A stretch of DNA of 64,000 nucleotides, from contig CM059432.1 of NCBI GenBank assembly GCA_030390025.1, forward strand, positions 62,870,001 through 62,934,000. Reading direction: 5' to 3'. The translations under genes and the position numbers were made by a program. Below are positions 1 through 64,000 of this stretch, piece by piece. The DNA comes from Squalus acanthias. Taxonomy: Eukaryota. Each line of letters opens with the position of its first letter. Position 1 is the stretch's first letter. The notes beneath the pieces were generated by a model that searched no databases, was not told the origin of the DNA, and saw only the letters and a list, made by a program, of their open reading frames with translations.

Positions 1-2
1 CC

Positions 3-446
3 AGAGCGTGGTTTGATCCCAGTAACCCCGCCACAACGGAGGAGTCTGTCCTGAATCGACTCACCATAGGGTATCGGAACACTAGGAGCACGGGAGCGTG
101 TCCCCTTAAGGGAAAGGTGCATGAGGCAAAGCCCGCAGCTCCGGCTCAGAAAAAGTGGCATCAGGAGGGAAATCGCGCCCCACAAACCAGTGGTGTTTGT
201 TACGGGTGCGGGAAGACAGGTCACTGGCATAAAAACTGCAGGAATCCCTGGAAGGACTCCAGGGACAAAGCTCCCGCAGTCCGAACCCAAGCGCCTGTCT
301 CTGAGAAAGGAGCTGGTGTGCCTATCCATCCCGATGCGATAGAATCAATGTTAGGAGCCATGCGGTCTCTTATGATTTCGCACGGGAAAGTGGCAGTCGT
401 TACCGGCCCCACAGATGCCACAACCCCGTCCACCGGTACCCAATGA
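3..446 (+). CDS. gag: Gag C-terminus (partial) with nucleocapsid zinc knuckle
   Basis: Frame open from base 3 to TGA 444-446; CYGCGKTGHWHKNC is a CX2CX4HX4C knuckle. Confidence 0.9.
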   Translation, partial: RAWFDPSNPATTEESVLNRLTIGYRNTRSTGACPLKGKVHEAKPAAPAQKKWHQEGNRAPQTSGVCYGCGKTGHWHKNCRNPWKDSRDKAPAVRTQAPVSEKGAGVPIHPDAIESMLGAMRSLMISHGKVAVVTGPTDATTPSTGTQ

Positions 447-3400
447 CTAAAGCCCGCGCAGCCCGTTTACCTGTGTCCGCTCAGCTATGATGCGTGGAAA
501 AGACCCCTGGTAGAGATGGAGGTAGAGAAGCAGAAGGGTAGTTACTTGTTGGACATGGGAGCTTCATGCACCGTGATTCATACAGATAGCCCCTTTGATT
601 CACCACTGTCTACCAAGGTCCCATTCACATTAGCGGGGTTCACGGGAAAAGAGCAGGCTGGCGCGTTCTCCATTCCGCTCTCCATTCATTTAGGAGCACT
701 CCACACTACATGGAAGTGCATACTGATGAAATGGCAAGAGGGGGGTGGCAGAGGTATCCTCGGATCGGATCTCCTAGCGGAACACGGGATCCTCGTGGAC
801 CTTAGGAATCACTGTCTCTGGGGAGCCAAGGGTGGGAAAGACAAGGTAGTTGTAATCCCAGGGAAGGAAGGAAAAGGGGCCCTGTGTACCATGAAGCCAT
901 CCGGAGGTTACGACCTCGGGCTTATGGTCGCGGATGTCCCAACGGACATGCAAACGTACGTGTCAGATAATATGCACGCGTTTGCAACCCACAAGCACGA
1001 TTGTGGGAGGGTTACCGGGTTTGAGGTCAGCGTAGACGGGGACCCCATGACCCGGCCCCAAAAGCAGTATAACTTCCCCAAAGAAGCAGAACCCGACATG
1101 GAGACAGCAATGTCCTCATTGGTGCAGCAGGGCGTGTTGAGACCGATAGCCACACACGTGAACTCCCCATTATGGCCGGTAAGGAAGCCGGATAATTCGT
1201 GGAGGGCCACGGTGGACTACAGAGTCCTTAACAGTAACATCCCCGCCTGCGCGCCCACAGTAGCAGCAGTTGCTGACCTAATAGGGAGTATCCCAGCGTC
1301 CGCGACCACGTTCACGGTGCTGGATATCTCGAACGGTTTTTGGTCCATCCCGCTGCGGCGAGAGGACCAGTACAAGTTTGCCTTTACTTTTAAAGGACAA
1401 CAGTACACGTGGAACTGTCTGCCACAGGGTTTCCACAACAGCCCCAGTATTTTCCATCAGTGTATGGCAGGAAGTTTAAAGGAGTTTAGTCAGCCCAATC
1501 AGATAGTGCAGTACGTGGATGATTTGCTCCTGTTCACAGACTCAAGGGAGGAGCATGGACCACTGTTAGCCGCGTTATTGGAGCTGCTAGCGAGAAAGGG
1601 TTTTAAAGTTAACCCTAAGAAAGCACGGATCGGTCAGCAGGAATTAAAATTCCTGGGCCTGACCATTCGCGCTGGGGAAAGAGCCATAGATAAGGCTAGG
1701 AGGGAGTCGGTGCAGGAGTTACCGATTCCCAACACCATAACGGGTGTGAGGTCCTTTCTGGGACTGACCGGTTACTGTAGAGACTTCATCGAGGACTATG
1801 CGGCCACAGCAGCTCCGCTGCTCCGACTCCTCCATAAGGGAGTGGAGTGGTCTTGGGACGAGGGTTGTCAGGCAGCATTCGAGAAGTTAAAAAGGGATCT
1901 GCAGACCGCGCCAGCTTTAGGGGCCATAGATGGGGGGGAGGAGTTTTTCCTGGAGGTAGCTGCCAGCGGAGACAGCTTGAGCGCTGTGCTGCTCCAAGAG
2001 CGTCACGGCAAGCTGAGGCCGGTTGTCTATTCGTCCAGGGTGTTAACGGATGTGGAGAGGAGTTTTTCCAACTGCGAAAGGCATCTTTTAGCCACGCATT
2101 GGGCTGTGAAAAGATCAGCGATCTTCACAGGGCTCTCTCCCATCACTCTCCTCACCCATCACACGCCAACCAAGATGCTTCTGGATGGGAGGATTAAGGA
2201 TGGGACCGTAAGCAGCGCTCGTATTGCGCGCTGGACCCTTCTCCTTTCCCAGATGGATCTTAGAGTTAAAGGTCTTTGTGAGCTCAGGCTCGCGGCCAAC
2301 CTGGTATACCCCGGAACAGCCCACCAGTGTTCGGTGGAAGGGGTGTGGGAGGTCAACATAGGTTTGCGGGCCGGGATACATCCCACCGGTCGCGAGATTT
2401 ATGTTGATGGTTCCAGCACAGTGTCCGCTGGCGAACGACTCACAGGGTGTGGAGTTTATGACCCTGCGGCAAACCTTGCCTTGGCAATTAAACTCCCCAG
2501 CACGATGAGCGCGCAGCAGGCTGAGCTGTCTGCGGTGGCGTATGTAGTTACCCACCCAGAGATCTTCCCAACCCCATACATGATTTGTTCGGACAGTATG
2601 TTTACGTGCAATTCGTGTACGGAATACCTGGCCATTTGGTCCCGCCTTTAACGGTGAAGCCCTTGCTGGAAAAGATCCTAGCAGCAGTGGGGGAGGAAGG
2701 GGAGATTTTCATCCACAAGGTGAAGGCTCACTCCTCCACAGAACCCCGCGGGGAGGGCAACCAGCAGGCGGATGCGCTAGCCAGGGAGGGTGCCCGTAAC
2801 GGCATTTTCTGGGACCCCTATGGACCCGGACCCGTGGCAGCGATCCAAGGCAGGGAAGGGAATCCCGGGAACACCAGGGTAGCACTGCCCCTAGACCTTA
2901 AGACCGTCCAGAACCAGGATCCCGCCCTAAAAGCAGTTGTCAGAACGATTACTGAGGGCAAGCAGGTAGAGGGCCCGTACAGTACGGCAACCCTCTCCGT
3001 TAAAGAAGGCATGCTGTTCCGCGAGGAACAGTGGGTTGTGCCGCAGCAGCACAGGAGGGAATTTCTCCAGTTGGCTCATGAGGGGCCGGGGGCAAGACAC
3101 CCCGGGCCCGAGGTTACCTGGCAACAGGTAGAGCAGGCGGGATGGTGGCTGGGACTCAGGGAGCAGGTCCGCGAGTTCTGTGCAAGCTGTCTTGTGTGCG
3201 CTGCAAACAACCCAGACCCCCAGAAAAGGAAAGTGCACATGGGGCACATCAGGAGGGTGGAGGGACCATGGCAGTCGATACAGATCGATTACATAGGGCC
3301 CCTGCCCACCACCCAGGGAGGCTACAAATACTGCCTCGTCTTGGTGGATGTGTTTTCCAAGTGGGTAGAAGCCTTCCCCTGTAGAACAGCTACGGCGCTG

Positions 3401-4735
3401 GGTACTGCCAAGATCTTGGTCCGGGAAGTGTTCTCGTGGTGGGGACTCCCCCGTTTCGTGGAGTCAGACCAAGGGAGTCATTTCACCGGCCAGGTGATGC
3501 AGAACACCCTCATGCTTTTGGGCATTGAAGGGAAGTGGCACGTAGCGCACAATTCCCAGTCATCAGGGATTGTTGAACGCATGAACCGGACCCTCAAGGA
3601 GAAACTGAGGAAAGAGACTATGAACTCGCCCCAAAAATGGGCGGAGGTTCTGCCTCTAGTCCTCATGGGAATCCGGGCCAGCCAGTTGAAGAGTACGGGG
3701 TATTCCCCGTACGAGGTGATGACTGGGAGGATCATGCGAACCCCCACCCATGTACTAGCCCCGGTGCTCACTGAGGGTCAGCTCCAAGAGGTGAAACGGG
3801 ACAAGTTTGTCCAGACCCTCTTGGAACGCCTGAAGCAGGTTTACGAGCAGGCGGCTGGGAACATGGGAAGACAGCACCGGGGCAATCGCCTGTTGCTGGA
3901 ACCCCGTAAGAAGCAGGAGTGGGAAGTCGGAGATCAGGTCATGGTTAGGAACTATGCCAGAGTAGGGAGTTTGGAGCCGCTGTACATGGGACCCTACAGT
4001 ATTGTAGATAAGGCGAGTCCCATGGTGTACGCCGTAAAGGTACCCCGGCGCACGAAATGGTGCCACATTAACCAGTGCAAGCTGTATAAACCAGGTGCAC
4101 AGGGGCCAATCACAGGGGCCAAACCTGCGAGTGGGGACTCTCAGCCCCGGGTAGAACCGCAGGGCACACAGGCCGGTAAAGCAGCCTGCATGAGGGGAGA
4201 GGACATTCTGGAAAAGTGTAGGTTCTTTTCTTTTTCTTGGGATTCAGATGAGGAAGAGCTCGGAGAGCTCAACCAAGGTAGTGACCCGGTCGGAGAGGTG
4301 GTGGGGTCGGAAGACGGAGGTTCCGCCCTCGACCCAAGCATAGGGGAGATAGGGATTGCGAGTGGAGTTCCACTTACTGGAGAGACAAGTAGGGTGGAGT
4401 TGGAAACCGCAGATCCCGAGCCCAGGGGGGCGGAGCCAGGGGAGACAGAGCCGGCGGCTGTGGTGGGACCACAGGCCGTGACGGTGGAAGTCCCGGTCCC
4501 CGGTCCGTCGGTCCTGGAGATCTTGCCCAAGGTAGCCCTCCGTAGGTCGAGTCGGACACCCCAGCCCAGGAAGTTGTGGTCAAATCCCTCGTACACCCCC
4601 AGGCGTAAGTTCAAGGCAGCCCAGGGAGATCCCAGTCCCAGCTCAGCAGCGACAGGCTGCGGCAGATCAAAGGAAGGGGTCAGTGCCCCCCCCCCGCCAC
4701 TGGGAAAAGCTCGTGGCAGCCTTCGCAGAATTTAG
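447..4735 (+). pseudogene. pol: Pro-Pol (protease, RT, tether, RNase H, integrase, long C-terminal tail), broken by a frameshifting deletion near 2645
   Basis: Protease LLDMGAS and GILGSDLL; RT LPQGFHNSP and QYVDDLL; tether FFLEVAAS..VVYSSR; RNase H IYVDGSS/AQQAEL/CSDS then, in the next frame, KVKAH..GNQQADALA; integrase HHCC, IQIDYIGP, ESDQGSHF, GIVERMNRTLK, GPY. Confidence 0.93.
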
Positions 4736-5008
4736 GTAGGCCGCCCTGGGAACGGGCGGCGCTGTACAGTTAAGTTTAGGATAAGTTTAAGTTTATAGTT
4801 TTTTTAATATCCAGTTAAGTTTGTAGTTTAATTTTAAAAGTAAATGGTAAAATGATGGGAGTTAGTGATAGGAATAGTTAAGGTCTATCCAGCATACATG
4901 TCGTTATACGTGAGACGAGGTCAAGGGACCCGCTCACCCTTCACAAAAAGCCAGAGACTCTTGGGAGGCTGGCTACATCATTTTATCTGATCACAGGAAC
5001 CAGGAGAT

Positions 5009-7361
5009 ATGGAAAGGATTCTGATAGTGCTCGCAACGATCGGATATGGATTGGCCTATCGGGGCCTCACCAAGGATGTCGTTGTGTTTGGTTGCTCCGG
5101 GGACACGGCCCCCATCACGACGGATGGGACCGGGGAGCGAGAGGCTGAGGAAACCGCCACTTATTTCCACAAGGGAAGGTGGCCGGGATGGCTGGGAATG
5201 AATTCAACGGAATACTCCAGCGCATCCGGATTTGCCTACAAAGAGACTTCTTTACTGTGTCCCAGGGTGAGGATCATTGCACCCAGAGTCAGCGTCACCG
5301 TCGGCAAAAGGATTTGTTTGACATGCAATGGGAAGGTCCCATTGAGCCGATGGTGGTGGTTACGGAAGTTAAGCAAGACTATGAGAAATTCCTCGGTCGA
5401 GTGGGAGCGATTGGGTAACAATACCCATCGGACAATTACGGGGACTAACGGACAATTGAAAGTCTGTTGGGACAAATGGTGGGAACCGGATGAGGGAATA
5501 TATGTTTGTATGTGGGGATCGAAGTACGTTTGCCCCAAGGGTATATCCATATTTTTCCTATGACAGTGGCAGGATGACTGGAAAGGGATGAGGTGGGATG
5601 TCAGCACCAGGGGGTGCGGAGCTCCATTCTCCCCGATCCCGGTAAACGCCACTGAACTCATCACGCGCCCACGCAAGTCTCCGCCCACGATTCCGGTGGT
5701 TTTGGCTCAGGAGGAAGGGTGCCCTAAAACCACTAAGGGGCCCGGGAATGGTCTGGTACTGGTGCCAACAGATCAGATACCTATATCAAGGGGTACATTA
5801 CGCGGTGGCCTCGGTGATTTTAAATCTCACCGAGGTGCATTTACCAGAGTGGTGTCCCAAAGAAACGGAACAATTGTACCAGGTGCTGTTAACTAACATG
5901 TTCAGGCAATTTTATGAGTTTGATTTTGCAGAGGTTGACAAAACAAGCTTATACACCACACCACACGAAGTTTTGGGTCAGGTGGGGAGACAAAGAAGGG
6001 GTGTTGTGAACGATGTGTTCACTGCTTTTAATACGGGAACATCTGTGGTCAACGCTCTAGACAATGTGGAGCTGCAGACCCAGATCAACGGTTTAAAAAC
6101 ACAGTTAAAAAGCATCCTCACAAACGAGAACAAGGTAGTAGGGTCTGAGTTACATGAGGACCAGGCCATGACACTACACTTAAAAGAGATTATAGCAGAG
6201 CTGGAGAAGCATGCGAGAACGGTAAATGCCATGATCAGGGAAGATCGAAATGCATCCGATCAAGCTGCGCAGAACGAGGTGTGCGTACTATACGGGGCGT
6301 GGTTACTGGGCGAGGGCCGCAGTAATTTGGAAGATTTAAAACAAGGTTTGGTCCCGTCCTGGATAAGTAACAAACACCTGCAGGCGCTCCACCCTTTTCA
6401 GAACGCATTAAGCCCGTGCCAGCTCAGGCTAGCCTCAGAGGCATACCCAGTCCCAGTGGACTGCGGACGGTCAATTCATACTATCATGGGGATAGTAGTA
6501 CGGATGCCGGTGTTGGGCGACACAGCAAAGCCCGCCCCGGTGTACCGGGTGGAGAACATTGGTGTCATTCAGGGGGGAGCCCACATTCGCTACGCTGCGG
6601 TCCCACCTTACGTCATCCGCTGGGAGCAAACGATGACAGGTACCGACCTTTCGGGTTGTCGTGGCCGGGGAGCACACATCATACTGTGTCCCCAGCACTT
6701 GAATGCCTTTTTAACACCACAATGCGGGTTCAGAACGGCTGGCGCGAAGCCCATGAATTGCACCATGGAAGCAATGACACAAGATCATGTGCCTCCACAG
6801 GTGGCATACATAGGGGGTGGAACGTATTGCATTACCACTGCAGCGCAACACTACCAGCATGGACAGCACAGCCGGTGTCCGGTGAGTGACAGCAGTTTCT
6901 GTTTTAAACCCAGGGCTGAAGTTCAAGTGGCACAACAGCGAATTGTCCCGATCCCTGAACCATCCACTGTTCACCTCACTGTAAAAGAGAATTTCACAGA
7001 CTTGCAGCGATTTGTCGCGCATTTCGGATACATCATTCCCCCTCTCCCTGAACACCTCACCAAGATTTTAAAAGCCGTCATGGTATCACAGAAACATTTT
7101 TACACCCTGGAACAAAAGACTGTAGAGATAGGGACAGAGATATTGGACATAGTAATCCCACCGTGGTGGGATCTGTTCACTAATATTGAAGTCCCGTCAT
7201 GGATCAGGATAGCCTCCCACATTTTGGTAGTGTGTCAAGTTGTAATTGTAGTGTACCTATTGGTCGTACACTGCAAAAGAGGCAAACGCCTCACCAGGCA
7301 GGAGAACACAGGGGAGTGGAGAGAACGTTACGTGTGCGTGAACGAGGAAAGTACCGCGTAA
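5009..7361 (+). pseudogene. env: Env: signal peptide, Ig-like domain and F-type class I fusion protein (about 783 aa if TGA 5561-5563 and a +1 base near 5780 are repaired)
   Basis: Hydrophobic N-terminus MERILIVLATIGYGLA; ORFs 5009-5563 and 5588-5896 share one frame; furin site RQRR at 5988-5999 then GVVNDVFTAFNTGTSVVNAL, heptad repeat, Cys-rich region, TM IASHILVVCQVVIVVYLLVVHC (about 7210-7274) and basic tail. Confidence 0.85.
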
Positions 7362-7499
7362 ACGGCCAGGATGACGCCGCTCCATTTTACCATGTGTGTT
7401 TTTGTAATTGTTGTTAGTTATGAGTATGTGTAACTAAGTTTGGAACTTTTGTATTTTTAAAAACAGTTGGTTTGATTATTTTTCCTTTTATAATAAAAC

Positions 7500-7793
7500 A
7501 TGCATATACAGGTGGTGCGAGAGGCATCGGCCTTTTGCACCTGGAAGGCGTATACGCAGTGTAAGTTTAAAGGCAATGCTGCCTACGATTTGTCCAAGCT
7601 AGACAACGTCATTTCTCTGGGAAATGAGGACTGCATGGAGGCCATAGGTAGTTTAATTACCGGGAGTGTTTGGATGTGGAGAATCGGGATAATTTTGCTC
7701 ACCAGCATTTTAATTGATACGATAAGCGGAGTTATTCGCATCAACAGGAGGGACTGTAAAATTTCGCAATTATCGCGATTCAAAATAACATAA
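7500..7793 (+). CDS. Candidate small accessory ORF between env and the LTR (97 aa, one hydrophobic segment)
   Basis: ATG 7500, possible acceptor AG 7510-7511 after a T-rich tract; hydrophobic WMWRIGIILLTSILIDTISGVI; runs through the PPT into U3. No recognised homology. Confidence 0.3.
   Translation: MHIQVVREASAFCTWKAYTQCKFKGNAAYDLSKLDNVISLGNEDCMEAIGSLITGSVWMWRIGIILLTSILIDTISGVIRINRRDCKISQLSRFKIT
7743..7754 (+). promoter_or_regulatory. Polypurine tract (plus-strand primer)
   Basis: AACAGGAGGGAC directly precedes the LTR start TGTAA. Confidence 0.7.
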
Positions 7794-9390
7794 GAGAAGC
7801 AGATTCGTTTGATCAGTTTTATTAAACGAAATGCTGTCCTGATAATAAAGGACACAGAAGCCTGTAAAATGGCCGCCGCGCATCGTGGCAGAAGCTTCCA
7901 GAAACACAGTGGGCAGACAAGATGGCGTCGAATATACATTCAGTATAAGATTGGATCATACTCGGTAAACACTGATAAAGACAGGATGCAACCTGTTTGC
8001 ATTTGGAACAATAGCAAAGATATAAGTGCTGGAATCGTTTTCCTATGCACAGTAAGGATCATTGTACTGGGCAATCGAAGGCCCATCCAGACACATCAAT
8101 ACACAAATACCCCCCCGGCTCTACAATGAGAGAGACATTGGCGGGTGATTAAGTCGGTATTCGGGGGGCCCCAAAACCAGTCGAGGAGACGATTCATACA
8201 CATCCTGGCTGGTCCAACAATGGGGAAAACATTAACGGATAGTTGGCCAGTTTCAGGTGCTACCAAAACCCGTTAAAGAAGATAATCGTCCCATGCTGGG
8301 AGTTTTGAGCGCCAAATATTACACAAAGGACAAACATTAAGATTTGAGCGGGAGATAAGCGGACACATCACTATAACTATAGAGAACAAATGTCCATCGC
8401 GCTCTTATTCTCTTATTCGCTTGCCTCTGGATGAACTCGCTTGACTTGCGGGCTCTTGATTTTCTCTCTGGACTTTGTTGACTCTTGACTCTTAGCCGTA
8501 CTGGTCGGTTATTCGAGTGTTGGGTGGAGCTCAATCGGTACGAGCCGCCCCGACAAGGGCAAGTAACAGGGTACACCATCCCAAGTGTCGGTAAACGGTG
8601 TCTGGACCCTGGAGGCCCGAGGAGACGAGACGAGAAGAAGACGAGAAGAAGACGAGAAGAAATTCCATGTGCCGCCACGGTCAGTAAACCCCGACCGCGC
8701 CCGAAAATATAAATACAGGACTCTTCTTTGAGTTCTACCGACTACAACCTGTGTCGAACACAGGAAGACTCTTCTTTGAATTTTATCCGAGTTCCGTCGA
8801 GTTCTTCATGACAACAGGGAGTCTGGCCAGCTTTTCGCAGCAGCGAAAGTAAACAAGTGGGGTGCAGAGACCCTTCCAAACACGTGACAGTCAGGCGCTG
8901 CAGCGAAACGAGCTGAGTGCCTCACTTTAAAATCTCCGAAGTAACACGAGTGGTGAGCATGTTTTCCGATCCTACAAATCTAGACGTAGTGTAGGTAGTG
9001 TTAAGGGAGGGTGGTTTTTAATAAGGTTAAGGTATAATGTGTTCCCCTTTCTACGATGTGCCGTATGTTCTCCATTTCCATAGACCAAGCTTTATGAATG
9101 TATGTATACTTGTACTCTCTTTGATTTGCGCCTATGACATGTATTTCATGATTTTAGACGCCATACAATAAAGATTTCCATTTCGTACTATTCAACCGGG
9201 TCTATTTGAGTTTTTCTCTGCATTACTGCTCCCTGCATCTAAGTCCAGTGTTAGAACCGTAAGGGCGAGTGGGTCGAACCACTCACAGGTGCTTATTGCA
9301 AAAAGGCTGGCCGGAGACCAGAGCAAGCAATAGTATAGGCAACGAAGGCCTAACCTCGCACCAGCACCGTCTGAGACACGCCCCCTTACA
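7755..9390 (+). repeat. 3' LTR of the ERV (1636 bp)
   Basis: TGTAA...TTACA terminal inverted ends; TATA-like sites at 8372 and 8708; AATAAA 9167-9172; CR1 resumes at 9391. The 5' LTR is not visible for confirmation. Confidence 0.8.
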
Positions 9391-11894
9391 AAGAGCAAAT
9401 ATGTAGGTAAATTTCTGAGAAGTGCAAAAACAATGGGGCAGTAATAGTAAGGGATTTCAACTACCCTAATATTAACTGGTCTAGAAGCAGTGTAAAAGGA
9501 ATAGAGGGTGCAGAATGCTTAAATGCATTCAGGAGAACTTTTTTAGCCAGTATGTAGCAAACCCAACAAGAGTGAGGGCAGTTCCGGACTTGGCTTTAGG
9601 GAATGAAGCTGGGCAGGTGGAAAAGGTATCAGTGGGCGAGCATTTGGTGGTAGTGATCATAATTCAGTTAGATTTAGCATAGTTATGGAAAAGGACAAAG
9701 ATAGACCAGGAGTAAAAGTTCTCAATTGAGGAAAAGCCAATTTTACTAAACTGAGATGTGATTTAGCAAAAGTGGACTGGAGACAGAAACTTGAAGGTAA
9801 ATCAGTATCAGAGCAGTGGGAGGCATTCAAGGAGGAGATAGTGAGGGTTCAGAGCAAATATGTTCCCACAAAGAAAAAGGGTGGGACTCCCAAATCTAGA
9901 AACCCCTGGATGTCAAGGTGCATACAGGGTAGGATAAGGCAAAAAAGGGAAGCTTATGTCAGATACTGAGAGCTAAATACTGCAGAAAGCCTAGAGGAGT
10001 ATAGAAAGTACAGGAGTGAAATTACAAAGGAAATTAGGAATGTAAAGAGAGGGCATGAAACAATATTGGCAAGTACAATCAAGGAAAACCCAAATATGTT
10101 TTATAAATACATAAAGAGCAAGAGGATAACTAAGGAAAGAGTAGGGGCTATTAGAGACCAAAAAGGTAACCCTGTGTGTGGAGGTGGAAGACGTGGGTGT
10201 GGTTCTTAATGAATACTTTGCGTCTGTCTTCACAAAAGAGATGGACGATATAGACATTGTAGTTAAGGAGAAGGAGTGTGAAATATTGGATGAAATAAAC
10301 ATAGTAAGAGAAAAAGTATTAAGGGGTTTAGCATCTTTGAAAGTAGCTAAATCGCCAGGCCCGGATGAAATGTATCCCAGGCTGTTAAGAGAAGCAAGGG
10401 AGGAAATAGCGGAGGCTCTGACCATCATTTTCCAATCCTCTCTGGCTACAGGTGTGGTGTCAGAGGACTGGAGGACTGCTAATGTTGTTCTGTTATTTAA
10501 AAAGGGAGAAAGGGATAGACCGAGTAATTAAAGGCCTGTCCGCCTAACCTCGGTGGTGGGCAAATTATTGGAAAACATTCTGAGGGACAGGATAAATCTT
10601 CATTTAGAAAGATACGGATTAATCAAGAACAGTCAGCATGGATTTGTTCAGGGAAGGTTGTGTCTCACTAACTTGATTGAATTTTTTGAGGAGTTAACAA
10701 GGAGGGTTTGATGTAGTCTACATGGATTTTAGCAAGGCTTTTGAGACAGTCCCACATGGCAGACTGGTCAGAAAAGTAAAAGCCCATGGGATCCAAGGGA
10801 AAGTGGCAAGTTGGGTCCAAATTTGACTCAGTGGCAGGAAGCAAAGGAAATGGTCGACGGCTGTTTTTGTGACTGGAAGGCCTGTTTCCAGTGGGGTTCC
10901 ACAGCGCTCAGTACTAGGTCCCTTGCTTTTCGTGGTATATATCAATGACTTCAATGTAGGGGGCATGATTAAGAAGTTTGCAGATGATACAAAAATTGGC
11001 CGTGTGGTTGGTAGTGAGGAAGAAAGCTATAGATTGCATGAAGCTATCAATGGACTGGTTAGGTGGGCAGAAAAGTGGCAAATGGAATTCATCCGGAGAA
11101 GTGTGAGGTAATGCACATGGGGAGGGCTACCAAAGCAAGGGAATACACAATAAATGGTAGGATACTGAGAAGTGTAGAGGAACAGAGGGACCTTGGAGTG
11201 CATGTCCACAGATCCCTGAAGGTAGCAGGACAGGTAGATAAGGTGGTTAAGAAGGCATACGGGATACTTTCCTTTATTAGCCGAGGTATAGAATACAAGA
11301 GCAGGGAGGTTATGCTTGAACTGTATAAAACACTAGTTAGGCCACAGCTAGAGTACTGCGTGCAGTTCTGGTCACCACATTACAGGAAAGATGTGATTGC
11401 ACTAGAGAGGGTACAGAGGAGATTTACGAGGATGTTGCCAGGACTGGAGAATTTTAGCTATGAGGAAAGTTTGGATAGGCTGTGGTTATTTTCTTTGAAG
11501 CAGAGGAGGCTGAGGCGAGATTTAATTGAGGTGCAAAAAATTATGAGGGGCCTAGATAGCGTGGATAGGAAGGACCTATTTCCCTTAGCAGAAGGGTCAA
11601 TAACCAGGGGGCATAGATTTAAAGTAATTGGTAGAAGGATTAGAGGGGAGTTGAGGAGAACTTTTTTCACCCAGGTGGGAGTCTGGAACTCACTGCCTGA
11701 AAGGATGGTAGAGGCAGAAACCCTCATCACATTTAAGAAGTACTTGGAGTGCCATAACCTACAGGGCTATGGACCAAGAGCTGGAAAGTGGGATTAGGCT
11801 GGATAGCTCTTTTTGGCTGGCACAGACATGATGGGCCGAATGGCCTCCTTCTGTGCTGTAAATTTCTATGATTCTATGGTTTTATGATTTCGAT
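9391..11894 (+). mobile_element. CR1 LINE (degraded ORF2), the target of the ERV insertion
   Basis: APE remnant (DFNYPNINW), KSPGPD, GVPQRSVLGP, KFADD, RPQLEYCVQFWSP; TTCTATGA-type 3' tail; many stops and frameshifts. Confidence 0.92.
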
Positions 11895-12281
11895 GTTGAT
11901 TGAGGGATAAATATTGACCAGGACACTGGCTAGGCTGCTCCATGCCAGGGATCAATGGGTGAGGAGTACTCAGCGCAGGCCCCGCCTATTGGTACACGCA
12001 AATCACACTGGGGTTCCACAATGGGTGCAGGACCCCGAGTTAAGTAGTTAGACATGGTCCCCACGTGTTTCGAGCAGGAGAGCCTGCCACCCATTTCGAG
12101 GTACACTCAAAAATCAAGTCGGGTAGGTCTCGGGCAGAAAATGGGTGTAAGACTTTTTTTTTACAAATTTTCATTTTCCCAACGTAAATGGGGCCATAGG
12201 CAAATGAAAATCTGCCCCCACATGTCTTCATCTGCAGCATAATTTCAAATTACCTAGAACAGGGCTGCAGCTTTTACATAT

Positions 12282-13190
12282 CAGACAATTTTAAACCCCC
12301 GCCCGGCAGAAACGTTTCAGGCAGGGGGGCGATAAGGTGGCAGAGGGGAACATGTACCACGTCTGGACCCACTTCCACCCCCCACCTCCCCCCCACCACA
12401 CGCATCCCCCCACCCCAAAAAAAAAATTCTTACTTGCCTGAATTCAGGTATGGGAAGGCCACTGGTCTGCCCATGCCAGAGAAGCAGGGGTTAATTTAAA
12501 TGCCAGTGTCTTGTCCAAAGTTCCCTCTAAATTTTATTTTTGTGCGCGGTACCTTTAAATTTGCTGCTGTGGCTGAGCACGTGCGGTATCTTAAATACCA
12601 ACAGTCCTGTGAGCGGCCTGCACGGTACCTTTCCGATTGCTGCGCAGCTGTGCACGCGCACATCTTAGAGGAAACATTGGTCGTGTTCCAATGACATCCC
12701 ACCACTTTAACCGGGAGTCCGCCTACATCCCGTATGGTCGCCATCTCGCCAACAAAAGCAAGGATCCCGGTCACAGAAGGCCCAGGTAAGTGACTTTTAA
12801 CATATTTTTTAAATGTACCTCGCAGGCCAAGAGGAGCAGCTGTGCTCAGTCTGCTGCACAAGGATACCTTAGGCCTCCCCTTCCCTGGGCAACCCCCGCT
12901 CTCCCTGATCGTGAACCCTCTGCTACATATCCTTCCTTATCTTACTGGGGACTGCTTCCGTGGTGCCCGGCGGGGGCCTGAGCCACCCCCCCACCCCCCA
13001 TCAATTTTGAGTTCCACTTGCCGGCGGTCACATCATTTACGCTGGCTTCAGGCAGGAGTCAGAGTTGGGTCATGCAAATGAGGTCAGGGTGTTAAAATCT
13101 CCCGGACCTCACGCTCCGGAGGCGCTGAATGTTTCGCCTCCCACGTCGGCCACCGCACCCCTGATTCCTACCCTGAGTCGAAATCGGTTC
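12282..13190. mobile_element. Degenerate non-autonomous DNA transposon (Harbinger-type MITE), approximate bounds
   Basis: GC/CpG-rich block with weak inverted ends (AGACAATTTTAAACC / GAGTCGAAATCGGTTC); shares the ATG..AATGAGG...GTTAAAATCTCCC.GACCT motif with 50684-50721. Confidence 0.35.
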
Positions 13191-13705
13191 TATAGGGGGA
13201 AAAATTCAGTTGGTTGCGCCTCCCGTTAGCGCCTTAAGAGGGCGCTAATGGGGCGCAAAGCAGCTAGCGCCTGGGCGCAGCGATGTTTGCGCCGCTCGCG
13301 AACTTAACTAGACATTTTGCGGCGGCGCTAAAATTTACCGCCGCGATCTCCTGCTCACGCAGATCTTGACGTCATACGAGGGTGCAACGCCCTTGTGGTG
13401 CCCCGGAGCGGAAATTGAGTGGCGCCCCCATCCTTTCCGCCTGGCGCATCCAACGACCGGAAGACTGGAACGCTATCAGTCGCTGTGGGGCTGGGGGGGG
13501 CGCTATTTAAAGGGAGCCTCTTCCTGTCTTTCTCTGTGGTTGACATTTTTGCACCACTTGTTCTGAGAGAGAGAGAGAGATTCGGAGAGAGAGAAAGAGA
13601 GACTTCTGCATTGAGTCAACGCTGTGTGAGGTAGTTTTGGCTACTGATCATAACTTGGCAGGTACTTTGGTTTTTGGCCTTCATAACTTTGCTTGCTAAA
13701 AGACT

Positions 13706-14736
13706 ATGGGGGCTGCCCTGATTGGGGGCGTCGTCCTGCGCCAGCTGAATCGGAGGACACAGAGACGCAGAGAGAGAGTGGCAATGATGGCCAGACGGAG
13801 GAGGGCCAACAGGCGTCTGTACAGGAGAGCTTACCCTCCCAGGGTATATCGTGAACCGCTCTCCTACATTCATATGTCTGAGGAGCAGTGTTTGCGAAGG
13901 CTGCACTTCAGCAAGGAGGTGGTCACTGAGCTCTGCCACCTGCTGCAGCCAGATCTGCAGCCTCAACTGAGGTCCAGGACGTCTCTGTCGGTGGCAGTGA
14001 AGATTACAGTGGCTCTGAACTTTTATGCTACTGGCTCATTTCAATCTGCTGCTGCGGACATCGGCAATATCTCCCAGTTCGCGGTGCATTGCTGCATCCG
14101 TCACGTCACAAATGCCCTCTTTAAAAGGAGACGAGAGTACATCTCTTTCCCCATGACCCCAGACAAGCAGCATGAACGCGCTCTGGGCTTTGCGAGGATA
14201 GCGGGCTTCCCCTTGGTGCAGGGCGCCATTGACTGCACGCATGTGGCTTTGCGTGCTCCGCATGAGAATGCCGAGGATTTCTGGAACAGAAAGGGGTTCC
14301 ATTCCTTGAATGTTCAGTTGGTCTGTGACCACAGACAGCTGATACTCGCTGTCAATGCCCACTATCCAGGCAGCTGCCACGATGCTTTCATCCTGCGCCA
14401 GACTACTGTGGCAGAACTTTTCGAGGCACCGCATCAGCCAGTTGGTTGGCTTCTCGGGGACAAGGGGCATCCATTGAGCACCTGGCTGATGACACCGCTC
14501 CGTACGCCCAACACCCCTGCTGAGCTGCGGTACAACGAGAGCCATCAAGCTACCAGGAACATTGTTGAGCACACAATCGGCGTGCTGAAGCAACGGTTCC
14601 ACTGTCTGGACCATTCTGGAGGAGCCCTGCAGTACTCGCCTGAGCGAGTTTCCCACTTCGTAGTTGTGTGCTGCATGCTGCATAACATGGCAATCCTCAG
14701 GACCCAGCCAATGCCACCAGGCCTTGGAGCACCACC

Positions 14737-14767
<31 letters not shown>

Positions 14768-14866
14768 GAGGAGGATGATGATCAGCAGCACCAAGGCGTG
14801 AGGGCGGCCCACAATGTTGAAACTGCAAGGGCCGTCCGTCAACGGCTGATAGCAAGCCGCTTCTAG
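13706..14866 (+). CDS. Harbinger DDE transposase (HARBI1-like, 386 aa, open frame)
   Basis: GAIDCTHV, NRKGFHSLNVQLVCD, YPGSCHDAFIL, LLGDKG, RNIVEHTIGVLKQRF, CCMLHN; acidic tail. Confidence 0.95.
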
Positions 14867-15453
14867 GCCCCTGCTGAGGAAATGGCTTCTGCCATTGAGA
14901 ACAACATGAATGAAACCAACCCGCAACCCCTAAGCCGGCCAAGGCAGCAATGATTCCAAAGACCAAACATGTATATTTTGAATACAAAAACTTATTTATT
15001 TCACAAACTCTGTGTGTGTCATTTCCTCATGACAAACTAATAGAAAGAAACACAAAAACACAGTCATTAACAGAACTGGTTCTCATAACCTGGAGATAAT
15101 GTCCAAAAGTTTGACCACGAACCTTAGCCTTTAATAAAAAAATGACCAACATTTTGTCACACCTCCTACTTTTTGCCCTTCGAGGGTGATCTCCTTCCCT
15201 TGCGCACTTCCCCCCTTCTTACCCTACTGCTCCTCCGTAATAGGACCTCAGTGGCTGCAGCAAGGCTGGTGGAAGGCTGCTGATTGTCAGAACCTGAGAC
15301 TGCAGATGCCCTTGAAGGACAGCCTTGACCAGCTCTGGGCCTGGAGGGCCCGGCTGCAGACTGCACCAACTCTGCATGGGCAGCAGCAGTCTGTCCTACA
15401 GGCGGTGGCAAGTGCAGTGGAGAAGTGACAGTGGTGGCAGCAGGAATGCTGTC

Positions 15454-15540
15454 ATCACCTGAGGAAGGAGCGATAGTTCCGAAAGCTTGTGATTTCAAAT
15501 AAAACTGTTGGACTATAACCTGGTGTTGTGCGACCTCTCA
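15454..15540 (+). mobile_element. 87-bp Penelope-like element terminal fragment with hammerhead motif
   Basis: Near-identical to 23275-23357 and 58784-58869 (AAATAAA.CTGTTGGACTATAACCTGGTGTTGTGCGAC); ATC repeated at 15454 and 15541. Confidence 0.85.
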
Positions 15541-16564
15541 ATCTTGAGAGAGGACAGCAACTCCCTGCTCGACCGACACACTGGCACTCCCACGGGGCAG
15601 CACTTCAGCACCCGGAGCAATCTGCTGGAGCACAGATTGCTGGCCTGCTGCGGCGCGGTGAGAGCCCCGGGGAAATGTGTACGAACCATCGAGGATGGCA
15701 GCAGTCAGTGCTCGCGTGGCCGCAATCTGAGTCTGCATGAGAGCAGTCTGAGACTGAATTGCAGCACTAAGCTTTAGTGTGGCATCCGCCTGTGCTACAG
15801 CGAAGTGCTCCACACTCCTTGCCAGTGATTCAATGCATTCGGGCACCCTTCCCACTGCACCCATGAGCTCAGTGTGCATGTCCACCGCCTGGGTGTTCAT
15901 TTCAGCGATGAGCCGCTCCTCCTCTGTGTCCAGTGCAGTAGGAGTCGCTGGCATACTCTCCCTCCGGGGAGAAGGCCCCCGTTCTTCCCTACCCCCATGG
16001 CGTTGCTGCAGCCCGCTGGGTCCTGGAGCTTCACCCTCATCAGACCCTTCCCCCCTGCTCCCCTCCAGGGAAGGCGTGTTCCAAGTGTGGGCATGGGCTT
16101 CCTCGGGAGAGGGTGGCACTGATGCTCCGCCTTCATCTTCCTCCTCGCCTGCAGCTTCACTCCCACTGGCAGCTTGAAGGCCCGTCTCCTCAGCTGGTGA
16201 ATCACCATCTGAAAGCAGGGAGGTACAAGAGTGGCTTTAGTGTGAGGACAGGGTGGCAGTAAGGGAGGAATGAGTGCAGCGATTTAGTAAGTTGGATTGA
16301 AAGTGTCAAAGGCTGGTGTTGTGAGGGACAAGTGGAAGGACAGAGGACAAAAAGGTGCTGACCTTACCATTGCTGTCCAGAACGGGGTCGGCGTCTCCAG
16401 TGGCGACGGGACCGATCACCCGGCTTGCCACAATCCTGTGGACGCGCTCCTCAAGATCGCTGAGGGGTTGCAGCTGAGGCCGCCCTCCACCCGTCCGTTG
16501 CTGCTGTCTCCTATTATGAGATAGCTTGGCCTGCAAGAAAAAGGACGGCGTCTGAGTAAATATA

Positions 16565-16672
16565 CAGCCATGGTCTTGCCTGATGTGCCTCCCACAGGTG
16601 ATTAGCCCTTACTGTATGCAGCCATGGTCTTGCCTGATGTGCCTCCCATAGGTGAATAGCCCTTACTGTATG
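16565..16672. repeat. 54-bp tandem duplication in Myb intron 1
   Basis: CAGCCATGGTCTTGCCTGATGTGCCTCCCA..GCCCTTACTGTATG twice, two mismatches. Confidence 0.9.
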
Positions 16673-18224
16673 CATAGTGTGGAATGTGCGTGTGTGTTTC
16701 ATGAGAGGGCCATAGGTGTTGGATGAGTGTTGTGCATTGGGGTTTTAAGATCCTCTGGCCATAGAGTGAGGTTGAGATGGAGGGATGGAGAGGTATTGAA
16801 AAAAAGCCACTCACCCTGACGACCCGAGTGAGGTCGTTGAACTTTTTTCGACATTGTACATGGGTCCTGGGCACCATGCTCCTGCAGGAGACGCTCTGAG
16901 CCGCCTCCCTCCACACTCTTCTGTACTCCCGCGGCAAAGGCCTCCTGCCACTCTCAGGGAAGAGTACAGATCTTCTGCGGTCCACCGCGCCAACCAGAGC
17001 CTCCAAGGCCCGCTCGCTGAAGCGCTGAGCTCGTTCTCTCACCCTCTCCATAGTCCTTGGCTGGAAGATTTAGGCACAGGTCTCTCCAGGCCGAGATTCA
17101 AGGCTCCAATGAGCAGGGTGTGGCTGGAGTGCAAGATCGACCCTCCCCTTTAAGAACTGTCTGGCGCCAGTGTGTCTGTGTTCCATCGCTAACTGACAGC
17201 ACCTGCGCTGCGCCCGCGCTCTGAGTTAGCGCCTCGCTCCTCGGCCTTTGCGCCTTAAGACAGGTGTGTAGCGCCTGATTTAGCGCTCCAATCACCTCCA
17301 GGGGCGATAAAAGTCAAGTTTGCAGTCAGTGGCGATAATTAGCGCCAGGCGCTAATCTTTGCGCACGGCCGATAATTGCGCCCCAAATGGGGCGAGACTG
17401 AATTTCTCCCCCATAGTCTTTACAGGCATGGGTGAATCAGAAACTTGTTGGTTCTGAGGAAAGACTACTGTTGAAAACAAGTGGCCACCTTTCGAGAGAT
17501 GATTACTGATGACTAACATTATTAAAATATGGGATTTATTATGCTGAACACATGCAGCACTCTGGTGAATCAGGCCAAACAAGAAAGGGGAAAGAAATTC
17601 TTCCTGCTGTGCAGCTGTGGGTCCAGATCTGAGGCGAGGATGGGCTATCATTTGGCTTTAACTTTTAAAACAGCTTTAATTCGCTACTTCACAAAATCAC
17701 AAGATAATTATAAATGACAGCACACCGCTCATCTGTCTGGAAAAGGATATCGGGGAAAATTTTAATCTTTAGCGCTTCCCGTGGAGAGCCTTGCACGGCA
17801 GGAGTGCATATCAGGCATTCAGACGCATGCCCAATTCCTGATATGCACTCCCGGATCATAAAACTCAGTACCAGCAGTGCTAAAGACGAAAGTTTACTTC
17901 ACAGTCCCCACATCATAGTATTCAATCTTCTTTTAAATGAGTCCAAGGTTTTTGCCTCCACCAGCTGCCCAGAAGTCCGTTCCATGTGTTGATCAATCCC
18001 TGCATGAAGAACTTCCTGACATCAGTGCAAACTTTGCCTTTCGCCAGTTGGAACGTCTGCCCTTTTGTCATTCTGTGACCAGTCAGTGCTCCAGATTGTC
18101 CTTTTCTATAACATTTACTATTTTATACATACCACTATGAGGTCCCCTCCCAGTCACCTTCTCTCAAGCCTGAAGAGTCTAAATTTCTTTAGTCTTTGTT
18201 CATGACTCAGTTCTCTGACACTAT

Positions 18225-18631
18225 GAGGTAGACTTTACCCAACGGGTGGCCGACCGATGGAGCATGCTGGTGGCCACCCATGGTGCCGACGGGAGGCTGG
18301 GTCCATTTTGAGGGCCAGGCCTAGCCTCATTGCCATGCCACCGGCCTGTGGGTGCTAAATGGCAGCTTGACTGGAGCTTGCTTAATCCGGGCTGGCCCAA
18401 TATTGGGCAGCCCGGAAGACGACTCAGTTGGTAAGTCTGTGGGGGGAAGGGGGCTGCGGTCGTATATTAAAGGGGCCTACCGCCTGAAACAGGCAGGTAC
18501 TCTGGTCGCCCAGCATTAGGCCTCTTTCCGGATGGTGTCGGCCGGGTTGGGAGTAGGAACAGAGCGTTAAGTTATTCCAAGCAATTTTTGGGGTGCTACC
18601 TCCCTGTTTCCGTTTGATGAAAATCTCCCCC
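18225..18631. mobile_element. Degenerate Harbinger-type MITE
   Basis: GC-rich block with degenerate ends GAGGTAGACTTT / AAAATCTCCCCC resembling the Harbinger TIR. Confidence 0.35.
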
Positions 18632-18660
18632 TAGAGTCCATCATCATCATAACTCTTTAA

Positions 18661-19805
18661 CCAAGGCAGCATTTGATTGAGTGTGGCATCAAGGAGCCCT
18701 AGTAAAACTGAAGTCAATGGGAATCGGTGGGAAAACTCTTCACTGGCTGGAGTCATACCGAGCACAAAGGAAGATGGTTGTGGTGGTTGGAGGTCAATCA
18801 TCACAGCCCCAGGACATCGCTGCAGGAGTTCCTCAGGGCAGTGTCCTAGGCCCAACCATCTTCAGCTGCTTCATCAATGACCTTCCCTCCGTCATAAGGT
18901 CAGAAGTGGGGATGTTCGCTGATGACTGCACAGTGTTCAGTGCCATTCGCAACTCCTCAGACAATGAAGCAGTCCATGCCTGCATGCAGCAAGACCTGGA
19001 CGACATTCAGGCTTGGGCTGATAAGTGGCAGGTGACATTCGCGCCACACAAGTGCCAGGCAATGACTATTTCCAACAAGCAAGCATCTATCCACCGCCCT
19101 TTGACATTCAACGGCATTACCATCGCCGAATCCCCCACCATCAATAGCCTGGGGGTCACCATTGACCAGAAACTTTACTGGACCAGCCACATAAATACTG
19201 TGGCAACAAGAGCAGGTCAGAGGCTGGGTATTCTGCAGCGAGTGTCTCACCTCCTGACTCTCCAAAGCCTTTCCACCATCTAGAAGGCACAAGTCAGGAG
19301 TGTGATGAAATACTCTCCACTTGCCTAGATGAGTGCAGCTCCAACAACACTCAAGAAGCTCGACACCATCCAAGACAAAGCAGCCCGCTTGATTGGCACC
19401 CCATCGACCACCTTAAACATTCACTCCCTCCACCTCCGGCATACCGTGGCTGCAGTGTGTACCATCTACAAGATGCACTGCAGCAATTCACCAAGGCTTC
19501 TTCGGCAGCACCTCCCAAACCCGTGACCTCTACCACCTAGAAGGACAAGGGCAGTAGGCACCTGGGAACACCACCACCTCCAAGTTCCCCTCCAAATCAC
19601 ACATCATCCTGACTTGGAAGTATATCGTCGTTCCTTCAAAATCCTGGAACTCCCTCCCTAACAGCACTGTGGGAGTACCTTCACCACACGGACTGCAGCA
19701 GTTCAAGAAGGCGACTCACCACCACCTTCTCAAGGGCAACTAGGGATGGGCAATAAATGCTGGCCTTGCCAGCGACACCCACATCCCATGAACGAATAAA
19801 AAAAA
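18661..19805 (+). mobile_element. 5'-truncated non-LTR retrotransposon (CR1/Jockey-group RT, distinct family) with A-rich tail
   Basis: [38 protein letters not shown]; ends GAATAAAAAAAA. Confidence 0.85.
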
Positions 19806-20099
19806 GTCCTGAAAGACCTTTTATTTTTTTTAAACCGTGCACCTCTTTTCTTTCACAAAACATCTTCAGATCTCATTTTCTGTAGAAATCTAAAGATGCA
19901 AGGGTAAATGCAGCAATCTTGCACTTTCATCGTCCAGTTCTGATGAACGGTCTGCCCTATGGAAATTAGATGCCCTTCCGCTGACCCTGCTAACTCTACA
20001 GGGTTAGCACAGTGAGCACTGGCGTGCAACATCCGGGTTGAACCTTTAGGATCTTGGCCCAGATATTTTCAGGGCCTTGGACTGTAGTTACCTAGATCC

Positions 20100-21500
20100 A
20101 CCCTAGAAACCTTTCTAAGTAATCGCATTATATTATCTGTCTGCAATCCCTGGCACCACATCTTTTTTATCTAATGAATCTCTAAATAACTCTTCCAATG
20201 GTTCGACTACTACATTTTTGAGTTCCGTATGAACCTTACAATGAACCTCATCCAGCCCAGGTGCCTCATTTACTAGGATTTTATTCAAGTATTTAGCTAT
20301 CAATTCTGTAGTAATGTTGATTTTGTTACACCCTCAATATGACTGTCTTCAAACATCCACTTGCTTATGCCTCAGTAGTGTCCTTTTCTCTTGTAAATAT
20401 TAAACTAAAGAATTAATTTAACTTTACAAGTATGTCCACATTTTCACTAATCTTGACACTATTTCTGAAGACAGTGTCAAACTTATAATTTTGTGTTTTT
20501 AGCTTTTGCTCCATGTACTTATATTTTTTCCATTTGTCTTAATTGCCTTAGCAATTTTAAATCCATATGCTTGCTTAGCTCTTTGAATGGTCCTTTGACA
20601 CTCTGAGTTTTTCCTGATATTGACACTCTGTCACAGACAACTTAATAGTTTTGGAATACCTTTACTTTATCCCTAATAGTTTTTATTATCTTCCCTGTTC
20701 TTGAAGCCAACCGTCTTCATCCATTATTCTTTCTATAGCTCCTAGTTCACCCAGTTCCCTGTCAATTACCTTTTTTAAGACTGTTTTATTCTTTATTAGT
20801 CCTGTCCTATTATTCGCCTACTTGTTTGCGCATGCTCCTAAAATCTGCCTTCCTAAAGTTTAATGCTCTAATGCTACCTTTTTCTTTTGCTTACTCTGAA
20901 CCGTATGACCCTATGATCGCTATTCCCCAACTGCTCCCCTTCTCAATTCCTGCTATAATGTTCCATTTATGTCATGTTGATTCACACAACAGTTCCTTAA
21001 TGCACCCAGAAATTCCAGACTCTTTTTATTACTAGCACTACTCAAAACACCTTTGAATTTACAAGTAGCAACAATCCCCCATTATTAAAACATTACCTTT
21101 GCTGGTGCTTTCCTTATTTCCCTGTGAAATATCTGATCAATGTCAGCTGTTTATTCAGAACAGTCTGTAATGTGTTCCCACTGGTCATTTCTTTTTGCTT
21201 CCTTTATTTAACTGCATCCAGAATGATTCAGTCTCGTGAGTCCCCTTTAATATCCTGGCTTTCCTGTACCTTTCTGATACCCTCTTTATACAATGAGATT
21301 CCTCCATCCCAATACCTACATCCATTTCCCCTAAACAGTTTATATCCCTTCACTGTTATCTCCCATTTGTGCTCTTCCCCACTACAGCTTCCCCACCAGA
21401 ATTTGCCTAAACAGGCAGGCTTTCCGTCAGATTTTTTTTTAATAACAGTAAATTTAAAGGAAAATTATGATGACTTTAATGTCCTATCCGTCTTTGTCTG
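20100..21500 (-). mobile_element. Old, highly degraded CR1-like LINE, approximate bounds
   Basis: Pyrimidine-rich plus strand with remnants of CR1 ORF2 motifs, e.g. around 20250 (SPG-like) and 21270-21330 (APE-like). Confidence 0.4.
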
Positions 21501-21514
21501 TAATTTGAGCACAT

Positions 21515-21876
21515 AATTAAGGCTGATACTTTCAATGCAGTCCTGAGAGAGTGCTGCATTGTTGAAGGTGAAATGTTAAACTGAAGCCCCATCTGCTTGC
21601 TCAGGTGGATGTAAAAAACTACACAACACTATTCAAAGAACTGCAGGGAGTTCTAGTGTCCTTGCCAACATTTCTCCCTCAACCAACAGCACCAGAAACA
21701 GATTAACTGGTCACTCATTTCATTTGATATTTGTATGACTTTGCCGTGTGCAAGTTAACTGCTGCATTTGCCTAAAAACAGTGACTACAATTCAAAAGTA
21801 ATTCATTGGCTGCGAAGTGCTTTGGCATATCCCGAGGATGTGAAAGGCACTTAAAAAATTCAAGTTCTTTTCTTTC
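21515..21876 (+). mobile_element. DeuSINE-type SINE (AmnSINE1/SacSINE1-like), partial
   Basis: Deu-domain-like CAGTCCTGAGAGAGTGCTGCATTG..CTCAGGTGGATGTAAA..CACTATTCAAAGA and tail GTGAAAGGCAC..CAAGTTCTTTTCTT; inverse homolog at 30328-30638. Confidence 0.65.
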
Positions 21877-22016
21877 TGTGTTTGTTCTGGAATAGTTCTT
21901 ATATATGATTCGTTCCTGATAAGCATATGCTCAGCAGCAACCAATCATAATAGAGTACAAAATACTGCGGAAGCTGGAAATCTGAAATAAAAACAGAAAA
22001 TGCTGGAAATCTGAAA

Positions 22017-22271
22017 GTAGATATTGGTCGATAGCCTATCCCCAGAAATGGAGTTAGAGAAGTTGAGGAAGGGAAGGGAAGAGTCAGAGTTAGATGTTAG
22101 TCATCAGCCTATCCCCAGAAATGGAGATAGAGAAGTCGGGGAAGGGAAGGGAAGATTCGGAGAAAAATATTGGTTGACAGCCTATCCCCAGAAATGGGGA
22201 TAGAGAAGTCGGGGAAGGGAAGGGAAGAGTCAGAGTTAGATGTTAGTCATCAGTCTATCCCCAGAAATGGA
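22017..22271 (-). repeat. Tandem array (about 73-bp unit, about 3.5 copies) derived from a Penelope-like RT fragment
   Basis: Unit CAGCCTATCCCCAGAAATGGAGATAGAGAAGTCGGGGAAGGGAAGGGAAGAGTC; minus-strand consensus reads like DSSLPF[LP]DFSISISGDRL. Confidence 0.7.
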
Positions 22272-22361
22272 CATGATGCGGAGATGCCGGTGTTGGACTG
22301 GGGTGGACAAAAATGAGAAGTCGCACAACACCAGGTTATAGTCCAACAGTTTTATTTAAAA

Positions 22362-22399
22362 TTACGAGCTTTCGGAGCTGCTGCCCCTTCGTCAGGTAA
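22362..22399 (-). ncRNA. Minimal type I hammerhead ribozyme motif (Penelope pLTR)
   Basis: Minus strand UUAC-CUGACGA-A-GGGGC-agca-GCUCC-GAAA-GCUC-GUAA. Confidence 0.75.
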
Positions 22400-23274
22400 A
22401 GGTACAGTGAGGGAATCTATTACACAGTATATATACACAGAGAGCAATTTGTCTGCAGAGATACAATCTGTTAGGGAGGCATTACATCAAAGACACATCA
22501 GAGTACAGCTAAGACAATGCCTTCAAGCAGCCGCCTAACCTCAAAAGTACCATCGTTCGCAGCAAATTACCCAGCTGTCAGGAGAACAGCGACCACGACA
22601 CCACACAACCCTGCCACGGCAACCTCTGCAAGACATGCCAGATCATCATCACACGTGAGGACACTACCCACCAGGTACATGGTACATACTCATGTGACTC
22701 GGCCAACATTGTCTACCTCATACGTTGCAGGAAAGGATGCCCCGGAGCATGGTACATCGGCGAGACCATGCAGACACTGAGACAACGTATGAACGGACAC
22801 CGCGCAACAATCGCCAGGCAGGATTGTTGCCTCCCAGTCGGAGAACACTTCAGCAGTCAAGGACATTCAGCCTCGGATCTGCGGGTTAGCGTTCTCCAAG
22901 GCGGCCTTCGAGACACACGACAACGCAAAATCATCGAGCAAAAACTGATAGCCAAGTTCCGCACCCATGAGGACGGCCTCAATAGGGATCTCGGGTTCAT
23001 GTCACGCTACAGAATGTGACTCGACATCGTTGTCTGTCTTTCCAGTTTTTAAAAAAAAACACAAAAAAAACCAAACAAAAAAACCCCCCAAAAAAGTTAA
23101 AAGCTCAACTGCAGACGGCAGCATTTGACACGTTGGACCCCCTGTGACCCACCTCATTGTCTTAGCTGTACTCTGATGTGTCTTTGATGTAATGCCTCCC
23201 TAACAGATTGTATCTCTGCAGACAAATTGCTCTCTGTGTATATATACTGTGTAATAGATTCCCTCACTGTACCT

Positions 23275-23312
23275 TTACCTGATGAAGGGGCAGCAGCTCT
23301 GAAAGCTCGTAA
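23275..23312 (+). ncRNA. Minimal type I hammerhead ribozyme motif (Penelope pLTR)
   Basis: UUAC-CUGAUGA-A-GGGGC-agca-GCUCU-GAAA-GCUC-GUAA. Confidence 0.7.
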
Positions 23313-26169
23313 TTTTAAATAAAACTGTTGGACTATAACCTGGTGTTGTGCGACTTCCCAGAAATGGAGATAGAGAAGTAAGTATTTCCAGCATTTTCTA
23401 TTTTTAAATCATAAAAGAGTATTTACTGTCAATGACAGGGGAAATGTCATAGTCACATGGTTCCAACAAACCAATTTGTTCACAAGAGCGACACCACACA
23501 ACAATCAGCTCACTACAAACTTTTGAATAATATAGATGGTATTGAGAGTATACAATCTTTGTCAGTGTGGATCTGCTGTGAGTTTACTGCTATTCTGAAT
23601 TAAAATGTGCTGTGAATGTTTATTTATTTAATTTTCAATGCCATGTTGAAGCCAACTCTTTAGAAAATTGATTCAATTCAATTTATAAATAGAAAGGCCA
23701 ATGCAGATTCTCTTTCTGCCATCTGTACAAGTGCAACACATGCTTTAGCTTGTAATTTAAGGCATATGTCTTAGTTTGGGAATTAGGTGCCATGGAATCC
23801 TAGTTCTGTTCTAATTACAGACTTATGGTAGTTTAGTGTTTTGAAAATATTTTAAAAGTCCATATAACAAGGACTTATATTTTTCAAGTCTTGGATATTT
23901 TTAAAAGGGCAAATATTTTGTTTGGAAAGGCAGACCCATAGTTAACTTTTAATTGTGATTACACCACATGCAAATATTTGCCAAAAGTGGCCAAAACCAC
24001 AATTTACTTCATCATGCAGTGTGTTCATGAATAAAAAGACTTACTAAACATTTCCTGAAGTTGGTGCACCTTTAACTGTTGTTTGACTAGCCACAGATTT
24101 TTCTCCTGCTCACTTATTTTTGCTACTTTCTAAATATGACTGCTGTAAACAATGTGACCTTTCCATATCCAGCCTACGTTTGCAAGACTGATGTCATGCA
24201 TGTTTGAATACAGAGTGAATGCATGTCTGAAGTGAACCTTGTAATTAGAAACCAGTCTTTCTATCATCCTGATACAAAGCTCACTGACACAGCATAAATT
24301 GGGATTGGGTCTGACACCAGTGTCAGCTTTGGATGGATCTCCTATGTTTCCAAGAAGCAGAGAATCGCAGTGTGGTTCCTGGATATCATTGTACCCTGAT
24401 TTTGGATCTATGGAATTGAAATGAACTTTGTGGTAATGTAAATGTTGTATACCTAAGAGAACATGCTTTAAGTCACTCTGAATCGGAGTCATAGTGGGAG
24501 TTTGGGTATAAATGGAAGCATCAGTAATTAACTTACATTTGATGTATGTCCGGAGCAAAATAGATCATGGCTGAAAAATTGTACCGTAAGCAATAGGAAG
24601 TATTTAGTAAAAAAAAGAGGCATCATTGTTTTTCAGTGAATGAGTAACAGAACATAGACCATGACTGACTCCACCAATTTATTTTATTTTTCCCTTCTCT
24701 GACTAAATCCTTTGGCACTATGACGATTTTGGTAGGTTTTTAGAAAAAATCCTATAGGATTCCTATCCGATTTCTTAAGACACACTTCTTACATGATGTT
24801 AAGCAGTGAAGTGAACTTTAAAGCAGTTGCCATATATAAATACACCTTTGGTTTCTGATAAACAATCTTAAAACCTCGCATAATACGCTATTTAGTGTGG
24901 CTTAGGTTTTTTAAAAAAACTTTAAGATTAAAAATCGGTACAGTGGTCACTTAAATAGCCGCTATCTCTAGCCTCCACTCAAAGACAGTCACATACAGTG
25001 ACAGAAATACTTTTGTATCTGCTTTTGTACACACATCCCAAAGGAAAATGGGGTCAGGCAACAGGGAGCTGAGTAAAGTGCAGCTGCAGTTCTCTGCCCT
25101 GGCTCAGCTCCATGAGCAGGGCAGGGACAGCCAGAGTTCCATTAAAAAAATGATAATGTTTTGATTGTTCAGTATAGTTTATGCTCGTTTTAGCAATTGT
25201 GCCACTAACCTTGACAGGATGGATCTTTAAAATCAAATCCCGTTTTTAATTAAACTGTTTCTTGTACCACACCATGTCCATTCATTGCTAAGATCAAATC
25301 CTACTCATCACCACATTGTTTGACAAACAGCTGAATCCAAGGTCATTTCAAGTCCAACTCCCTTCCTCATTCCCATATCACAATAGGTTGGGCGTTAAGC
25401 TGATTTGTAAATATGGGCAGTAATGTGACTTTTTATAACTGGTGGCTGAGGGGAACGCAGACAACCTGTTCACAAGTCGTAGTCCTTGCCCCCTGCAACC
25501 AGTCTCCAAGAGATTACCCATGCATAACTCGCTCCCCTATTGGGAGATCCTGCAGTTTCCGCTCAGCATCTATCTACACCGCACAGTTCAGATTGAGAAC
25601 TGAGCAGACACAAGCTTGTATTCATCTCTGCTCTGGGGAACTGAGTGTTAGCACCAATGTGACTTTTTTCTTAACAACAGCCTGGACTCGGTGTAGGAAA
25701 TAGCGCATTCATCAACAATCCTTTTTTCTTCCTGTTGAAATTGCCTACTTATACCACTTCAGAAATCCCCAAGCTAGCAAAAAGCTAGAGGGTGACACAT
25801 TGTACTACAGTTGTTGCTGAAGACAGTACTGCTGTTGAAAAGAAATTGATTCATGCTGCAGTTGATGCTCTGACAATTGAGTAAGCAAATGGTATTCAAC
25901 AAGGATCATGATCATTGTCAAGATATCTTGACGGCCGAAAAGTAAACTGTAGCAGTAACTGAGACAGTTTTCAGCGTGCTGTGGTGTCTTTACTAGTACT
26001 ATTCAGTGATCAGTATGATTATGATATTACTTTTGAGACTCAGGCAGTTTTCTGAGTTTTATTAGTTTTATGCCTTAACTCATATTCATTTTTCTGATAT
26101 TTTAGATAAAACGTTCTTTATATTAAATATATTTTTGTGTTTTCAGCATAACTGTGATAGTATATTATC

Positions 26170-27145
26170 CCGAAGCATGGGGTTAGCTTCCATATGTATG
26201 CCGATGGCATCCAGCTCAACCTCGCTGCCTGCTCCTTTGATACAAAGGTGCTTGCCAGACTCTTAAATTGCCCAACTAATATGACCTGGATGAGCCAAAC
26301 CTTCCTCCGGCTGATTGTCAGCAAAACATGAGGCTATTCTCAGCTCTATTATCCCCCTAGCCTTGAGTCCATTGACTTCCCTGGTGCCATGTCAAGCTGA
26401 GTCAGGAAGTATGGATGAAATCTTGGTATCCTCCTTGCCCCCAAGCTCAGGTTTCTCCCCAATATCCATTCTGTTACCAAAATTGCTTTATTCCACCTCT
26501 AAAATATTGCCTGCCCCTGTTCCACCCCATCGCTTTCCTGCTGCTGCGGAAATCTTAGCCCATGCCTTCATCACTTCAAGCTTTGACTTCTCCAGCAACC
26601 TTCTGGCTTGCATCCATCCATTAACCCTCAACAAACTCCAATTCGTCCACTGTGTCCCACACTCCCATCACCCCCATCCTCTCCAAGCTCCACTCAATCC
26701 CTGCCCCCCAGGATGTTGATTTTAAAATTCTTGTCCTTATTTTCAAATGGCCCTATGACCTTGACCCACCCTACCTTAGTGATCTCCTTCTGCGTACACC
26801 CTTCTTTCCTCTATCACCAGACCTCTGATCCCTCACACCCTCTGCTCCTCTAACACCAGATTTCTTACCTCTCACTCCCTCTGCTTCAGTATCTACAGCT
26901 GATCATTTGGAAACTGCATTCCTGCCCTTTAAAATTCTCTAACCAGTTCACTCCACCTTGCCACTTCCCTCCCTGCATTCAAGAATCTTGTCAATCGCCT
27001 CCTCTTTGACTGTTCCTTTGCACTCCCTGTCCAGACTTTCACTTACAGTCCCATTTCGTCATGCTTGGTATCCATCATATTCCTTCTCACCTTACTGTAC
27101 AGTTCTCTAAGAGAGGAGCATTATATTAATGCAAGTTGTAGTTGT
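26170..27145 (+). mobile_element. Degraded L2 LINE, 3' part
   Basis: GVSFHMYADG.QL, EILAHAFITSSFDFSSNLLA, L2-type end TATATTAATGCAAGTTGTAGTTG. Confidence 0.7.
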
Positions 27146-27926
27146 ATTGATAAAATAAGCATAGCTAGAGTGCATGTAGGTAATGTATTTGAGTTTTATA
27201 GATCACACAGCTCTCAACTCCTTGCACTTGCAGTTCTATTCAAAATGGCATGATGACGTTCAGGCTCACCAATAACAGCACACTGGACACATTTATAAAC
27301 AGGTTTTTTTTCATCTGCAAATAGTAAAAGTCTTGTTGGTATTAGGATATTTACTAACACCATGCTTTGGAATACATGCATCTCTTTTTATTAAACCACA
27401 AATGCTAAAATCCATATGTGTAATTTTGAGGAGGGAGTGTTGGTGCCGTGCAATTGGTTTGCATAAACATAGACCTATGGTATACCCAGTCTGACCAAAG
27501 ATAAACAGCTTGAAGTTGCCTTGTAAAAAGCTGTCTCCAGCTGATCATTGGAGCCAAAACACCACATGTCTGGAAAGCTGCTGAAAGGATTACTAACTGT
27601 TCCAGAGGCTGAGAAGACAGAGTGCAAACTCTTGTCCAATTCTTCTAACCAGGTGCTGGCCACTTTTCTAAGGACATCTCAAAGATTCGAGTGCTGAAAA
27701 ATCTGATAAGGACTGATGTTAGAAAAGCAACTGAAAGACATGAAAAGGACACAAATTGACATTTTGGTACAAATATTTCATGATAGGCAGTGATGGATGC
27801 CATTGATGATTTGAAAGGTATTATCATGGGTTGTTGTGCTGTCAGTATATCAGCGACACAGGCGACCTGCAATTGAATCCCTTGACACTGCTGCCAGAGT
27901 GTTCCGAAATATTAAGGTGAGGCCCG

Positions 27927-28741
27927 AGGACCAATTTCGGGAGCGAACTTAGACTGGTCCCTTCTGGCACCTGCAGCGTTAACACCACTTGGTTTGTGCC
28001 TGAAACTGGGTGTATACGAATGTATCATCCTTATATTCTGACAGTTATCTGTATAAAATATCCTCTCCCTAAATTTGCTTGGGTTGTGATCCCGTAATAA
28101 CACTGGGATTGAGTCCAGCACTGACTCCCCACTCCCCCTTTCCGGCTTTACGGGGTCAGTGGGAGGGCATTTCCTTTGCATGGCAGGCACTAGAGCCACT
28201 TCAGGCACATCTCTGGTGCCCCCTCTGCCCCATACCAACAAACACTTTGGCCTCACTCCACCCATGGGGAGAGGAGTTGCCCAGGGCCCTCCCCCGATCC
28301 CAGCACTGCACTGTTCGACCCCCGAGCAAGGGGGCCGATCCATGCATTTTCTTTCAAGAAGAAATTGTTTCCTCATCAGGGGGTCCAGAGTGCTTACTTG
28401 GTTTAGATCTTATCAGTGGGCTGCACATGCACCCTTGTGGAGGCTGGCACAGCTCCAACCCAATGGGCGGACTGGCAGCCATACTGACGCTAGGGCCCAT
28501 TCCAGGCTCAGGTGTGGGAATTCCCGGCTTAGGGACTTCCCAACCTGACCTCACTTCTGGTCCATTCTTTGTCATGGAAGGAGCAAAGAGAACTTCCACC
28601 CTTTACAAATCAATTTGGAAACTCCCAGAAACGGCGGAGGCACGGCATAAACAGGACTCAGCTATTTACCTGGGGCTTCCACTGGTCGCTTGCTGGAGTT
28701 ATGGAAGGAGACTGGTGGAATCCCTGAGGAATTTCAGGGCT
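27927..28741. mobile_element. Probable degenerate MITE, approximate bounds
   Basis: GC-rich island in AT-rich DNA with AATTTC-type degenerate ends similar to other MITEs here. Confidence 0.3.
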
Positions 28742-29602
28742 CCTCTTTACAATATAATTCTTACTGTAACCCTATTTTTATAAAGTTCTCAAAGGTAGAG
28801 CACTCTGGAGAGATGATCTATTGAACTAATGCTATGCACCATTTTAATGTATAGCAGACTGTTGGGGATTACATTAAAGCATTTACGCTCATGTGGTGAA
28901 TGCATAGCTAATCTCAAACTGCTAGTCATTAATACAACAAAGTGCATCTATGATGGCTTTTGATGGACTACACTGTTTCCTATTACCCAGGAATTTAAAA
29001 AACTCTAGAGATTGCCTCTTTAGGTGATAAAATAGTTTTCCACTTTAAACCAATTTATTACTTAAAGAAGAGACCTCAGAGATTTCTGAAATACATGTGC
29101 TGTAAAAGATATTGTGGTTTGACAAAGGATTTCACTTTACATACTGTCTGAAACTATACACTCTGATCTAAACAGGGGACTGAAAACAGATTGTACAGAA
29201 AGGACTTCAAATTTTCCACACTTTTTCACTAGAAATAAAATTAATCTCACAGGGTCAGAATAGAACATTTTACCTAAAATTGAATTACTGAATGTGCATC
29301 ACTTTGATTTTTTTCCAGTTGTGCTGGTAATACCAGATTGGCTCAGTCCATTCTTTGGAAACAGGATAAACAGAAACTGCAAGGAATACACAGCAAGTTC
29401 TTCATCTTCTCAAAGGGTCAATGTTTGAGTAGAGACCCTTTGTCACAACTTAAGTTCGCTGCACAATAGTGGATCCATCTTGAAATATCACACATGGAGT
29501 TGAAGGGAAACAATGAATGGTGTGAAAAGACTGGGGCCAGCAGTGCATCAGTAGCAGGTACCTGGTGAAGATATATTGTATGTTCTTTTAATTAGAGTAG
29601 AT

Positions 29603-30190
29603 GGGGTTGAAATTAGACCCCATTACATCCATTTTACAGATGTAAAACAGGCACAACGAGGCCCAATTTCATGGCCCCAGGACGCCTAAAAAAAGTCAGA
29701 CCTGAAATTGGATCAGGCCATTTTTCAGGCATCCTTAGCAACCACCTAACACAGGTGTTGGGTCCCATACGTATGTAAATGAGGGGACCTAACATCTATT
29801 TTTAGGTCCCCTCACAGAAATTGGGCAGCAATCTTCAGTACCAACTGAAAGTAATTTTTTTTAAAGAAATGTTTCCAAAAGCCTTCCAAAAGCAGGAGTG
29901 CTCCCCCGACTTCACTGTGATCGCAATCACACCCCCCCCCACCCCCCCCAGCCCCCCATTGCCCACTCCAAATCCCCTCTGGGGACTTATGTTCGAGCTG
30001 CTGCTGGCCTGACATTCATGCTGTTCAAATGCGCAACGTGTGGAACGTGACAGGCATCGGCAGCTCACGCATAAAATGTTATTAAGGCCCAAAGCTCAAT
30101 TTTGTGGGCCGGCCTTGCTCCACTTGGTTGAGCACTGCCTGCTTAGCGCCAAGTCTGGGCTTAAAATTGGGCTCAGATAAATTTCTACCT
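29603..30190. mobile_element. Adjacent small MITE-like relics
   Basis: GGGGTTGAAATTAG...CCCAATTTCATGGCCCC short inverted ends, followed by a block from CCTGAAATTGGA to TAAATTTCTACC. Confidence 0.3.
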
Positions 30191-30327
30191 TAATGTTTCC
30201 TTACAATCTCTGTCTACTTTAAAATCAGTGTGTGAATCATGATTTTATAATAGTTATGAGGCTGAAATTGAAGCACCATAAGAAATGATGCATTATATAC
30301 AGCCAATTATAAATCACAACTATATAT

Positions 30328-30638
30328 GAAAGAAAGAACTTGCATTTACAAAGCATCTTTCACATTCTCAGAACATCCCAAACCATTTCACAACCATCAA
30401 TTTACTTTATGAAGTGTAGTTACTGTTGGTATGTAGACAATATGTGCACAGCAAGGTCCCACAAACAGCAATGAGATAAATGACCAGCGAATCTATTTTT
30501 GGCGGTGTTGGGTGAGGCATAAACGATGGCCAGGATAATTCCACTGCTCTTATTTGAATAGTGCCATGGGCTCTTTTACGTCTATCTGAACAAGAGCTCG
30601 GTTGAACATCTCATCCAAAAGATGACATGTCTGGCAGT
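30328..30638 (-). mobile_element. DeuSINE-type SINE, partial
   Basis: Reverse-complement homolog of 21515-21876 (GAAAGAACTTGCATTTA..., GAATAGTGCCATGGG, AACATCTCATCCAAAAGA). Confidence 0.65.
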
Positions 30639-33600
30639 ATGCATGTGTGTTCAGACATGTTTCAGTGTATAAACATGTGTGTTGGCATGTGAGTGTTTAC
30701 CTGAGTATGTGTCTGCATGTGAATAGATATATATGACAGCTTTGTACTTGTGAAGCTCCTGTGAAGTGGCTTGGGACATTTTACTACGTTAAAGGCGCTA
30801 TAAAAATGCAAGTTGCTGTTACATGTGTAAAAGTACATAGTATATGCTGGTGTGTGTAGATGTGTATAGTATGTGTATTTTGTGTTTGCATGATTCTGTT
30901 CAGATTGTACTGTATGTGTATCTACATATCTTTATTGTAATGCGTGTGTAGATGTGTATACATCTTTTGACTGTATGTGTCTATGTGTGCAGCTACATGT
31001 ACAGAAGTGTCTGCTTGGGTGCACACACGCGCGGATGCACAACTATACCAACAATTAAATTTATTTTTCTTTAATAGCAAACTTGTATGAGAGGGGTCAT
31101 GTGATACAGGTAACGGAGAACTGATGGACAGAACCTTGGGAGCAGCAGGGATTTGGGTATAAGTCTGGTTGTCATATGTCAGATGGAACCACCACCGAGA
31201 AGGTCTTACGGCCGACGCTAATCACAACTGGTTAGTTTGCGTAGTCCATAGTGGCAAAGTGAGGATTAGATTTAAGGACAAACTGGGCTCCTGCATGGCA
31301 CTAATGGAGGTTTGAGTGTTAAACGAGTGCACCTCAGACCACATACCTGATAGGAAATATTTTAGATGATGAAGAGTATATTTTACAAGCAGCAGGGAAA
31401 GTTTAGTGCTCAAAGGATGAATTAAAGTCTACTATATCACTTTAAAATGACATTTATTTGCTAGTTGCAGTGAAGGATAGTGCTGCCCATCACGGTTTAA
31501 TGTTTTCAAGGAATCAATTATTGTAATACCTAACTGTGTTCATGTTGTGTTCTATTGCTGAGCTTAATCTTACACAGATTTAAATAGACTGGCAGCAAGT
31601 TAACAGTGTTATCAGAGCAGTAACATAAAGCTCTCAATTTTTTTCAAATAACCTGAATTATAATTTTACTACCCGAAACAGGTTGGGAATTGCCAAGCAA
31701 ACTACTGAGTGGGTAATAATCATAATAAATCCAGTTCTGCAAGCTGACAAAAGCAATACAGTCAGTTCAATCAAAAAATGGGACAGGGACACATTTAAAT
31801 ACAAAAGTTTTTAATTATGCATCAGAAAAGTATGCCGAATGTGAGAAACCTTTCAGATGTTGCACAGACACTAAAGCTCTATGCCTGTGTCTGGTTAAGT
31901 GGTGAGTTTAGGAAGGTGGAGAGCATTGACGCAAACTTCCTGTGGGATCCTTCTGTATTGCAGCCAGTGCTCTGCTGAGTTTTAAAAAAAAGAACCTGAG
32001 GGAGAAGTCAAAGCAGGAATGATTTGGGCTGGCTGAGCAGAGCACGTCTCCACAGGGCCATGCTTTGCACAGTTGGACTGGATCACACTGACACGGTGAA
32101 AGCGTGGTGGCTCCAGCCTGGCGGGCCGCTCAGCAGGTTGATGAATGTCCAAGGCTCAGGATCTTGCCACTCAGGCCAGTAAAATCAAGCCACAATGAGT
32201 TACAGTTTCCCAGTGCTCCCTCCTCCTCCCTCCCCCACACACAAACATTCATTGCTGTTAGATCCTTGCAGCTCATTTTACGTCATTACTCACTCCGTCT
32301 CATAGTACATTTGTATGATTCTGCCCTATGGCATCAGTTTAATCATCCCTATTGCATCAAATCAAATCATAAATCTTTCAATTGCGTACGTTTTGTTTTA
32401 CAATAAAAGGCTTCTTTAAAAAAAAGCATTTAAAATACAGACAAAATTAAATTCCTGCTTAACTGTGAAGCCTGTCCTCAATCTATTTACTTGACTCCAT
32501 TATATATCAACGTCTCCCTGTCAAACTAGACAGTGAGGTCTGGCAAAGAAGTTTCACTCTATAATAATTCTAGAGCAGGGCTGGGTACTTTGCTGATATG
32601 CCAACATATTTGCCACACTCTGCTAACACTTTGATACATACTCAGACAGACGGAAAAGTGTCAATTGAGTTTACATTACGTAGGTGTCTGTCAATGCTTC
32701 CCAAAGATGGCGCTGTATTGATGTTGCCAGTAAATTCTTTTGCTTAAGACTATGGGGGTCAAATTGGATAAGACCCGAAAATGGGCGTGAGGATTGCGGC
32801 GCGCGATTAACTCACGCCCATTCATTGTGATGTAGGCAGCACAGTAAATTTTTGTTGCCTGCTGTTTTAAATAATTGCTGCATGCTGCCAGCACTACCTG
32901 TGCTGTTCATTGGCTCCATGCATCAGCAGGGGGCCTGATATCGCGAGTAGCTAGCGCTACTTAAAGGCAGCCTGCACCTCTTAAAGGAGAGGTGCATCGT
33001 GGCTGCAAGAAGTGGGGGCATTGTTTCAAAACTGAATCTTGTGCTGTGATACTTTGAGGAATGGCTGAATGTGCGAGAGAGCGTGCACCAAGGTTTTCTG
33101 ACAATGCACTGGAAGTCGTGATGCAAGACATGGAGAGAAGGAGAGATGTCCTGTATCTGCAGGGGGGCAGGAGGACCTCCAGAGATATTCTCAGTAGACA
33201 GTGGGAACAAGTAGTGGTAGAAGTCAGTGCCAAGAGTGTTACTCCAAGAACATGGATGCAGTTTTACAATCTGACACAAGTTGCCAAGGTGAGTGAGTTC
33301 ATCTTCAAATGGCATATCCTACCAACTCGCCTCATCCACTGTTCAATTCATTACACCCCCATCACCCACCTAGCAACAATCTCTATGAATCAGTACTCAA
33401 CCCTTCAATTCACATGGTTCACCTCACCCTCCCACACTTAGCACTTTTGCAAGCCTCGCACCCACAACTCACAGCTCGCACACATTGACAGCTATTCAAC
33501 CATGACAGCCCCATCACCCAAACATATTGCAGGACACTCACTGACACACTTCCCTGTTTCTTGCAGGAGAAGGGAGCACATAACAGGAGGCAGCAGGCAA

Positions 33601-35380
33601 GAATTGGAGGAGGACAAGTGTGCTTGCATGTTTTAACCCCCATGGAGGAGGCAATGCTGACCATCATAGGAAGGGGCATCACTGAGGCTGTGGCCACTGG
33701 TGGCAATAGAGGTATTGATGATGACAGTATCTGCAAACCTACTCCTTCTTCTCTCATCCCAACTCTCCCTCATCCCACACTCTGTTCTGACTCACAAGCT
33801 GCAGAGGGTGTAAGCACGCACTGCTTATTTTCTCTTCCCCCCACACCACAATCCAACCCTTGTCCCTTTTGCATTTCAGATACCCAAGAACTGGAACCTT
33901 CCCAGTCAGAGGAGGAAGAAGAAGACAGCGAAGATGAAGAGATACTGTCACTGGATCTTATACTCGCAGCCACCATCTCAGAGACTGCGTGTATTTTAGA
34001 GGCTAGGATAGAATCATAGAATCATAGAATGGTTACAGCACAGAAGGAAGCCATTTGGCCCGTCGAGCCCGTGCCAGCTCTCTGCAAGAGCACTTCAGCT
34101 AGTCCCACTCCCCTGCCCTTTCCCCTGCAAATCTTTTCCCCTCCAATTCCCTTTTGAAAGCCAGGATTGAATCTGCCTCCACCACCCTTTCAGGCAGTGC
34201 ATTCCAGATCCTAATCACTCGCTGCGTAAAAAAGTTTTTCCTCATGTTGCCTTTGGTTCTTTGGCCAATCACCTTGAATCTGTGTCCTCTGGTTCTCAAC
34301 CTTTCTGCCAATGGGAACAGTTTCTCTCTATCTACTCTGTCTAGACCCTTCATGATTTTGAACACCTCTATCAAATCTCCTCTCAACCTTCTCTGCTCTA
34401 ACGAGAACAAGCCCAACTTCTCCAGTCTATCCACGTAACTAAAGTCCCTCATCCCTGGAATCATTCTCGTAAATCTTTTCTGCACCCTCTCTAAGGTCTT
34501 CACATTCTTCCTAAAGTGCGGTGCCCAGAATTGGACACAATACTCCAGTTGAGGCCGAACCAGTGTTTTATAAAGGTTCATCATAACTTCCTTGCTTTTG
34601 TACTCTATGCCTCTATTTATAAAGCCCAGTATCCCGTATGCTTTTTTAACCACTTTCTCAACCTGCCCTGCCACCTTCAACGATTTGCACACATATACCC
34701 CCAGGTCTCTCTGTTCATTCACCCCCTTTAGGATTGTACCCTTTAGTTTATATTGCCTCTCCTTAATCTTCCTCCCAAAATGTATCAATTCGCACTTTTC
34801 TGCATTAAATTTCATCTGCCACATGTCCGCCCATTTCACCAGCCTGTCTATGTCTTCTTGAAGTCTATCACTATCCTCCTTACTGTTCACTATACCTCCA
34901 AGTTTAGTGTCATCTGCAATTTGAAATTGTGCCCTGTCCTCCCAAGTCCAAGTCATTAATATATATCAAGAAAAGCAGTGGTCCTAGTACTGACCCCTGG
35001 GGAACACCACTGTATACCTTCCTCCAGTCCGAAAAACAACCGTTCACCGCTACTCTCTGTTTCCTGTCACTTAGCCAATTTCGTATCCATGCTGCCACTG
35101 TCCCTTTTATTCCATGGGCTTCAACTTTGCTGGTAAGCCTATTATGTGGCACTTTATTAAATGCCTTTTGGAAGTCCATGTACACCACATCAACCGCATG
35201 CCCTCATCAACCCTCTCTGTTACCTCATCAAAAAACTCGATCAAGTTAGTTAAACACGATTTGCCTTTAACAAATCCATGCTGGCTTTCCTTAATTAATC
35301 CACACTTGTCCAAGTGACTGTTAACTTTGTCCTTGATTATCGTTTCCAAAAGCTTCCCCACTACCGAGGTTAAACTGACT

Positions 35381-36862
35381 GGCCGCAATTTCGCCAACAG
35401 AGGCGGGTCCAGGGTGGCCAGGGTCGGTAGCGTGGTCCCAACCCGCTGCCTGCTCCAGCTCGCTCTCTGCAAGTGATTTTACGTTGATTGGGCTTGTTAA
35501 GCCCGCCCAGCAAGGTTCCCGGACAATTAAAAGGACGCGTCATCAGACGGTTTCCTTAAAGGGACCATGTCCAAATTGATTTTGACAGTTGTGCTGTCAG
35601 TGTTCTACAGCATTGAGGTGCTGCAAACACTGACAAACACTGCACAGAGGTGCACGGCTGCATCTATGCTCTACCATGACTCCCTCCATATGCTTACGGA
35701 GGGAGTCACAGCACAGTGCGGAGGTTCTCTTCCCTTCCAATGGGCAGAAGAGAGCTCCCCAGGAGACCAACGAGCCTGGTTGCACATTGCACAGGAGGGC
35801 ACAAGCAGGGATGTAGTCAGGAGTACCTGGCTGCAGTGGCGCAAACCTTTCAATGATCTCAGTAGATCACGAAACGTTACTGCCAAGCCACACTCAACCT
35901 CATCCTGCTGTGCCACTCATCACATCCCCATCACTCTGCCTTCCCTACCCTACTCTCGCACATCTTTACTCACACCAACTTACCTTGCACCTCCACCCAT
36001 CCCTCTCTGTCTACATTATCACTTCCCCATCTCACTAGCCACCCCTCACACTCACCCTCATCCTACTGCAAGCAAACCAACGAACAACACACAAGCGTAG
36101 GCACTTGGGTGGTTTAGCCAATGTTCATGTGAAGTTTCTGTTAATGTGTTGTCAAATATTGAAATCTTTATTTTCAACACTTTGCGTTCTTGGACAGATC
36201 TGTGTGCACCTTTGGAAGTGGCTTAGTGAGTTGCAGTGAATGGTGAGACATAAGGGTACCCCCCACCCCCCCACAATGGTGATGAGTGTGAAAGGAATGG
36301 CTTGGGCATTGTAGGGATGCTTTATGGTGCTGGTGTAGGGTGGTGCCAACCTGGCACATCATGTGGCAGCCAGGGTGTACAGAGTCACGTGAAGTAAATC
36401 TGGACATGGTGAGGCCATCCCTGGCCTCCTGGACAGCAATGTGGTCGGGTGCTGATGGCCTGTGTCCTGTGCAGCATCAGTTGATTGCGGAGAAGTTTGG
36501 TGTTGATGTTGGTGCTGCTGGTGTCCATTTGCAGCTGTCAGGTTAGTAAATCATCACATGCTGACACCCGACCTCCTTACCTGACGTGATCACCGAGCAG
36601 CGGGGAAGCCGTTGACAAACTCTAAAAATCTAAAGGTGAGCTTAAAATAAGATTTAATTGCCTCTTAACAATGCATTTAATGATCTAAATTGTCTCCCCC
36701 GCCGCTTGGTGTTGGGTCTGTTCAGCGCTGACAGACCCGACACCTGGGAGACTCGCGTGGAGGCGGCTTGACAGTGGGTTGCCGACCCGTTGTTAATCTT
36801 TACTATTTTGACAGCAGACTCGCCTCCGATCCCACTCTCTCAGCGTCGGTAAAATTCTGGCC
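35381..36862 (+). mobile_element. Non-autonomous Harbinger element inserted in CR1
   Basis: TIRs GGCCGCAATTTCGCC / GGTAAAATTCTGGCC, TSD ACT; Myb relic STWLQWRKPFNDLSRS. Confidence 0.8.
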
Positions 36863-37378
36863 ACTGGCCTGTAGTTGCTGGGTTTATCCTTACATCTTTT
36901 TTTGAACAAGGGTGTAACATTTGCAATTCTCCAGTCCTCTGGCATTACCCCGGTACCTAAGGAGAATTGGAAGATTATGATGAGTACTGCTGCGATTTCC
37001 TCCTTAACCTCCCTCAGCATCCTAGGATGCATCCCATCTGGTCCTGGTGACTTATCAACTCTTTATCAAATTTTATCTGATCCAGTAACTCCACTACCTC
37101 CTCTTTCACTATGACTTTGGCAGCATCTTCTTCCTTGGTAAAGACAGATGCAAAGTACTCATTTAGTACCTCAGCCATGCCCTCTGCCTCCATGCTTAGG
37201 TCTCCTTTTTGGTCCCTAATTGGCCCCACCCCTCCTCTTACTACCTGTTTATTATTTATATGCCTATAGAAGACTTTTGAATTCCCTTTTATGTTAGCTG
37301 CCAATCTATTCTCATACTCTCTCTCTTTGCCCCTCTTATTTTCTTTTTCACTTCCCCTCTGAACTTTCTATATTCAGC

Positions 37379-40329
37379 AAAGTGCAGAAAAATATTAAAC
37401 AGGCAAAGTTGAAGGGACTTTATCTAAATGCACGTAGCATTCGCAACAAGGTGGATGAATTAATGGCACAAATAGAAGTAAATGGATATGATGTAATTGC
37501 CATTACAGAGACATGGTTGCAGGGCAACCAAAGCTGGGAACTGAATGTTCCAGGGTACTCAACATTTAGGAAGGACAGACAAAAAGGAAAAGGAGGTGGC
37601 GTAGCGCTGTTAATAAGGGATGAGATCGGTATGGTAGAGATAAAAGATCTTGGCTTGGCAGATCATGATGTAGAACTGGAATCAGTTTGGGTGGAGCTAA
37701 GAAATAGCAAAGAGAGGAAAACATTGTTGGGAGTTGTGTATAGGCCACCAAACAGTAATGGTAATGTAGGGCACAGTATCAATCAAGAAATTAGAAGTGC
37801 ATGTAACAAGGGCAATACGGTAATCATGGGGGACTTTAATCTACATATTGACTGGGCAAATCAAATTACCACTAATGGTGTGGAGGACGAATTCTTGGAA
37901 TGCATGCGAGACGGTTTCCTGGATCAGTATGTGGAGGAACCAACCAGGGAACAGGCTATTCTGGATCTGGTACTGTGTAATGAGAAGGGGCTAATCAATA
38001 ATCTTGTGGTAAAGAGGCCTTTAGGGACAAGTGACCATAATGTGATTGAATTTTACATTAAGTTTGAGAGTGATGTAGTCCAGTCTGAAACTAAGGTCTT
38101 CAATCTAAGCAGAGGAAACTACAAGGGTATGAGGGACAAGTTGGCCATGGTAGATTGGGAGACTACACTAAAAGGTATGAAGGTGGGCATACAATGGCTA
38201 GATTCAAGGAAATAATGCATAATTTGCAACAAACATATATTCCTCTAGGGCATAAAAACCCAAAAGGAAAAGTGATCCAACCATGGCTAACAAAAGAAAT
38301 TAAAGCTAGTATTAAGTCAAAGGAGGAAGCTTATAAAGTTGCCAGAAAAAGCAGTCAGCCTGAGGATTGGGATCTTTTTAGAAATCAGCAAGGAGGGACC
38401 AAGAAATTGATAAAGAAAGGGAAAATGGAATACGAGCACAAACTAGCGAAAAATATAAAAATGGATTGTAAAAGCTTCTATAGATATGTGAAAAGGAAAA
38501 GTCTGGCGAAGGTAAATGTAGGTCCTTTACAGTCAGAGACGGGAGAATTTATAATGGGGAATGAGAAAATGGCAGAGAAATTAAATAAATACTTTGTTTC
38601 TGTCTTCACGGAGGAAGACACAAAAAACCTCCCAGAAATACGAGAAAACTAAGGGTGTGGCAAGAATGAGGAACTTAAAGAAATTATTATTAGTAAAAAA
38701 ACAGTACTAGCAAAATTAATGGGACTAAAAGTCGATAAATCCCAAGGACCGGATGACCTACATCTTAGGATTTTGAAAGAGGTGGCCATTGGGATAGTGG
38801 ACGCATTGGTTGTCATCTTCCAAAATTCTATAGATTCTGGAACGGTTCCTGCAGATCGGAGGATAGCAAATGTAACCCCGCTATTTAAGAAAGGAGGGAG
38901 AGAGAGAAAACGGGGAACTACAGACCTGTTAGCCTCACATCAGTAGTTGGGAAAATGCTGGCATCTATTATAAAGGATGCAATAACTGGGCACTTAGAAA
39001 CTAATAGCAAGATTGGGCAGAGTCAACATGGATTTATGAAAGGGAAATCCTGTTTGACAAACCTATTGGAGTTCTTTGAGGATGTAACTAGTGGAGTTGA
39101 CAAAGGGGAACCGGTAGATGTGGTGTATTTGGATTTTCAGAAGGTCTTCGATAAGGTGCCACACAAGAGGTTGGTGAACAAAATTAGGGCACATGGAATT
39201 GGGGGTAATGTACTAGCACGGATTGAGAATTGGTTAACAGACAGAAAACAAAGAGTAGGGATAAACGGGTCTTTTTCAGGATGGCAGGCTGTGACTAGTG
39301 GGGTACCGCAAGGATCGGTGCTTGGGCCCCAGCTATTCACAATCTATATCAATGATTTGGATGAGGGGACTAAATGTAACATTTCCAAATTTGCTGATGA
39401 TACAAAGCTAGGTGGCAGTGTCAGTTGTGAAGAGGATGTGAAGAGGCTTCAGGGAGATGTCGACAGGCTCAGTGAGTGGGCGAGAACATGGCAGATAGAA
39501 TATAATGTGGATAAATGTGAAGTTATCCACTTTGGTAGAAAAACCAGAAAGGCAGAGTATTTCCTAAATGGTGAAAGATTGGGGAATGCAGATGCTCAAA
39601 GGGACCTGGGTGTCCTTGTACATGAGTCACTGAAAGTGAATGTGCAGGTGCAGCAAGCCATTAGGAAGACAAATAGTATGCAGGCCTTCATTACAAGAGG
39701 ATTTGAGTACAGGAGTAAAGAAGTCTTACTCCAATTATATAGGGCCTTGGTGAGACCACACCTGGAGTACTGTGTACAATTTTGGTCTCCTTACCTAAGG
39801 AAGGATATACTTGCCACAGAGGGAGTGCAACGAAGGTTCACAAAATTGATTCCTGGGATGGCGGGACTGTCGTATGAGAAGAGATTGAGTAAACTGGGCC
39901 TGTATTCTCTTGAATTCAGAAGAATGAGAGGGGATCTCATTGAAGCATACAAAATTATTACAGGGCTTGATAGGGTGGATGCTGGGAGAATGTTTTCCTT
40001 GGCTGGGTAGTCTAGAACCAGGGGCCACAGCCTCAGGATAAAGGGTAGGCCATTCAGGACTGAGATGAGAAGAAATTTCTTCACACAGAGGGTGGTGAAC
40101 CTTTGGAATTCTCTACCCCAGAGGGCTGTGGAGGCTCAGTCTTTGGGTATATTCAAAACAGAAGTCGATAGATTTCTGACTAGTAAGGGCATCAAGGGAT
40201 ATGGCGATAGGGCCGGTGAATGGAGTTGAGGCAGAAGATCAGCCATGATCTCATTGAATGGCGGAGCAGGTTCAAAGGGCCGAATGGCCTACTCCTGCTC
40301 CTATTTCTTATGTTCTTATGTTCTTATGA
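37379..40329 (+). mobile_element. CR1 LINE with near full-length ORF2 (APE + RT), a few stops and frameshifts
   Basis: [53 protein letters not shown]; (TTCTTATG)n tail. Confidence 0.95.
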
Positions 40330-42433
40330 TTCTCACTTGTATTCTCAACCTGACATCTGTCATACGCCCCCTTTTTCTGCTTCATCTTACTCTCTATCTC
40401 TTTCGTCATCCAGGGAGCTCTGGTTTTAGTTGCCCTACCTTTCCCCCTCCTGGGAATGTACCTCGACTGTACCCGAACTATCTCCTCTTTAAAGGCAGCC
40501 CATTGTTCGATTACAGTTTTGCCTGCCAATCTTTGATTCCAATTTACCCGTGCCAGATCCGTTCTCAACCCACTGAAATTTCCCTTCCTCCAATTAAGTA
40601 TTTTTACTCCAGATTGCTACTTGTCCTTTTCCATAGCTAACCTAAACCTTATGATACTATGATAGAGAACATGGTAAAACATCAGGGACAAGTGCGCAGG
40701 AGCCAGGGCGGGGGAAAGGATAGTGCAAGTGCAAGCTCGCCAGAGGGCAAGGTTGCATACTAGTCTGCTGCAGAGGTCTCAGATAAAGACTTCGATGCGC
40801 CAGGCTACAGAAGAAGGCTGATGCTTGGTGCACTGGGAAGCCTGCCAGAGAACCTGTGCACAATGTCAAGGAGCATGGAGGAGTCCAGCTCCAACTTGGC
40901 ACAGGATTTTTGCTCAGAGTTTGGAGCCCATCCTTCCCAACATGGAATGGGTGGTCAGCTCCATCAGCACATCTATGGAACCCACCATGATGGCCGATAT
41001 CACTGCTTCCATTGCAGCACAAACAGTTTCCATCAACGATCTGAGTGCTGCAGTGAAATCTCAGACTGCTGCGTGCAAGCTTAGATTGCTGCCATCGTGG
41101 CTCTGGATACGACTGTACAAGGGGGCTTCTTGGGCATCACAGCAGTCCATCAATCTGTTCTCCAACAGATCAGCAGGACTGCTGAGACGCCGTCCCGGGA
41201 GAGTGGCAGTGGCTCCATGGAGCACAAACCTGCTGTCCTCTCTCAAGATGACAGCATTCGTGCTCCCACCCCTGCGAGATGGTGCAGTATGAAACTGGTC
41301 TCTCTAGGCCCAGAGCTGCTCGAGACCGCCCTCCAAGGACATCTGCAGTCTCCTCAATTGATGGTCAGCAGCCTTCAACCAGCCATGCTGCAACCACTGG
41401 GGAAGCATCTCATGGGAGCACTAGGATAGGGAAAGACACACGGAAGATAGACACTAAGGGAATACACAAGGGTGATTAGTTTAATTTTGTGTGTATTATG
41501 TAAGGAGTGAATTTATAAAATTGGATTTGAAGACGCATTTTCTGATAGTTTTTATTTTTCTTTTGTCAGAAAGAGGACGATATGATGGTCAGTGATAGAA
41601 GAAAGGTAAGGAGTGTGGGACTGTTGGTGAATGGGGAGGTGTGCTTGAGGTTACTGGTGTCGCTCATAACTAATGTGATCATGTAGAGCCCGGGCAGAAA
41701 ATGGGCTGTCTACATATTGGCAGATATGGCCTCCTGCTGAGAACCCTTATTACCCTCCTCCTCCTCCCTCTTCTAGCAGCTTGTCCTGCTCTGCGAGGCC
41801 TCTCTTCATTATCCCAGAGGAAGCCCTACCAGGCCACCCATGTCTGGAAGCAACTTCTTTCAGGACAAGATTTTAAATTATAAAAAAATACTCAAGAACT
41901 GCCAGACCACTTCCTGTAGACTACTCAAACTTTAGCCAAGTACAGGCAAGCTCCAGAAACACATATAATTGCACCAGCAGCCAGAGGAAATAATCCAACA
42001 ACTAACCTGTAAGTACTTCATGATCCCTTTAAATATCAATGGTGGGGATCCTTCATCCTGTTTAACGTTGTGTTCAGCTTTGCGATGTTAAGACAAGCAT
42101 TGGTTGGAGTGTGGAGTTCAAAAATGACAGCAGTGCTTCAAATCAGCGTTGCACACTCATTCGCATCATCACCTCGCTACTCTGCATGCTGCCGGCGGCA
42201 CCGCTTTACCAATATGGCGTCCTGCGCACTTCCCATCGGAAATGTGCATGCGCCCCTTGGACCCCATTTTCTAGTCTTATGTGGCTGCGTAGTGCCTAAA
42301 AAACGGGCGCTACATAGCCCATTTGAACCCCCATAGGTTTTGATAACAACAACAACAACAACTTACATTTATATCGCGCATTTAACGTAGCAAAATGTCC
42401 CAAGGCACTTAATAAGACCGATATCAATAAAAT

Positions 42434-43902
42434 GACCCAGAATTTGCGGCCAGCGGCAAAGCAAAGGCATCCGCCACTGACCCCGAAGTAAGCTTCGCAC
42501 AAAGAGTTCACGATCCCTGTGTCGAGAAGTTCGGGTTTTCTAACGTGTAATTCACATCAACGAAGTTTAGTGGGGATCCCCTAGTGTGAGCTGCTGTGAC
42601 ATCAACAGGCTGTCTAAGCAGCCAATCAAAACACAGAATTCTCAGAGACAGCGAACAAGGAAGTGAGTAAGCCCTTAAAATTCTAAGGGGGAAAAATTCG
42701 GTTGATTTGCGCAAAGCAACTAGCGCCCGGGCGTGGCGTCACTAACGCCTCCCGCAAAATTCAGCAGGCGGTTAGCGGCGGTGGTAACCAATAGCGCCCC
42801 GCGGCGCTGCACCTCTGGCGATGATGACATCGCCGTGCGCAGCATCCCGCTCGCACCCCAGCCGCGATCTTTGGTAGTGCACCCTGACTTACCGCTGGAT
42901 GCTATGTCTGACAGTGTCAGGGGGGCCTACCTGCGGCCAGGGTGGCGCAATTTAACGGGGAGGTGCCGGGCGGCCATTTTTGTTGCTGGCTGCCTGCCAG
43001 CACCTGCCCCCGTTGCTGTCCTCGGCCTCCTGTGAAGCCCCCCTGCGGGGCATTGGCTGCGCTCCATGAGCCTGGCACTCCTCTTGAGTGCCGGGCTGTT
43101 TTGCCGGCACTCCGATCCCTGGTGGCCCAGCTGGGCCCCGGGTCGCGCTGCGCTCGGCCCCTCCCCTTTAATAAGGTAAGCAAGGCCTGCAGTACAGCGG
43201 CGTGACGTGCCGCAGTGCCGTGATATTCACTTGTAGCACCCCAAAAGGGAGGCGGGGCCTTTCCAGGAGCACCCCTCCTCCCTCTTGGGGCGCTACCAGT
43301 GAATTTCGGGCACGGGGGCGCTAATTTGTTTGGGATGCATGATCCAATTTTGCCCCCTAACTTTTTAAAAATGTTAGAGAGAGCAAAACAAAGATTGGAG
43401 CCTTCACATGGGGAAAAGGCAAACCTGAAATAAAGATGAACAAACTTAAAAACATTTTTTTTAAATCTTCTTAAAAAAAATTATTTTTATTAAAATGGAT
43501 AAATTTGGATGCAAAAAATTAAAATTAAGTTTTCAGACCCATAACCTTTGTTTAGCAGTCAATACGCTGTTAAAACTCCAGTTACACCTAATCCCTTAGT
43601 GTCTATCTTTTAGTGGGAAATTTAACAGCGTAATTACTGCGGAAGAGCTGAAGTTTTTGTCAGTTTCCACGATTTGAGAGATTACACTGGTTGCCGGCTC
43701 TGTTGGGGGGTGGGGGGGGGGGCGGGGGAGTGGCGGGGGGACACAGTGCAGCCTGTATCAGAGCAGTGAATGACAGACCACAACTTCAGAATTTCCGTAT
43801 GCGCCTACGCATGCACCAAATCCCGAAGTTGTGGTCAGTTTCTAAGGCAGAATGAAGGCGAATGCTGCCAGTTCACCGTCATCTGGACCACAAATTCTGG
43901 GC
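42434..43902. mobile_element. MITE (Harbinger-type) inserted into the L2 3' end
   Basis: Inverted ends CCCAGAATTTG / CAAATTCTGGG; AAT on both flanks. Confidence 0.65.
42687..43357. mobile_element. 671-bp non-autonomous Harbinger related to the 13195-17412 element
   Basis: Ends GGGGGAAAAATTCGG / CCAATTTTGCCCCC, TSD TAA; 5' interior GCGCAAAGCAACTAGCGCC matches 13253-13271. Confidence 0.85.
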
Positions 43903-44641
43903 AATTATTTTTGGCACCGACCCACAGAAGGAGATTTCAGGACAGATGACCAAAAGCTTGGTCGAAGAGGTAGGTTTAAGGAGCATCTTAAAGGAGGAGA
44001 GAGAGGTAGAGAGGTGGAGTGGTTTAGGGTGGGAATTCAAGAGCTTAGGGCCTAGGCAGCTGAAAGCACGGCCGCCAATCGTGGAGCGATTAAAATCGGG
44101 GATGCACAAGAGGCCAAAATTGGAGGAGCGCAGAGATCTCGAAGTTCTAGTAGGGCTGGAGGCGATTACAGAGATAGGGAGTAGCGAGACCGGGGAGGGA
44201 TTTGAAAACAAGGACGAGGATTTTAAAATTTAGGCGTTGTTGGACCGGGAGCCAGTGCCGGTCAGCAAGCACAGGGGTGATGGGCGAACGAGACTTGGAG
44301 CGAGTTAAGATACGGGCAGCAGAGTTTTGGATGAGCACCAGTTTGTGTAAGGTGGAAGATGGGAGGCCAGCAAGGAGAGCATTAGAATAGTCAAGTCTAG
44401 AGGTAACAAAAGCATAAATGAGAGTTTCAGCAGCAAATGAGCTGAGGCAAGGTTGGAGTCTGGTGATGTTACGGAGGTGGAAATAAGCGGTCTTGGTGAT
44501 GGCGCTGGTATGTGGTCGGAAGCTCATCTCTGGGTCAAACACAACACCAAGGTTGCGAACGGACTGGCGCAGCTTCAGACAGTTGCCAGGGATGGAAACG
44601 GTGGCAAGGGAGGAGAGTCTGTGGCGGGTACCAAAGACAAT

Positions 44642-45415
44642 GGTCGGAATTTTCAGAGATAAGAATGGATGGGCTGGAGGCGTCGGGGGGGGAAGTGAAA
44701 GTTGAAAAAATGTTAACCCCGTACCTAACCTGCCTCCAACCCGCCCACTTTCACCTTTCACTTAGGCGGGACGGGGGGTTGGGAATGGTCGGGCTGCCAA
44801 CCTGCTGCCAAGAGACGGGTTGACAATTTACATATTATAATGAGGCCTGAAGCCTCTACTTTAATCTGCTTTGCAGGATTTACTGCAGGCAGCCGGGGAT
44901 CCCAGGGCTTGGGACTCCTGGTGGCTGCAATGAAGCGGCCTCAGCCTTGGGGAGCGATCCTTGTGGGCCGGGAGGAGCTGGAATGCTTCCTCCCGGCCCC
45001 CCAAGCTCCCCCATCATCAGCCTGCCCCTCCTCGGGGTCAGGGTTTGGACCTCCCCGATATTGGATCACCCCCCCCCCCCACCCGGGCCTGGAACACCCC
45101 TCCCCCGCCGGGGATCAGACTCCCCCCCCCCGCCCCCCCGGTATTGCGACTCTGATCGGACCTCCCCCTCGGGCTTGGACCGACCCCCGGGGGATCAGAC
45201 CCCCCCCCCCGCCGCGGCTTGGATTCCCACCCCCGGGGGATCGGACCCACTCCCCCCCACCCACCATCCTGGGCTCAGCACTTACCTGTTGCTGCAGCCT
45301 CCTTCTCCACATTCCCTGCACGACTGGAATCAGGACGTCACTCAGGCTGACCTCCGCTCGGGGAACCCGCCCCATGCTCCACAGAATGCCGAGAAACCCG
45401 ACCAACTGGTCCATC
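44642..45415. mobile_element. GC-rich MITE-like fragment with C-rich minisatellite
   Basis: Starts GGTCGGAATTTTC; repeated GGATC.GACCCCCCC units at about 45060-45260. Confidence 0.4.
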
Positions 45416-45830
45416 GAGCCTGTCCTATACTATCACAGAGAAGGTTAAGGGGAGATTGAATAGAGGTTTACAAAATTGTGAAGGGTTTTGATAGAGTAAA
45501 GAAGGAAAAGCTGTTTCCAGTGGCAGAAGGATTGGTAACCAGAGGACACAGATTTAATTTAATTGGCAAAAGAACCAGAGGCTAGATGAGGAGAATATTT
45601 TTACACAGCGAGCTGTGCATCTGGAGTGCACTGTCTGAAGGGTGGAGGAAGCAGATTCAATAGTAACTTTCAAAAGGGGATTGGATAAATACTTGAATGG
45701 GAAAAAATTGCAGGGCTATGGGGAAAGGGCAGGGAAATGGGACTAATTTGATAGCTCTTTCAAAGAGCTTGCATAGACATGATGGGCCAAATGGCCTTTT
45801 CTTGTGCTGTATTGTTCTATAATTCTATGA
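45416..45830 (+). mobile_element. CR1 3' fragment
   Basis: RRLRGD..TRGHRF remnants; GGGCCAAATGGCC..TTCTATAATTCTATGA tail. Confidence 0.85.
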
Positions 45831-47690
45831 TCCATTTACCCCCTTTCCCTCATCCACCAACCATACAATCTCCTGCAAGAGGGAAAACACCCAGGAAAAA
45901 ACCGTAGGCCAATTTAGGAAAAAAATGGGAAAATTCCTCTCCAACTCCCTGAAGATAATCAGAAAAGTTCCAGAAGATTACGTGGACTGTGTGGCACATC
46001 CCCCAGGAGCCACCTACCTTCTACATGAGGCTTTGTTGGCCACACCCAGGAACCCGTCCAGCTCCATTTTTAATGCTGGCTCTGAATCCGCACTCAGTGC
46101 CCGTGATGGCATAGATCGATAACTCTCTTTGAAATTATATAACTCCTGACATCTAACCTAGTTCTATGTTTAAGGAACTTAAAGCTCATGTCCTCTGCTT
46201 CTCCTGAACCTATCTATCTCAAAAAGCCTATCCACATGGACATTTTTGGCTGGCCTTTCTACCTGTACTTCTCGTAGAAGCTGCATTTTACTAGCATTTC
46301 AGGTTATCTATTAGAGGGTGGGATAGTTAGCTGAGAGGGGAGGAGTAATACCATCCAGCGGCATTTGCAGATCAACAAGGATTATTACCGATGTCATTCT
46401 TATGTCGTCCATGGGCTGCACCATTCTTCCAATACACAACAGTAGAGATTTGGTGGGGAAGGGAAGGACTTGGGGTCGGTGAGGGGACGCGGCAGTGTGG
46501 TGGGACTAGGTGGTTCAATTAAAATGGTGATTAACTTGGCTTCTAGAAACAAATTATTCTATTCAAATTACTTTTGACCCAATGAATATTTCTGTAAATC
46601 TCTTGTCTCTCATCTAGGTTCAAGGTTCCGCTCGGCACAAGGCTCCGTGGAAACTAACAGCAGAGGCTGTGACCCAGCTTGTCCAGGTCCAGGCCTAATT
46701 TGCAGGCCTTTGGCCACACCCCTGCCCAACAAATGCCAGGAGGGCACTGGAAGACCTGTGGATTTTCAGGGTTACTATTTGTATCAGGAATGCTACTATC
46801 ACAATTTTGTTGCTCTTATCATGATGCAGTTGAAGTACTCCTTCCAGAATTTAGACAGTGAATGGATGCCTCATTTATATACAAACATCACAGTGATAGG
46901 CAGCAGTGGAAGGTACAATGAATGCCAATGCTACTACCCATGCGTGACAACTCAGTACTTTAAAAAGTGTAATGACCTTACCATGCCTGCCAAGGTCTGA
47001 GGAACCAGCCACATCTTCCTAGAATGCACTGTATTAAACATGTTAACAACTTACACTGACCTCTCCTGTCTCTGTGAATGCTTGAATTGTTACAGTTAAT
47101 GCCCAGGAGGGCGCACCATGCCCATTACACTTCAAGGCTTCACCTGAACGTTTTACTTCACTCAGCCGTACATGCTTTCACCCCATTAAAAGACTCAGAT
47201 GGTATGAAATACTTGTAGCATGCAACTGTCATCACCCACACCCCCTTTATGATCCATTTGCTGATTTCTGGATTTTATTGCATTGCAAAAAATATCATTT
47301 AAATTGTTTGCACTATTTTTAAAGGAGAAGACAGCCCATGAGAGCGGAGAGAGATTGGCAACAGGTGGGGAACCATCGAATTCCTACCCTCTCACCCCCT
47401 CCCCCGCCCTGCTACCCTCCCCCCACTGCCCCACCCCCCCCCCCACCAATGGAGTAAGCTCTTCAGATACTGGGGAGGAAGGCCATGCAAGGAGTCACAG
47501 ACAAGGAATTACATAGAAATTACAACATGGAAACAGGCCGTTCAGCCCAACCGGTCTATGTTGGTGCTTATCTTCGACATGAACAGTAAACTTAATTCCA
47601 TGTGCCTGCCCTGTTAACATATCCCTTTATCCCCCTTTCCTTCAACCAGCTTTCTAACAAATTTATAAAAGTTAACATAACCTCCCACAG

Positions 47691-50600
47691 TAAGAACATA
47701 AGAACATATGAAATAGGAGCAGGAGTAGGCCATTTGGCCCTTCGAGCCTGCTCCGCCATTCAATAAGATCATGGCTGATCTTCTACCTCATCTCCACTTT
47801 CCTGCACTATCCCCATATCCCTTGATCCCCTTAATATTCACAAATCTATCGATCTCTTTCTTGAATATACTCAACGACTGAGCCTCCACAGCCCTCTGGG
47901 GCAGAGAATTCCAAAGATTCATCAACCTCTGAGTGAAGAAATTACTCCTCAACTCAGTCCTAAATGGCCGACCCCTTATTCTGAGACTGTGACCCCTGGT
48001 TCTAGAATCCTCAGCCAGGGGAAACATCCTCCCTGCATCTACCCTGTCAAGTCCTGTAAGAATTGTGTATGTTTCAATAAGATCACCTCTCATTCTTCTA
48101 AACTCTAGAGAATATAGGCCCAGTCTACTCAACCTCTCCTCATAGGACAACCTCCCCATCCCAGGAATCAGTCTGGTGAACCTTCGTTGCACTCCCTCTA
48201 TGGCAAGTATATCCTTCCTTAGGTAAGGAGACCAAAACTGTACACAATACTCCAGGTGTGGTCTCACCAGGGCCCTATATAATTGCAGTTAAACATCTTT
48301 ATTCTTATACTCAAATGCTCTTGTAATAAAGGCCAACATACCATTTGCTTTCCTAATTGCTTTCCTAATTTCTGCATGTTAACTTTCAGTGATTCATGTA
48401 CAAGGACACCCAGGTCCCTCTGAACAGCAACATTTCCCAATCTCTCACCATTTAAAAAATACTCTGCTTTTCTATTTTTCTTACCAAAGTGGATACCTTC
48501 ACATTTTTCCACATTATATCCCATTTGTCATGTTCTTGCCCACTCACTTAGCCTGTCTATATCCCCTTGAAGCCTTTTTGCATCCTCCTCACAATTTACA
48601 TTCCCACCTAGCTTTGTATCATCAGCAAACTTGGATATATTACATTTGGTCCCCTCATCCAAATCATTAATATAGATTGTGAATAGCTGAGGCTCAAGCG
48701 CTGATCCTTGTGGTACCCCACTAGTTACAGCCTGCCAACTCGAAAATGACTTGTTTATTCCTACTCTCTGTTTTCTGTCCATTAACCAATCCTCAACCCA
48801 TGCTAATATATTACCCCCAATCCCATGAGCCCTAATTTTGCTGAATATCCTCTTGTCTGGCACCTTATCGAATGCCTTCTGTCACTGGTGAGAGAGGTTC
48901 TCGCCAAGAGGTGGGACTAGACATACAATTCAAAACTTGTTACCTGCAGAAAAGTCTAAATGCATTAAAAATGAATTTCCCAACATTTTCTTACCTCTAA
49001 AACTCACCAGTGCACCATTGGATCCTTCACACCACTTTTGCAACTGTCATCAATGCACAAACATTACAGCAGACTCACAACACACCACACTTACCTAGCG
49101 TGGTGTCCGGATGTCGGGAAGCCCGAAGTAGAAGTGTCAAAATTGAAAAAGATCCTGTTAACTGCCTGTTAACAACCTTTAACAGACAGTTAAGTGGCTA
49201 TAATCCTCTATCCGCCTCTAGGTGTCGGGTCCATGTGCAAATCGGGGACCTGACAGTTGGGAAGATTGATTGGAGGCGGGTTGACAGCGGGTTTCCTGCC
49301 CGCTGTCAATCTTTGCGATTTTGCTGGCTGGCCCGCCTCCAAACCCGCCCCCTGAGCACCGGCAAAATTCCGGCCAATGTATTTGTTTAATTTCTCTGCC
49401 ATTTCCTTATTCCCCATTATAATTTTTCCTGTCTCAGCCTATAAGAGACCCACATTTACTTTCGCTAATCTTTTCCTTTTTACATACCTATAGAAGCTTT
49501 TACAGTCTGTTTTTTTGTCTCTCGCTAGTTTACTCTAATATTCTATTTTCCCTTTCTTTATCAATTTCTTGGTGCTCCTTTGCTGAATTCTAAAATCCTC
49601 CCAATCTTCAGGCTTACTACTCTTTTTGACAACATTATAAGCCTCTTCCTTTGATCTAATACTATCTTTAACTTCTCTTGTTAGCCATGGTTGGACCACT
49701 TTCCCTGTGGGGTTTTTGTGCCTTAAAGGAATGTATATTTGTTGTAAATTATGTATTAATTCTTTAAATGCTAGCCAATGCTTGTCTACCATCATACCTT
49801 TTAATGTAGTTTCCCAATTTACCTTAGCTAACTCGACCCTCATACCTACGTAGTTTGCTTTGTTTAGATTTAAGACCCTAGTTTCGGATTTAACTAAATC
49901 ACTTTCAAACTGAATATAAAATTCTATCCTATTATGGTCACTCTTCCCTAAAGGCCCCTTTACTACAAGGTTATTAATTCACCCTTTCTCATTGCACAAT
50001 ACTAGATCTAAAATAGCCTGTTCCCTAGTTGGTTCCTCAACATACTAATCTAGAAAACTATCTTGCATACATTCCATGAATTCGTCCTCCACACTATTAC
50101 TGCAAATTTATTTTGCGCAGTCTATATGTAGATGAAAGTCCCTCATGATTACTGTATTACCCTTGTTACATGCGCCTCTAATTTCCTGATTTATACTCTG
50201 CCCTACATTACAACTACTGTTTGGGGGCCTATGAACAATTCCCACCAATGTTTTCTGCCCCTTGCTGTTTCTTAGCTCCACTCAATCTGATTCTACTTCT
50301 TGATTTTCAGAGCTAAGATCCTTTCTCTCTATTGTCTTTATCCCATCCTTTATTATCAGGTCTACCCCTCCTCCTTTTCCATTTTGCCTATCTCTTCTAA
50401 AAGTTAAGTATCCTGGAATATTTAGTTCCCAACCTTGGCCACTTTGCAACCACGTCTCCGTTATGGCTATTAGATCAAACCTGTTAATTTCTATCTGAGT
50501 TATTAATTAATCTCTTTTGTTGCGAATGCTTCACGCATTCAGATATAGTGCCTTTAGCTTTGACTTATTTCTATTTTTCCCTGATGTCACCTCAGTCACT
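47691..50600 (-). mobile_element. CR1 LINE, near full ORF2 span, interrupted at 48883-49375 with an internal deletion
   Basis: (TAAGAACA)n tail, RPHLEYCVQFWSP, KFADD, APE start near 50540; segment between KY and KAFDKV missing. Confidence 0.9.
48883..49375. mobile_element. One-ended Harbinger-type fragment
   Basis: Ends GGCAAAATTCCGGCC like the 36862 TIR; no matching left end. Confidence 0.55.
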
Positions 50601-50611
50601 GATGCCTTATT

Positions 50612-53147
50612 ACCAATTTTGACTTCTGCCATCCGCCGGTGACATCACTCCCGCTAGCTTCAGACAGGCGTCAGGGTCGGGCCATGTGAATGAGGCCCAG
50701 GAGTTAAAATCTCCCAGACCTTATGCTTCGCGGGGCCAGACTGTTCGGCATCTGCGTAGGCCACCGATTCCCACTCTGAGGTAAAAGCGGCCCCAGATAC
50801 TCCTCCGATGAGGCCTCTCCCTGCTATTCGACACTGTGAGGAACGTGACAAGATGGCTGCTGGGGGCGGGGGGGGGGGGGGCTGTGGGGGGGCTGTGGGG
50901 GTGGGTGGCAAGGCATACTCCCTGCAAACTTTGCTGATAACACCCCTGTGCAACCCCACCATGCCCGAGCAGCACAGTTACAATTGAAGCCAGGGCGCAA
51001 CCAGGATCCTTATACTTCACCCAATAGGACTGCTCAAGCAGAGGTTCAGGTGGCTGGACCACTCAGGGGCTCACTGCAATTTGCCTCCAGGTAGAGTCTC
51101 ACGCATCATTGTGGTTTGCTGTAGGATGCACAACATTGGATTGCAAAGAGGCCTGCATTTGGAGGAGATAGAGCAGCAATTATTATCAGATGAGGAAGAC
51201 CTGGGGGAAGGAGAGGAAGGAGGGCCACAGCAGTGCTTTGCAGCGAGATGTCAGGGATCGCTCATAGCTCAGCAATTCTGCTGTGCTTCTCACACCCTGC
51301 TCTGAGAACTTAGACTGAGTCCCTCTGCATAACAGTCCTCGACACATTCTTCTCCACTCCCTTCATCCTTCATTGAAGAATATTCAAACCATTCAGACAA
51401 CTTCTATATCAATGACATTTTGACAGTGCAGACTCAGAAACTACTGTTAAACCGCACTGCAGACCAAAGCCCCAAATGTGATCATAGTAAATGCCTTCTA
51501 TTCATTTCTCATCCAGATGATCAACCCACAGGGATTTTCTTTGAAGAAGGTTTGCTGACTGAGCAGAGCTGCTGTTCATTGTGTGGGGACTCTTGAGACG
51601 CTTGTGTCTGGCGACTTCTGGGGGCTCGAGCCTGTGATGGCCCAGCCATAGGCTGCTGCAATTCCGTTGCTGCGGATGCAGTCTGACCCAGCTGACTTGC
51701 TGGCACTATAGTGGGTATTGGTTGAGGGTAAAGTGGCAGGACAATTTTAGTAATCCCCCTTCAAGGAACAGAAGCCAACTTTGCTGAAGGGAATTGATCC
51801 CTGTGGAATCGATTAACCATGTCGTGACCTTGAATAGGGCCTTCAGTAGCCCGCAACAGAACTTACACTTGCTCTCAGCAGGCTTAGGTTCCACTGGGCA
51901 TATCGCTGAGTGGTATTACAGGAGTAGCCTTGGAATGCCCCACACTGGTCCTCAGAGATGTCCTTTGAAATTACAGGAGCAGGCTTGTATATGGCTGTGT
52001 GCTGCCCCCACAGAGACCAATGAAGATTAGGCAGTGTGTGGAGTGGGGAGCGGTCCACTGGTAAGATTAGCTAGTAGGGGACAGGAAGCTTAAGATCTGT
52101 TGAAAGCAGTGATGATTTGGCAGTGAGCCAGATGTATGTTGGGGTCTTTGAATAACTGAAGAAAGAGGAAGAAGATGCCAGAACAGTAATAAACCAGCTT
52201 TTAAAGGCTCCTATTGAGTAGGCTTTACCTACTTCAGCATTGATGTGTCCAGTTATATTGACAGGGTTAATTCTAGGGACAGAGCTTTGCCCAAACACAT
52301 GGAAGGAAATTTTGCCAGCCCTGGGGAGGCGGGTTTGGAGGCGGGACTGCCGGGAAAATGGCAGAAACTGGGAGCGAGTACCGAACCCGCTCCCATCCCG
52401 CCTCCGTGCCATCTTCCCGGGAGGCGGGCCCCCCAACTCGCGCAGGGACCCATCTCCTCGAGGCAGGAAGGGGATTACAGCCACTTAACTGCCTGTTAGC
52501 AGGTAGTTAACAGGCAGTTAAGAGGCTTATCCCCATTTTACCAACACAAGTGCGGGCTTCCCGATGTCGGGAAACCCCGCCAGGGTCAGCGAGGCGAGCA
52601 GTGGATCTGCGGGGGTGAGAGGGGTTGAAAAGTGCGCTGTGGAGGTGAGTGATGGGTGCAAGTGTGGAGAGGTAAGTATGGGAGGTGAGTGAAAAGTGTT
52701 AGAAAAAGTTTCCTTACCTTTGTTTCTTCCTGCAGGCTTCAACCCTTGGAGATCCGAGGCTCCTCATCTCCACAGCAGAGATGACAGAATGGCTGCTGCA
52801 TTCTCCGATGCAACAGCCATCTGATTTCTGCTCAGGAAAGAGGTTTGGTGAGTCTTGAGTACAAGGACTCACCAAAGAACAGAGATTGTCAATGTTTGAC
52901 AGCTTCTCAAAGCTGTCAAACGATGACAATTCATCTGTCAAAAATTTTTGACAGATGAAACGTCATACGCTGACGTTCTCTGTCACTGTCTTTCCCTTAA
53001 TTGGTCTTCTAAACCCGCAGGGCGGGCTTAACAAGGTCAATCAAGGGAAAATAGCGTGAGTTGGCCTGGACGTCGTTGGGGGCGGGACTGAAACCCGACA
53101 ACCAGCAGTCCCGCCTCCAACGCGCCCCCATTGATAAAATCCAGCCC
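50612..53147 (+). mobile_element. Degraded Harbinger relics (transposase 3' end +, Myb exon 3 -) plus adjoining MITE, approximate bounds
   Basis: GLLKQRFRWLDHSG and RVSRIIVVCCRMHNIG at about 51027-51150; AGPSQARAP on the minus strand; TIR-like GGAAATTTTGCC (52285) and GATAAAATCCAGCCC (53133). Confidence 0.6.
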
Positions 53148-54317
53148 ATGAAGTTCTATGTGGAACCTCATTTAGATCATTTCCATATATTAATAAGATC
53201 TGTGCATGCTGGTTGTATGGCATTAGTAAATTGACTGAAACACTCTTCAGAAAATTGGGTCTGTAAATAATCCGGCATGCTGCCTTGTGCTCTGGCGTAA
53301 TGATGGACACCTGCTGCATGGAAGGCCCCGCCTTGCCAACAAGGCCTCGTTTAATATATTATACACAAATCGATAGCACTTAGAAATCGAACTCAGAAAA
53401 TCTGATCTTCCCGGCAAACTTTTAGCTTGTGTATTGGTCTGAATTTAAAAAAAAGTATTTGTGTATATGAAAGGGAATAATCTCTCCTTGTCAGGTACAT
53501 AGCACCATGGTAAAAAAAAAACTATGTTTTATGCTGAACTTGCTGTTAAGGAATGTGCATGCAATACGTGCAGAATTCTTCGATGTCTTAAACAAGACAA
53601 TGCATAAGTCATGCCATTGAGAGATAAAGTGCTTTGAGCAGTGTGTGCAATCAGTAATAACCTCAGGTCCAAACACCAGGCTCCAGATCTGTTCTGTATC
53701 GTGTGAATGCGGGGAGCACCGGATGAATCCCTCTGGAAATAAAGCAGTCAGTGTCTCAGAGAGGAGCATCTCTCTGTTCTTCCTCAAACCTTTTTCCAGA
53801 TATTACATCCGGCCGCCCTCCTCCAGAGCAGCAGGAAATTCCTTAAAAGATCACTTGAATGGCGACCCTGTTGTGTATCAGCTTCAGTGGCAGGGCAATG
53901 CAACTTACACGATGTCATGCTGCTTTTGTAAGGCAACCCAGCTTCAGAGCACAGTTCCCAGATGGAAAATAAAACTCTGTCACATAGCGGGAATTTAATG
54001 CTGTGAAATTGTGTACCCAATTGACTGACACCGAATCCGTGTCTGACAGACTTCTTGACTCCTCATCTTTGAAATTCTTTTTGATGTTTTCTAGAAGATA
54101 GACAAGGAACCATTTGTAATAAACAAACCAGTCCTTCTGTATTGTGTATCAAACTCCTTTTCTTGACGTCATAAGTCAGAACCATCAAAAATCACAATTA
54201 CTCAATATATCTTTAAATACTCTGGGTTTAAAATGTTTGTGAATTGTGTATTAAGGTTGTATTGAGGGTATTTCAGAAACATAACTGCTAGTTTCTCGCT
54301 TGAGAAATGGGTGGCCG

Positions 54318-54917
54318 GCAGTTGAAAATTGGGTGGTGGGACTGGCGGGGGGATGGGGGATGGTGGGGAATCTAGGGAGTTCATTGACGCCCAAGGCCCA
54401 CCTGATGCAATTTTCAGGTGGGCCTGTAATTGAGCCTGGTGGACGAATGCTTAAATATGCAAATCAGGGTGGCCTGGAGGCTGCTTGGCCAGCAGCAAGT
54501 TAAGTCCCGGGGGTGGGGTGGATTTGGCAATTTTGCAATCGTTCGGGGGGAACCTGAGGCGACAGTGGCCCAGATTAATAATATGGAGCCCAGAGCAACA
54601 TTCCTGCTTCATGTCACCCCATAAAAATAATTTAAAACTTACCTTTTTTGCTGTTCTTGGGCTGTACCACCGGGTACAACTGGAGGGAGCACGGCACATG
54701 CGTCATCCAATTGTCTTCTAATATTACAATTGGGGTCTTTTGCGCATCATTGGGCACCAATTTGCATATTAAAAGGGCCTACGGCCTGGAACAGGCAGGC
54801 ACTCCAGTTGCCCAGCAGTCAGTACACCGACATTAGCTGGGCGGTAAGTGCTGCACAGTTATTTTAACAGCATTACCACCTCGTTTACGCCAGACGGCCC
54901 AAATTAAAATGCACCTC
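54318..54917. mobile_element. Probable degenerate MITE
   Basis: GC-rich block with GAAAATTGGG / CCCAAATT ends and inverted TAAATATGCAAAT / ATTTGCATATTAA motifs. Confidence 0.35.
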
Positions 54918-57900
54918 ATAGTTTTTGGTAAATAATCTGCCAATTATGATAATCTGGTAAATAGTCTGGAACAGTGGAGGCAACTCAATAATGTGACTGT
55001 AACATTTTATAAAACATTAGTCAATTGACTCAGAGGCAGGGAAAGAAGAAAATTATTTAGGAGCAAACAGGTTAAACTTTTATATTAAACATTATTTTAT
55101 AAATGTATCACCTGCTGGCTCCTGAAATGTCCCCTCCCTCCTGCAGATTACTTCATCTGATAGTTGCCAGTGGAATGTGCAGTGCATGATTCATTTAGCG
55201 AGCCCTCTCTCTGGAGGTTAACAGAAACTATCAATGGTATTATAGGATTATCCCTAAACAGATAAACATCACTCTGGTTTAGTCAGGATTGTGATGAGAT
55301 TTATAAAATCTTTATAATTTAGATCACAGTTTAATGTTTTTATCTATTTTAAATGAACATATACGACAAATCCACAGGGAATGGGTTATATAATTAAGAG
55401 GAAATCCATTGGCTGTGAAAACATTATAAATGACTGCAATTGCTGATGTTGCAACTCAGATTTCAAATGACCCTTGAACTATTTGGGTTAGTGGTTCAAA
55501 GCACACAAAACAGCTGATAGTTATCAATGCATCTGAGTGGTTACACTTTAGATTCTGATATTTTATTAGTCTCTGATTTCTGCCTCTCATTTTCCATATT
55601 AAACTTGCTCTGTCTCCAGATGGCACAACTACCAGAAGCTAAGAAGAAATAAAAGACCTTATTCTTCAACAAAATCGTTTCAACAATTTCCTTAGTGGCT
55701 TTGAGCAAAGAGATTTAGTTTCCATTATACAGGAACTTGATAAATAGTTTTTTGTGTAACTCAATCATGGGAAATTAAAAAGAAGCTAAATACAGAATTT
55801 AATTCATCCATCTTTCATGCAATTTTCCATTTTCTTTTAATGTTTATTTTTATAGATTCCTCACCATCAGACAGACAGGGATAGATTGGGCCATAACCAA
55901 TAAGGAGCAGAGTTAATGCCATACCATGATTAGCTGCCATAAGAAAAGACAACTCAGCATTACTAGGTTGAGAGTCAAGTATTAAACTTTAAGCTTCTAG
56001 GCCACACTATAAATCCTTAAACCATTTTTTGGCCCAGGCAACTATAAATATTGGAATAAAGAGACGTCACAATTCTCACTGCTGTTGTTCTTTACTATGA
56101 AATCAATGACATTTCATGGCTGTTTTTGCTGTGCAGTTAGTAACATTGTATAGCTATGTGCCTTCCTTTTGACAGGAGAGAAATAGATAATAGATAAAAA
56201 TCATCGTACCGGTGGAATGACCTGAAACCGATTCACAAATAATGTGGCACTAACTAGGATTGAATAGCAATCTTTAGACAAACTATAGGGAAGGCTGGTA
56301 CAGAAAATTGAAATAAGTAAGGCTAGGGTAAGTCACATTATAAATATTGTAAAGCCTTCTCCTCTATCTGCACTATGCCATACCTGAAATACATGATGCT
56401 AACCTTAGGTGCACAAAACTTGGAAAATAATCTAGCTATGCCTTCAAGATTACAATGTTTATTCCAAAGGCAGGCAAATTTAAACTGGGAGTCAAAACAC
56501 GTGACTTAATGGCTGCAAGGCAACCGTTTGAGCACTCGTTCTATCAAGCTACATTAAACTTTCATAGCAGGATAACCATGAAATCGAGTGAATATGTTAC
56601 ATGCTTATGGATTTTTATGTCTGCAAGACCAGGAGTGCAACAAGTATTGGTGCAAATTAGCTTTTGCTGTTCAGCAGCCTGTTGTAAAAGTTATGGGTAT
56701 GACTTTTACACTGGTGCAATTTGCATACTTGAAAGATTTGATGAATCCTACTTAAAATGTAAAAACTAAAACATACACGTGTTTATTTCCTTTACAATGG
56801 TTCAAGGTATGCATGTCACCCATATTTCATGATTTAATTCGAAGTAAAGAGGTGTATAATCTAGTCAGGTTGTGTGTGTCTGTCAGAAAAACCTATTACC
56901 ACAATAAGTACATTCATTAACACAAAATATGAAATCAGTTGCCATTTTTATGTCTAAATTTTAAAAAGTAATGACAACTTTTTAAACCAATTGATAAGGC
57001 TGTGCACAATATTCTGGTAACTATGATCTGAATCCCAGACAGGTTCCACAGAAATATTAAAGTTGAATTGCCAGTTGTTGTTGTAACCCAGAATGGCCTA
57101 TTTCATTGGATTGGATGGAAACAGTTTTATGAATGCTGGGACTTGTAGACTTATTCTAGACCTCAGGCCTAAGTCTGCCTAACTCTCAGCATTAACAGGA
57201 AAGTTTGCTACAGTAGAAATGCAGTTAGTGACATGATAAGTAATTCTTTTAATATTTATTTTTCTGAGGAAAGTTGCAACACATGATTGAACTATCCCAT
57301 GGGTGGGAATCACGTAATTGCTGTTTACTGCTCACTCTGACACTTACCACCAGCAGAAACTAAAGTTACAGCATTTACCATTCATTTGCATTTTTCACAT
57401 GATATTAAACATAGCGTTATTAGAATAGCACATGTCAGCTAAAATATCAATGAAGTCCAATATTATGGAAAAGATCTCATTTTGATAAACCAGACTGATA
57501 TTGCCCTGCTCTTTGATGCTTTAACATGCTCAGAGTAATTTTGGATGGAAGTTTCAGCTGCTGGATTCCTAACTGGATTCAATTAAATAACAGGGATGTG
57601 CTTAATAATAGCCAGAGAGGAACACAGGCTTTCTCTATTATGCATGGCACACACATATGTTCTTTATGTTTAAGTCCTTGCTATAGTGAAGATAGCCAGT
57701 CTGATTATGCTGATTGTTAGTAAGTTTACATATTTGTGGTTTGTTTCCATTGGGAGGTAAGGTTGAGGTACAAAAGGGAAATAAGGTATTAAAAATGTTA
57801 ACCATTTTTATATACTGATATAATTAGCTATAAAATTATATTAAATAATTTAATGTTAGTTGCTGTTTGAAACTCCAACCATATTGACCTCTGATGGACA

Positions 57901-58355
57901 TGACACATTGGATGAAGTGCACTTTCAGTAAACTCATTGTCTGTCCTATTTAATTATTTTAGACTAAGCTTAACCACCTGGGGGGGGGGGTTGAATTTCC
58001 TCACTATTTGCAGTGTATTTCTGGTGCATGATCGGGCAAGTACATTTTTGTGGCAGGAAAATTGGGCAGAAATTGTTTCCGCTGGTTTTTCGTCATTAAA
58101 TTGCCTCCCCCGAGTTCTCTCACAATTTTGGGCCTTCCTCTGGCCCACCTGCTGAGTCCTGAGTGCTCTTGTAAAGTTATGGTAAGAATATACAAGCAGC
58201 ACATGTCATATGAAAACCTTATTGAGGAGATGTTTAAAGAAGAATGTGTTTTTCCAAAGAGACAATAGAACAGCTCTAACACCTACTGCACGTGGAACCA
58301 GCCATGGTCAACTGCCCGCATGGCTATGAAGGTAACACTGCACTCAACATATATG

Positions 58356-58874
58356 ATGTGGAGAACACTTCAGCAGCCAGGGGCATTCAGCCTCGGATCT
58401 GCGGGTAAGCGTTCTCCAAGGCGGCCTTCGAGATACACGACAGCGCAAAATCATAGAGCAGAAACTGATAGCCAAGTTCCGCACTCATGAGGATGGCCTC
58501 AATCGCGATATCGGGTTCATGTCACGATACAGAACGTGACTTGACATCATGGCCGGTCTTCCCAGGTGTTTTTTTTTGTTTTTTTTTTTTTGTTTTTTTT
58601 TTTTAAAAAGGCTAACACAAGAACACAAATTGACAGGATATGCAGCCAGCAGGTGGTTTGACACGTTGGACCCCCTGGGACACATCTCATTGTCTTGGCT
58701 GTGCTCTTTGTTGTAGCGAATAATGTGAATAGATTTTGTCTGGGTTTAAATTGTGAATTCTGGGAGATTCTCTCATTGCTAACTTACCTGACGAAGGAGC
58801 GACAGCTCCGAAAGCTTGTAAAATTAAATAAATCTGTTGGACTATAACCTGGTGTTGTGCGACTTCTCATTTTT
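58356..58874 (+). mobile_element. 5'-truncated Penelope-like element (GIY-YIG C-terminus + pLTR)
   Basis: Homologous to 22840-23357; 13-bp TSD CTCAACATATATG at 58343-58355 and 58875-58887. Confidence 0.92.
58784..58821 (+). ncRNA. Minimal type I hammerhead ribozyme motif (Penelope pLTR)
   Basis: UUAC-CUGACGA-A-GGAGC-gaca-GCUCC-GAAA-GCUU-GUAA; perfect 5-bp stem II. Confidence 0.78.
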
Positions 58875-59052
58875 CTCAACATATATGGCATTGGCTCATT
58901 TCAGGCAGAGGGGGAGGGGGGTCTCTGTAATATCAGTCAGAGTGCAGTACGGGCATACGTTCATGAGGTGACTGATGCACTTTAAAGGAGAGCTGGCAAA
59001 TTCCTTATCTTTGACATCACAGCAAGGCAGCAGCGAAATAGGGCCATCCAGT

Positions 59053-59380
59053 TTTCTTCTTCTTCTTAGGCAGTCCCTCGGAACCGAGGAAATCTTGCTT
59101 CCGCACTAAAAATGAGTTCTGAGGTGACTGATGAGTCCAATGCGGGACCTACAGTCTCTGTCACAGGTGGGGCAGACGGTGGTTGAAGGGGCGGGTGGGT
59201 GGGGTGCTTGGGTTGACGTGCGCTCCTTCCGCTGTTTGCGCTTGGCTTCCGCTTGCTCCCGGCGAAGAGACTCGAGGTATTCGGCGCCTTTCTGGATGCT
59301 TCTCCTCCACTTTGTGCAGTCTTGGGCCAGGGATTCCCAGGTGTCGGTGGGGATGTTGCACTTTTTCAAGGAGGCTTTGA
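59053..59380 (-). mobile_element. RTE-clade (BovB/Expander-like) LINE 3' end
   Basis: TWESLAQD..WRR and C-terminal CPTCDRDCRSRIGLISHLRTH; (AAG)n tail. Confidence 0.8.
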
Positions 59381-62300
59381 GGGTTTATGGGTTTACTGGC
59401 TTTCATCAGGTCCACTGTGCAATCGATGTCTCTCATGTTGCTTCACAAGCTCCCCTAGAACACCCCCTCAACTAACCAACAGGAAGGTCTTCCATTCTCT
59501 CAATATACAGATTGTGTGACAACATACAGAGAATCCCACATGTCAGTGCCAGATATGCTGTGCTGGAAGTTGTCACAATGCATTCATCCTTCAAAATTCA
59601 GCCCTCCCTGACCTGGCAGAGAAGAAAATCAGCCCAACAGTTGGCTTCTGAGCGACAAAGTCTACCATGGATAATGACCTCAGTAAGATTATTGGAACAG
59701 CAGGAGAGGAATGCTAAAATGAGGCGTATGCCTCTAATAGATTGGTCAGCAAAAAGACCAAAGGGGTCTTAAAGGGGCGCTTTCTCTGTCTGGACATTAT
59801 CATCATCATTCTCATCTTCCTGTGGAGGAGGAATTCCTAGAGTGTATACGGGATGGTTTCCTGGACGAATATGTTGAGGAACCAACTAGAGATCAGGCCA
59901 TCTTAGACTGGGTATTATGTAATGAGAAAGGATTAATTAGCAATCTTGTTGTGCGAGGCCCCTTGGGGAGGAGCGATCATAATATGATAGAATTCTTCAT
60001 TAAGATGGAGAGTGAAGTAGTTGACTCAGAGACTAGGGTACTGAATTTAAATAAAGGAAACTACGATGGTATGAGGCGCGAGTTGGCTAGGATGGATTGG
60101 GAAGCATTACTTAAAGGGTTGATGGTGGATAGGCAATGGCAAACATTTAAAGATTGCATGGATGAACTACAGAATTTGTTCATCCCTGTTTGGCATAAAA
60201 ATAAAACAAAAAAGGTGACTCAACCGTGGCTAACAAGGGAAATTAGGGGTAGCATAAGATCCAAGGAGAGGGCATATAAATTGGCCAGAAAAAGCAGCAA
60301 ATCTGAGGATTGGGAGCAGTTTAGGATTCAGCAAAGGAGGACAAAGGGATTAATTAAGAGGCGGAAAATAGAATGAGAGTAAGCTTGCAGGGAGCATAAA
60401 AACTGACTGTAAAAGCTTCTATAGATATGTGAAGAGAAAAAGATTGGTGAAGTCAAGCGTAGGTCCCTTGCAGGGGAATTTATAATGGGGAACAAAGAAA
60501 TGGCAGACCAATTAAATACATACTTTGGTTCTGTCTTCACAAAGGAGGACACAAATAAACTCCCAGAGATATCGGGGAACATAGGGTCTAATGTGAGGGA
60601 GGAATTAAATGAAATGAGTATTTGTAGGGAAATGGTGTTAGGGAAATTGATGGGATTGAAGGCCGATAAATCCTCAGGGCCTGATAATCTACATCCTAGG
60701 GTACTTAAGGAAGTGGACCTAGAAATAGTAGAGTAATTGCTGGTCACCTTCCAAAATTCTATAGACTCTGGCACAGTTCCCATGGATTGGAGGGTAGCTA
60801 TTTAAAAAAGGTGGTAGAGAAAAAACAGGGAATTATAGACCAGTAAGCCTGACATCGGTAGTGGGGAAAATGCTAGAGTCCATTATAAAAGATGTAATAG
60901 CAGAGCACTTGGAAAACAGTGACAGGATTGGACAAAGTCAACATGGATTTACAAAAGGTAAATCATGCTTGACTAATCTACTGGAATTTTTTGAGGATGT
61001 AACTGATAGAATAGATAAGGGAGAACCAGTGGATGTGGTGTATTTGGACTTTCAGAAGGCTTTCGATAAGGTCCCGCATAAGAGATTAGTGTGCAACGTT
61101 AAATCACATGGGATTGGGGGTAAGGTACTGATTTGGATAGAGAACTGGTTGGCAGACAGGAAGCAAAGAGTTGGAATAAATGGGTCTTTTTCCGAGTGGC
61201 AGGCAGTGACTAGTGGGGTACCGCGGGGATCGGTGCTAGGACCTCACCTTTTCACAATATATATTAATGATCTAGATGAGGGAACTAGATGTAATATCTC
61301 TAAGTTTGCAGACGACACAAAGCTGGGTGGGCGTGTGTGCTGTGAGGAGGATGCAGAGAAACTCCAGGATGATTTGGACAGGTTGGGTAATTGGGCAGAT
61401 GCATGGCAGATGCAGTATAATGTGGATAAATGTGAGGTTATCCACTTTGGTGGCAAAAACAGGAAGACAGATTATTATCTGAACGGCAATAGATTGGGAA
61501 AAGGGGAAGTGCAACGAGATCTGGGAGTCCTTGTGCACCAGTCGCTGAAGGTAAGCATGCAGGTGCAGCAGGCGGTTAAGAAGGCAAATGGTATGTTGGC
61601 CTTTATAGCGAGAGGATTCGAGTACAGGAGCAAGGATGTCTTGCTGCAGTTGTACAAGGCCTTGGTGAGACCACACCTTGAGTATTGTGTGCAGTTTTGG
61701 TCGCCTTATCTGAGGAAGGATGTTCTTGCCATGGAGGGAGTGCAGCGAACATTTACCAGACTGATACCTGGGATGGCAGGAATGACATATGAAGAGAGAT
61801 TGGGTCGATTAGGTTTATATTCGCTAGAGCTTAGAAGAATGAGAGGGGATCTCATTGAAACTTATAAAATTCTAACAGGACTAGACAGACTAGATGCAGG
61901 AAGGATGTTCCCGATGGCGGGGGAGTCCAGAACCAGAGGTCACAGTCTAAGGATAAGGGGTAAGCCATTTAGGACTGAGATGAGGAGGAATTTCTTCACC
62001 CAGAGAGTGGTGAACCTGTGGAATTCTCTACCACAGAAGGTAGTTGAGGCAAATTCATTAAATATATTCAAGAAGGAGATAGATATATTTCCTAAGGCTA
62101 AAGGGATCAAGGGATATGGGGAGAAAGCAGGGACAGGGTACTGAATTTAGATGATCAGCCATGATCTCATTAAATGGCGGAGCAGGCTCGAGGGGCCGAA
62201 TGGCCTACTCCTGCTCCTATCTTCTATGCTTCTATGCTTCTCATCATTATCATAGTTTGCAAGGAAGTCGTTGTCTTTGAGCTGTTCTCCTTCCTCATCA

Positions 62301-63567
62301 TTGTCATCATGTTCCTCTATCCTCTGCCCACATTGCTGTGGTAGATCTGCAGGAAAGTAGAATGGAAGGTAAAAAATGGTGATCACTACTGCCTTAGGAT
62401 TAAAGGGATAGTAAAAAGGGTGGAAGCCTCTTTGGGGACCTTCACGGACGTGACAGTGTAGTTGTTCAGTCAATAACCTAGCACTGGAAATATGTTGATG
62501 ACCTCGCCATAGCCCGTGGCACGTGCAGAGTGCTTCATGGGCATTGAGCGCCAATGTCTCCTGCAAGAAGATTGAGTAAGTGAGGGGAAGGCTAGTAATT
62601 GAGGAATATGTGTCAAGTGGCATGAGAGAGCTGAAGTAAGAGATATGGGGATATAAGGTTGTTAAAATGGAGGAAGGGGTTTTAGGGTTGTGCATGCGAG
62701 GGGAGCCAGGGTAGCCATAATGCAAGTTCTCAAGTTGGAGCTCCCTCACCCCTTAACATTGGAACATATGAAATTGACAGGCAGGAAGAGACCAGCTGGT
62801 CCATCAAGCCTGCCCCACATCATGATGGCTGTTGGAATCTTAACAAGAGAGCGTTGTGAAGGGTTAGTTGTACAAATGTTCCATTAAGAGGGTAAAGAAT
62901 GTGTTGGTACCCAGGGTGGGCAAGGAAGCAAAGGGAGTGCATCTGATGTGTTACCTTGCTTACCTTGGTGAGGTCATTGAACCTTTTGTGCGACTGGTCT
63001 GCAGTCCTGCGGGTGTGAGAGTTGGCATTCAATGCCAGTACCACTTCCCTCTAGGTGGTATGAGTGAGATTTGTGGCAGGCTTGCTGGCACAGACACCCA
63101 GCAGTCTGTGTTTCTTTAGCTCTATTTCCGCCAGGAAGGCTTGGAGATCAGAGTCTGGAAAATTCTTCTATGCTTGAGTACCCTGCCCTACTTCCTTGTT
63201 TGACTGCTCATTCCAGTGGTTCCTGCTGTAGACATTTTTGAAAGTATGAGGAGAAGATTTATGAGACACGCAGTGAAGTTATCCGAGAATCAATTGAATG
63301 AGTCAAACACCGCTCCTCGCTTACCTGCTTGTGCCCCCCACCCCCCGTTCTCTGCGGCACTGTTTAGCGAGAAATATTTTTGTAAAGGCTACACTCTACA
63401 TTACACTCATTTTACACAGGATTTAAGGCATCCACTGTTCCAATGAGCATGCAAATAAGCTGACCCAGGAAACGCTCATGTAAGTACCTGTTCAGACCAC
63501 CGGCGGGAGCAAATCTTTTTCCAGCAGTGTAACAGCAGTGCAAATCACTGGCAGGAAATTCAGCCCT
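59381..63567 (-). mobile_element. Degraded Harbinger Myb-gene relic split by CR1, approximate bounds
   Basis: RRTADQSHKRFNDLTKVSKV on the minus strand (about 62950-63010), acidic exon remnant at 62240-62330, TIR-like GGAAATTCAGCCC at 63555-63567. Confidence 0.45.
59822..62240 (+). mobile_element. 5'-truncated CR1 LINE; RT portion 60861-62144 still open (427 aa)
   Basis: ILDWVLCN, SDHN, YLDFQKAFDKV, KFADD, RPHLEYCVQFWSP; (CTTCTATG)n tail. Confidence 0.95.
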
Positions 63568-64000
63568 CTGATTTTTTTAATGTACATTTCCCGCACCTCC
63601 ATATTTCCCACAGAAGTCATTCTTCTCTCTGTTCCCTTCTTCCACTATTAGAAAAAGATAGTTTGAGCTACTGCACAATCGGTGGTCATGATTCAATTCA
63701 GAGAAGGGCCCTGAAAATCACCCTGCCTGATTGCTCCTATCAACAGACATTATTATCTCATACCATTCAGAAATAATATGACAGATGTGCTGAGCTCCAT
63801 AAACAGTTTTTAGAGGGATGCAAGTGTCTTCATAAATTACAAATTATACTGGGGCAGATTTGAGGCACACTTATTCATTGCATTGCATGTACAATTGCCA
63901 AATAATTTGCTCCGGGATATCAGAGCAGGTAAATAGTGAAAGATTGTTTCCCTTGGTTGGTGAATTACATTTTTTTTACATAAATGGCTATTAGAACGTT

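Follow-up and report, generated by a model that had tools for sequence, protein, structure and literature searches.

The window, a stretch of 64,000 nucleotides, begins inside a 12.4-kb LTR-gag-pol-env-LTR provirus and holds its 3' three quarters, the remaining 5' part lying upstream. This element is very probably a defective member of the Retroviridae, of a grade resembling the snakehead retrovirus (SnRV), and not a lokiretrovirus, and its Env is predicted to be of the paramyxovirus F type with a likely N-terminal immunoglobulin (Ig)-like domain. The original prediction had read it as a lokiretrovirus-like endogenous retrovirus (ERV), and the evidence from the reverse transcriptase (RT) goes against that assignment throughout. 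Judged by eye against a published RT alignment, the window RT reads QYNFP and LPQGFHNSP, the latter a motif of the Retroviridae type, and the lokiretroviral motifs QY[KR]xPLxxY and PFGYxN are absent from it. RT identity amounts to 35-39% with the lokiretrovirus anchors, 43% with SnRV, 48% with P0018 (itself resembling ca_mi_ERV1 by eye) and 52% with frog and coelacanth ERVs. In trees that contain two to three lokiretrovirus anchors and no foamy or class II RT, nor any alpha, beta, delta or lentiviral one, and in which the base of the Retroviridae is a polytomy, the window RT falls inside Retroviridae with branch values of 100/99 (54 rows, LG+G4) and 100/97 (33 rows, mixture model). The lokiretrovirus anchors (100/98-99) and the gypsy RTs (100/100) form separate clades in both trees, and a clade of the window RT with lokiretroviruses is rejected (AU p 0.0158). 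Anchors were named by eye against the published alignment, P0130 as SnRV, P0068 and P0052 as near Loki-Aro and P0131 as a typical lokiretrovirus.

Within the Retroviridae the window RT is not part of the class I clade (99/95); its nearest neighbours are sequences from frog, coelacanth and turtle and others that resemble ca_mi_ERV1. Given the polytomy at the base, a bootstrap of only 82-88 for the group with frog, coelacanth and elephant-shark-like sequences, and a position that is not sister to SnRV, the label "clade Huo" rests on grade and on the published placements of relatives. Among PDB structures, MLV-type and foamy RTs (E 3e-61 and 8e-56) rank above Ty3 (9e-41). Since the RT lacks the lokiretroviral motifs, falls inside Retroviridae and stands apart from the anchors, the proposed extension of the lokiretrovirus host range is withdrawn; moreover, SnRV-like ERVs had already been reported from cartilaginous fish (PMC4422223; clade Huo, PMC6001957). 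The premise of that proposal was sound, in that the lokiretrovirus survey of Wang and Han (PMC7947760) lists none of the six chondrichthyan genomes as a host.

Structure, damage and spread of the provirus

The layout of the provirus is given in Table 1. The RT with its YVDD motif, the tether lacking catalytic residues and the second RNase H behind it were confirmed where they had been predicted; the tether still scores with RT_RNaseH and RT_RNaseH_2 (E 2e-18 and 2.6e-21) yet is without the catalytic acids.

Table 1. Features of the provirus, in window coordinates unless stated otherwise
Feature	Position	Strand	Remarks
5' LTR	~3.0-1.4 kb upstream of window (L001 3004-4638)	+	LTR comparison
gag 3' end	1..446	+	one CCHC zinc knuckle 195-242 (zf-CCHC E 0.0084); stop TGA 444-446
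pol part 1	447..2651	+	in frame with gag; ends at frameshifting deletion near 2645
Protease	LLDMGAS at 546	+	within pol part 1
RT	1068-1859	+	YVDD at 1512
Tether (degenerate RNase H)	~1850-2270	+	EVAAS 1953, THH 2154
Second, active-type RNase H	VDGS 2403, QAEL 2517, SDS 2589, NQQAD 2759	+	first half in pol part 1; Pfam RNase_H E 2.8e-8
pol part 2	2645..4735	+	RNase H end, integrase, acidic proline-rich tail of ~220 residues
Integrase	HHCC 3038-3214; DDE core 3266-3600; GPY/SH3-like end 3920-4081	+	Integrase_H2C2 E 7e-15, rve E 2.6e-14
env N-terminal third	5009..5779	+	signal peptide ~5009-5070; probable Ig-like domain ~5255-5524; linker
env F-type part	5781..7361	+	526-aa frame; F2-like segment starts near 5720, followed by the features below
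Furin site RQRR	5988-5999	+	Env residues 327-330
Fusion peptide, then long heptad helix, Cys-rich beta head, second heptad	from 6000	+	sequence and model
Transmembrane segment (TM), then short tail	~7209-7270	+	single TM
Polypurine tract, short	7746..7754	+	adjoins 3' LTR; identical stretch precedes 5 other 3' LTRs
3' LTR	7755..9390	+	1636 bp; TGTAA...TTACA ends; TATAAA near 8708; AATAAA near 9167
Target-site duplication AAGA	9391..9394	+	4 bp; LTR ends 9390

With the upstream 5' LTR in hand, the two LTRs are 1.2% apart (K2P distance 0.0123), which bears out the earlier view of a fairly young insertion; other LTR pairs of the family lie at distances of 0.0075-0.019. The AAGA suspected at the 3' flank is a true target-site duplication, and duplications of 4 bp also accompany all eight solo LTRs and four of five other LTR pairs of the family, against the 5 bp listed for ERV3/ERV4. 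The insertion site lies inside a CR1-type LINE that continues downstream (that the LINE reads across the site was judged by eye). The primer-binding site matches the host tRNA-Arg(TCG), two variants among the copies corresponding to two tRNA-Arg(TCG) genes of the genome, and is shortened in the window copy. The gag frame opens at an ATG (L001 4707) that precedes the window by ~1.3 kb, runs on unbroken and totals ~579 codons; its upstream part gave no Pfam capsid match. The TGA that ends gag was considered as a mutation, an explanation ruled out by a stop at this junction in 86/86 matching copies (85 TGA, 1 TAA).

The window copy itself is dead, with breaks in pol, env and the primer site. A deletion in RNase H near 2645 shifts the frame and occurs in this copy alone, all 11 others examined being longer at that point; env is interrupted by a stop codon (5561-5563) and loses its frame near 5780. 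The predicted paucity of lesions therefore holds for their number, but those present are disabling. The family comprises at least hundreds of loci in the genome. Among 15 copies, the env changes shared between copies comprise 45 silent and 29 amino-acid changes (pN/pS 0.19), against 78 and 141 for singletons (pN/pS 0.54; shared versus singleton, Fisher p 0.0002). The N-terminal third alone has 12 silent and 9 amino-acid shared changes (p 0.0008 against neutrality), and the Ig segment only six (3/3). Because shared env changes are mostly silent, the family likely spread by infection, mostly as germ-line reinfection. Contigs covering env were seen in runs that are only guessed to be RNA. The host is likely an elasmobranch or other cartilaginous fish, as had been supposed: six Niban exons are 64-87% identical to a sawshark protein, a comparison that has no bony-fish control, and all six close Env matches come from a sawshark and a skate.

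A predicted F-type envelope with a probable Ig-like head

In six of the 20 other copies examined, env runs for 783 codons from the ATG at 5009. The frame start at 5781 reflects the frameshift of the window copy and is not the true start of env, and the 257 codons before it, for a signal peptide, a probable Ig-like domain and a linker, escaped the earlier reading. The furin site, fusion peptide, heptad repeat and Cys-rich F1-like ectodomain it described are present, but the site is not early, as env starts at 5009 and RQRR occupies residues 327-330. The 526-aa frame (5781-7358) has 14 Cys and, in agreement with the earlier reading, no CX6CC. A gamma-type Env was rejected, since the window Env has neither this motif nor a TLV_coat or GP41 match.

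The fusion part of Env is predicted to fold like paramyxovirus F, the similarity foreseen in the original prediction. A Foldseek search with the Env model returned hPIV3 F as its top match (E 4.5e-11; 228 matches at E<=0.001), and the VIA comparison of the model with Nipah F gave a Z of 12.4 (289 residues at 4.9 A). The model built from 42 sequences has a pLDDT of 62 as a whole, rising to 80-95 in the F head, compared with 27.7 for one built from eight close sequences. When the 42-sequence Env profile was searched against the PDB, the three best matches were the TM subunits of foamy-virus Envs (E 0.0012-0.023). Single-sequence Env searches against Pfam and PDB gave no match, Fusion_gly matched no member of the 42-row alignment, and a search of IMG/VR found no relative. 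A weak Baculo_F match was seen in one chimeric relative (P0274, E 0.0011). Paramyxo- and pneumovirus F proteins share with Env residues 244-715 the predicted fold and the order of furin site and fusion peptide, but are 10-16% identical and have no N-terminal Ig head.

The N-terminal third of Env probably carries an Ig-like domain. The segment has the B-strand Cys, the C-strand Trp and a DEGIYVC that follows the DxGxYxC pattern; Pfam Ig_3 matches it at E 0.0043, under the curated cut-off, and Ig-clan families are the best match for five of seven N-terminal segments tested, all under the Pfam cut-offs. The ESM Atlas neighbours of the head are Ig-clan clusters (0.90-0.93), and one relative, from a bamboo shark, bears the name "Ig-like domain-containing protein". 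Strands are predicted (pLDDT 40-62) in the Ig-like region, where the model is unreliable (pLDDT 24-62), and no Ig structure came up when a 4-sequence profile of the N-terminal third was run against the PDB. The N-terminal segments align poorly with each other, and in P0253, an Env relative from a shark, the head is Cys-rich and of another kind. Hints of an Ig-like domain appear in frog and shark relatives also. The literature searched did not contain this Ig-plus-F layout. An ERV with an Ig-superfamily sequence in the env position has been described in CrocERV31, by nectin3 capture (PMC4299795); in that case env has given way to an entire host mRNA of recent origin, whereas here one very divergent domain stands in the frame of the fusion protein.

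We consider the chances slightly better than even that this Ig-like head is what attaches the virus to cells, for which it is the best candidate. A smaller yet considerable chance remains with a head that is no attachment module, either having no Ig fold or serving as an Ig-like decoy, which would weaken the host's immune response or screen the fusion protein. Such a role would be consistent with the weak Ig scores, the low-confidence model, the missing PDB match and the poxvirus soluble interferon/IL-18 receptor decoys among the ESM Atlas neighbours. The canonical Cys-Trp-DxGxYxC pattern and the recurrence of Ig-clan matches in divergent relatives speak against it, as do the purifying selection on the N-terminal third and the provirus frames, among which nothing else between pol and LTR is a candidate for an attachment gene.

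Relatives and rival origins

The closest relative is le_er_ERV4 of the little skate (Xu et al., 2018, S2 Data, PMC6001957), with 121 of 138 RT residues identical (88%, by eye), and judging from these residues the two very likely belong to the same family. That entry is a 414-nt RT fragment for which no LTR, gag, env or clade label was seen, and le_er_ERV4 was not found among the tree labels of that paper. SnRV and clade Huo, including the elephant-shark CmiERV lineage I (ca_mi_ERV1), have the RT motif set in common with the window RT, and the zinc knuckle and GPY motif are as noted for some SnRV-related ERVs (PMC4299795); on the other hand, SnRV is not sister to the window element in the trees and its integrase is only 35% identical; no SnRV Env was recognised among the Env matches. 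The RT grouping, LTR-gag-pol-env-LTR order, tRNA primer site, polypurine tract and target-site duplication are those of non-lokiretroviral Retroviridae. Spumaretrovirinae have a Gag without zinc knuckle, a Pol separate from Gag and a foamy RT clade; here a CCHC knuckle is present and pol lies in frame behind the conserved gag stop. Foamy Env begins with a leader peptide that has its own membrane anchor and holds a large receptor-binding domain inside SU, unlike the window Env with its cleavable-looking signal peptide, Ig-like head and short F2-like segment. The two share the F-like core and the match in the TM head (PDB 8OZH, 8RM0, 8RM1; best E 0.0012).

All retroviruses, to our knowledge, have a tether as well as an RNase H, and so a dual RNase H is not diagnostic of a lokiretrovirus. 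Nor is an F-type Env, because foamy viruses have one as well (PMC11468914). Lokiretroviruses likewise combine an F-type Env with an RXXR site and a dual RNase H, their integrase being NYNRIN/CGIN1-like (Wang and Han, PMC7947760), and their Env trait set (signal peptide, RXKR-type site, fusion peptide, coiled coil, TM) recurs in the window Env, where the site reads RQRR. The window RT, however, falls outside their clade, which is sister to all other retroviruses; the 230-residue head is absent from the Loki-Xtr Env as published, and no smc gene was seen in the window element. RT relatives of the window element are named "NYNRIN-like".

It is unlikely, though worth considering, that an element with an SnRV-like RT took its env, and perhaps its integrase, from a lokiretrovirus. 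Frequent env-pol swaps are reported in anamniote ERVs (bioRxiv 2021.11.23.469661), and in an integrase tree that includes no host NYNRIN the lokiretrovirus integrase clusters with those window-lineage members that come from frog and coelacanth (90/88). Yet of the 50 more distant Env matches, 19 had their sources looked up, and none of these bears a teleost name, teleosts being the main lokiretrovirus hosts; the named sources are sharks, frogs and coelacanth, the same hosts as those of the RT relatives, and the best solved-structure match of the Env profile is the foamy TM. Old shared descent thus fits better than a recent swap, and an ancient one may have occurred. Very improbable is a lokiretrovirus, the first from cartilaginous fish, notwithstanding an Env motif order that by eye equals that of the published Loki-Xtr Env, an integrase and tether closer to a lokiretrovirus than to SnRV (194 against 123 bits for the integrase, 102 against 57 for the tether) and the blank record of the chondrichthyan genomes surveyed: what defines lokiretroviruses is the clade that their RTs form (PMC7947760), all the RT evidence is contrary, and in the published lokiretrovirus Env the F2-like part directly follows the signal peptide. 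The chance that the element belongs to Ty3/gypsy (Metaviridae) and captured its F-like env, in the manner of insect errantiviruses, is negligible; despite Gypsy/Baculo_F envelope clusters among the top ESM Atlas feature matches and the Ty3-like look retained by the tether, this reading is rejected by the RT trees, the PDB ranking and an active second RNase H of retroviral layout.

Proposed life cycle and meaning

For a Retroviridae element of this kind, an intact copy would most likely have worked as follows. The 5' LTR would drive genomic RNA, and the UGA observed at the end of gag, with pol in frame behind it, would be read through at a low rate to give Gag-Pol. The matching host tRNA-Arg(TCG) would prime reverse transcription, and integrase would make the 4-bp duplications seen around the copies. 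Env (783 aa), presumably translated from a spliced RNA, would enter the secretory path and trimerise, and furin would cut at RQRR into an Ig-linker-F2 subunit and an F1-like subunit with the fusion peptide as its new N-terminus. The Ig-like head might then grip the host cell, and the F1-like subunit, if folded as predicted, would rearrange in the manner of F proteins to form a helical bundle. Paramyxovirus F, by comparison, depends on a separate attachment protein. The family would have spread mostly by germ-line reinfection; the copy in the window is dead.

Known before were the RT family, catalogued as a fragment, and SnRV-like shark ERVs. With the present analysis an erroneous extension of the host range falls away, and an F-like Env proves insufficient to recognise a lokiretrovirus. 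For the origin of the retroviral Env, four scenarios were left open by Wang and Han (PMC7947760). An F-type Env in a lineage of Retroviridae apart from foamy viruses, with a sequence like the foamy TM, favours a common ancestor that already had an F-type Env. Tentatively, and with more doubt than confidence, we suggest that sharks, skates, coelacanth and frogs share a lineage of true retroviruses, so far undescribed and branching off very early, which has retained an ancestral set of F-type Env, NYNRIN-type integrase and little-degraded tether, as lokiretroviruses have, with a captured Ig domain on the fusion protein as a one-chain attachment module; seen together with the foamy and walleye Envs, the first retroviral envelope might then have been an F protein, and the gamma- and beta-type Envs later replacements. 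In its probable Ig head this class I fusion protein offers a small, testable candidate for receptor binding, and since the family is both young and abundant, its spread can be dated and the selection on it measured.

Anatomy, host and age of the provirus

The first base of the window lies inside gag, and a DNA search of the same genome identified an LTR with 99% identity upstream. The upstream stretch (L001) holds the 5' LTR (3004-4638), followed after five bases by a primer-binding site, and the remaining gag in frame; the provirus measures 12,387 bp in total. The LTRs are 1635 and 1636 bp long, with ends TGTAA...TTACA, and AAGA is duplicated at both provirus ends. Pfam matches in the window comprise a zinc knuckle, protease, RT, two RNase H-like domains and integrase. 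The YVDD, EVAAS, THH and RQRR motifs and the second, active-looking RNase H all lie where first reported (see table), and the window Env indeed contains no CX6CC. The frame continues behind the integrase for ~220 residues that are acidic, rich in proline and unmatched in Pfam; the tail of snakehead retrovirus (SnRV) Pol is shorter but similar in composition. By eye, the provirus is inserted in a CR1-type LINE, directly behind a SINE-like insert in the same LINE (L001 ~2590-2990).

Six exons of a Niban-like gene show 64-87% identity to a sawshark protein, and the nearest viral relatives of the provirus are all chondrichthyan. Judging from these sequences the host is likely an elasmobranch, in line with the cartilaginous fish first proposed.

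Between the two LTRs there are 13 transitions and 7 transversions, besides a single gap column (K2P 0.0123). This divergence gives an insertion age of 2.8 My at a mammalian rate of 2.2e-9 and, by our own arithmetic, of ~28 My if the rate is ten times lower, as was assumed for elephant shark (Han, 2015; PMC4422223), so that "young" is relative. In this sense the view of a fairly young insertion is supported; the lesions are few in number, as first stated, but disabling. Its pol has a frameshifting deletion absent from 11/11 other copies, its env has a stop and a frameshift, and its primer site is shortened: this copy is dead.

Features of the window
Feature	Position	Strand	Basis or remark
YVDD	1512		RT
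EVAAS	1953		degenerate RNase H (tether)
THH	2154		degenerate RNase H (tether)
Second RNase H	from 2403		
pol deletion	near 2645		
Post-integrase tail	4082-4735		
env start ATG	5009		
env stop	5561-5563		
env frameshift	near 5780		
RQRR	5988-5999		furin motif
CR1-type LINE copies	9391-11880, 34034-35384, 37298-40326, 47691-50579, 59741-62236		some with long open RT frames
Harbinger/HARBI1-type transposase	13700-14866	+	open 388-codon frame; DDE_Tnp_4 E 2e-39
Facing frame, may be partner gene	15538-16236	-	
Second acidic frame, looks related	33489-34019		
Young MITE-like element	22314-23360		inverted arms of 206 bp (99% complementary), separated by 635 bp
Pieces related to MITE-like element	15436-15546, 58360-58880		

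Placement among retroviruses

Lokiretroviruses are defined by an RT clade, and their published RT rows show QY[KR]xPLxxY (degraded in Loki-Aro) and PFGY.N (PFGL in one row) (Wang and Han, PMC7947760). The window RT has QYNFP and LPQGFHNSP, as do SnRV and other retroviruses. Its top matches are frog, coelacanth and turtle proteins (45-53% identity); the RT shares 52% identity with ERVs of frog and coelacanth, 43% with SnRV and 35-39% with lokiretroviruses. Reference anchors were assigned by eye against published RTs (P0130 as SnRV; P0068/P0052 and P0131 as lokiretroviruses). Two trees were built, one of 54 rows hand-picked from 240 matches after dropping short and redundant ones, the other with 33 rows and a mixture model. 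Both place gypsy first, then lokiretroviruses (100/98-99), then Retroviridae including the window (100/97-99), and forcing the window RT with lokiretroviruses is 42 log units worse (AU p 0.0158). Motifs, identities, trees and topology test all contradict the lokiretrovirus identity originally assigned; on its RT, this provirus is not a lokiretrovirus. The accompanying view that chondrichthyans were not among reported lokiretrovirus hosts agrees with the published survey (0/6 chondrichthyan genomes; PMC7947760). The window's integrase and tether score higher against lokiretroviruses than against SnRV, which complicates a clean assignment.

In these trees, which hold no foamy or class II RTs, the base of Retroviridae is a polytomy and SnRV is not the window's sister; both likewise complicate the assignment. 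The window's group includes P0018 (support 88/82 in the 33-row tree), a look-alike of the elephant-shark ca_mi_ERV1. The latter stands in the block of clade Huo, the SnRV-like clade of Xu et al. (2018; PMC6001957), and has DNA in common with the SnRV-like lineage I of Han (PMC4422223). The little-skate RT fragment le_er_ERV4 of Xu et al. is identical to the window RT at 121 of 138 residues; no such label turned up in their tree file.

Copies of the family

The best 40 env matches in the genome show 97-98% identity. Exact patterns, whose counts are all lower bounds, gave at least 99 gag-pol junctions (control pattern 1), at least 405 LTR ends and, sister subfamilies included, at least 712 LTR-primer-site junctions. 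Five other LTR pairs diverge by 0.0075-0.019, and 4-bp duplications flank 8/8 solo LTRs and 4/5 of these pairs. Two primer-site variants occur among copies, each matching one tRNA-Arg(TCG) gene of the same genome. A stop follows gag in 86/86 copies matching the junction pattern, as TGA then CTA in 85; TGA-CTA is a known readthrough context. The env region is present in DNA runs of several organisms, and contigs from three of them align, mostly at 90-100% identity.

Tandem arrays with tRNA-Arg(TCG) and tRNA-Ser(GCT) genes (period ~1.62 kb; 435 exact matches in the genome) occupy contig C26 of this genome (G000) at ~39.0-41.9 Mb (L056); among the provirus copies examined, the tRNA-Arg(TCG) isodecoder of these arrays is the more frequent primer. 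A tandem provirus with a shared LTR lies on contig C4 (80.54-80.56 Mb), where two copies of env, separated by 10.8 kb, are found between three LTR ends.

Env fold, head and selection

Six of 20 other copies carry env as a single frame of 783 codons, which begins at the ATG found in the window at 5009. The Env first described therefore covered only the last two thirds: its F-type part stands, and the first third had been missed.

Single-sequence searches of Env against Pfam and PDB gave no match. Close relatives come from sawshark and skate, and searching 1.84 billion proteins with a profile yielded 50 matches; sources were checked for 19, of which 17 carried a name (sharks 10, frogs 5, coelacanth 2). 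We infer env-pol linkage in these shark, frog and coelacanth relatives from shared hosts only. Against PDB, the three best matches of a 42-row profile were foamy-virus Env TM (E 0.0012-0.023). A model from the same alignment has pLDDT 80-95 across most of residues 240-300 and 420-650 and matches F of hPIV3, Langya, RSV, Nipah and NDV (Foldseek E from 4.5e-11; VIA Z 12.4, 289 residues at 4.9 A). The F fold, as first claimed, is real as a prediction. It is not diagnostic of lokiretroviruses, since foamy Env has it too (PMC11468914). In a viral structure library the model matches insect-virus glycoproteins, baculovirus F, feline foamy virus Env and the predicted Envs of the walleye epsilonretroviruses WEHV1 (E 5.7e-10) and WDSV (E 4.4e-8). 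Walleye Env has been described as non-gamma (PMC9967133), and its match to an F-type model may be unreported. The model also matches the glycoprotein of a fish filovirus as well as herpesvirus proteins from abalone and frog. In the public gene models P0005, P0274 and P0249, env-family pieces are fused to Niban-like, fbxo15 and zinc-finger frames; these are probably annotation chimeras, possibly exonised env.

Preceding the F part is a head that probably has an Ig fold. Across residues 83-172, a Cys, a Trp and the stretch DEGIYVC follow one another as in an Ig domain; the Ig_3 family of Pfam matches at E 0.0043, under its cut-off; an Ig-clan family is among the weak matches of 5/7 N-terminal segments (window, shark, frog and other relatives); and the ESM Atlas neighbours are Ig-clan clusters. 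The Env model places strands here at low confidence, and a small N-terminal profile found no Ig structure in PDB. A sister shark Env lineage (P0253, P0267) combines the same F part with a different Cys-rich head, which suggests that heads are swapped within the group. Among the titles and abstracts listed by literature searches, none describes an Ig-headed F-type Env in SnRV-like ERVs (works compared include PMC7947760, PMC4422223, bioRxiv 2021.11.23.469661, PMC6001957, PMC4299795, PMC11468914, PMC10435555, PMC4977317, PMC9967133, PMC13524379 and PMC13709493).

Gene order, primer match, target-site duplication, conserved gag stop, furin motif and selection on env are observed. The UGA after gag would be read through, Env would be made from spliced RNA, and furin would cleave it between an Ig-linker-F2 portion and an F1 portion. 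The head would, slightly more likely than not, bind a receptor; its main rival role is that of a decoy or shield.

Selection was gauged in 15 env copies free of indels, out of 20 retrieved. Changes in at least two copies were 45 silent and 29 replacing (pN/pS 0.19) versus 78 and 141 among singletons (pN/pS 0.54; Fisher p 0.0002). In the N-terminal third, shared changes were 12 silent and 9 replacing (p 0.0008 versus neutrality). Both p values ignore copy ancestry, on which shared changes depend, and are thus generous. Env, including the head, was needed during the multiplication of the family, which points to spread by reinfection.
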